DNA of 32,000 bases from Devosia nanyangense (lineage in GTDB: Bacteria > Pseudomonadota > Alphaproteobacteria > Rhizobiales > Devosiaceae): positions 2,045 through 34,044 of the forward strand of contig JACRAF010000049.1 of the NCBI GenBank assembly GCA_016213505.1, given 5' to 3'. The notes beneath the pieces are model-generated. The model saw only the letters and a program-made list of their open reading frames with translations. It was not told where the DNA came from and ran no database searches. The position numbers were made by a program, and so were the translations under genes. Of this stretch, positions 1 through 32,000 are shown piece by piece. The stretch's first letter is position 1, and each line of letters opens with the position of its first letter.

Positions 1-498
1 TTCACCTTCGCCTACGAGGCGGTGAAGCGGCTCCACGCCAAGGGCCGCAAGCACGTCTCGATGGTCACGGCCAATCCGCGCTTCATGTTCGGCAAGCACC
101 TGCGCGACGGCCTGATGCAGGCGGCGCGCGAAACCGGCATGAGCTACGAGCTCGAAACCGGCGTGACGCTCGACGACACCGCCGAAGACATAAGGCTGGC
201 GACGATGCGGCGGATCGCCCAGGGCAAGGCGCCCGATGCCTATGTCTGCCCCGGCGACGCCGTGGCGCTGGCGGTGATCGCCGGGATCGTCGATTCCGGC
301 CGGCAGGTCGGGCGCGACGCCGACATCGTCACCAAGCAGATGAGCGGCATCTTCTCGCTGGTCCGCCCCAAGGTCGACGTGATCACCGAGGACATCGCGC
401 TCGCCGGCCTGCAGATGGGCGAGCTGCTGCTCAAGCGGATCAAGGGCGAACCGGTGGGCGCGCTGCAGATATTGCAGGTGCCTGCGATACCGTTCTAG
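1..498 (+). CDS. LacI/GalR-family transcriptional regulator, C-terminal effector-binding (periplasmic-binding-protein-like) domain. The 5' end lies outside the window.
   Basis: Frame 1 is open from base 1, the same frame as track ORF 22..498. The translation (...KAPDAYVCPGDAVALAVIAGIVDSGRQVGRDADIVT...) has the typical LacI-family C-terminal subdomain pattern. GC3 is high. Stop TAG at 496-498. Confidence 0.6.
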   Translation, partial: FTFAYEAVKRLHAKGRKHVSMVTANPRFMFGKHLRDGLMQAARETGMSYELETGVTLDDTAEDIRLATMRRIAQGKAPDAYVCPGDAVALAVIAGIVDSGRQVGRDADIVTKQMSGIFSLVRPKVDVITEDIALAGLQMGELLLKRIKGEPVGALQILQVPAIPF

Positions 499-503
499 CG
501 GTT

Positions 504-696
504 GCAGTCGGTCACCCCCCCCTCGCGGGGAGGGTAGCGACGCTAGGACCGAAGGTCCGTAGCAGAGCTAGGGAGGGGGGCGACCCACGCCCGGTGCCGA
601 CTGTTCCCCCCTCCTGCTCGATCACGGACTTAGCGAAGGGCTAAGTCCTATCTCGCTTCCTCCCCCGCAAGGGGGGAGGTGGGGTGCCGACTGCTC
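504..696. repeat. Composite palindromic intergenic repeat (two REP/MITE-like hairpin units of about 100 bp), copy A
   Basis: Units are bounded by the decamer CAGTCGG(C/T)AC or its complement (504-515, 593-605, 683-696). Internal hairpins include GGACC-GAA-GGTCC (546-558) and GGACTTAGC-GAAGG-GCTAAGTCC (626-648). The reverse complement of 640-686 is identical over 47 nt to 29830-29876. It sits between convergent genes and abuts the uup-like stop codon. Confidence 0.85.
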
Positions 697-2503
697 AGCC
701 CTCGATCGTTTCCCTGATCGTCTCGAGCTCCAGCCAGTCGTTCTCGGCCTTGGCCTTGGCGTCTTCGGCGGCGCTGAGTTTGGCGGAGAGATCGGCGAAG
801 GTTTTGGGGTCTTTCTTGTAGAGGCTCGGATCGCCGAGGCGGGCACTGAGCTTGGTGATCTCGGTGGTCAGCCGGGAGATCTCCCTGGGCAGCGTCTCGA
901 GCGCATGTTTCTGCTTGAAGGAGAGCTTCGCTTTTGGTTGCGGCGGCGCGGTCTGGGGGAGCGACGGGCGGGCGCCCTTCTGCGGCTTCAACAGTTCCGG
1001 CGCGGTGACGCCGAAGCCGCGCTGGGCGACCATGTCGGAATAGCCGCCGGCATATTCGGTCCACACCCCCTCGCCTTCGGCGACGATCACCGAGGTCGCG
1101 ACGCGATCGAGGAAGTCGCGGTCGTGGCTGACGACGATCACCGTGCCGGGGAAATCGCCGAGCATTTCCTGCAACAGGTCGAGGGTTTCGAGGTCGAGAT
1201 CGTTGGTCGGCTCGTCGAGGACGAGGAAGTTCGAGGGCAGCGCCAGGGCGCGCGCCAGCGCCAGCCTGCCGCGCTCGCCGCCCGAGAGTTTTTCGACCGC
1301 GGTGCGGGCCTGCTCAGGAGTGAACAGGAAATCCTTCATGTAGCCCATGACGTGCTTGGGCTGGCCGTTGATGATCAGCGTGTCGGAGCCGCCGGCGGTC
1401 AGCGCTTCCTTGAGGGTCGAGGTCGGATCGAGCCTGGCGCGGCGCTGATCGAGGCTCGCCAGTTCGAGGTTGGACCCGAGCCGGATTTTTCCGGAATCCG
1501 GTTTCAGTTCGCCGGTCAGCATTTTGATCAAGGTGGTCTTGCCGGCGCCGTTGGCGCCGACGATACCGATGCGGTCGCCGCGGATGACGCGGGTCGTAAA
1601 ATCGGTGACGATGGGACGGTCGCCGAAGCTCTTGGAAATGTGCTCGGCTTCGACCACGAGCTTGCCGGAAAGATCGGATTCGGAGACCTGGAGTTTCACC
1701 TCGCCAACCGAGCGGCGCTGGTCGCGGCGCTGCTGGCGCAAGCCCGCGAGCCGCTCGAGCCGGCCGACATTGCGCTTGCGCCGCGCCGTGACGCCGTAGG
1801 TGATCCAGTGCTCCTCGCGGACGATCTGGCGGTCGAGCTTGTGGCGGTTGAGTTCTTCCTCCTCGAGCACGGTATCGCGCCACGCCTCGAACTCGCCGAA
1901 GCCGCGATTGAGCCGCCGCGTCGTGCCGCGATCGAGCCAGACGGTGGCGCGGGTGAGATCGGAGAGAAAGCGCCGGTCGTGGCTGATGATGACCAGCGCC
2001 GATTTGAGCGACTTGATCTCGTTCTCCAGCCACTCGATGGCGGGCAGGTCGAGATGGTTGGTGGGCTCATCGAGGAGGATGATGTCGGGCTCGGGCGCCA
2101 GCACCCGGGCCAGCGCGGCGCGGCGAGCCTCGCCGCCCGAGAGGCGGGCGGGGTCTTCGGCCCCGGTGAGGCCGAGCTGGGTCAGCAGGTATTGCGAGCG
2201 GTAGTGGTCGTTGCCCTCGGCCATGCCGTCCTCGACATAGGCGAGCGTGGTGGCAAAGCCGCTCAGATCGGGCTCCTGCGCCAGATAGCGGATGGTGACG
2301 CCGGGCTGGAGGAAGCGCTTGCCGCCATCGGCCTCGATGGCGCCGGCGGCGATCTTGAGCAGGGTCGATTTGCCCGAGCCGTTGCGGCCGACGAGCGCGA
2401 TCTTGTCGCCGGGCAGCACCGACAGCTCCGCCCCGTCGAGCAGGAGCGTCGAGCCGAGGGTAAGCCGGATCTGTTGCAGGGCGAGGATGGGCGCGGCGGC
2501 CAT
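695..2503 (-). CDS. uup: ABC-F family ATPase (Uup-like): two ABC ATPase cassettes plus a C-terminal coiled-coil
   Basis: Two Walker A motifs (GRNGSGKST, GANGAGKTT), two LSGGE signatures and two Walker B motifs (ILLLDEPTNHLD, FLVLDEPTNDLD). The Lys/Ala/Glu-rich C-terminal tail resembles the Uup CTD. I chose the ATG at 2503 (MAAAPILALQ...) over the track start at 2563, which adds an Arg/Gly-rich 20-aa extension. Confidence 0.85.
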   Translation of the reverse strand: MAAAPILALQQIRLTLGSTLLLDGAELSVLPGDKIALVGRNGSGKSTLLKIAAGAIEADGGKRFLQPGVTIRYLAQEPDLSGFATTLAYVEDGMAEGNDHYRSQYLLTQLGLTGAEDPARLSGGEARRAALARVLAPEPDIILLDEPTNHLDLPAIEWLENEIKSLKSALVIISHDRRFLSDLTRATVWLDRGTTRRLNRGFGEFEAWRDTVLEEEELNRHKLDRQIVREEHWITYGVTARRKRNVGRLERLAGLRQQRRDQRRSVGEVKLQVSESDLSGKLVVEAEHISKSFGDRPIVTDFTTRVIRGDRIGIVGANGAGKTTLIKMLTGELKPDSGKIRLGSNLELASLDQRRARLDPTSTLKEALTAGGSDTLIINGQPKHVMGYMKDFLFTPEQARTAVEKLSGGERGRLALARALALPSNFLVLDEPTNDLDLETLDLLQEMLGDFPGTVIVVSHDRDFLDRVATSVIVAEGEGVWTEYAGGYSDMVAQRGFGVTAPELLKPQKGARPSLPQTAPPQPKAKLSFKQKHALETLPREISRLTTEITKLSARLGDPSLYKKDPKTFADLSAKLSAAEDAKAKAENDWLELETIRETIEG

Positions 2504-2552
2504 GGACTTCCGGGCGTGATTGATGCGGCCGTCCCTATGGCACGGTCCGCCG

Positions 2553-4253
2553 TCAGTTGCCACCCGCTACCGGGTGCGGCGGAATATCGAGGCCGTCGAC
2601 CAGCCCAGCGCCGTGGCGGGCAAAGACGATACGCTCGTCGATGACGGCGAGCAGGTCGTCCGGCGCGAAATGGCGGCTGACCTCGAGCGCGGTGGCGGCA
2701 TCGAGGACATAGAGCGTCCGCTCCTCCAGCGCGCCGGCGGCGATTTCGGCCGCCTCCCGCGCCTGCAGCGCCCCCAGCGCCCGCTGGTCGACGCGGCCGA
2801 GATAGACGGCATCGACCTGCATGTGGTGCTGCAGGGCATAGTAGGACAGCGCCTTCCAGTCGCCGCCCATGCCGCGATAGGGGATGGCGCGGACCCTTGT
2901 GTAACCAGCCGCGGCGGCGCGATCCCAGACCGGCGAGACGAGCGGCGTCGGCCAGGTGGCGGCGGGGGCCGGCAGGCGGGCGGCGAAGGACTGCCAGGCC
3001 GGCGCCGAATCGACCGCCTGGGCGGCGAACGCGATGGTCGCGATCAGCACGGCGGCCGGGGCCGGCAGGCGGCGGCCGACCAGCACGACGCTGCCGATAG
3101 TGACAAAATAGAGCAGCGGCCAGATGAAGCGGCCGGTGGAGCGGAAGGTCGAGGCGAGATCGAGCAGGCCCTGCGGCAGCGGAATGTCGAGGACGCTCTG
3201 GTCGGCGAAGGCGATCTTCTGCGACCATGCAAAGACCATCATGCCGACGAGGGCGAGGGTGAGCGGCAGCCAGGTGCGGGTCAATGCCGAGCGGAGCGAA
3301 AGCACGGCGCCCGAGACGATGGCAACGGCAAGCAGCGCCAAGACGCCGATGCCGAGAAAGCTCATCCCCTCGTAGTCGTATTTGGTGTGGGCGATATCGG
3401 GGAAGAGCTGCGACCAGCTGTAGCGGATCAACGGCCACAGCAGGTTGAGCTTGTAGTCGCCATAGCCATATGTGCCGAGCGAGCCGGTGAAGAAGAACCC
3501 TGCGGTCCACAGCACGGCGAACGTCGCGGCGGCGACGAAGGCGAGCTCCAGTGCGGCCGCGCCACGGCGCAGCCGTGCGAGCCAAAGCCGCTGCAACCAC
3601 GCTGCGAGCCAGAGGCCGAGCACCATGGCCAGAAGATAGGCGTGGATGGCGGCGGTCAGCCCGACGAGCAGCGGCCACATCCACAGCCGTGGCGGGACGC
3701 GGCGGACATAGAGCCAGAGGCCGGCGAGGACGACCCAATGGCCGCTCAGCGCCATGTGCATCGGCATCCGGAACAGGAAGGCCGGGGTGATGAGGGCAAA
3801 GCCTGCGGCGACCAGCGACAGCAACCGACCGGCGCCCAGTTCGCGGGCGATGGCATAGGTGAAGGCCGACTGGAGGACAAAGCAGAGGAGGAACCAATAG
3901 CCCCAATACTGGAAGGGCTGCGGCAGCCACTGCGCGACGAGTTTCAATGGCAGGGCGAAGAGCGGCAGGCCGTCGACCAGCGCGATCGAATTGGCGAGCT
4001 CGATGCCGAGGTCGGGGCTGGCGCCGGGCGGGATGCCCCATGGCGCCTGGCGGAAGAACATCCAGCCCAGCGTGTGCATGGCGCGATCGGCAACGCTCAG
4101 CCATGCGATATTGGTGGGGATCAGGACCGACAGGCCGCAGAAGATGAAGAACGCGGCAAGCCCCAGACCTACCGCCGCCGATCCGCCGAGGAGGTCACGC
4201 ACTCTGGTGGGCAAGATGGGTCCAATGGTCAGGCGACGCGGCCGGCGCGGCAT
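2553..4253 (-). CDS. Polytopic inner-membrane protein (about 11-12 TM helices plus a C-terminal soluble domain of about 170 aa). GT-C-like / DUF6311-like. Function unknown.
   Basis: This is the only frame of three long overlapping ORFs with normal amino-acid composition; the alternatives are Arg/Pro/Gly-rich shadows. It has many hydrophobic segments (e.g. WMWPLLVGLTAAIHAYLLAMVLGLWLAAWL). The N-terminal motif AMHTLGWMFFRQAPWGIPPG recalls DUF6311-type membrane proteins (from memory, unverified). Confidence 0.6.
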   Translation of the reverse strand: MPRRPRRLTIGPILPTRVRDLLGGSAAVGLGLAAFFIFCGLSVLIPTNIAWLSVADRAMHTLGWMFFRQAPWGIPPGASPDLGIELANSIALVDGLPLFALPLKLVAQWLPQPFQYWGYWFLLCFVLQSAFTYAIARELGAGRLLSLVAAGFALITPAFLFRMPMHMALSGHWVVLAGLWLYVRRVPPRLWMWPLLVGLTAAIHAYLLAMVLGLWLAAWLQRLWLARLRRGAAALELAFVAAATFAVLWTAGFFFTGSLGTYGYGDYKLNLLWPLIRYSWSQLFPDIAHTKYDYEGMSFLGIGVLALLAVAIVSGAVLSLRSALTRTWLPLTLALVGMMVFAWSQKIAFADQSVLDIPLPQGLLDLASTFRSTGRFIWPLLYFVTIGSVVLVGRRLPAPAAVLIATIAFAAQAVDSAPAWQSFAARLPAPAATWPTPLVSPVWDRAAAAGYTRVRAIPYRGMGGDWKALSYYALQHHMQVDAVYLGRVDQRALGALQAREAAEIAAGALEERTLYVLDAATALEVSRHFAPDDLLAVIDERIVFARHGAGLVDGLDIPPHPVAGGN

Positions 4254-4266
4254 GCGCCGGCGGCGA

Positions 4267-4734
4267 TCAATGCGCGGTGACGGCGCTCAGTTCCTCGAGC
4301 CCGAGACCGAGCCGGCGGCGCAGCGAGGTCCGCTTGTGGGCGAGATCGGCGATGGTGTAGCCGTCGAGCACCTCGAAGAACGCCGCCAGCGCCTCGTGCA
4401 GCGCGCCGCTCAGATCACAATTGTCGGCGAGCGGGCAGAGCACGTCGCCACCGCCCTCGAAGCACTCGGCCATGGCGAAGTTCTCCTCGGTCAGCTTGAC
4501 GGTATCGAGCAGCGTGATCTCGGCGGCGGGACGGCCGAGGCGGATACCGCCCTTGCGGCCGCGCACCGTCTCGAGCAGACCGGCCTCGACCAGCGGCCTG
4601 ATCAGCTTGAACAGGAACAGCTCCGAAATGGCGTGCGCCCTGGCGATGTCGGCGACGTGGCTGAGATCGGGCGAATTGACCGCGCAATAGACGAGCGTGC
4701 GGATGGCGTAAGACGATTGGCGGGTGAGCCGCAT
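4267..4734 (-). CDS. Rrf2-family transcriptional regulator (IscR/NsrR-like, probable Fe-S cluster ligands)
   Basis: The N-terminus MRLTRQSSYAIRTLVYCA is the canonical Rrf2 winged-helix start. Three clustered Cys residues (CFEGGGDVLCPLADNC) sit where Rrf2 proteins ligate Fe-S clusters. It lies 13 bp upstream of the membrane-protein gene, so it is probably operonic. Confidence 0.85.
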   Translation of the reverse strand: MRLTRQSSYAIRTLVYCAVNSPDLSHVADIARAHAISELFLFKLIRPLVEAGLLETVRGRKGGIRLGRPAAEITLLDTVKLTEENFAMAECFEGGGDVLCPLADNCDLSGALHEALAAFFEVLDGYTIADLAHKRTSLRRRLGLGLEELSAVTAH

Positions 4735-4796
4735 GCGGGGTATCCTGTCGGCAAGCCGTTGAAATTGCGTGGCTTATTAGCTGAGTGTTGCGCTCC

Positions 4797-4824
4797 AGTT
4801 TATAATCGTTCCAAACTTTGTCAA
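4797..4824 (-). promoter_or_regulatory. Candidate sigma70-type promoter for the Rrf2 operon, embedded in dyad symmetry (possible autoregulatory operator)
   Basis: The minus strand reads TTGACA (4824-4819), a 16-nt spacer, then TAAACT (4802-4797), about 60 nt upstream of the Rrf2 ATG in a locally AT-rich gap. Flanking inverted repeats are GTGTTGCG (4785-4792) / CGCGACAC (4825-4832) and AGTTT (4797-4801) / AAACT (4813-4817). Confidence 0.35.
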
Positions 4825-4840
4825 CGCGACACCCGGCCGC

Positions 4841-5887
4841 TCAGCCCTCGGGATAGAGCCGGTGCAGCGCCTGGTCGGCCTCCGAGAGCCGGGCCCGGGC
4901 GGTGAAACTCTGGTGCCAGTAGGGGTAGATCAGCGGCGGCTGGCTGACGGTGTCGAGCCGGCTCACCTCGTCGGCGCTGAGGCGCAGATCGGCGGCCTCG
5001 AGGTTGTCCTCGAACTGCGCAGTGTTGCGCCCGCCGATGATCACCGAGGCGACCAGCGGCCGTTGCAGCAGCCAGGCCAGCGACACCTGCGCGCCCGATA
5101 CGCCATGCGCCGCGGCGACCTCGTTGACGACGTCGACGATGTTCCACAGATGATCCCAGTCATAAATCGGCGGCTCCTTGAAGCCGGTGACCTGGCGGCC
5201 GGAATCGGGCCGGGTATGGCGGGTGTATTTCCCTGAGAGCCAGCCCCCGGCGAGCGGCGACCAGACGAGGATCGACACGCCCTGGTCGAGGCCGAGCGGC
5301 ACGAGCTCGTATTCGGCCTCGCGCGAATGGAGGGTGTAGTGAATCTGCTGGCCGACGAAACGCTGGTAGTGGCCGGCATCGGCGATGCTCAGCGCCTTCA
5401 TCAGATGCCAGGCCGAGTAGTTCGAGCAGGCGAGGTAGCGGACCTTGCCCTGCTTGACGAGCGTATCGAGGGCTTCGACGGTTTCCTCGAGCGGGGTCTG
5501 CCCGTCCCATTCGTGGACGTGGTAGAGATCGATGACGTCGGTCTTGAGGCGCTTGAGCGAGGCCTCGCAGGCACGGATGATGTGGTGGCGGCTCAGCCCC
5601 TCGTCGTTCGGACCTTTGCCCGTGGGGAAGCGGACTTTGGTCGAGATCAGGAGCCGCTCGCGGCGGTCGGCGGTGAGCACCTCGCCGATCATGCTCTCGG
5701 ACTTGCCGTCATTGTAGACATTGGCGGTGTCGATGAGGTTGACGCCGTGGTCGAGGCAAAGATCGATCTGGCGCTGCGCGTCCTTGAGATCGGTTTCGCC
5801 CCACACTCCGTCATTGCCGAAGGTGACGGTGCCGATGGCGAGCGATGAGACCTTGAGGCCCGAGCGGCCGAGCAGGCGATAATCCAT
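4841..5887 (-). CDS. Aldo/keto reductase (Tas/YajO-like NADP-dependent oxidoreductase)
   Basis: MDYRLLGRSGLKVSSLAIGTVTFG... is a typical AKR N-terminus, followed by DTANVY, LISTK and HxWD-type motifs. The ATG at 5887 is preceded by GGAGGAC (reverse complement of 5891-5897). The track start at 5953 adds an implausible extension. Confidence 0.85.
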   Translation of the reverse strand: MDYRLLGRSGLKVSSLAIGTVTFGNDGVWGETDLKDAQRQIDLCLDHGVNLIDTANVYNDGKSESMIGEVLTADRRERLLISTKVRFPTGKGPNDEGLSRHHIIRACEASLKRLKTDVIDLYHVHEWDGQTPLEETVEALDTLVKQGKVRYLACSNYSAWHLMKALSIADAGHYQRFVGQQIHYTLHSREAEYELVPLGLDQGVSILVWSPLAGGWLSGKYTRHTRPDSGRQVTGFKEPPIYDWDHLWNIVDVVNEVAAAHGVSGAQVSLAWLLQRPLVASVIIGGRNTAQFEDNLEAADLRLSADEVSRLDTVSQPPLIYPYWHQSFTARARLSEADQALHRLYPEG

Positions 5888-6043
5888 GATGTCCTCCGTA
5901 TCGCTGGAGGTTCTAGCGCGCGAGGGATGAACTGGTAAGGGGGGCGACCGCATGTACCTCTAGTCACCAAAGAAATTCTACCCGCCTGTCGAAATGCCCC
6001 CGCCTCGCCCGACATTGGTTTGAACGCCACAAGGAGCGAGCCG

Positions 6044-6874
6044 ATGCGCGACGTGAAGATGCTGATGGATGGGATCGTCCTGGGCGAATGCCCGCGCTGG
6101 CACGAGGGGCGGCTGTGGTTTTCGGATTGGGGCGCCAAACAAATGATCGCCGTCGACATGGACGGGCGGCACGAGGTGATCGACCGCGTCGACGCCCTGC
6201 CCTTCTCGTTCGACTGGGCGCCGGACGGGCGGCAGCTGGTGATCGCCAAGCGCACGCTGCACCGCCGCGAAGAGAACGGCGTTCTCAAGCCGTGGGTCGA
6301 TCTCACCGACCTTGCCGAGATGGGCTGGAACGAGATCGTCGTCGACGCGCGCGGCAACACCTACATCAACAACATCAACTTCGCCTTCCCCGGCGGCGAG
6401 TTCAAGCCGGGCTATGTCGGGCTGGTGACGCCGGACGGCCAAGCGCGGATCGTCGCCGAGGGCGTCGCCTTCCCCAACGGCATGGTGGTAACGCCCGACA
6501 ACAAGACGCTGATCGTCGGGGAATCGTTTGCCACCTCGCTCACGGCGTTCGACATCGCCGCCGACGGCAGCCTCTCGGGCCGCCGGCTGTGGGCCAAGCT
6601 CGACGGCGGCCCCGACGGCATCGCCATGGACGCCGAAGGCGCCATCTGGAGCAGCGCCGGCGAGAAATGCATCCGCGTCAAGGACGGCGGCGAAGTGCTG
6701 GAGACGATCGACCTCGACCGCTTCTGCTTTGCCGCGATGCTGGGCGGCGACGACGGCAAGACGCTGTTCATGGTGTGCAACGAATGGACCGGCAGCACCC
6801 AGAACCTGGCCCGGACCGGGCGAGTGTACTGGACGCGGGTCGAGGTGCCGGGGGCGGGCTGGCCGGGGCGGTAG
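6044..6874 (+). CDS. SMP-30/gluconolactonase/LRE-like beta-propeller hydrolase
   Basis: The motifs LGECPRWHEGRLWFSD and PNGMVVTPDNKTLIVGES are typical of the SMP-30/gluconolactonase family. The ATG at 6044 lies 7 nt after AAGGAG (6031-6036); the track TTG at 6020 is less likely. Confidence 0.8.
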   Translation: MRDVKMLMDGIVLGECPRWHEGRLWFSDWGAKQMIAVDMDGRHEVIDRVDALPFSFDWAPDGRQLVIAKRTLHRREENGVLKPWVDLTDLAEMGWNEIVVDARGNTYINNINFAFPGGEFKPGYVGLVTPDGQARIVAEGVAFPNGMVVTPDNKTLIVGESFATSLTAFDIAADGSLSGRRLWAKLDGGPDGIAMDAEGAIWSSAGEKCIRVKDGGEVLETIDLDRFCFAAMLGGDDGKTLFMVCNEWTGSTQNLARTGRVYWTRVEVPGAGWPGR

Positions 6875-6996
6875 GGGCCCCGCCGTCTCGGTCGCTACGG
6901 TCCGACCCTGTGCTGTGGATCGTCGATTTCGTCGTATTCTCGTATCTTGTCCGATACTGTGGCACCACGTAGACAACCCGAAGTGCGACTTCAAGC

Positions 6997-8193
6997 TTGG
7001 ACGTTCGGCTGAGATTCCCGCTAGTGCGGCCGTTGATTCTCGACGATTGTTGGCCGTTGGAGGGATACGGAGCCCTTGTCGAGTTCGAAAGGAACGACCG
7101 GCAGGCTGTTGCGCTCGTTGTGACCTTTCGAAATCAATCGGTGGACCTAGCACCCCAAGTTCGGCCTCTGTCCGGTGGACTACCCAAGGCGGAAATCAAC
7201 ATCCGGGGTAACTTCGCGTTGAAGGCGCGTCAGATCGTGGGGCGATTCACCGACTACCTGAACCTCCATTCAGATGTTCTCGTCGACACCGACAACTTCG
7301 CCGTCGAATACTTGCTTGTCGACGAGACCGAGCGAACACAGCTACACGTCTTCAACTTCACTACGTCGACTCAGTTGCCGCCCTCTCGCCTTGCTTTCAG
7401 CATGGTCGCGCAAGCCTTTTTTGCTGGTGAGGGGACCGATGATCCCTCTTTCGCATCACACCTGTCACGAACTGCGAGAGAAGCGCTCGCAAATGAGCGA
7501 TACATCGACGCGTTTCGCTACGGCTTTCTCCTCATTGAGGCAATGTATGGGGATGGCAACTTCAAGACGAAGCAACTAGTGGCGAGCCTCAGGTCGAATG
7601 CGACGTTCATGGCCATCCTGACCGACACTATGACCGATCTCGCGACCAGCAGGATTTCAGAGGTCAGGACGCTCATGGCCTCTCACGCGACACCTGAGAA
7701 ACTGGTCGAACATCTCGTCGATCGAAGAGGATTCTACTTTCATGGCAACGCAAAGCATCAAGGCGCATGGCACCCGAACCAGCATCAAGCCGCCCAACCT
7801 ATAGCTGAAGTTGCTGTACTCACGGCCGCCGGCATAGCGCACTCATTCTCCTCAGCCATGTTTGCTCCCCACATTGGTTCGCGACACTTCGATAACGCAA
7901 GGAAGCAGGGTGCCATCATGAGTTTCATTGCCGAAATCCGTTTTTTGGACGCGCACGGCTTTGAGAGGACCCGAACAATAAACGTGAACACCCCTGGAAC
8001 CGCGCTTCACAACCAACTGGCGTTGCGCCTTCACAAGGACTTGCTAGAGACCGTAGAGGTTGAGATGCGCGATTGTCAGGTGATCGCCATCGCGGCGAGA
8101 GAGACAAAATCAGGAAGAGAAGTGTTCAAAGCCAATTACTTGGCTCAGGTTGCGGAGCGGGAAACGTCCGAGCATCCGCCAGAATCCGACTAG
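6997..8193 (+). CDS. Orphan hypothetical protein in a low-GC islet. Possible HEPN-like (R-x4-H) protein. Start codon uncertain.
   Basis: It is the only long ORF in the roughly 6900-8200 low-GC stretch; 7261-7320 counts 30/60 G+C against about two-thirds elsewhere. Codon usage is atypical for the host (AGA, CGA, ATA, TCA, TTT). The track start is TTG, and the first in-frame ATG is only around aa 135. I recognise no family. An R244-x4-H249 motif (DRRGFYFHG, 7726-7743) is present. Confidence 0.55.
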   Translation: MDVRLRFPLVRPLILDDCWPLEGYGALVEFERNDRQAVALVVTFRNQSVDLAPQVRPLSGGLPKAEINIRGNFALKARQIVGRFTDYLNLHSDVLVDTDNFAVEYLLVDETERTQLHVFNFTTSTQLPPSRLAFSMVAQAFFAGEGTDDPSFASHLSRTAREALANERYIDAFRYGFLLIEAMYGDGNFKTKQLVASLRSNATFMAILTDTMTDLATSRISEVRTLMASHATPEKLVEHLVDRRGFYFHGNAKHQGAWHPNQHQAAQPIAEVAVLTAAGIAHSFSSAMFAPHIGSRHFDNARKQGAIMSFIAEIRFLDAHGFERTRTINVNTPGTALHNQLALRLHKDLLETVEVEMRDCQVIAIAARETKSGREVFKANYLAQVAERETSEHPPESD

Positions 8194-8330
8194 CAAAACG
8201 GTGACCGTGGAGTTCCACACCCCCTGTCACGTCTCCGCTGCGCAGCCTGCCGGAAAAAGACGACTGCCCCAATCGCCGACCAGGGTGAGTCGGCCACGCT
8301 GCCAACCCCGATCTACCCCGCCCCGCTCCC

Positions 8331-8549
8331 CTACCTGAACCGGTAAATCAATCTGCCCTTGGTCAGATCATACGGCGTCATCTCGCACAGCACCTTGTCG
8401 CCGGCCAGTACGCGGATACGGTTCTTGCGCAGTTTGCCGGCGGTGTGGGCGATGATGTCGTGGCCGTTTTCGAGTTTGACGCGGAAGGTGGCGTTGGGGA
8501 GGAGTTCGGTAACGGTGCCCGGAAATTCGAGCATTTCTTCTTTCGGCAT
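8331..8549 (-). CDS. infA: Translation initiation factor IF-1
   Basis: [72 protein letters not shown] is an unmistakable 72-aa IF-1 S1 fold. The ATG at 8549 is preceded by AGGAGA. Confidence 0.97.
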
Positions 8550-8724
8550 GAAGTCTCCTGAATGACCCGCGAGGGGTTGGCCGGACGCGGGTGGGTTGTG
8601 CCGTTGAACAAGGTGGCCCGGGTTTCCCCGGCGCCCCGACAAAGGCAAGTCTCACTGAATTGGCGCGGACCCTATACGAAGCCGATGGCTTTGGGAACCG
8701 CCCGCGGGCGGGTTGTGCAGAGGC

Positions 8725-9825
8725 TCACGCGACCACGGTGATCTGTTCGCTGGCGCGGGTGACGCCGGTATAGAGCCAGCGCCTGCGGTCCTCGCGGAAG
8801 ACGAAGCTTTCGTCGAAGAGATACACCCGGTCCCACTGCGAGCCCTGCGCCTTGTGGACGGTGAGGCAGTAGCCGAAGGTGAATTCGTCGAACCTCCGCC
8901 GCTCGGGCCAGCCGAGCTTGTCCTCCTCGCCGGAAAAGAACGCGGCGTGGGTGAGGATTCGGGCCTGGGCCTTCTTGGCGGTGGTCTCCTCGTCGGGATC
9001 GAGCAGCATCGAGTAGCGATCGCTGGAGCGCTTCTTGACCTCGGCGGCGATCCAGATCTGGCCGTTGAGGAGCTTCTTGACCGGGTTGTTGCGGAGGCAC
9101 ACCAGGCGGTCGCCGGCGACCGGCTCGTGCCGGGGCAGGCCCTTCAGCTCGCGCAGCCGGTCGTTGTAATCGAGGCGGGTCTTGTTGCGGCCGACCAGCA
9201 CCTGGTCGGCGGTGATGACGGCGTCGCGATCGACGTCGGACTTTGGAATGACGATCGAATCGTCGTAGCGGCCATATTCGAGATGGCCGCCCTCGCGGAT
9301 TTCCATCGACATGCGGATGATCGGATTGTCGGCGGCCTGGCGGTGGATTTCGGTGAGCATGATGTCGGGCTCGTCGGTGGTGAAGAACCCGGCGCCCTGC
9401 ACCGGCGGCAGCTGGAACGGATCGCCGAGGACCAGCACCTTGGTGCCGAAGCTCAAGAGATCGCGGCCGAGCGCCTCGTCGACCATCGAGACCTCGTCGA
9501 TGACGATGAGATCGGCGGTCGCCGCGTCGCTCTCGGGATCGAGGGCGAAGTGCGGCTCGCCCTCCTTCTCGGAGACCAGCGTGTAGATCAGCGAGTGGAT
9601 GGTCGAGGCGCCGCGGCAGCCTTTCTTGCGCATCACCAGTGCGGCCTTGCCGGTGAAGGCAGCGAATTTGACCGAGCGCACGCCCTCGGCGAGATAGCGC
9701 GCCAGGGTCGATTTGCCGGTGCCGGCCCAGCCGAAGAGGCGGAACACCTGCGGGCCGGATTTGTCCTTGAGCCAGACCGAGACGGCGGCCAGCGCCGCAT
9801 CCTGCTGGGGCGACCAGACCGGCAT
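8725..9825 (-). CDS. Small SF1B (RecD/Dda/Pif1-like) P-loop DNA helicase, 366 aa
   Basis: Walker A GWAGTGKST, Walker B LIVIDEVSMV, motif III VLVLGDPFQLPPV, and motifs V/VI TVHKAQGSQWDRV and LYTGVTRA. Its start codon shares one base with the stop of the upstream FAH gene (TGATG at 9823-9827). Confidence 0.85.
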   Translation of the reverse strand: MPVWSPQQDAALAAVSVWLKDKSGPQVFRLFGWAGTGKSTLARYLAEGVRSVKFAAFTGKAALVMRKKGCRGASTIHSLIYTLVSEKEGEPHFALDPESDAATADLIVIDEVSMVDEALGRDLLSFGTKVLVLGDPFQLPPVQGAGFFTTDEPDIMLTEIHRQAADNPIIRMSMEIREGGHLEYGRYDDSIVIPKSDVDRDAVITADQVLVGRNKTRLDYNDRLRELKGLPRHEPVAGDRLVCLRNNPVKKLLNGQIWIAAEVKKRSSDRYSMLLDPDEETTAKKAQARILTHAAFFSGEEDKLGWPERRRFDEFTFGYCLTVHKAQGSQWDRVYLFDESFVFREDRRRWLYTGVTRASEQITVVA

Positions 9826-10514
9826 CAGACGATGGTCGTCGTGACGGTGCCGACGCCCGCAATGGAGCCCTCGAGCCGGTCGCCGCGGACGATGGCGGCG
9901 ACCCCGGCGGGGGTGCCGGTGAACACCAGGTCGCCGGGCATGAGCGTCACCAGGGCCGAGAGAAACGCGATCGCGTCGGGCACCGGCCAGATCATTTCGG
10001 CGAGGTCACCGTCCTGGCGGAGCGTGCCGTTCACGGTGAGCGCGACACGCCCCGAACTGGGATGGCCGATGCGGGCGGCCGGCACCAGCTCGCCGATCGG
10101 CGCCGAGCAATCGAAGGCCTTGGCCATGTCCCATGGGCGGGCCAGGCGCTTGGCCTCGGCCTGGAGGTCGCGGCGGGTGAGATCGATGCCGGCGGCGTAG
10201 CCCCACACGCAGTCGAGCGCCTGGGCGGCGGCGACGCCGGTCGCCTCCTTACCGATGGCGACGACCAGCTCGATCTCGTGGTGGAGGTCGGCGGTGGCCG
10301 GTGGGTAAGGCGTATCGGCACCGGCAATCACCAGCGCATCGGCCGGCTTGGTGAAAAAGAACGGCGGCTCGCGTTGGGGGTCGTGTCCCATTTCGCGGGC
10401 GTGGTCGGCATAGTTGCGGCCAACGCAGAACACCCGGCGGACGGGGAAGAAAAACTCGCCGCCGGCGACAGGAACCACCGGCGGCGGCGGGGCGGGGATG
10501 ACCAATTCGGACAT
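9825..10514 (-). CDS. Fumarylacetoacetate hydrolase (FAH) family protein
   Basis: RVFCVGRNYADHAREMG...PFFFTKPADALV...HHEIELVVAIGK...GDLVFTGTPAGV is the canonical FAH-family pattern. 229 aa. Confidence 0.85.
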   Translation of the reverse strand: MSELVIPAPPPPVVPVAGGEFFFPVRRVFCVGRNYADHAREMGHDPQREPPFFFTKPADALVIAGADTPYPPATADLHHEIELVVAIGKEATGVAAAQALDCVWGYAAGIDLTRRDLQAEAKRLARPWDMAKAFDCSAPIGELVPAARIGHPSSGRVALTVNGTLRQDGDLAEMIWPVPDAIAFLSALVTLMPGDLVFTGTPAGVAAIVRGDRLEGSIAGVGTVTTTIV

Positions 10515-10784
10515 GGGGCTCGGACGGAGGTTTCTGGCGCGCGCAACCTAGCGGAAATTGGCCGGAAACAAAACGGGAACTTTTGCGGCGATCGCCGGCG
10601 CCCGGTGGCCTGTGCATCGCCGGGCAGGCGGGCGCCCCCCGCGTCACGGGTTCACCGCCAATTGACCTTTTCCCCGCCATTCCGGCGCCGCCATGGTCGG
10701 TGAGGCTCGCCTGGTGCCGTCGGGCCTTCACCCGGGGGTGGGAAGTCCCTACTGTCGCGCACGACACGCGTTCCGGATCGGATC

Positions 10785-13700
10785 TTGGGCAAGATCTTCA
10801 TTTCACATTCGTCGGCCAACAACGCCGAGGCGTTGGCGATCCATGATTGGCTCGCCGCGCAGGGCTGGGGCGACGTCTTCCTCGATCTCGACCCGCGCCG
10901 CGGTCTGGTCGCCGGCGACCGCTGGCAGGCGGCGCTCAAGGCCGCCGCCGAGCAGTGCGAGCTGATCCTCATCCTGATCAGCCCGGATTGGGCGAAATCG
11001 AAATGGTGCCTCGCCGAGTTCCTGCTCGCCAAGCAGATGAACAAGCAGATCCTCGGCGTCCTGGTGAAGCCGACCCCGCTGGGCGACCTGCCGGTCGAAC
11101 TCACCGCCGAGTGGCAGCTGGTCGATCTCAGCGCCCCCAATCCCGGCTGGTCGGTCACCATTTCGCCGCCGCGCTTCGAGCCCGAAACGACGATCCAGTT
11201 CTCCGGCACCGGTCTCGCCCGGCTTTCGGCGGGCCTCCAGAAAGCCGGGCTCGATCCCGATAATTTCCTCTGGCCGCCGGCCTCCGACCCGCAGCGCGCG
11301 CCCTATCGCGGGCTGTTGCCGCTCGATGCCGACGACGCCGGCATCTTCTTCGGCCGCGACGGCGCCATCGTTCTGACCCTCGATGCGCTACGCGGCCTCC
11401 GCGCCGCCGCCGCGCCGCGCTTCACGACCATTCTGGGCGCCTCGGGCGCCGGCAAATCTTCGTTCCTCCGTGCCGGCCTCTTGCCACGACTCGATCGCGA
11501 CAGCCGGCATTTCTACGTCCTGCCGGTGATCCGCCCCGAGCGCGCCGCGCTCACCGGCGAGCACGGCTTTGCCGCCATGCTCGCGCTCGCCCTCAAGGCC
11601 CGCAACCTCACCCGCAACCGCGCCGATCTTCGCGATGCGGCCATCGCCGGCGCCGCCGCCGTTGCCCCGCTCCTCAAGCAGCTGGCGATCGCCGAGGATG
11701 CTGGCGACGGCGGCGCCGACGGGCCGCCCACCCTTGTCATCGCCATCGACCAGGCCGAGGAATTGCTGACCGCCGACAACGCCGAGGCCGGCCAGTTGCT
11801 GACGCTGCTCGCCGATCTGGGGCAGCGCGACGATCCGGCCGTCCTCGTCATCCTCACCGTCCGCTCCGACAGCTTCGATCAGCTCCAGGCGCGGCCCGAA
11901 CTGGCGCCGACCCAGCCGCATCATCTTGTCGATCTGCCGCCGGTGCCGTTCGGGTCGTTCGGCGACATCATCCGCGGCCCGGCCCGCCGGGTCACCGCCG
12001 CCGGGCGCAAGCTCACCCTCGACGAGACACTGGTCGATGCGCTGCTGAGCGACATCGAGAAGGGCGGCGCCAAGGATGCGCTGCCGCTGCTCGCCTTCAC
12101 GCTGGAACGGCTTTACAGGGACTACGGCGCGGACGGCGACCTGCAGCTTTCGGAATACGGGAAGCTCGGCCGTATCCGCGGCGCCATCGAAGCGGCGGTC
12201 GAGCAGGCCCTGGGCAAGGCCGACGCCAACCCCGCCATCCCGCGCGACCGCGCGGCGCGGCTGGCGCTGCTCCGCCGCGGCCTCATTCCCTGGCTCGCCG
12301 GCATCGACCCCGACACCGGCTCGCCGCGCCGCCGCGTCGCCCGCCTCGCCGAAGTGCCCGAGGAGGCCCGCCCCCTGATCGAACTCATGGTCGCCGAGCG
12401 CCTGCTCGCCACCGACATCGACAAGCAGACCGGCGAGCGCACCATCGAGCCGGCGCACGAGGCGCTGCTGCGCCAATGGGGCGCGCTCGACGGCTGGCTG
12501 GTCGAGGATTCCGCCGATCTCGGCCTCGTCGAGGCCCTCCGCCGCGCCGCCACCGACTGGGCCGCCAACGCCAACGCGGCCGAATACGTCGTCCACAAGG
12601 GGGCGCGGCTCGCCACCGCCGAGCAGCTGGCGGCCGATGACAAATTCGCCGCCTACCTCACCTCCGTCGACCGCGCCTATCTGAGCGCCGCCCGCGACGC
12701 CGAGAACGCCGCCGCGCGAAAAGCCCGGGCCGCCCGAACGCGGCTGACCATCGCGGCCGCCGTGGTGGGTGTGGTGCTGGTCGCCGGCGCCACGGCCGGA
12801 TACTTCATCTGGTCGGCGGGCGAAGGTGCAAAAGTCCTTGCCGCTGCCAATTTCGAGATCGCCCGTTCCGAGGCCGCCCTGCGCGCCGGCCAGCCTGAGG
12901 AGGCGGCGCAAGCCGCGCTTGCGGCCTATGACCTCTTGCCCTCAACCGCGACGCGCACCGCCGCGCTCACGGCAGCAATGGCCGTCCCGCCCAATGCCTC
13001 GATCATCTTCCCCGTTGCGGAGCGCATTGCCGACGCCGCTTTTCTCGATTCCGATCATCTGCTCGTGTTGAGCGCCCGGGGCGCGGTCACCACACTCGAT
13101 CTTGCTATGCGCAAAGCCACCGGGGGCACTGCGCTGTCCGCCTCGCCGCCTCCCATTGCGCTGTCGCCCGACGGAACGTTGGTGGTCCATGCCGACGCCA
13201 GCCTCACCGGCCTCGAAGGCAGCCTCGTGGCGGCCGCGCCGGTCGAAGAATTCGCGGCCAGGGCGGGGAGTGTCTCGGCCGGCCGCGGCGGCAAGGTGAT
13301 CGCCATGATCGGTCTGATCGGCGATGTCCTGGTCCGCGATTGCCGCTCGTTGCCCTGCATCGATCACCGCCTCGCCGAGGGCAGCGCCACCGCGCTCGCG
13401 CTCACCGCGGATGGTGCCCGGCTGGCGGTCGGCCGCGACACCGGTGAAGTTGCGTTCTACAGCGACTTCGCCGCCGCGCCCGTCGTGGTCCCGAGCGGGG
13501 ACGGCGGTGTCGTCTCGCTCGCCTGGTTCGCCGGGGCCGATCGCCTCGCCATCGGCACCGAGGGCAATTCGCTGCTGCTGCTCGATCCAGCGCAGCCCGC
13601 CGCATTGGCACGCATCGAGCTCACCGTTCATCCGGGCGTTGTCGCCGCTTCGCCGACGGCCCCGCTCATTGCCGTCAGTTGCGCCGGCCGCGACATCTGC

Positions 13701-14849
13701 ATCTATGGCGACGATGGCGGCCTGCGGCAGGAGTTGGCCGGCCACAACAATGCCATCGCCGCGATCCGCTGGAGCGCCGACGGAGCTTCGCTCGCCTCGG
13801 TCGCGCCCAACGATCCCATCCGCATCTGGACGCTCGCTCCCGACCGCGACATCGCCTTTGACCGCCGCGCCGGCAGCGACCCGCTCACCGCGCTGGCGGT
13901 CGACCGCGCGCGCGGCATCATCGCGGCCGGCGACAAGACTGGCGCGCTGACCCTTTGGTCCGGCGAGGCGCCCCCGCAGCACCTCGGCCCGCCCGATGGC
14001 GTCGACGCTCCCGTCACTTCGCTGGCATTCCTCTCCGATGGCCGCCTTGCAGCCGTGTATCAAAGCAAGGCGGTCGCCGTATGGTCGCTGGACAAGACCA
14101 CTCCCGACAAGCTGCTGACCCTCGACAACCTCAGCTTTTCGCGCGTCGCCGCGCTCACCGGCGACATCCGCGCCGCCGTGCCACTCTCCGACAAGACGAT
14201 CCTCGTCCTCTCCGGCGACGAGTTGCGCGAGACCCGCGTCGCCGCCGATTCCATGCCGCTCGACCAATGGGGGCTCGCCGCCGCGCCCGCCGCCAACACC
14301 GCCTTCGTCTCCTACTCCGACGGCACCATCCGCCGCCGCGATCTCGGCGCGGGCGGCGAGGGCACGATCGTCTTCGACGCAAAGGCTTCGATCTGCGGCG
14401 CCGCGCCCACCACCGACAACAATGGCGCCAAGAGCCTCGATGTCAGCGCCGACGGCAAATGGCTCGTCGCCACCCGCACCGATGCGCAGGTCATCGTCCA
14501 CAATCTCACCGATCCATTGAAGCCGATCTGCATCGCGCTGCCGGCGCCGGACAGCAAGACCGTCGCCTTCTCGCCCGATACGAGCAAACTCGCGATCCTC
14601 AGCGCCACCGACCGGCTGTTCGTCTTCGATCTGGCCCACCCGGACGATGCCATCATCCTCGGCGCCCCGGCGGTCCCCGACCATTCACCCGTCGCCGCCG
14701 CCGCCGGCAAATCGCGCACCACCTCGTGGCTGGCCTGGCTCGATGACAAGACCCTCGCGATTTCGACCATCGCCGGAACGGTCGAAACCATCGCCCTCGA
14801 TACCGACTCCTGGCGGGCTCGTGTGGACAGCCTGGTCTTCACCCAATAG
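10785..14849 (+). CDS. TIR domain / STAND-class P-loop NTPase / single TM helix / roughly 14 WD40-like beta-propeller blades (1354 aa)
   Basis: - TIR: KIFISHSS...SKWCLAEF, with the conserved Glu at aa 78 (11016-11018).
- Pre-NTPase signature: PYRGLLPLDADDAGIFFGRD (11301-11360).
- Walker A: GASGAGKSS (Lys224 at 11454-11456).
- Walker B: LVIAIDQAEEL (Asp322 at 11748-11750).
- TM helix: LTIAAAVVGVVLVAGATAGYFIW (12744-12812), preceded by RKARAARTR (positive-inside).
- Propeller: about 14 repeats of a 'hydrophobic-x-SPDG/ADG...h-h-h-D/S-L' blade pattern from about 13020 to 14846, including one near-canonical WD repeat, LAGHNNAIAAIRWSADGASLASVAPNDPIRIWTL (about 13734-13835).
- Start: TTG. It is the only start that retains the first TIR strand. 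Confidence 0.85.
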   Translation: MGKIFISHSSANNAEALAIHDWLAAQGWGDVFLDLDPRRGLVAGDRWQAALKAAAEQCELILILISPDWAKSKWCLAEFLLAKQMNKQILGVLVKPTPLGDLPVELTAEWQLVDLSAPNPGWSVTISPPRFEPETTIQFSGTGLARLSAGLQKAGLDPDNFLWPPASDPQRAPYRGLLPLDADDAGIFFGRDGAIVLTLDALRGLRAAAAPRFTTILGASGAGKSSFLRAGLLPRLDRDSRHFYVLPVIRPERAALTGEHGFAAMLALALKARNLTRNRADLRDAAIAGAAAVAPLLKQLAIAEDAGDGGADGPPTLVIAIDQAEELLTADNAEAGQLLTLLADLGQRDDPAVLVILTVRSDSFDQLQARPELAPTQPHHLVDLPPVPFGSFGDIIRGPARRVTAAGRKLTLDETLVDALLSDIEKGGAKDALPLLAFTLERLYRDYGADGDLQLSEYGKLGRIRGAIEAAVEQALGKADANPAIPRDRAARLALLRRGLIPWLAGIDPDTGSPRRRVARLAEVPEEARPLIELMVAERLLATDIDKQTGERTIEPAHEALLRQWGALDGWLVEDSADLGLVEALRRAATDWAANANAAEYVVHKGARLATAEQLAADDKFAAYLTSVDRAYLSAARDAENAAARKARAARTRLTIAAAVVGVVLVAGATAGYFIWSAGEGAKVLAAANFEIARSEAALRAGQPEEAAQAALAAYDLLPSTATRTAALTAAMAVPPNASIIFPVAERIADAAFLDSDHLLVLSARGAVTTLDLAMRKATGGTALSASPPPIALSPDGTLVVHADASLTGLEGSLVAAAPVEEFAARAGSVSAGRGGKVIAMIGLIGDVLVRDCRSLPCIDHRLAEGSATALALTADGARLAVGRDTGEVAFYSDFAAAPVVVPSGDGGVVSLAWFAGADRLAIGTEGNSLLLLDPAQPAALARIELTVHPGVVAASPTAPLIAVSCAGRDICIYGDDGGLRQELAGHNNAIAAIRWSADGASLASVAPNDPIRIWTLAPDRDIAFDRRAGSDPLTALAVDRARGIIAAGDKTGALTLWSGEAPPQHLGPPDGVDAPVTSLAFLSDGRLAAVYQSKAVAVWSLDKTTPDKLLTLDNLSFSRVAALTGDIRAAVPLSDKTILVLSGDELRETRVAADSMPLDQWGLAAAPAANTAFVSYSDGTIRRRDLGAGGEGTIVFDAKASICGAAPTTDNNGAKSLDVSADGKWLVATRTDAQVIVHNLTDPLKPICIALPAPDSKTVAFSPDTSKLAILSATDRLFVFDLAHPDDAIILGAPAVPDHSPVAAAAGKSRTTSWLAWLDDKTLAISTIAGTVETIALDTDSWRARVDSLVFTQ

Positions 14850-14873
14850 TCTCGGGGGATCGGGGAGGGGCGC

Positions 14874-16625
14874 GTGCAGCATCGGGGCAAATCAGTGCGT
14901 TCGGCGGGCCGCCTGCTGCTTGCGCTGGCGCTGTCGACCAGCCTCGTTGCGCCCATCGCGCCGGCTTTCGCCGGCGCCATCGAGCGCCTTGCCCCCGCCC
15001 CGTCTGCTCCGGCCGCGCCCCCCGGCACCGAGCCGGCAGCCTTCCGCACCTGGGTGCAGCTCGTGTGGAATCCCGTGACCCGCGCCCTCGAAAGGCTGCG
15101 TTTTACCGCCTGGGATCCCGTCCCCTCGCTCGGGCTCGAGCTCAGCTGGCTGCCCGACGATCCTGCCGCCGGCCAGAGCGGGCCGCTCGAAGGCCGCGGC
15201 ACCCTCTCGTTCCGCAAGCCCGGCGCCCCGGCCTACGACGCATCCGCCACCGTGGCGCAATATCGCGGTACGCTCAGGGCGGGCCGTGCCGACGGCTTTG
15301 GTGAATTCCTCGACCAGTCCGGCTTTGCCTATGCCGGCGCCTGGCGCGACGGCCTGATGGAGGGCGAGGGCCGGCTCACCCTCGCCAATGGCGATCAGTA
15401 TGTCGGCGGCTTCCGCGCCGGCCGCAGCGACGGGCGCGGCGTCTTCACCGACGCCAGCGGCCGCATCTATGCGGGCAGCTTCACCGCGGGGCTGCCCGAT
15501 CCCGAAGCGATCCTCGCCCAGGATTCGCCCGAGGGTCTGCGCATCGGCGTCGTCGCCGAGCGCCGCCCGCACAATTACGAGCTCGGCATCGACCCCTTGA
15601 GCTATACCTCGGCCAGCACCGGCGAGACCCTCGATATCCTGCCCGACGATCAGCGCCTGCTCGACGTCTGGCACGGCGCGGCGCCGATCGGCATGACCGA
15701 CGAGGAGATCCACGCCTTCAACAACGGCTCGACCACCGCCAATTTCCTCGGTCCCTACGAGCGCTTCGATCCCTTGTCGCTGGTGTTCGAACTCGAGAAC
15801 GCCTTGACCGACACCGTCTCGGTCGTCGGCGGCTTCCTAGATGTCAGCGACAGCGTGCGCCAGCCCGAGCCGGCCATGCAGGTCCGCCCGTTCCCGCGTG
15901 ATCCCTGTTCGGGCACCATCGATTTCCTGCCGCTGTTCTTCATCGACAATTTCGGCTGGACCGCCGCCGACAACGCTGCGCTCGCCATCACCGCCGGCTC
16001 GGTCGATGGACGCCCCGAGGGCACGCCGATCGAGGTGCCGCTCGGCGCCATCGCCGACAGCATGAAGATCGACCTCACCGCGCAACTGACGGCGCTCGGC
16101 CTCGATACCGAGTACGTGTCGCACGAGCGGCTCCGCTGTTCCGATCCCAACGACCAGCGGCTCTGCCTCGCCGAGCTGAAACAATCCGGCCATTTCGGCC
16201 AGCTGAGCAACTTCCTCTCGCTCGACTACACCACCGTCACCGTTGCCGTGATGGGCACCCTCGATTACGATTGGACCGTCTCCGGCGGCACGGTGAGCCA
16301 CAAGAGCTCGCCGTTCTCGGTGATCCTCCCCATCGCCACGGTCGCCAGCGACGCCGAATGCGGCGAGGGCGGCGAGATCATCCCGGTCAACCACGATCCG
16401 TTCCAGCTCCGTCTCGACGAGCAGAACTACAAGATCGCCATTCCATTCGCCGGTGACGTCACCCCCGGCTTCACCTCGCGCTGGCGCATCGAACTGTCGG
16501 CGCCCGAAACCTCCGAGCACGATTTCCGCCTGGTGCTGGTCCTCACCGACGGCAGCCAGGTCGTCTCACGTCCGGTGCACCTCACCTACTTCATGCCCCC
16601 CAAGCGTGAAACGCTGGCGCATTGA
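14874..16625 (+). CDS. Secreted MORN-repeat protein with a C-terminal domain of about 380 aa and unknown function
   Basis: GTG start 24 bp after the TIR-STAND stop, preceded by GGGGAGGGG. The signal peptide is RLLLALALSTSLVAPIAPAFA|GA. There are four tandem MORN-like repeats (YRGTLRAGRADGFGEF, YAGAWRDGLMEGEGRL, YVGGFRAGRSDGRGVF, YAGSFTAGLPD) at about 15261-15500. I do not recognise the remainder, which contains 4 Cys. Confidence 0.75.
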   Translation: MQHRGKSVRSAGRLLLALALSTSLVAPIAPAFAGAIERLAPAPSAPAAPPGTEPAAFRTWVQLVWNPVTRALERLRFTAWDPVPSLGLELSWLPDDPAAGQSGPLEGRGTLSFRKPGAPAYDASATVAQYRGTLRAGRADGFGEFLDQSGFAYAGAWRDGLMEGEGRLTLANGDQYVGGFRAGRSDGRGVFTDASGRIYAGSFTAGLPDPEAILAQDSPEGLRIGVVAERRPHNYELGIDPLSYTSASTGETLDILPDDQRLLDVWHGAAPIGMTDEEIHAFNNGSTTANFLGPYERFDPLSLVFELENALTDTVSVVGGFLDVSDSVRQPEPAMQVRPFPRDPCSGTIDFLPLFFIDNFGWTAADNAALAITAGSVDGRPEGTPIEVPLGAIADSMKIDLTAQLTALGLDTEYVSHERLRCSDPNDQRLCLAELKQSGHFGQLSNFLSLDYTTVTVAVMGTLDYDWTVSGGTVSHKSSPFSVILPIATVASDAECGEGGEIIPVNHDPFQLRLDEQNYKIAIPFAGDVTPGFTSRWRIELSAPETSEHDFRLVLVLTDGSQVVSRPVHLTYFMPPKRETLAH

Positions 16626-16638
16626 GACTGCGCACCCA

Positions 16639-18324
16639 TCACCCCGGCTTCGACAGCTCGAACAAATTGGCGATCGGGATCAGCCGCGCCGCGATCGTCC
16701 CCTGCTTGAACACCCGCATTTCGAGCAGCGTTCCCGAGCCGCGTGGGGCGCTCTGGTCGAACAGGAAATTGCCCAGAGAATAGAGCATCTGCGCCTGCCC
16801 GCCGGCGAACGGCGCGATCGCCGCCGAGGCCTGGTGCGAATGGGCGCCCACGATCAGCGCCACTCCGCAGCGGACGAGGCGTTCGGCGATGGCGCGTTCC
16901 TTGTCGCCGGCGCTGCTCGTATACTCCGTCCCCCAGTGCACGAAGGCGATCAGCGGCGGCGCCGCCGTCAGCCCGCACACCCAATCGAGATCATCCGGAT
17001 CGCCGATCGCATCGCCGACGAACTTGCCGGAAACGAAGTTCAGCGCCAGCAGCCGGAACGCCCCGAAATCGGTCACCGTGCCGTGCTGCATCGGCGCCAC
17101 CCCGAGCCCCGTGAGCAGTTTCACCGTTTCCACGCGCCCCTCCGCCCCGAGGTCATTGGCGTGGTTGTTGGCAAGGCTCGCCGCTTTGACATTGAGCGCC
17201 GCCAGCACCGGCGCCGCATCGTCCGTCACCATAACGTGGGTCGAGAAATCAACCCCTGTCACCGGCCCATCGAGCAGCACGCCCTCGAGATTGACGATCA
17301 GCGGCGTCCGCCGCGTCGCCGCCAGGACCGTGTCGCGGATCATCGTCCACGCTGCCGGGTCGCGCAGCGCCGGCAGGAAATACCGGCCGAGCAGCACGTC
17401 GCCGCCGAAGATCATCCGCGTCTGGCCGGGATAGTCGAACACCGTTCCATCCGCCGCATCGCGGACGAAGGCCGTCACCACATAGCTCGTGGTCGAGCCC
17501 GGCCCGGTGCCGTACTCGACCGAATTGCCGTTGGCGAGCACCACCGGGTGCGCGTCGAACACCTCGCGCTGCAGCGCCAGCTGGATGAACTGAGCGGCTT
17601 TGGAATCCATATGCTCCGGCTGGAGCAGCGGCGCCACCTGCGCCGGATCGCCCGTGGCGATCATCGCCAGCGTCTCCTGGTCGCGCGCCATCGCCTCGGG
17701 CATGGGCCGGTAGTGCGAATAGTCAGTCGATTGCACCACCAGCGTATCGGGGCCGATCAGCGGCTTCAGCGCCTCGGTCATTGCCCGCCAGTCGGCCTCG
17801 GTGGCGTTGACCGAGCCGAGCAGCGGGATCACCGTCGCGTTCGGGAAGAAGTGCTTGATGAACGGCGCTTCCGCCATCACCCCGTGCTCGGTGGCGAGGG
17901 TCGGCAGCACCTCGACCAGGTCCGACCGCACGGCGAGGGCGTTCACCCCCGCGGTGTCCGACGCCACCGTGCCGAACACCGATTTGAGGTTCTCTCGTGT
18001 CGTCCCGAAGGCCTTGCTCACCTTGTGGAAGTGGTCGGGCGAAACGAGGAGGATCGTCCGGTAGTGCCCCGCCGACGCCGCCCAGAAGCCGCGGGCGATG
18101 AGGTCGGCGGCGAGCAGATGATGCGGCACGCTGATCCCGGTAACGCCCGCCGGCGGGGCGAAAGCCGGCGTCTCTTTGGCGATCGCGGCGAGGATCGGCG
18201 CCGGGTCCTGCGCCGGCAAGTACGGATTGTCGGCCGCGTGCAGCGTCCCGCCGGACGGGCCCAGCCACAATCCGGCCAGCACCAGCCACACCGCCGCCTT
18301 TGCCCGGCCCGCAACCCCTGTCAC
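16639..18324 (-). CDS. Secreted fusion protein: Memo-like (AmmeMemoRadiSam system protein B family) domain plus CapA/PGA_cap metallophosphatase-like domain
   Basis: The N-terminal half has GISVPHHLLA, LLVSPDHF and QSTDYSHY (Memo/AmmeMemoRadiSam-B pattern). The C-terminal half has IFGGDVLLGR, VNLEGV, LANNHANDLG, FVHWGTEY and VGAHSH (CapA-type pattern). I chose the GTG at 18324, preceded by GGGAG 6 nt upstream, which yields the signal peptide (M)TGVAGRAKAAVWLVLAGLWLGPSGGTLHA|AD. The track ATG at 18429 would overlap the divergent gene's ATG head-to-head. Confidence 0.75.
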   Translation of the reverse strand: MTGVAGRAKAAVWLVLAGLWLGPSGGTLHAADNPYLPAQDPAPILAAIAKETPAFAPPAGVTGISVPHHLLAADLIARGFWAASAGHYRTILLVSPDHFHKVSKAFGTTRENLKSVFGTVASDTAGVNALAVRSDLVEVLPTLATEHGVMAEAPFIKHFFPNATVIPLLGSVNATEADWRAMTEALKPLIGPDTLVVQSTDYSHYRPMPEAMARDQETLAMIATGDPAQVAPLLQPEHMDSKAAQFIQLALQREVFDAHPVVLANGNSVEYGTGPGSTTSYVVTAFVRDAADGTVFDYPGQTRMIFGGDVLLGRYFLPALRDPAAWTMIRDTVLAATRRTPLIVNLEGVLLDGPVTGVDFSTHVMVTDDAAPVLAALNVKAASLANNHANDLGAEGRVETVKLLTGLGVAPMQHGTVTDFGAFRLLALNFVSGKFVGDAIGDPDDLDWVCGLTAAPPLIAFVHWGTEYTSSAGDKERAIAERLVRCGVALIVGAHSHQASAAIAPFAGGQAQMLYSLGNFLFDQSAPRGSGTLLEMRVFKQGTIAARLIPIANLFELSKPG

Positions 18325-18427
18325 CAATCGCTCCCGGCCTCGTCTGTCCCGGAGCGTGGTCCCCAGGATTTCACTTGTCGCGCCAGCATGCCATGTTGCG
18401 CCCCGATTGTGGGAAATCTCCGCCGCC

Positions 18428-20467
18428 ATGAACCCCCGCCGCCTTGCCCTCTATCTCGCCCTTCTGGTCGTTCTGGGGCTGATCGGCTTCGGCCTCGCGC
18501 TCTGGGGCCTGTTCGGCTGCGCCCCGCCGCCGCTGCCCGGCGATGAGCTCTGGACCTGGCGGCGAAATCTTGGTGAGGCGCTGGGTCTCCTCGTCCGCCT
18601 CGGCAGCCAATCGTGCTTCACCGCCGATCCGGGTGGCGCTCTCGCGCTCTGGCTGGGCAGCCGCACCGTCGCCATCCTCGCCGCCATCCTCGCGCTGATC
18701 GTGCTGTGGGAGAGCGTCGGGCGCGAACTGAGGCTCGCCTGGTTCCGCGCGCGCGGCGGCCATTTGGTCCTCGCCGGCACGGCTGACGATCTCGCCGGCC
18801 TCGCCCGGCAGCACGGCCGCTTCGCCGGCACGGTGTTTCTGGCGCCCGATCGCGGCGCCGCCGTCGACATCGCCCGCCACCGCCCGTTCGCGGAAATCGC
18901 CATGATCGACGCCAAACGCCTGCCGCTTCAGCTTGCCCGCTTCGGCGCAAACAAGGCGACGCTGCTTGCCGCCACCACGCCGAGCGATCTCGCCAATGTC
19001 GCACTCGCCGAAGCGGGCCTCGCGACACCCGGCAGCGGCGAGCTGCTGGTCCGGCTGGAACAACACTCCGTGCGCAGCTTTTCCAGTCATCGCCTGCGCA
19101 TCCGCGCCGCTGACCGGGGCCGGCCGCTGGCCATCGTCTCGCTGACCCAGTTGCAGACCCGCCGCGGCCTCGCCGCTGCAATGGCCGGCCGCTATACGCT
19201 CGATGGAGCGCCGCGCGTCCATATCGCGCTCTGCGGCAGCGGGCGCGGGCTCGAGGCGGCGAGCTTCGAGATCGCCCGCCAGGGTTTTGGCCTCGATACC
19301 GAAAAGCCGCTGCTCTCGATCCTGCGCACCGGCGCCGGCGATTTCGCCCCCGGCGCCGTCCACCGGCTCGAATCCTCCGGCGTCGCCGAAATCGAGATGG
19401 CCGACGTGCTCGCCGCCTCCGCCGATGGTCTCGATCGCGCCATCGCGGCGGCCGTCGAAGACCATCCGCCGTTGCGCGCCGTCCACTGCATGGGCGAGAC
19501 GGCCGGTGAGGCCGAGGCCCTGGCCCAGCGCTGGGAGGAGGTGCTGCTGGCCCTCGGCCAGCCCGTGCCGCCGATCGTCGCCTACGCCGCCGAGGATCGC
19601 CCGCTCGGCTCGACCGGCATGATCCGCGTCGCCACCGCGCACGATCTGGCCGAAGCCCGCGAGGCCGCCCGCCTGATGGACCAGCGCGCCCGCGCCGTGC
19701 ACCAGCTCTTCCTCGACGCCCAGCGTCTCGCACGCGGCGACAAGTTTGGCAGCGCCCCCGCCGAGGTCGATTGGGAGCGCCTGCCCGAGAGTTTTCAGAA
19801 CGACAACCGCAACGTCGCCGACCAGATGGATTTTAAGCTCGCCACCATCTTCATGCTGGCCCGTCCGGGCGCGGGCAGTGTGGCGCCGACGCCCGACGAC
19901 GCCGAGCAACTGGCCGAACTCGCCCATGCCCGCTGGTGGGCGGCCAAGGCGCTGAGCGGCTGGCGCTTCGGCCCCGTGCGCGACGACAAAAAGATGCTGC
20001 ACCCCGACATGCTGCCCTACGACCAGCTCTCCGAGCCGGTCCGCCAGAAGGACCGCGACGAAGTGGCGAGCCTCGCGGCCATGGCCGGCCTCGCCGGCGA
20101 GGCGCTGCTGCGCGAGCGCCGCATCGGCCTGCCGCGCCCGCTCGGGACCGCGGCGCTGACGCGTTTCGTCGACGATCTGCGGGCGACGCCCAAGCCTTTC
20201 GTCCCGGTCGCCGTCTTATCGCTCGATGACGCCGCGATGGTGCGGCTCGCCCAGGCCCTGATCGGCGCCGGCATCGCCATCGAGGCGGTGCTCGGCCGCT
20301 CGACCGGCGATCTGCGCGGCGATCCCGGCGTCGCGCCGGAGCTGGCCTCCGTGCTGCGCCGCGCCTGGCGCATCCACGTCGCCGGCGACGACGATGCCCG
20401 CCCGGCGCTCGCCGAACGCGCGACGGCGTGCGCCAACGAGAACGGAGCGATCGATGCGCTGGTCTAG
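18428..20467 (+). CDS. Membrane-anchored (2 TM) protein with two Rossmann/TrkA-N-like modules and a RyR (ryanodine-receptor repeat) domain, 679 aa
   Basis: TM1 is LALYLALLVVLGLIGFGLALWGLF and TM2 is ALALWLGSRTVAILAAILALIVLW. Rossmann-like modules are HLVLAGTADDLAGLA and HIALCGSGRGLEAASFEIARQG. The RyR-domain signature is WERLPESFQNDNRNVADQMDFKL...LAELAHARWWAAKALSGWRFGPVRDDKKMLHPDMLPYDQLSEPVRQKDRDEV (about 19740-20080). ATG at 18428. Confidence 0.75.
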   Translation: MNPRRLALYLALLVVLGLIGFGLALWGLFGCAPPPLPGDELWTWRRNLGEALGLLVRLGSQSCFTADPGGALALWLGSRTVAILAAILALIVLWESVGRELRLAWFRARGGHLVLAGTADDLAGLARQHGRFAGTVFLAPDRGAAVDIARHRPFAEIAMIDAKRLPLQLARFGANKATLLAATTPSDLANVALAEAGLATPGSGELLVRLEQHSVRSFSSHRLRIRAADRGRPLAIVSLTQLQTRRGLAAAMAGRYTLDGAPRVHIALCGSGRGLEAASFEIARQGFGLDTEKPLLSILRTGAGDFAPGAVHRLESSGVAEIEMADVLAASADGLDRAIAAAVEDHPPLRAVHCMGETAGEAEALAQRWEEVLLALGQPVPPIVAYAAEDRPLGSTGMIRVATAHDLAEAREAARLMDQRARAVHQLFLDAQRLARGDKFGSAPAEVDWERLPESFQNDNRNVADQMDFKLATIFMLARPGAGSVAPTPDDAEQLAELAHARWWAAKALSGWRFGPVRDDKKMLHPDMLPYDQLSEPVRQKDRDEVASLAAMAGLAGEALLRERRIGLPRPLGTAALTRFVDDLRATPKPFVPVAVLSLDDAAMVRLAQALIGAGIAIEAVLGRSTGDLRGDPGVAPELASVLRRAWRIHVAGDDDARPALAERATACANENGAIDALV

Positions 20468-22196
20468 CTTCATTGGGCCCCTCGCGACCCTCGCCGCCTG
20501 CCTCGTGGCGGGCGCCGCCCTCGCCATCACGCCGGTGACCGATCTCGAACGCTCCGCCACCCGGCAGGCGATCGCCGCCCAACTCGGCCCGAGCCATTCC
20601 TATGCGCTCCTCATCGGCATCTCGGACTTCGACGATCCGGCCTGGCGCGACCTCGCCGGCGTCGCCCCCGAGATCGGCAAGGTCGGCGCGGCGCTGACCA
20701 ATCAGGGCTTCACCATCGTCCCCGAGAGCCATGTCGGCCGCCTCGACCACGCCGGCCTCAAGACCGCCATCGAGCATTTCTTTTCGACCTACGGCGCCAA
20801 TGCCGAGGACCGCCTCGTCGTCTATATCGCGACGCACGGCTTCGCCGATCCTTCGATCCCCAATGCCGACGGCTACCTCATCGCGTCGGACGCCGCGGCG
20901 CCCGCCGGCGGTAAAGTCAAGAACGGCTATTCGGTCGACGAGCTCTCCGCCGCGCTGACCTCGATCGCTGCCCAGCACGTCTTCCTGTTCTTTGATTCGT
21001 GCTTTTCGGGCGCCATGCTGCCCGAGCCCACCCGCGCCGCCGACACCATCCTTGCAGGCAAACCCGAGCTCGCCTTGAGCAAGGAGACCGCGGCGTGGAC
21101 GCTGAGCCTCCTCGCCCACAATGCCCGCCTCGTCCTCACCGCCGGCAACGCCAGCCAGAGCGTGCCCGATATCGACAATCCGTTCTCGGCCGCCGTGGTC
21201 GATGCGCTGAGCGGCGCTGCCGATGCCGATGGCGACGGGCTGACGCTGGGCACCGAGATCGCCCAGTTCGTGCGCGGCCGCGTCGCCCGCGCCACCCGCC
21301 TCGCCGGCGCCGCCAACGACCCGGTGTTCGCTGTGCTGCCCAAGCTCGTCGCGCCCCTCGAGCCGCGCCCCGACGTGCCGAACCCCGATCGCGTCGACTA
21401 CGCGCTGCAGGGCGATTTCATCTTCCTCACTCCCGGCGGCCCGAAGGCCTCGGCCGAAGCGGGGATCAGCGAGCAGGAGGCGCTGCTCGCGGACCGCGAG
21501 GCGCGCCTGATCGACGGCCAGTTCACCGCCTGCCTCGATTGCCCGACCATGGTGAAGCTCCCCGGCACCGAGCCGCAGCTGGCCCTCGCCAGCACCGAAA
21601 TCACTTACGCCCAGTGGGACGCCTGCTTCCGCGAAAGCGCCTGCCACCGCTACCTGCCCGACGACGGCTTCGGCCGCGGCGACCGCCCGGCCGGCAACGT
21701 CACCTGGCTCGATGCGCTCGAATACGTCACCTGGCTCGGCACCAAGCCGACCAAGGACCAGCCGTGTGTCGGCTATCGCCTGCCCACCGAGGCCGAGTGG
21801 AACGCCGCCGCCCTCTACGGCACCGCCGGTCCCGTCACCTGGGCTGAGGCGGTCGCCGACACCTCGCCGGTCTGCTGGGGCTGTGGTGCCGGCGAGGACG
21901 GCACGGCCGCCGTGCGCACCGCCTCGCTGCCGGCCAACGCTGCGGGGCTCTACGACATGGTCGGCAATCTCTGGGAGTGGGTGGACGGCGCCGGCGCCGC
22001 CGCGTGCGACCTGACCGCCATCCGCCAGTCCGGCGCCTGCGTCCCCGGCCGCGTCATGGGCGGCTCCTTCGCCACCCGCGCCGATGCTCTCGCCACCATC
22101 GGCGACGGCGGCCTTGCCCCCCGCACCGGCAACGACCGCCCGTGGTCGTCCCCCACCATCGGCATGCGCGTGGCGTGCGAGGTGACGGGCGGCTGA
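20454..22196 (+). CDS. Exported caspase-like (peptidase C14) protease fused to an FGE-sulfatase-like (SUMF1/FGS) domain, 580 aa
   Basis: The ATG at 20454 is preceded by GGAG and overlaps the upstream stop by 14 nt. The N-terminal signal is MRWSSFIGPLATLAACLVAGAALA, with a possible lipobox LAAC. The caspase dyad is YIATHG (His128, 20835-20837) and FFDSCFSG (Cys183, 21000-21002). FGE-sulfatase motifs are CPTMVKLPG, EITYAQWDAC, PAGNVTWLDALEYVTWL, YRLPTEAEWNAAA, GLYDMVGNLWEWV, VMGGSF and IGMRVA. The post-GGS Cys pair of true FGEs is absent. Confidence 0.85.
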   Translation: MRWSSFIGPLATLAACLVAGAALAITPVTDLERSATRQAIAAQLGPSHSYALLIGISDFDDPAWRDLAGVAPEIGKVGAALTNQGFTIVPESHVGRLDHAGLKTAIEHFFSTYGANAEDRLVVYIATHGFADPSIPNADGYLIASDAAAPAGGKVKNGYSVDELSAALTSIAAQHVFLFFDSCFSGAMLPEPTRAADTILAGKPELALSKETAAWTLSLLAHNARLVLTAGNASQSVPDIDNPFSAAVVDALSGAADADGDGLTLGTEIAQFVRGRVARATRLAGAANDPVFAVLPKLVAPLEPRPDVPNPDRVDYALQGDFIFLTPGGPKASAEAGISEQEALLADREARLIDGQFTACLDCPTMVKLPGTEPQLALASTEITYAQWDACFRESACHRYLPDDGFGRGDRPAGNVTWLDALEYVTWLGTKPTKDQPCVGYRLPTEAEWNAAALYGTAGPVTWAEAVADTSPVCWGCGAGEDGTAAVRTASLPANAAGLYDMVGNLWEWVDGAGAAACDLTAIRQSGACVPGRVMGGSFATRADALATIGDGGLAPRTGNDRPWSSPTIGMRVACEVTGG

Positions 22197-22208
22197 CGCC
22201 GGCCGCCG

Positions 22209-23435
22209 TCAGGGAGGCGGCGCGTTCTGGATGATGTCCACCAACCTCGCCTGCGCCTCGTCGATGGACATGTTCGTGTCGGCGAAGAATTGCGTCTCGA
22301 GATCGCGGATTTGCCTCAGCGAGTCGCCGTCGAGCAGCTCGTCGCGCGACGGGTATGTGGCGCCGTTCTGGATAAGCGCGACGCCCCTTTGCACGCAGAC
22401 ATCGGCCCCGTCGCCGCCACCGAGCCGAGCCGGCAGCGTGCCGCGCCGCGCGTTGAACTCCCGCTGCACATCGTCCCGCACCAGAACGGCGGCGAGCGCC
22501 TCCTGGGCGTGGACGATCTCGGGGTCCTGGCTGACAGGAAACGCCAGCGTTTCGGCGACGACGTGCAGCGCCGGGTTCTGCCCGAGGCCCGGCAGGCAGT
22601 CGAAATCGACTCCCGGCGTCTTGCCGGCCGCTTCGAACCTCGCCAGGGCCCAATCGCCCGTCACATTGGCCGCGGCCTGGCCCTGAACGACGAGGTCGAC
22701 CGCTTCGTCCCATCGCGCGATCCTCTGGCCCGGTTCGACGAGCCGGCGTGCAACGTCGAATTGCGTCCACACATCGCGGTAGTCCGGCCCGCCGGCGACG
22801 TTGGTGTCCCGGCCGCGATAGACGCTCAGGTAGTTGGCCGTGCCGGCGACCGCGACCTCGATGCCGTCGAGCAGGTTACCGACCGGCCAGCCCTCCGCGA
22901 CCGCGAGCGGAAGCTTGCCGCTGGCCCTCACCGAGTCCACGCTCGCCACGAACTCGGTCCAACTCTGCGGAACGTTCATCCCGGCCTGCTGATAGACGTC
23001 GCGATTGAGCCACATCCATTGTTCCGTCCGCAGGCTCACCGGCACGCACAGGATGTGACCATCGACGGTGCACCCATCTAGCGCCGACGCCTCGAGGAAA
23101 TTCGCCCAGCTACCCTGGCTCGCAAGGTCGCGCAGGTCCCTGAGCAAACCGCTGGCGGCGAGCGTCGCGATGGTTGCCGGCGACAGCAGTGCTGCACACG
23201 GCGCGTTTCCACTGGCAATTTGGCGAATGACCTGCGTCTGCAGCTCGTTCGCATCCACCCGGACGCCCTCCCAGTGGTCACCACCAGCATTGAAGGCCTC
23301 CGCGAGGACCGCCTCCCCCGCGACTTCCTCCGGCGACGTCCACGAATGGACGACCTCGCAATCGGCCGCCGAAGCCGGCGACGAAAGTACAACAATCGAC
23401 AAGGCGAAAACGACACCGATGAAGACCGACCGCAT
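22209..23435 (-). CDS. Periplasmic carbohydrate ABC-transporter substrate-binding protein (SBP family 1). No cognate permease or ATPase genes are nearby.
   Basis: The ATG at 23435 is preceded by GGGGAGGG. The signal peptide is MRSVFIGVVFALSIVVLSSPASA|AD. The mature start (EVVHSWTSPEE...) and overall pattern resemble sugar-binding SBPs. The track start at 23627 adds an implausible leader. Confidence 0.7.
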   Translation of the reverse strand: MRSVFIGVVFALSIVVLSSPASAADCEVVHSWTSPEEVAGEAVLAEAFNAGGDHWEGVRVDANELQTQVIRQIASGNAPCAALLSPATIATLAASGLLRDLRDLASQGSWANFLEASALDGCTVDGHILCVPVSLRTEQWMWLNRDVYQQAGMNVPQSWTEFVASVDSVRASGKLPLAVAEGWPVGNLLDGIEVAVAGTANYLSVYRGRDTNVAGGPDYRDVWTQFDVARRLVEPGQRIARWDEAVDLVVQGQAAANVTGDWALARFEAAGKTPGVDFDCLPGLGQNPALHVVAETLAFPVSQDPEIVHAQEALAAVLVRDDVQREFNARRGTLPARLGGGDGADVCVQRGVALIQNGATYPSRDELLDGDSLRQIRDLETQFFADTNMSIDEAQARLVDIIQNAPPP

Positions 23436-23595
23436 AGTACCCTCCCCCAGATATTTATGGCCGTTCAGGATTTCTCCGGGGACGACAGTATAGCACAGGA
23501 TAGTGAAATAACAGTCCGTATGACAACTTGGGAAAAGCAATAGCGGGCGATGAAGCCCGGGGGGCTGGCCGCCTCTGCCCGCCGCCGCTACCCCG

Positions 23596-25044
23596 TCAGC
23601 CGATGCGCCGGACCGCCTCGGCCGCACCGACCTCGCGCAGCAGCCTGTACTGGCGTTCTACCGTGGTGCGGAAGGTGGTGTTCTGCGCCAGCTCCGGCGA
23701 AAAAATCCGCTCCAGCGCCAGGAGGCCGCCGACCACATCCGACGGATCGACGTTTGCGAAGTCCGGCTGCAGCGGGTCCTGCACCGCGATCGGCTGGCCT
23801 TTCTCGTCGACCCCCCGCGCGTAGACCATCCACCCCGCCACCCCGAGCGCCAGCCGGTCGAACGGCGCCCCGGCGGCGAGCCGGTCGGCGATGGTGCCGA
23901 GCAGCCGCTGCGGCAGCTTCTGGCTGCCGTCCATGGCGATCTGGTAGGTGCGGTGGCGGAGCGCCGTGTTGGAATATCGCTCCAGCAGCTTTTGCCCATA
24001 GGCGTCCGTCTGCGCCTTCGGCATGCCGAGCGTCGGCGCGATCTCGTCGGCGAAGGCGTTGGCGACCAAGCGGCGGAACTCGGGCGCCGCGATCACCTGG
24101 GCGATGAACTCGTGGCCGCTGAGATAGCCGAGATAGGCCATCATCGAGTGGGTGCCGTTGAGCATCCTGAGCTTCATCCGCTCATAGGGTGCGACGTCGC
24201 CGACGAACTCGGCGCCGCCCAGCTCGAGGCGCGGCCGGGCGCCCACGAAGTTGTCCTCGATCACCCATTGCAGGAACGGCTCGGCCACCACCGGCCAGGC
24301 ATCCTCGAGCCCCAGGATGCCGGCGACCTCGGCCCGGTCGGCATCGGTGGTCGCCGGCACGATGCGGTCGATCATCGTGCCGGGGAAGGCCACGTTGTCC
24401 CGCACCCAGCGGCCGAGCCCCGGATCGATCGCCTCGGCGAATTCGGCAAACACCCGCGCCGCCACCTGGCCGTTGTGCGGGAGGTTGTCGCAGCTGAGCA
24501 CGGTGAACGGCGCAATGCCGGCCGCGCGCCGCCGGCGCAGCGCCTCGACCACCAGCCCGGCCGCTGTCGACGGATCGCGCGGGTGGGTGAGGTCGGCGGC
24601 GATCTCGGGGTGCCTCGTATCGAGCCCGCCGGTCGCGGCGTTGTAGCAATAGCCCTTCTCGGTCACCGTCAGCGAAACGATGCGCGTCGCCGGGTCGGCC
24701 ATCCGCGCCAGCAGCGCCGCCTTTTCGCGCGCCGCGTCGAGCACCTCGAGCACCGAGCCGATCACCCGGAGCGAGCGGTCGTCGCCGTCCTTGGTGAGCA
24801 CGCTGTAGAGCCCGTCCTGCGGCGCCAGCGCCTCCTTGGTGTCCGGCCGCCTGAGGCTGGCGCCGACGATGCCCCAGCTCAACTCCCGTTCCAGCAGCGT
24901 ATCGACGACCACCGCCTGGTGCGCGCGGTGGAAGGCGCCGATGCCCAGGTGCACGATCCCCGGCGTCACCGCGGCCCGGTCATAGCGGTAGCGCAGCACA
25001 CCCGGCCGCGCCGTCCCGATCGTTGTCGGCGACAGCCGTTTCAT
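23596..25044 (-). CDS. Mannitol dehydrogenase family oxidoreductase (mannitol 2-dehydrogenase / fructuronate reductase type)
   Basis: GIVHLGIGAFHRAHQAVVVD is the family's N-terminal Rossmann signature, and LSCDNLPHNG and VAFPGTMIDRIVP are also typical. The start is either the ATG at 25044 (AGGGA upstream, preferred) or the ATG at 25065 (an 8-nt overlap with the amidase stop). Confidence 0.85.
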   Translation of the reverse strand: MKRLSPTTIGTARPGVLRYRYDRAAVTPGIVHLGIGAFHRAHQAVVVDTLLERELSWGIVGASLRRPDTKEALAPQDGLYSVLTKDGDDRSLRVIGSVLEVLDAAREKAALLARMADPATRIVSLTVTEKGYCYNAATGGLDTRHPEIAADLTHPRDPSTAAGLVVEALRRRRAAGIAPFTVLSCDNLPHNGQVAARVFAEFAEAIDPGLGRWVRDNVAFPGTMIDRIVPATTDADRAEVAGILGLEDAWPVVAEPFLQWVIEDNFVGARPRLELGGAEFVGDVAPYERMKLRMLNGTHSMMAYLGYLSGHEFIAQVIAAPEFRRLVANAFADEIAPTLGMPKAQTDAYGQKLLERYSNTALRHRTYQIAMDGSQKLPQRLLGTIADRLAAGAPFDRLALGVAGWMVYARGVDEKGQPIAVQDPLQPDFANVDPSDVVGGLLALERIFSPELAQNTTFRTTVERQYRLLREVGAAEAVRRIG

Positions 25045-25057
25045 CGGCGGCGATCCC

Positions 25058-26451
25058 TCATGCATCGGCGAAGCCGCGCGCCACCGGGGCGTTTGCGGTG
25101 CCGGTCTTTTCCAGCTGGCGCGCCACGCGCAGCGCGAAATCCTCGCGCCAGGGCGCGGCGATCACCTGCACCCCGAGCGGCAGCTTGTGGCCCTCGATCC
25201 AGATCGGCGCCACCGCCACCGGCAGGCCGATGAACGAGATCGGCTGGGTGAAGATCCCCATATTCGGCCGCACCGGCATCTCGACGCCGCCGAACATCGC
25301 CGTCTTCTGCCCGAGTTTGGGCGCGCGCATCGGCGTCGCCGGCGCGAGGATGATGTCAACCTCCTCGAACAGCTTCAGCATCTCGTCGTGATAGACCCGC
25401 CGGAATTTCTGCGCCGTCTCGACCCAGCCGGCCGGCAGCAGCGCCCCGGCCAGCAGCCGGTCGCGCACGTCCGGATCGAAATCCTGCGGCCGCGTGCGCA
25501 ACCGTTCGAGATGGAGGTTCGACCCTTCCGCCATGGTAATGAGGAAAGCCGCAGCGCGCGCCGTCTGGGCCTCCGGAACGGTGATCTTGCGGGTGACCTC
25601 GAGCGCCTTGGCGACGTGCGCCATCACCTCGCGCACCTCGGTGTCGCCGGTGAAATAGCCATCGGCGACGGCGATCCTGAGGCCGGCGCTGCCGCGCTCC
25701 AGCCGGCCCGACACCGCTTCGAGCGGCACTTGATGCTCGCCGGATCGGCCTCGTCGAAGCCCTGCATGGCGTCGTAGCTCAGCGCCAGGTCTTCCACCGA
25801 GCGCGCCAGCGGCCCCAGATGATCGAGGCTCGCCACGAACGGGAACGTACCGTGCCGGCTGAGCCGCCCATAGGTCGGCTTCAGCCCGAACAGACCGCAC
25901 AGCGATGACGGCACGCGGATCGAGCCGTTGGTGTCCGAGCCGAGCGCCAGCGGCACGAGGCCTGCCGCCACCGCCGTCGCCGAGCCGCCCGAGGAGCCGC
26001 CCGACATGTGGCCGAGATCGTGCGGGTTGCGCGACGGCCCGTCATGGGCGTTCTCGCCGGTGAAATCGTAGGCGTATTCGCCCATGTTGAGCGCGCCGAC
26101 GCAGATGGCGCCCGCCGCTTCGAGCTTTTCGATCAGCGCCGCGTCGGCCTTGGCCGGCTGGCTCTCGCGGTTGATCTTGCTGCCGGCCCGGGTCCTGAGG
26201 CCGGCGATATCGAACAGGTTCTTGGCCCCGAACGGCACCCCCGCGAGCGGCAGCTTCTTGCCGGCCTGCACGGCGACATCGACCGCCTCGGCGTGGGCCA
26301 CCGCGCGGTCCTTGAGCACGTCGGTGAAGGCGCCCAGCCGCTCATTGTTGGCTTCGATCCGCCCCAGAGCCGCGGCCACCACGTGGCGCGCCGTCGTCTC
26401 CCCGCCCCGCACCGCCCTGGCGATTTCGGCTATCCCGGCCGTTGACTTCAT
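25058..26451 (-). pseudogene. AtzE-like amidase-signature amidohydrolase, disrupted by a frameshift at about 25735-25746 (or a sequencing error)
   Basis: The N-terminal part (frame of track ORF 25624..26811, starting MKSTAGIAE at 26451) carries the amidase signature GGSSGGSATAVAAGLVPLALGSDTNGSIRVPSSLCGLFGLKPTYG and reads sensibly up to ...AMQGFDEADPA. The C-terminal part (...QVPLEAVSGRLERGSAGLRIAVADGYF... to stop 25058) continues in another frame (track ORF 25058..25900). The total span is 1394 nt, one base short of a multiple of 3. Confidence 0.8.
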
Positions 26452-26636
26452 ACCCGGTACACCGGCGCGGCCTCGGCGTGGTCCTTGAGCGGCGTCTTGT
26501 CGAGCAGCGCCGCCATCTTCGCCGCGGTCTTGAGATTGGCTTTCACCCCGGCCCGGTATTCGGGCGCAAGCTCCAGCCGGACGATCGCCGCCATCGCGTC
26601 GATCCACTGATCGAAATCGGGTAGTTTGCTCGCCAT
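26448..26636 (-). CDS. AtzG-like small protein (DUF4089-type), predicted small subunit/partner of the AtzE-like amidase
   Basis: The 62-aa sequence MASKLPDFDQWIDAMAAIVRLELAPEYRAGVKANLKTAAKMAALLDKTPLKDHAEAAPVYRV matches my recollection of the DUF4089/AtzG pattern. Its stop overlaps the amidase start as ATGA (26448-26451). Confidence 0.65.
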   Translation of the reverse strand: MASKLPDFDQWIDAMAAIVRLELAPEYRAGVKANLKTAAKMAALLDKTPLKDHAEAAPVYRV

Positions 26637-26749
26637 ACTTAGTCTGCCCCCGGGCAGCAGCGGGCCGCCCGGAAACCATGGTAGCCGCCCTGATCCCAAG
26701 AAAACAGGCCCCGCCGCCGTCTTCCACAAAGCGGAGCCCATCAAGGGGA

Positions 26750-26781
26750 CCGCCCCACCTCGGGCGAGGCAGGGCGGTTTT
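26750..26781 (+). terminator. Intrinsic-terminator-like hairpin plus T-tract with no upstream plus-strand gene (orphan)
   Basis: CCGCCC-CA-CCTC-GGGC-GAGG-CA-GGGCGG (26750-26777) is followed by TTTT (26778-81). The stem has 10 G:C-rich pairs and one 2x2 internal mismatch. Confidence 0.35.
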
Positions 26782-26977
26782 CAAGGTCAACGATCGTTCG
26801 GGGACGCGCATTGAACGCGCTCGACCGCTCCTGGTTGCCTCGAACCGGCGATTTCTTCAGGCCCCGTCAACCATCCCCGTCGCAAAGCGCGCTCCGCGGC
26901 CCGGCTCCGGCCGCCGCTAAGCCAAACTTAAGCCATGGTCCGCAACTCTGAGGGCTCCAAGACCCAGAAGGGCCTCA

Positions 26978-29650
26978 ATGAGCGTCGAGACTTTTCGCCG
27001 GACCCTCGCAGCGGCGTTCCGGCCGACCAATCTGATCGTGGCGATCGGCGTCGTGGTCGTGCTCGGCTCGGCGATTTTCGCCGACGTCCAGAACCGGACC
27101 GTCGAAGAGCAGCAGCTGCGCGGCTCGGTGAGCGGCACGGTCAGCGTGCTCAGGGCCCGGCTCGAAGGCAACATCAACGGCAATATGCAGCTGCTGCGCG
27201 GCCTCGTGGGCGCGCTGAGCGTCGACCCCAACATGTCGCAGCCGCGCTTTTCCGCCATCGCCCGCTCGCTGTTTGCCGACCATTCGCAGGTCCGCGACGT
27301 CGCCGGCGCCCCCGGGCTGAAAGTGGCGCTGCTCTATCCAGTGCAGGGCAACGAGAAGCTGCTGGGCGCCGCCTATGGAGCGGTCGACGCCCAGCGCACC
27401 GCGATCCTCCAGCAGCGCGACGTACGCGGCGTGGTTCTCGCCGGGCCGGTCGATCTGGCCAAAGGCGGGCGTGGTTTCGTCGGCCGCTTTCCGGTTTTCG
27501 TCGATGGTCCGGCGATCAAGCCCTATTTCTGGGGCGTCGCGACCGCCGTCGTCGATGCCGAAAAGCTCTACCGCGACAGCGGCCTGCTCGATCCCGGTCT
27601 CGGTGTCGACGTCGCCATCCGCGGTCCCGACGGCAGCGGCGCCGCGGGCGGCATCTTCTTCGGCTCGGCCGACCTGCTCGACGACCGCCCGATCGTCGCC
27701 GACGTGACGCTGCCCACCGGCTCGTGGCAGATTCTCGCCCGGCCCAGTGTCGGCTGGGTCGCCGCGCTGCCCAATCCGCTGGGCTTTCGCCTCCTGATCT
27801 CGCTCGCCGGTGCGCTGGTGCTGGTCCCGCTGTTCGTCGCCCGCCGCCTCGTCAACGAGCGGCAGCGCCACATCGGCGCGCTGCGCGAACGCGAGCATCA
27901 GCTCGATGTGCTCTCGCGCCGGCTGGCCCTGGCGCTCGACACCTCCGAGGTCGGCGTGTGGGAATACAACATCATCACCGACCAGCTGGTCTGGGACGAT
28001 CGCATGAACGAGCTCTACGGCCTGCCCCGGGACGGCCAGGAGCGCAATTACGGCCACTGGAAGGCTGCGTTGCACCCCGATGATCTCGACCGTGCCGAAG
28101 CGGATTTCACCGCCGCAGTGACGGCCCGCGGCCGCTACGTCTCCGAATACCGTCTGCGCCTGCCCGACGGCCAGGACCGCATCATCCGCGCCATCGGCGC
28201 CTGCTACCGCGATGCCGACGGCTCGGTCCGCATCGTCGGCGTCAACTGGGACGTCACCGCCGACGTCGCCATCCGCGAAGATCTCGAGCACGCCAAGGCG
28301 CTGACCGAGGCCCGCAACGCCGAACTCGAGGCGGCGACCGAGCGGATCGAGCACAATTCGCTGCACGACGCGCTGACCAAGCTGCCCAACCGCCGCTTCC
28401 TCGACAAATTCCTCGAAGAACGCGCCGCGGCCTGCCACGCGGACGGCTCGGGCATTGCGCTGCTCCACATCGATCTCGACCGCTTCAAGCACATCAACGA
28501 CACGCTCGGCCATGCCGCCGGCGACGCCATGCTGGTGCACGCCGCCAATGTGCTGCGTGCCAATGTCCGCGCCGAGGATTTCGTCGCCCGCATCGGCGGC
28601 GACGAGTTCGTCGTGGTCAGCGCGCTGCGCCGCGGCCGCCGCGACCTGACCCGGTTGGCGAGCCGCATCATCGCCGACATGCGCGAGCCGCTGCCCTATC
28701 TGGGCCACGAGTGCCGCTGCGGCGTTTCCGTGGGCGTCGCCTATCAGCGCGGCGACAAGGTCGACGACAAGCGCCTGCTGATCGACGCCGATATCGCGCT
28801 CTATCGCGCCAAGCGCCGCGGCCGCAATCGCCACGAATTCTTCACCGAGGCGCTGCAGGCCGAGATCGTCTCGGCCAAGCACATGGCCGACGACATCCTG
28901 AGCGGCATCGAGCAGGGCCAGTTCGTCGCCTGGTACCAGCCGCAGTTCGACGCCAAGACCCACGCCATCAGCGGCGTCGAGGCGCTGGCCCGCTGGGAGC
29001 ATCCGGTCCGCGGCGTGGTCGCGCCCGATCTCTTCCTGCCCATCGCCGAGGAGCTCAACGTCGTCGCCACCATCGACCGCATGATCCTCGAACAGACGCT
29101 GGGCTGGATGCGCCGCTGGCGCGCCGAGGGGCTGGTCGTGCCGCGCGCCTCGGTCAACGTCTCGGGCCGCAGGCTGCGCGACGAGGACCTCATCAAGAGC
29201 CTCAAAAGGCTCGACATCGAACCCGGCACGATTTCCTTCGAGCTGGTCGAATCCATCTATCTCGACGAGAGCGACGACACCGTCGCCTTCAACATCGACC
29301 ACATCCGCGAACTCGGCATCGACATCGAGATCGACGATTTCGGCACCGGCTATGCCTCGATCGTGAGCCTCTTGAAGCTCCAGCCGCGGCGGCTCAAGAT
29401 CGACCGCCAGCTGGTGATGCCGCTGCTCGGCTCCGAGAGCCAGCGCCGGCTCATCGCCTCGATCGTCGACATCGGCCATTCGCTCGGCATTTCGGTGGTC
29501 GCCGAGGGCGTCGAAACCCACGAGCACGCCCGGCTTCTCACTGAACTGGACTGCGACACGCTGCAGGGCTACGCCTTCGCCAAGCCGCTGAGCCCCGCCG
29601 GCATCGAGCGCTTCATCGCCAATTGGCAGAAGAAGCAGCAGGCGGCGTAG
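26978..29650 (+). CDS. Membrane c-di-GMP turnover protein: periplasmic CHASE-type sensor, TM, PAS, GGDEF and EAL domains
   Basis: TM1 is LIVAIGVVVVLGSAIFA, followed by a periplasmic domain of about 230 aa and TM2 LLISLAGALVLVPLFVA. A PAS/PAC region follows (VGVWEYNIITDQLVWDDRMNELYG...HPDD...). The GGDEF domain has an I-site (RAEDFVARIGGDEF). The EAL domain has EALARW, DDFGTGYAS, KIDRQLV, EGVET and QGYAFAKP. Confidence 0.9.
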   Translation: MSVETFRRTLAAAFRPTNLIVAIGVVVVLGSAIFADVQNRTVEEQQLRGSVSGTVSVLRARLEGNINGNMQLLRGLVGALSVDPNMSQPRFSAIARSLFADHSQVRDVAGAPGLKVALLYPVQGNEKLLGAAYGAVDAQRTAILQQRDVRGVVLAGPVDLAKGGRGFVGRFPVFVDGPAIKPYFWGVATAVVDAEKLYRDSGLLDPGLGVDVAIRGPDGSGAAGGIFFGSADLLDDRPIVADVTLPTGSWQILARPSVGWVAALPNPLGFRLLISLAGALVLVPLFVARRLVNERQRHIGALREREHQLDVLSRRLALALDTSEVGVWEYNIITDQLVWDDRMNELYGLPRDGQERNYGHWKAALHPDDLDRAEADFTAAVTARGRYVSEYRLRLPDGQDRIIRAIGACYRDADGSVRIVGVNWDVTADVAIREDLEHAKALTEARNAELEAATERIEHNSLHDALTKLPNRRFLDKFLEERAAACHADGSGIALLHIDLDRFKHINDTLGHAAGDAMLVHAANVLRANVRAEDFVARIGGDEFVVVSALRRGRRDLTRLASRIIADMREPLPYLGHECRCGVSVGVAYQRGDKVDDKRLLIDADIALYRAKRRGRNRHEFFTEALQAEIVSAKHMADDILSGIEQGQFVAWYQPQFDAKTHAISGVEALARWEHPVRGVVAPDLFLPIAEELNVVATIDRMILEQTLGWMRRWRAEGLVVPRASVNVSGRRLRDEDLIKSLKRLDIEPGTISFELVESIYLDESDDTVAFNIDHIRELGIDIEIDDFGTGYASIVSLLKLQPRRLKIDRQLVMPLLGSESQRRLIASIVDIGHSLGISVVAEGVETHEHARLLTELDCDTLQGYAFAKPLSPAGIERFIANWQKKQQAA

Positions 29651-29689
29651 AGTGTTGCTTTAGTTCATGCGGGCCACGCGCCAGGCTCT

Positions 29690-29925
29690 CGGTGGGGAGC
29701 AGTCGGCATCGAGCGCGCCCTCGCCCCCCTCCCCAGCTCTGCTACGGACCTGAAGGTCCTAGCGTCGCTACCCTCCCCGCGCCGGGGGAGGGTGCCCCGA
29801 CTGCCCACGGCAGCGAGTCTCTCAGTCAGCACCCCACCTCCCCCCTTGCGGGGGAGGAAGCGAGATAGGACTTAGCGTCAGCTAGGTCCGTGATCGAGCA
29901 GGCGGGGGGAGCAGTCGGCACGGAG
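29690..29925. repeat. Composite palindromic intergenic repeat, copy B (same two unit types as copy A, inverted orientation, unit order swapped)
   Basis: Unit X (about 29697-29806) matches the reverse complement of about 504-605: CGCCCCCCTCCC(C/T)AGCTCTGCTACGGACC..GGTCCTAGCGTCGCTACCCTCCCCGCG. Unit Y (about 29821-29923) matches the reverse complement of about 593-696, and 29830-29876 is identical to the reverse complement of 640-686. It lies between convergent genes. Confidence 0.85.
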
Positions 29926-29942
29926 CCTGATAGAACTACGTC

Positions 29943-31064
29943 CTACTCGGCCACCGGCACCCACATCACCTGGTCGATCCGGCTGGCGCCGGTCGCCAGC
30001 ATCACCAGCCGGTCGAAGCCCAGCGCCACCCCGCTCGCTTCCGGCATGATTGCGAGCGCAGCGAGGAAATCCTCGTCCACCGGATAGCGCTCGCCATAGA
30101 TGCGCTGTTTTTCGTCCATCTCGGCCGCGAACCGCCGCCGCTGCTCGGCGGCATCGGTCAATTCCCCGAAACCGTTGGCGAGCTCGACGCCGCACGCGTA
30201 GATCTCGAACCGCTCCGCCACCCGCTTGTCGTCGGCGGTCCGGCGCGCCAGCGCCGCCTCGGCCGACGGATAGCGGTCGAGGATCGTCACCCGCCCGTTG
30301 CCGAGCTTGGGCTCGACCAGCTCGACCAGCATCCGGCTGAACAGGTACGACCACGTGGTGTCCGCCGGCACCGCGATCCCGACCGTCCGCATCTGCGCCG
30401 CCAGCGCGTCGCCGTCGGTCGCGCCGTCGTCGTCCATTGTCGCCAGGAGGTCGATCCCGGCGTAGCGCACGAACGCCTCGACCACGCTCAGCCGCTCCGG
30501 CTCGGCGAACGGGTCGGCCGCGCGGTCGCGGTAGCGCAGCGCCCTGGCTCCCGTCGTCTGGGCCGCGAGCCCGATCATCCGCACGCAGTCGGCGATCACC
30601 GCGTCGTAGGGCTCGCCCGCCCGGTACCATTCGAGCATGGTGAATTCCGGATGGTGCAGCGGCCCGCGCTCGCGGTTCCGCCACACATGCCCAAAACTGG
30701 CGATCCGCTGTTCGCCTGCCGCGAGGAGCTTCTTCATCGAGAATTCCGGCGAGGTGTGGAGGTACCGCGTCTGGCCCACCCCGTCATTGCCGATGGCGGT
30801 GGTGGCGAAGGCGTGCAGGTGCGTCTCGTTGCCCGGCGAGCGCTGCAGCCCGGGCGGGTCGACCATGACGAATTCCTCGCCCGCAAGGTAGCCCCGGAGC
30901 GCCGCCTCGATGCGGTTGCGCGCCAGCAGCGCCGGCCGGCGGTCGGCATGAGCGGCGGGGGTCCACCAGGGTGAAACCGGCGGCGAGGGGGGATTGGACG
31001 GCAAGGGCGGCGTCTTTCGTGCTCGGGACTGGCGGTTTTGCCGGATTTGCGCTATCGGCGGCAC
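29943..31064 (-). CDS. epmA: EF-P--(R)-beta-lysine ligase (EpmA/GenX/PoxA, class II LysRS paralog). Start uncertain.
   Basis: [43 protein letters not shown] and [12 protein letters not shown] are class II aaRS motifs 1-3 in the truncated GenX arrangement. It is divergent from efp. The start is either GTG 31064 (track) or TTG 31004; the conserved region begins around WWTP. Confidence 0.85.
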
Positions 31065-31127
31065 CGAAACAAACGATCGGCGGGTCCGCCTCTAGGCTGC
31101 CGGAACCGCCCGGACAAGGAAGAAGTA

Positions 31128-31697
31128 ATGGTCAAGGTCATCGCGTCGTCGCTGCGCAAAGGCAACGTCGTCGAGCAGGACGGTAATCTGCACATCATCC
31201 TGACGGCGGAAAACATCCACCCCGGCAAGGGCAATTCGGTGACCAACGTCAACATGCGCCGCATGTCCGACGGCGTGAAGGTCGTTGGCCGCTGGCGCAC
31301 CGTCGAAATGGTCGAAAAGGCCGATGTCGACGAGCGCGAGTACCAGTTCCTCTACAATGACGGCGAGGGCTACCACTTCATGGAGCCCACCACCTTCGAG
31401 CAGATCGCGGTCCCCGAGGACATCATCGGCGAGCAGCATGTGTTTCTGCAGGACGGCATGAAGGTCTACATGAAGACCTTCAACGGCAACGCGGTCGCCA
31501 TCGAGCTTCCGGCCCGCGTCACCCTTGAAATCGTCGAGACCGAGCCGGTGGTGAAGGGCCAGACCGCCTCCTCCTCGTTCAAGACCGCCATCCTCTCGAA
31601 CGGCGCCAAGACCATGGTGCCGCCCCATATCGGAGTGGGCACCCGCGTCGTGGTGATGACCGAGGACGGGTCCTACGTCGAGCGCGCCAAGGACTGA
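31128..31697 (+). CDS. efp: Elongation factor P
   Basis: [38 protein letters not shown]... has the PGKG loop (the Lys modified by EpmA) and is 189 aa. The ATG at 31128 follows GGAAGAAG. The track start at 31038 is upstream of the conserved N-terminus. Confidence 0.95.
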
Positions 31698-31799
31698 GAC
31701 CCACCTTCGGTCACCATCGTTCGCCGGCCGGTGCTTGCTCCGTCCGGCGCCGTTTCCTATGTTTGGCTCTTCCGCAGCTTTGATGGCGGGGACGACAGC

Positions 31800-32000
31800 A
31801 TGGAACTCGACGCCAAACTCCGGTCCGTTGTGGGCCTGCGCGCCAACATTCCCGACGACGCCTTCACCGCCGGCGCGCTGGGGACGCGGCGCGAGGGCAG
31901 CGGCGTGGTCATTTCCGATCGCGGGCTGGTGCTCACCATCGGCTATTTGATCACCGAGGCCGAGGAGGTGTGGCTCACCACCCAGGACGGCCGCGTGATC
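31800..32000 (+). CDS. Trypsin-like (S1-family) serine protease, N-terminal fragment. It continues past the window end.
   Basis: The ATG at 31800 opens a frame to the window end with high GC3. The translation MELDAKLRSVVGLRANIPDDAFTAGALGTRREGSGVVISDRGLVLTIGYLITEAEEVWLTTQDGRVI fits the N-terminal barrel of small DegP-like S1 proteases (G-SGVVIS..G.vLT..h). It is not in the supplied track, which lists a different-frame ORF at 31735..31950 that I regard as spurious. Confidence 0.5.
   Translation, partial: MELDAKLRSVVGLRANIPDDAFTAGALGTRREGSGVVISDRGLVLTIGYLITEAEEVWLTTQDGRVI

Follow-up and report, generated by a model that had tools for sequence, protein, structure and literature searches.

Do the five consecutive genes of an 11.4-kb stretch of Devosia nanyangense DNA, here called G1 to G5, make up one system, and is that system immune in function? 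The initial annotation had read them as a single candidate conflict locus, and its gene models held up computationally. Within the window (the whole 32,000-nucleotide stretch analysed) the five open reading frames sit at the coordinates it had assigned and show coding-type codon composition (GC3 0.86-0.90). All of the predicted domains (TIR, nSTAND1, WD40, MORN, Memo plus PGA_cap, RyR, caspase plus FGE-sulfatase) were matched by Pfam profiles. The 24-nt gap between G1 and G2 and the 14-nt overlap of G4 and G5 were also correct, and the G+C content of the cluster (0.66-0.73) matches that of its flanks. The flanks consist of housekeeping genes with no defence island, and no transposase or integrase was found within the 32 kb.

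Comparison with other loci separated the five genes into two sets. G1, G2 and G3 form a conserved triad, module A, a three-gene TIR/STAND sensor set whose homologues were found together in every context examined. These include six non-Devosia or distant contexts with three gene orders and G1 identities of 26-37% (L025, the P0174 contig, L113, L114, L106 and L112, the last being the Rhizobium plasmid pRL31b3). G3 homologues always adjoined G1/G2 homologues in these contexts; G3 thus groups with G1-G2, not with G4-G5. G4 and G5 form a conserved pair, module B, composed of an RyR-domain membrane protein and a predicted periplasmic caspase. Of 27 loci, 26 have their homologues side by side (L026, L106, L107 and 23 of the 24 genome loci), the two genes overlapping or lying at most 40 nt apart. 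The non-random co-localisation that had been put forward as a test of the locus is therefore real, and it concerns two modules. At one and the same site module A is present in some Devosia genomes and absent from others, so it behaves as accessory DNA, and the description of the locus as resident was only half right.

Module A adjoins module B in Devosia, where at least 12 loci have all five genes in a row. In L106, a distant contig, the five families are neighbours again in a changed order and at about 44% identity. These arrangements would suit a single sensor-to-effector pathway in which all five proteins are obligate partners. However, the syntenic Devosia loci amount to roughly one evolutionary event. 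Moreover, L025, the P0174 contig, L112, L113 and L114 have module A with no module B inside 10 kb, and module B stands without module A in three Devosia loci (L007, L013, L015) and in L019, L020, L022, L024 and L107. As an obligate unit the five-gene system is already contradicted, and we consider it very improbable. We lean, with modest confidence, towards two separately inherited membrane-spanning conflict modules of the anti-invader or abortive-infection type that are neighbours in Devosia. Most likely, module A would confer periplasm-sensing TIR/STAND immunity and module B would be its effector counterpart, a membrane/caspase unit gated by nucleotides. Neither module was found described in the literature.

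G1 (10785..14849, forward strand; GC3 0.86) would be the sensor/effector of module A. It encodes a protein of 1354 aa in which Pfam recognised TIR_2 (1.3e-15), nSTAND1 (5.5e-66) and WD40-type propellers (aa 866-1282). The predicted cytoplasmic TIR domain (10794..11132; aa 4-116) contains the catalytic Glu78, and the NTPase module (11301..12575; aa 173-597) contains the Walker A motif GASGAGKS and the Walker B motif IDQAEE. Across 12 orthologues E78 and K224 do not vary, nor do D322, E325 and E326 of Walker B. A single TM helix (12747..12815; about aa 655-677; Kyte-Doolittle peak 2.17) follows the positive patch KARAARTR, which argues for an N-in/C-out orientation. One such helix is likewise present in the G1 homologues of L025, L106 and L112 and in nSTAND1-FGS/TPR proteins, where it separates the NTPase from the outside domain; a transmembrane STAND protein is, by this predicted architecture, a trait of the family. 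The predicted periplasmic region of WD40-type propellers (12825..14846; aa 681-1354) is the most variable part of G1, the mean identity to the reference being 0.43-0.53 over aa 681-1110 compared with 0.86 for TIR and 0.80 for nSTAND1. Its length of 674 aa makes a double propeller plausible, and it has three conserved close cysteine pairs (853/858, 966/972, 1204/1249). The N-terminal effector of G1 homologues is swapped, being mostly TIR and DUF4062-like in L106. Effector swapping of this kind is typical of STAND immune proteins.

With its N-terminal effector, STAND NTPase, C-terminal repeat sensor and intact Walker motifs, G1 has the tripartite build of Avs/AVAST and bNACHT proteins. It differs from them in the membrane helix that parts sensor from NTPase, in the disulfide-type cysteine pairs of the sensor, and in the two exported partner proteins conserved with it. 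The helix and the cysteine pairs suggest that the sensor would sample the periplasm. None of the Avs models in PADLOC matched.

The first of the two partners, G2 (14874..16625, forward strand), is a predicted exported MORN-repeat protein (Pfam MORN, 8e-13) whose putative signal peptide has an AxA cleavage site. Its all-beta C-terminal domain of ~350 aa shows an invariant AECGEGG motif and four invariant cysteines in the alignment, and a Rhizobium plasmid homologue keeps this domain alone. PDB matches of the AF2 model (pLDDT 75) were confined to the MORN part, with no fold match for the C-terminal domain. G3 (16639..18324, reverse strand) is convergent on G2 and encodes a predicted exported fusion of a Memo-like and a CapA/PGA_cap (metallophosphoesterase-like) domain (Pfam PGA_cap 1e-28, Memo 5e-12; NCBIfam AmmeMemoSam_B 1e-20). 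Its open reading frame extends to 18429, where the start had initially been placed; the start is most likely GTG 18324, judging from the GGGAG Shine-Dalgarno sequence 6 nt upstream. This start would provide a normal signal peptide and a divergent intergenic region of 103 bp (18325..18427) ahead of G4. Promoters are presumed to lie there, and a sigma-70 scan recognised none.

We infer the topology of the proteins from their cysteine patterns and hydrophobicity together with the positive-inside rule. The membrane-spanning arrangement proposed in the initial annotation fits the TM helices, signal peptides and paired cysteines, and the conserved cysteines are concentrated in the predicted outside parts, where G1 has 6 of its 8, G2 has 4, the FGS half of G5 has 10 and the loop of G4 has 2. 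In module A, a cue would reach the fast-evolving periplasmic WD40 region of G1, a transmembrane STAND NTPase that probably cooperates with its two exported partners, G2 (MORN protein) and G3 (Memo/CapA enzyme). Oligomerisation of nSTAND1, driven by ligand, would bring the cytoplasmic TIR domains together, and these would cleave NAD+, leading to its depletion or to an ADP-ribose-derived signal.

Related domain combinations are known from the nSTAND1/STAND-NTPase-FGS conflict systems (Kaur, Iyer, Burroughs, Aravind, eLife 2021, PMC8195603) and their DGR-linked versions (Dore et al., PNAS 2024, PMC10907252). The common features are an nSTAND1 NTPase, with an N-terminal TIR effector in G1, and a domain vocabulary of FGS, caspase, trypsin and TIR; the nSTAND1-TM-FGS proteins retrieved align with G1 through its TM helix. 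Unlike those systems, G1 has WD40 instead of FGS, which is found on the separate exported caspase G5, and unlike the DGR-linked versions the window contains no reverse transcriptase or DGR. FGS was treated as an intracellular sensor by Kaur et al. 2021 (PMC8195603), whereas here the sensor side is predicted to lie outside the membrane. Neither obligate exported partners (MORN protein, Memo/CapA) nor RyR proteins are mentioned in the Kaur et al. or Dore et al. papers. The initial annotation had named RyR among the domains that recur around NTPase-centred conflict systems in surveys. This is not borne out: neither RyR nor MORN occurs even once in Kaur et al. 2020 or 2021.

In module B, G4 (18428..20467, forward strand) encodes a protein of 679 aa whose sequence is that of HY834_16025, annotated in a MAG of Devosia nanyangense. 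Two TM helices and a conserved, predicted periplasmic loop are combined with tandem RCK/TrkA-N-like Rossmann domains, an RyR domain and a small C-terminal alpha/beta domain. The AF2 model, a confident one (pLDDT 90, pTM 0.84), shows two membrane helices and RCK domains in tandem. Its best Foldseek matches were GsuK, TrkA, MthK and RyR3 Repeat12, and phage RyR-domain proteins were also found. Like RCK-gated 2-TM K+ channels and Trk gating rings (GsuK 4gx1/4gx5, MthK 6oly, TrkA 4j9u), G4 has two TM helices with a short helix and loop between them, followed by tandem Rossmann-type RCK domains; the Foldseek probability was 1.0, yet overall TM-scores were low, about 0.3. Unlike the channels it has no TVGYG-type K+ selectivity filter, loop conservation being limited to C-x-P-x2-LPGD-x-W...C, and it possesses the additional RyR and C-terminal domains. 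The relatives were solved with ligands, the RCK channel proteins with NAD/ADP (GsuK with NAD and ADP) and RyR Repeat12 with ATP/ADP.

An alternative is that the locus is not immune and works in developmental signalling or in the homeostasis of envelope or ions. On that view G4 would be a cation channel regulated by nucleotides, G5 would act as a processing protease in the periplasm, and G1-G3 would form a receptor for an envelope cue that is endogenous or comes from kin. Module B of L107 adjoins kdpABC-DE, which hints at ion homeostasis; the window has housekeeping flanks, and no known defence-system model matched. PADLOC, proposed in the initial annotation as a check, gave weak domain-level matches for G1 and G5 and none for G2, G3 or G4. 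In addition, Kaur et al. (2020, 2021) tied such systems to multicellular habits and not to phage alone. We nevertheless judge a non-immune role unlikely. Hallmarks of conflict systems are seen in the TIR/DUF4062 swap, the variable sensor domain, the patchy presence and absence, the defence-island setting on a plasmid in L112, and neighbours that encode TIR, CHAT, caspase, trypsin, serpin and SLATT. On that plasmid, pRL31b3, module A adjoins a CHAT protease and a full PADLOC PDC-M01 A+B pair (candidate defence).

The RyR domain of G4 (19892..20095; aa 489-556; Pfam 1e-10) contains H500, W503, H525 and D542, all four invariant in the homologue alignment. In an ungapped HMMER alignment with PDB 35tm_A, a 139-aa RyR-domain protein, they fall at chain positions 76/79/101/118, which correspond to RyDEP H75/W78/H100/D117 with a constant +1 offset. 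According to a preprint (Lopez Rivera et al., bioRxiv 2026, PMC13232231), RyR domains bind TIR-made cADPR isomers, and in phage RyDEP the H/W/H/D residues do so. G4 belongs to the same Pfam family (PF02026), has the ligand and catalytic residues at identical spacing and, in its model, appears structurally similar to phage RyR proteins. The earlier guess of cytoplasmic NAD+/nucleotide signalling thus gains support. RyDEP is small and soluble and serves phages as an anti-defence enzyme or sponge. G4, in contrast, is a membrane protein of the cell that has RCK domains and is genetically linked to a caspase, which makes it a candidate for a receptor or signal terminator of the host and not for a counter-defence. 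Since RyR Repeat12 also binds plain ATP/ADP, G4 might possibly be just an energy-state reader.

G5 (20454..22196, forward strand) starts within the end of G4 and encodes a predicted exported fusion of a caspase (Peptidase_C14, 3.5e-7) with an FGE-sulfatase/C-type-lectin-like (FGS) domain (8e-22). The NCBIfam model 'caspase, EACC1-associated type' matched at 3.7e-19, under its cut-off. The predicted signal peptide has an AxA cleavage site. H128 and C183, together with 10 cysteines of the FGS half, are invariant among 10 homologues down to 41% identity. Distant module B loci are surrounded by exported trypsins, caspases and a serpin. In module B, the tandem RCK and RyR domains of the channel-like G4 would read an adenine-nucleotide or ADPR-type ligand in the cytoplasm. 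Ion flux, an action of the conserved periplasmic loop of G4 on G5, or both might relay the ligand state over the membrane. G5 would be a disulfide-rich periplasmic caspase with a lectin-like FGS recognition domain.

Does module A act with module B? The modules may communicate in Devosia via NAD-derived nucleotides, the TIR product of A being the ligand of B, and either module would be able to work alone. Because each occurs alone, coupling is not required, and a strict TIR-to-RyR relay is weakened by the DUF4062-like domain that replaces TIR in L106. It is possible, if less probable than our preferred reading, that A and B are unrelated neighbours brought together only by the build-up of accessory or defence genes at one spot, with no signalling between them. 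Defence genes are known to cluster. Either module is self-sufficient elsewhere, the G1 of L106 lacks TIR, and module A, which Devosia genomes have acquired or lost at this position, adjoins the unrelated PDC-M01 pair in L112. Mere proximity explains less well why A-B adjacency outlasts rearrangement at 44% identity in L106, or why the RyR pocket residues of G4 fit TIR products. Moreover, an independent operon on an unrelated contig (L108) comprises TIR, 2TM-TrkA_N-RyR and TIR genes that overlap, with a Macro gene upstream. Near module B itself a TIR-TM-TPR gene lies two genes away in L020, and a TIR-nSTAND1 gene 7 kb away in L021.

The possible coupling of modules A and B recalls Thoeris, of which type IV combines TIR with a caspase-like effector and N7-cADPR and type X combines TIR with an ion channel (bioRxiv 2024.10.24.620036; bioRxiv 2025.12.03.692087). 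Neither the 29 effector types listed in the survey text nor the part of its supplements consulted includes an RyR+RCK receptor. Unlike Thoeris, the TIR of G1 is not a small ThsB but part of a fusion with a STAND-TM-WD40 sensor, the G5 caspase is predicted to be periplasmic and not cytoplasmic, and modules A and B are separable. The TIR domain gave weak ThsB-type matches (PADLOC 5.9e-6; NCBIfam Thoeris III ThcB4 6e-9, under cut-off). As in Thoeris, a TIR with a catalytic Glu is found near a protein with a domain able to bind TIR-made ADPR signals, and as in types IV and X the candidate outputs are a caspase and a channel-like membrane protein. The L108 operon itself has a Thoeris-like TIR-effector arrangement.

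The locus at 10785-22196 of the window contains five genes, termed G1 to G5 here, and its 11.4 kb are best read as two modules. Every domain named by the initial annotation was matched by Pfam, and the observation as a whole was confirmed. G1 (10785-14849, + strand) showed matches to TIR_2 (1.3e-15), nSTAND1 (5.5e-66) and WD40-type propellers, G2 (14874-16625, +) to MORN repeats (8e-13), G3 (16639-18429, -) to Memo (5e-12) and PGA_cap (1e-28), G4 (18428-20467, +) to RyR (PF02026, 1.2e-10) and G5 (20454-22196, +) to Peptidase_C14 (3.5e-7) and FGE-sulfatase (FGS; 7.9e-22). The window is chromosomal with a G+C content of about 0.68, because of which the six-frame list of open reading frames is crowded; third-position G+C singles out one coding frame per region. 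The annotation had gone on to propose a single conflict system made of five consecutive genes. Conserved linkage was indeed found, but it defines two modules, G1-G2-G3 (module A) and G4-G5 (module B), rather than one five-gene system; the proposal is thus supported in part and sharpened.

G4, a chromosomally encoded protein of 679 aa, has a counterpart of 100% identity in a Devosia nanyangense MAG (HY834_16025). An alignment of G4 homologues (A1) was scanned against one genome per GTDB species and gave 24 loci. In 23 of these, tblastn with all proteins of the window placed a G5 homologue directly downstream of the G4 homologue, and the pair was kept even where G4 identity is just 33-34% (Ensifer adhaerens ST2, Xanthobacteraceae, Beijerinckiaceae and another Hyphomicrobiales MAG). 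The one exception was a Myxococcota locus (L023) encoding a Ser/Thr-kinase-RCK-RyR fusion. The pair recurred on three more contigs (L026, L106 and L107), and the paired genes either overlap or are separated by at most 40 nt. This pairing and the tight spacing identify G4-G5 as a conserved two-gene unit. Among 1.84 billion representative proteins the full-length G4 family is small (48 clusters at E<=1e-30), and matches to the RyR region number up to 4,751. A protein search with a diverse RCK-RyR alignment returned nearly the same Devosia set, P0182 being the sole addition; a search of PLSDB with G4 gave no match, and the neighbouring genes on three short RyR contigs (P0083, P0084 and P0085) were uninformative. 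The patterns used in a metagenome scan seeded with the G5 alignment were generic FGE motifs, and the scan returned mostly unrelated FGS proteins and one true orthologue (L026).

The caspase domain of G5 scored 30.6 bits against PF00656 (cut-off 21.4). As in the caspase effectors of bacteria, among them type IV Thoeris, its C14 protease has a His-Cys dyad (H128/C183), which is invariant down to 41% identity. The type IV Thoeris effector is cytoplasmic and activated by a nucleotide, whereas G5 is predicted to be periplasmic: it has a putative signal peptide with an ALA cleavage site, and there are 10 invariant Cys residues in its FGS half. An exact look-up of the G5 sequence found no record. A reading of G5 as a lipoprotein (lipobox LAAC) was ruled out, the Cys not being conserved in the orthologues.

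In other genomes, too, module B has conflict-type genes in its surroundings: a TIR-TM-TPR protein and a trypsin (L020), a TIR-nSTAND1 gene at 7 kb (L021), a WD40-caspase with signal peptide, two trypsins and a serpin (L019), and, in L024, a second TrkA_N-RyR protein together with a caspase and two trypsins. All of the proteases around these loci carry signal peptides, so module B is typically embedded among exported proteases. In L019 (911-16431) the RyR/caspase-FGS pair lies within a same-strand array of exported proteins (the WD40-caspase, a trypsin, two unknown proteins and the second trypsin) with a Tat-type serpin downstream, which looks like an extracytoplasmic protease/inhibitor set. 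A Crp-like protein of 863 aa adjoins module B in two distant loci (L106:6346-8937 and L020:13750-16341). It is composed of a cNMP-binding domain, a Crp-type HTH, TPR repeats and a C-terminal domain without assignment; the two copies are 39% identical over their full length, and the window has none.

Module A is built around G1, a protein of 1354 aa with a single predicted TM helix at about aa 655-677, preceded by a KARAARTR patch. Its nSTAND1 domain scored 224 bits against PF20703 (cut-off 27). Across 12 orthologues there is no variation in Walker A (GASGAGKS with K224), in Walker B (DQAEE with D322/E325/E326) or in the catalytic Glu of the TIR domain, E78; models of the ThsB type match the TIR domain weakly. 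The residues that had been named in the initial annotation, E78 and K224 here and the dyad of G5, are therefore all kept. Topology was predicted from hydrophobicity, flanking charges and cysteine patterns. Conserved Cys residues are concentrated in the predicted outside parts of G1, G2, G4 and G5, and in G1 they form three close pairs in the propeller region. Conservation is high in the cytoplasmic TIR (0.86) and NTPase (0.80) domains of G1 versus 0.43 in the first propeller, predicted to be periplasmic, which is the most variable part, as would be expected of a ligand-facing immune sensor. Orthologues are about 65-70% identical, and synonymous sites are consequently saturated.

G1 shares with the nSTAND1 conflict proteins of Kaur et al. 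2021 an NTPase with intact Walker A and B motifs and an N-terminal effector (EAD), here TIR_2. In those proteins, however, the C-terminus is an FGS domain fused to the NTPase and often diversified by a DGR, whereas that of G1 is of the WD40 type, the FGS domain being found on the separate G5. A DGR was rejected for the present locus, as the genes of the window include no reverse transcriptase. The 2021 survey (PMC8195603) described FGS as an intracellular sensor. We found a single TM helix between the NTPase and an outside domain also in nSTAND1-FGS proteins (L028, L030, L032 and the TIR-bearing L043) and, at the same boundary, in a DUF4062-like-nSTAND1-TPR protein (L025:526-4107); nSTAND1-TM-FGS proteins had surfaced incidentally in the metagenome scan with G5. 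The sensor domain of these proteins would thus face outward. The TIR protein at L020:4044-6401 has a single TM helix before its TPR domain. The transmembrane STAND theme is not wholly new, since periplasmic lectin domains have been predicted for some STAND targets of DGRs (Dore et al. 2024, PMC10907252).

G2 has a predicted signal peptide with an AFA cleavage site and four conserved Cys residues, and a fold search with its model matched MORN repeats alone. Matches of its C-terminal part to transglutaminase and OspA-type folds were weak and were rejected as noise, and its AECGEGG sequence was ruled out as a thioester motif (CGEQ-like), the Gln being absent. For G3, there is a GTG at 18324 with a GGGAG Shine-Dalgarno sequence 6 nt upstream. 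Read from there, the protein has a regular signal peptide, and 103 bp separate G3 from the divergent G4; this predicted start is more plausible than head-to-head overlapping start codons. Putative metal-site motifs of the Memo and CapA types can be read in the G3 sequence.

Homologues of G2 at 33-51% identity are always flanked by a TIR-nSTAND1-WD40 gene and a convergent Memo-PGA_cap gene (L025, the P0174 contig, L113 and L114), and no RyR or caspase-FGS gene lies within reach of these four trios. The same trio was detected by tblastn of PLSDB with G2 on pRL31b3, a conjugative plasmid of Rhizobium leguminosarum bv. trifolii 31B (CP050083.1, 18700-37530; L112), in a changed gene order. There it consists of a TIR-nSTAND1-TM-WD40 protein of 1322 aa, an exported protein of 408 aa corresponding to the C-terminal domain of G2 without MORN, and a Memo-PGA_cap protein of 583 aa. 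Because the trio recurs without RyR and caspase-FGS genes, G1-G2-G3 represents a second, self-contained unit. Judged from these homologues G3 belongs with G1-G2, and what is conserved of G2 is the C-terminal domain and not the MORN repeats. On pRL31b3 the trio adjoins a CHAT(-TPR-S) protease and a GH108 lysozyme with PG_binding_3, and it lies beside a full PADLOC candidate pair, PDC-M01 A+B (E 7e-240 and 5e-113); these surroundings are defence-island-like. The Rhizobium host of pRL31b3 is cultivable and lends itself to genetic work. An exported WG-repeat protein is an occasional fourth member of module A (L106 and L113). Our literature search found no report of Memo/PGA_cap together with TIR.

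At least 12 syntenic Devosia loci have the two modules side by side, and together these loci count as roughly one evolutionary event. The modules are neighbours again in L106, in which G4 (44% identity), G5 (45%), G2 (32%) and G3 (50%) all have homologues and the G1 homologue has a DUF4062-like N-terminus in place of TIR. Here G4 and G5 lie on one strand and the G1-like, WG and MORN genes on the other, followed by Memo/CapA. That the modules stay close despite such a rearrangement speaks for a functional tie or for their joint transfer. Mere co-location would accord with the finding that the modules also occur apart; set against the L106 arrangement, we regard it as possible but somewhat doubtful. 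An obligate five-gene system could be read from the Devosia synteny. Yet G1-G3 are absent from three Devosia loci (L007, L013 and L015), in which unrelated genes precede G4, and the trios described above stand alone, which makes such a system very improbable. Two modules, each conserved in its own right, remain the best reading.

The AlphaFold2 model of G4 (pLDDT 90, pTM 0.84) predicts TM1 and TM2 with a short loop and helix between them on the periplasmic side, then a pair of Rossmann-type domains, a RyR domain made of helices and, last, a small alpha/beta domain; the two predicted TM helices have Arg-rich cytoplasmic ends. In a Foldseek search of the PDB the top match was GsuK, an RCK K+ channel whose structure was solved with ADP and NAD; after it came the gating rings of TrkA, MthK and, with ATP/ADP, human RyR3 Repeat12 (probability 1.0 for GsuK, TrkA and MthK). 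Among viral models the G4 fold matched phage RyR-domain proteins and one phage K+ channel protein, and Pfam detected TrkA_N in the homologues P0076, L024 RyR2 and L108. According to the model, G4 thus resembles the RCK-gated 2-TM cation channels in having two TM helices and tandem RCK domains. Those channels, however, carry a TVGYG-like K+ filter in the pore loop, which is absent from the G4 loop across A1. The loop (18520-18618, aa 31-63) has the consensus C-F-x-x-x-x-G and is not conserved beyond C63, its only fixed residues being C31-x-P-x2-L-P-G-D-(E)-x-W and C63. C31 and C63 could form a disulfide staple, and the Asp-containing site, with a caspase partner encoded next door, could be a cleavage or docking site. 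The channel-like architecture would also suit a non-immune function in the envelope or in ion homeostasis; we consider this distinctly unlikely. A further copy of module B (L107:17-7930), with two divergent RyR proteins, directly adjoins kdpABC and kdpDE; its position may be fortuitous, or it may hint at a role connected with cations.

A link between RyR domains and TIR products comes from a preprint of May 2026 on phage RyDEP proteins, whose RyR domains bind or cleave 2'cADPR and 3'cADPR by means of H75, W78, H100 and D117, which animal RyR Repeat12 has retained as well (Lopez Rivera et al., PMC13232231). G4 has the same H, W, H, D set (H500, W503, H525 and D542), identically spaced and invariant in A1, although binding of TIR-derived cADPR isomers by RyR domains was shown only in 2026 and solely for phage homologues, which are anti-defence proteins (PMC13232231). 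The four residues align without gaps to positions 76/79/101/118 of PDB chain 35tm_A (139 aa). The constant offset of +1 from the RyDEP numbering, as from a one-residue tag, suggests that this chain is probably RyDEP. RyDEP is a small soluble phage cADPR glycosidase or sponge, whereas G4 is a chromosomal 2-TM protein.

In another locus (L108:5238-13796) a RyR gene lies directly between TIR genes. This apparent operon encodes a Macro-domain protein at its upstream end, followed by a pair of unknown proteins, of which one has a signal peptide, and then by TIR_2 (644 aa), 2TM-TrkA_N-RyR (897 aa) and DUF2461-TIR_2 (372 aa), the stops and starts of the last three overlapping. Its RyR domain keeps H and W and has T and N at the positions of H525 and D542. 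In its gene order L108 is Thoeris-like, with a membrane protein that carries a RyR domain. Known Thoeris systems, which protect against phage, combine in one compact operon a ThsB-type TIR gene, whose product makes a cADPR-type signal on infection, and the gene of an effector with a domain that binds this signal. G1 shares the catalytic Glu, but its TIR domain forms part of a large STAND protein, and G4, the candidate receptor, belongs to another transcription unit 3.6 kb away. The 2025 Thoeris survey (bioRxiv 2025.12.03.692087) lists a type X composed of TIR and an ion channel, and the accessible portions of its text and supplements contain no mention of RyR, PF02026 or TrkA. Kaur et al. 2020 and 2021 (PMC8195603), who defined the vocabulary of nSTAND1 with FGS, caspase and TIR, mention neither RyR nor MORN.

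For these modules we infer every activity, the direction in which they signal and their role in immunity. A periplasmic cue would act on the propeller of G1, with G2 and G3 as possible co-sensors, guarded partners or ligand-processing enzymes, leading to nSTAND1 oligomerisation and NAD+ cleavage by TIR. In module B, G4 would use its RCK and RyR domains to read an adenine or ADPR-type nucleotide, and its membrane part would switch state in response; ion flux and/or control of the periplasmic caspase-FGS protein could be the output. In Devosia, the product of the G1 TIR domain possibly feeds G4. A bolder and on balance unlikely proposal is that RCK-RyR membrane proteins like G4 serve bacteria as receptors for TIR-made signals of the cADPR type, possibly in the form of ligand-gated channels. 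G4 would then relay outward to the periplasmic caspase a cytoplasmic TIR alarm that a periplasm-sensing STAND protein has raised, so that cell death is executed from the envelope in an inside-out immune relay. If true, cADPR-to-ryanodine-receptor signalling would have a prokaryotic forerunner in RCK-RyR receptors. It has long been asked in animal physiology whether RyR Repeat12 is a direct target of cADPR. Since TIR genes adjoin the RyR gene in L108 and are close by in Devosia, a small bacterial protein would make this question directly testable.

Matches to PADLOC-DB v2 were weak and at the domain level only (ThsB TIR 5.9e-6, caspase 8.7e-8). None of its models matched G2, G3 or G4, and none of the five genes gave a full-length component match to a system model; the locus is therefore not a catalogued defence system. 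It is a new variant within the known STAND/TIR/caspase conflict systems, and its most interesting element is the cellular RCK-RyR protein, with its genetic ties to TIR genes and a periplasmic caspase. If our reading holds, two undescribed gene sets join bacterial immunity and the sensing step of a STAND/TIR protein shifts from the cytoplasm to the periplasm, where phage entry, injected toxins or envelope damage could be caught before the cytoplasm is reached. The cellular RyR domain would then have a role as receptor on the side of the host, coupled to RCK domains, to a channel-like membrane part and to a periplasmic caspase. Two search rules for defence finders follow: TIR/DUF4062-nSTAND1-TM-WD40 with the G2 C-terminal domain and Memo/CapA, and 2TM-RCK-RyR with a signal-peptide caspase-FGS protein.

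The flanks of the locus in the window are ordinary chromosomal genes and not a defence island: FAA hydrolase, a RecD-like helicase and IF-1 upstream, and a solute-binding protein, mannitol dehydrogenase, an amidase, a CHASE-PAS-GGDEF-EAL protein, EpmA and EF-P downstream. Gene calls and Rfam and tRNA scans of the window found no transposase, integrase, tRNA or Rfam element, and a promoter/terminator scan gave nothing useful. An open reading frame of 398 aa at 6997-8193 (+) has a G+C content of 0.55 against about 0.68 around it; it had no match in Pfam, NCBIfam or tblastn of a phage collection and is an orphan, possibly of foreign origin. The amidase gene (25058-26811, -) is broken into two overlapping reading frames (25058-25900 and 25624-26811) but contiguous in L001, L008, L013 and L016; it represents a frameshift pseudogene or else an error in the MAG assembly. 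In almost every Devosia locus the divergent EpmA-like (tRNA-synt_2) and EF-P genes, at 29943-31697 in the window, provide the syntenic anchor on the downstream side of G5, and the solute-binding protein, mannitol dehydrogenase, amidase and GGDEF-EAL genes between G5 and this pair vary among genomes.

Follow-up and report, generated by a model that had tools for sequence, protein, structure and literature searches.

The locus raises the question of where a caspase-like protease that seems to carry an export signal would act, and with which partner. It lies in a 32,000-nucleotide stretch of Devosia nanyangense DNA, referred to here as the window, and the protein in question joins an N-terminal caspase domain to a C-terminal domain resembling the formylglycine-generating enzyme (FGE). 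The elements of its gene are as follows.

20454..22196, + strand: gene of the predicted exported caspase / FGE-like protein, 580 aa plus stop
20454..20525, + strand: signal peptide, aa 1-24, with a predicted SPase I cut after A22-L23-A24, before I25
20499-20501, + strand: codon of the lipobox Cys16, non-conserved
20586..21353, + strand: C14 caspase-fold protease domain, ~aa 45-300 (Pfam, Foldseek)
20835-20837, + strand: codon of His128, catalytic dyad
21000-21002, + strand: codon of Cys183, catalytic dyad
21519..22193, + strand: PvdO/FGE-like domain of C-type-lectin fold, ~aa 356-580 (Pfam, profile and fold matches)
22074-22076, + strand: codon of Thr541, which replaces FGE Cys336 (profile alignment)
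22089-22091, + strand: codon of Leu546, which replaces FGE Cys341 (profile alignment)

This open reading frame is a genuine gene, since its GC3 is 0.90 against 0.64 in the overlapping antisense frame, a GGAG ribosome-binding site is found at 20444-20447, 6 nt upstream of the ATG at 20454, and about 95 full-length orthologues exist, with identities of 40-93%. Residue conservation was counted over 60 aligned orthologues.

On inspection, the N-terminus of the protein reads MRWSSFIGPLATLAACLVAGAALA↓ITP, the arrow marking the cut, and has the appearance of an export signal. An n-region, an h-region and a small-x-small site are recognized in 58 of the 60 orthologues by a crude script test, and the signal-peptidase-I site, AxA↓I(T/V)P, is kept throughout. 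Most of the distant caspase-(PEGA)-FGE relatives likewise begin with signal peptides or lipoboxes. Judged by these sequence features and their conservation, the protein is predicted to be Sec-exported with a signal peptide of the SPase I type, and its mature form is most likely soluble in the periplasm. Export, as first proposed from the N-terminus, is thus borne out at the level of prediction, and the conserved site coincides with the cleavage after ALA that had been offered as an alternative to lipoprotein processing.

Pfam Peptidase_C14 (PF00656) recognizes the protease domain at aa 50-195, with an E-value of 3.3e-7 and a score of 30.7 bits that exceeds the cutoff of 21.4, and His128 (YIATHG) and Cys183 (DSCFSG) form its catalytic dyad. 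Both residues are invariant in all 60 orthologues, and His128 also aligns, with a weak E-value, to the catalytic ‘SHG’ histidine of an ancestral caspase-3/6/7. In the AlphaFold model (pLDDT 84.6) they are located at the ends of two adjacent β-strands (120-126 and 175-183), and residues 185-196, which follow Cys183, form a low-confidence loop. A Foldseek search with the domain returned MALT1 and metacaspase 9 with E-values of about 1e-8. The NCBIfam model caspase_w_EACC1 (NF047832) aligns over positions 1-209 of 211 with an E-value of 3.7e-19, at a score of 69 bits that lies under the cutoff of 140. The mature protease domain contains the catalytic cysteine and no other. We assign the domain as a C14 (orthocaspase-like) cysteine protease of predicted activity, whose His128/Cys183 dyad is intact, in agreement with the original prediction.

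A linker of ~55 residues leads to the C-terminal domain, which is matched by Pfam FGE-sulfatase (PF03781) at aa 374-543 (E 7.4e-22) and by human and bacterial FGE structures, in line with the FGE fold that had been claimed. Its closest structural and sequence relatives are the extracytoplasmic proteins PvdO, PorK and CarF. Ten cysteines are conserved in the domain (360, 363, 391, 397, 438, 474, 477, 518, 529 and 575), and no cysteine column lies between residues 529 and 575 in the 60 orthologues. When the domain is aligned by profile with wild-type human FGE, Cys336 falls on an invariant threonine (Thr541) and Cys341 on Leu546. With both catalytic cysteines missing, the domain cannot, on this alignment, be a formylglycine-generating enzyme, and a binding role appears more likely than formylglycine generation. 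The absence of the catalytic pair and the preference for ligand binding had both been anticipated, and the profile alignment recovered no catalytic cysteine.

The protein is accompanied by an invariant partner encoded immediately upstream. The original prediction had pointed to neighbouring MORN and propeller proteins and missed this gene, which is listed here with its surroundings.

10785..14849, + strand: cytoplasmic TIR-nSTAND1-WD40 protein, 1354 aa, with a SKWCLAEF motif in the TIR domain
14874..16625, + strand: signal-peptide-bearing MORN-repeat protein, found beside the pair only in Devosia
16639..18327, - strand: Memo / PGA_cap protein with an N-terminal signal-like segment, divergent from the RyR gene
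18428..20467, + strand: upstream partner gene, 679 aa
Partner aa 1-109: TM1, re-entrant helix and TM2
Partner ~aa 113-403: tandem RCK/Rossmann domains
Partner ~aa 454-555: RyR/R12 domain with H500, W503, H525 and D542

A full-length homologue of this RyR/RCK protein lies directly upstream of the caspase gene, with overlapping stop and start, in all 11 orthologous loci, namely the window, L001, L002, L004, L006 and L008 as well as L089, L090 and L091-L093; L006 in addition carries a paralogous RyR gene (TrkA_N+RyR) followed by a caspase with a signal peptide. In the window the overlap amounts to 14 nt, and by this arrangement the caspase gene is the second of two translationally coupled genes that form an operon. 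The AlphaFold model of the partner (pLDDT 90) ends in a C-terminal α/β domain, and Foldseek ranks full-length GsuK, TrkA/MthK rings and RyR R12 domains highest among its matches. TrkA_N is recognized in 9 of 34 partner orthologues. The RyR domain (PF02026) scores 42 bits, above the cutoff of 27.4, with a profile E-value of 1e-25, and its ligand residues H500, W503, H525 and D542 are invariant in all 34 orthologues. Their spacing, H-x2-W-x21-H-x16-D, is identical to that of H75/W78/H100/D117 in the phage protein RyDEP, where the same four residues bind 2'/3'cADPR; RyDEP itself differs from the partner in being a small soluble protein. The match to GsuK takes in the TM region as well as the two RCK domains. 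Compared to the RCK-gated 2TM cation channels GsuK and MthK, however, the partner has additional RyR and C-terminal domains and lacks the TVGYG selectivity motif, the corresponding segment reading SCFTADPGG. Its periplasmic loop is highly conserved (C31-APPPLPGDELW...C63), and the protein has no NCBIfam or PADLOC match. These models suggest an inner-membrane, channel-like protein, the channel assignment being one of fold only.

TIR and nSTAND1-WD40 domains accompany the pair in fused form in L001 and L091-L093 and as split genes on the opposite strand in L008 and L090; TIR is adjacent in 7 of the 11 loci, and the two arrangements share just 25-27% identity. The remaining four loci have no TIR/STAND gene and instead carry ECF sigma/anti-sigma/S8 or trypsin/serpin genes, so the link to TIR is not obligatory. 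A gene with a weak SLOG assignment, SLOG-SLATT, is found upstream in L090. Five Devosia genomes (identity 58-72%) carry the five-gene cluster at one and the same place on the chromosome, which gives it the look of a core locus passed on vertically and not of a mobile defence island; the flanking genes in the window are housekeeping genes. PADLOC detected no defence system, returning only a weak generic caspase hit. The + strand frame at 16453-18546 was rejected as spurious. As substrates of the protease, the neighbours proposed earlier are poor candidates: the WD40 propeller is part of the cytoplasmic TIR-nSTAND1 protein and therefore cannot meet a periplasmic protease, and the MORN gene, which accompanies the pair only in Devosia, has a minus-strand gene between itself and the caspase gene.

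The union of caspase and FGE domains is already known. Caspase+FGE-sulfatase fusions and bacterial caspases with signal peptides were catalogued in 2012 (Asplund-Samuelsson et al. 2012, PMC3501461), where FGE-sulfatase was the fifth commonest domain fused to prokaryotic metacaspases (33 of 671) and about 15% of prokaryotic metacaspases had TM helices or signal peptides. Together with the distant relatives that bear export signals, these figures show that calling a periplasmic caspase with a sensor domain unusual was an overstatement. The catalogued proteins have the same domain order, caspase first and FGE-sulfatase last, and many begin with a hydrophobic signal, as here. They are mostly from cyanobacteria or Bacteroidota, however, some have a substituted dyad, and none has a described RyR partner, whereas in the alphaproteobacterial clade analysed here the dyad is invariant and ten cysteines are conserved.

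The EACC1-caspase system (Kaur et al. 2020, PMC7159879; Evans et al. 2025, PMC12642450) also places a membrane-protein gene 5' of a gene that combines an N-terminal caspase with a variable C-terminal sensor-type domain, is sometimes associated with nSTAND1, and supplies the best NCBIfam match to our caspase domain. EACC1, in contrast, is a single-TM protein, compared to the 679 residues, two TM helices, RCK and RyR domains of the partner, and its caspases are cytoplasmic, whereas the one described here is predicted to be exported. Membership was rejected on the sub-cutoff NF047832 score and the nature of the 5' gene. While the caspase-FGE architecture is thus not new, its fixed pairing with an RyR membrane protein, often beside a TIR-STAND gene, appears to be undescribed.

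Several other readings of the caspase protein have to be weighed. The lipobox of the original prediction, L13-A14-A15-C16, does exist in the Devosia protein and in six close relatives, and would allow SPase II to cut before Cys16 and leave the caspase lipid-anchored to the membrane. It is not a property of the family, however: Cys16 is found in just 7 of 60 orthologues. Together with the conserved AxA↓I site downstream, this suggests a secreted, not a lipid-anchored, family. The h-region ahead of Cys16 is moreover short, with a single positive charge, and we consider lipid anchoring improbable. It is less probable still that the N-terminal hydrophobic stretch is no export signal at all and that the protein is a cytoplasmic executioner of a TIR-signalling system. 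Such a role would suit the adjoining TIR gene and the nearest caspase type, the cytoplasmic one associated with EACC1, and it has a precedent in type IV Thoeris, described by Rousset et al. in 2025, in which a TIR signal reportedly activates a caspase-like protease. There, as here, a TIR-domain protein is encoded beside a caspase-family protease. Against it stand the signal peptide retained in nearly all orthologues, the ten conserved cysteines of the lectin domain, the periplasmic location of that domain's relatives, and a caspase protein in which Pfam and NCBIfam reveal no nucleotide-sensor domain. The present locus differs from type IV Thoeris in these same points, the predicted periplasmic location and the lack of an evident nucleotide sensor, and also in that the TIR domain is fused to nSTAND1-WD40 and an RyR membrane protein stands, in logic, between TIR and caspase. 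Membership was rejected on the conserved signal peptide and on a TIR gene that is adjacent in only some of the loci. The C-terminal domain, for its part, could be an enzyme of the PvdO/EgtB/SUMF1 type that oxidises a periplasmic substrate for processing by the caspase. Both by profile (E 1e-17) and by fold, the domain is matched best by PvdO (PDB 5HHA), a periplasmic FGE-fold protein of pyoverdine maturation that shares the CxxCPxMV motif and the lack of FGE catalytic cysteines; NCBI names the orthologues ‘SUMF1/EgtB/PvdO family’, and ‘nonheme iron enzyme’ is a database name in keeping with this reading. PvdO itself, however, lacks a protease domain and is located in a pyoverdine cluster, whereas the scanned ORFs of the window include neither sulfatase nor pyoverdine genes. 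The matches to EgtB, OvoA and SenA are marginal, and identity with the PvdO equivalog (dihydropyoverdine dehydrogenase, NF051459) was rejected, as the score of 41.6 bits lies far below the cutoff of 500. With no FGE cysteine pair either, we regard an oxidising enzyme as unlikely. Finally, the best single-sequence PDB match of the domain is TvpA, and DGRs often target the FGS domains of conflict systems, so that a DGR-diversified, variable ligand-binding domain might be considered. This reading is effectively refuted here, as the window contains neither a TR/VR-type repeat nor, among the ORFs scanned, a reverse transcriptase, and the orthologues agree closely in the C-terminal segment, which is not hypervariable.

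As to the role of the pair, we somewhat favour a trans-envelope protease-plus-channel module with a logic akin to that of EACC1-caspase systems, in which the RyR/RCK protein and the periplasmic caspase would act as one unit. The membrane protein would read a cytoplasmic adenine-nucleotide signal, plausibly supplied by the adjacent TIR-nSTAND1-WD40 protein in Devosia and one further lineage, and the lectin-like domain may dock either on a ligand in the envelope or on the conserved periplasmic loop of the partner. By analogy with caspase-licensed EACC1 pores, periplasmic proteolysis might then gate the channel; alternatively, the channel protein might release the proteolysis. A cytoplasmic nucleotide signal cannot directly reach a periplasmic protease, which speaks against the module. 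The core-locus-like position, the weak PADLOC hit and the loci devoid of TIR/STAND speak against a conflict system in particular. They lend some weight to a housekeeping module of envelope maintenance or stress, in which ECF sigma would control a periplasmic protease and an ion channel or regulator, the TIR-STAND genes lying beside it by coincidence. This is possible, if the less probable view, and draws on the position conserved across divergent Devosia, the housekeeping flanks, the lack of a PADLOC system and the ECF sigma/anti-sigma/S8 genes upstream in L002 and L004. Coincidence is harder to reconcile with the recurrence of TIR and nSTAND1-WD40 in another orientation, in split form and at such low identity, with the SLOG-SLATT gene, and with the cADPR-contact residues retained in the RyR domain.

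A more specific version of the trans-envelope module is that the pair represents a new kind of TIR-signalling effector, which we put forward as a doubtful proposal. Here the RyR domain of the host would serve in the cytoplasm as receptor of an ADPR-type signal made by the adjacent TIR-nSTAND1-WD40 sensor, and would gate a cation channel. Across the inner membrane this channel would be coupled to the periplasmic caspase: the protease might license the channel proteolytically from outside, or might itself be released from the inside out. If true, the pair would constitute a trans-envelope immune or cell-death switch, and the first host-side use of an RyR domain that phages, in RyDEP, use to destroy the same signals.

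The caspase-FGE gene at 20454–22196 (+ strand) is a real feature, with the limits originally predicted for it. Its ATG (20454) is preceded by a GGAG ribosome-binding site 6 nt upstream, and the reading frame overlaps by 14 nt the upstream RyR gene, whose TAG stop codon occupies 20465–20467. The GC content of the window is high (about 0.65–0.72), and GC3 is 0.90 in the caspase frame versus 0.64 in the long antisense ORF. An alternative start at ATG 20394 was rejected, as it has no ribosome-binding site, would reach 74 nt into the upstream gene and disagrees with the orthologues, which begin at the MRW-type N-terminus. A scan of 18000–22600 for promoters and terminators returned nothing above the shuffled expectation. 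The frame, both Pfam domains and the His/Cys dyad named in the original prediction were all confirmed; of its interpretation, export, the intact dyad and a C-terminal domain that is not an FGE were upheld, whereas the optional lipid anchor, as far as the family goes, and the unusual architecture were not. The gene and its upstream neighbours are arranged as follows:

10785–14849, + strand, TIR-nSTAND1-WD40 protein (domain scan)
14874–16625, + strand, MORN-repeat protein, starting with a signal peptide (...LLLALALSTSLVAPIAPAFA↓GA)
16639 to ~18327, – strand, fusion of Memo (AmmeMemoRadiSam-B-like) and PGA_cap, with an N-terminal hydrophobic signal-like segment
18428–20467, + strand, RyR-domain protein, directly 5' of the caspase gene
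20454–22196, + strand, caspase-FGE protein (580 aa)

A domain-less frame of 697 aa on the + strand (16453–18546) is spurious, the minus-strand Memo/PGA_cap gene being the real one. Because that gene lies on the minus strand, the RyR and caspase genes form a bicistronic unit of their own, divergent from it.

Pfam places Peptidase_C14 at residues 50–195 of the caspase-FGE protein (E = 3.3e-7; 30.7 bits, cutoff 21.4) and FGE-sulfatase at residues 374–543 (E = 7.4e-22, above cutoff). The best NCBIfam match, 'caspase, EACC1-associated type', spans model positions 1–209 of 211 with an E-value of 3.7e-19, its 69 bits lying under the curated cutoff of 140. A search of a large protein collection returned about 95 orthologues of the same length with 40–93% identity, mostly from Devosia and MAGs of other Hyphomicrobiales, and usually annotated as 'SUMF1/EgtB/PvdO family nonheme iron enzyme'; the remoter relatives are caspase-(PEGA)-FGE proteins of Desulfobacterota, Magnetococcales and others. 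His128 and Cys183 are invariant in an alignment of 60 orthologues, in which Cys183 is also the sole conserved cysteine of the protease half, and in the AlphaFold model (mean pLDDT 84.6) they end strands 120–126 and 175–183, respectively, as befits the intact dyad that had been proposed. The loop that follows Cys183 (residues 185–196) is of low confidence in this model. A Foldseek search of the PDB with the N-terminal half returned MALT1 paracaspase and Arabidopsis metacaspase 9. Profile matches of the caspase region to the PDB were weak (E = 0.3–1.4), with ATHG paired to the catalytic SHG of ancestral caspase-3/6/7 at a weak E-value, and the fold was therefore assigned from the Pfam, NCBIfam and Foldseek results.

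The C-terminal half carries ten conserved cysteines in the same alignment (360, 363, 391, 397, 438, 474, 477, 518, 529 and 575), and its Foldseek matches in the PDB are PvdO, CarF, TvpA, FGE and PorK; TvpA is also the top single-sequence PDB match of the domain. A short single-sequence query of the PDB left the GGS region unaligned, and a sub-profile of the C-terminal end was needed. This profile, built from the last 84 residues, could be aligned over its whole length with wild-type human FGE, with the family consensus GGSYATRAEAL...PRT.N..PWSSPT.G.RVAC over the region. Cys336 of the human enzyme corresponds to the invariant Thr541 and Cys341 to Leu546, and the 60 orthologues have no cysteine column between positions 529 and 575, in agreement with the earlier claim that the catalytic cysteines are missing. 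The equivalog models for PvdO, EgtB, OvoA, SenA and GldK all score far under their cutoffs. Judged by these alignments, the domain is not an FGE, and that FGS domains can serve as non-enzymatic binders is an established idea. Diversification of the domain by a DGR was considered and rejected, as the window holds no TR/VR repeat and the C-terminus is conserved.

All 60 orthologues start with a basic n-region, a hydrophobic stretch of 12–20 residues and a small-x-small site, with the consensus ...AxA↓I(T/V)P, and a crude script scored the signal-peptide elements as present in 58 of them, which speaks for the export originally proposed. The accompanying suggestion of a lipid anchor does not extend to the family: the lipobox residue Cys16 occurs in only 7 of the 60, so that what the family shares is a signal of the signal-peptidase-I type, predicted to be cut behind Ala24; the orthologue in the window might itself be lipidated. 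The C-terminal half has a disulfide-type cysteine pattern and a CxxCPxMV motif in common with periplasmic PvdO, and its profile matches are led by PvdO (E = 1e-17), followed by PorK/GldK; these features support a periplasmic location. By its sequence features, the protein is exported and probably an active C14 protease, joined to a lectin-fold domain that is not an FGE. Most discussion of bacterial caspase homologues treats them as executioners in the cytoplasm. Exported homologues abound, and we know of none with an assigned role. The combination was at first regarded as unusual, but both the caspase–FGE-sulfatase architecture and bacterial caspases with signal peptides are on record (PMC3501461), and most of the distant caspase-FGE relatives found here are, by sequence, exported as well.

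To define the genetic context, neighbourhoods were taken from contigs encoding orthologues, giving 11 loci including the window (the others being L001, L002, L004, L006, L008 and L089–L093). A full-length RyR homologue with 33–66% identity lies directly upstream of the caspase gene in 11 of 11, with overlapping stop and start codons. These orthologous loci show an obligate coupling of the exported caspase to a channel-like RCK/RyR membrane protein. Many further pairs of RyR and caspase homologues come from contigs of equal length, which suggests that the two members of each pair lie on one contig. The RyR gene is absent from four distant caspase-FGE loci (L009, L010, L012 and L018). A profile search of genome contigs with the family alignment yielded, among the matches listed, only distant FGE-domain loci (≤30% identity) and no orthologues.

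The 679-aa RyR protein is 100% identical to HY834_16025 of a Devosia nanyangense MAG. Its AlphaFold model (pLDDT 90, pTM 0.84) consists of a helix (3–31), a short periplasmic segment and a helix (40–57), a loop and a helix (68–109), followed by two Rossmann-type domains, a long helix, the RyR domain and a final α/β domain. The membrane part is modelled as two transmembrane helices and a re-entrant helix, with what appear to be tandem RCK domains behind them. Foldseek returned the RCK-gated channel GsuK as the best match, including full-length chains, then TrkA/MthK rings and RyR R12 domains; TrkA_N was found in 9 of 34 orthologues. The TVGYG motif is absent, the corresponding segment reading SC63FTADPGG. 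Conservation of the periplasmic segment is strong, and Cys31, Leu36, Pro37, Gly38, Trp42 and Cys63 are invariant in it. Against animal R12 repeats, the RyR domain gives E-values of 1e-20 to 1e-25. Its residues His500, Trp503, His525 and Asp542 are invariant in all 34 orthologues and have the same spacing as His75, Trp78, His100 and Asp117 of the phage protein RyDEP, to which they map without gaps (PDB code 35tm); in RyDEP, it is these residues that contact the 2'/3'cADPR produced by TIR proteins of Thoeris and cleave it (PMC13232231). A host-side, channel-like RyR membrane protein with these contact residues appears to be undescribed, and our literature search found no prior description of the RyR–caspase pairing or of bacterial RyR/TrkA proteins.

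The whole five-gene cluster occupies one chromosomal position in five Devosia loci, in all of which the Memo/PGA_cap gene is kept. The MORN protein is a conserved neighbour in Devosia only, and its signal peptide would bring it to the compartment of the caspase. In the TIR-nSTAND1-WD40 protein, the TIR domain (window 10785–11050) contains the motif SKWCLAEF, presumably of the WCxxE type that holds the catalytic Glu of TIR NADases, and weakly matches the ThsB and Thoeris III ThcB4 models. In L008 and L090, TIR and nSTAND1-WD40 are encoded by separate genes on the opposite strand, and the identity to the window protein, just 25–27%, indicates an independent arrangement. Immediately 5' of the RyR gene, the products of L090 6166–7977 and L008 7238–7981 share an N-terminal LRLGVTGHR motif; the former has a weak SLOG (YAcAr) match and SLATT matches, a nucleotide-sensing pore-effector architecture. 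In L002 (5104–7845) and L004 (5158–7749), genes for an ECF sigma factor, an anti-sigma factor and an exported S8 peptidase stand directly upstream of the pair on the same strand, which suggests expression under ECF control in these lineages. What resembles a network of periplasmic proteases is encoded in L006 at 5009–11427: a trypsin that has a signal peptide, a serpin whose signal is of the Tat type, RRxFL (RRAFL), and a second pair, in which an RyR gene (TrkA_N+RyR) precedes that of a 714-aa caspase, likewise with a signal peptide. Downstream of the cluster, a CHASE-PAS-GGDEF-EAL protein (window 26978–29650) is syntenic in all Devosia loci. Two REP-like intergenic clusters (517–693 and 29721–29929), with units of about 31–54 nt that each form a CCTCCCCC-GCAA-GGGGGGAGG hairpin, lie inverted at the window ends, ~29 kb apart and 88–98% complementary; housekeeping genes are among those between them, and the clusters resemble dispersed repetitive extragenic elements more than the borders of an island.

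We propose that the RyR and caspase-FGE proteins form a trans-envelope unit. Its cytoplasmic RCK/RyR part would read adenine-nucleotide signals, plausibly TIR-derived where the TIR-STAND gene adjoins, and its periplasmic protease-lectin would bind an envelope ligand or the conserved outer loop of the partner. The system closest to it in logic is the EACC1-caspase two-gene system, in which the 3' gene encodes a caspase with a variable sensor domain that licenses the pore-forming membrane protein of the 5' gene (PMC7159879, PMC12642450). In contrast to that system, the locus has no defining EACC1 gene and its caspase scores below the EACC1 model cutoff; moreover, EACC1 caspases are cytoplasmic, whereas the Devosia caspase is exported. 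Two findings speak against a mobile defence system of the classical kind: the cluster is syntenic in Devosia and inherited vertically, and PADLOC detected no defence system in the window, only a generic caspase match and TIR matches. A housekeeping envelope-stress module therefore stays a serious rival for the role of the pair.

The caspase-FGE family is currently mis-annotated as 'nonheme iron enzyme'. The locus would give one exported-caspase family a concrete, testable partner, a putative nucleotide-sensing, channel-like membrane protein, with the TIR-STAND protein as a possible upstream signal generator. Recent work on phage counter-defence has demonstrated cADPR binding by RyR domains (PMC13232231). 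Should the link to TIR-STAND fail, the pair would still be an envelope module that Devosia and related Hyphomicrobiales conserve; should it hold, TIR/ADPR signalling would be tied to ion-channel effectors and to proteolysis in the periplasm, and the wide spread of RyR domains in bacterial membrane proteins would be explained.
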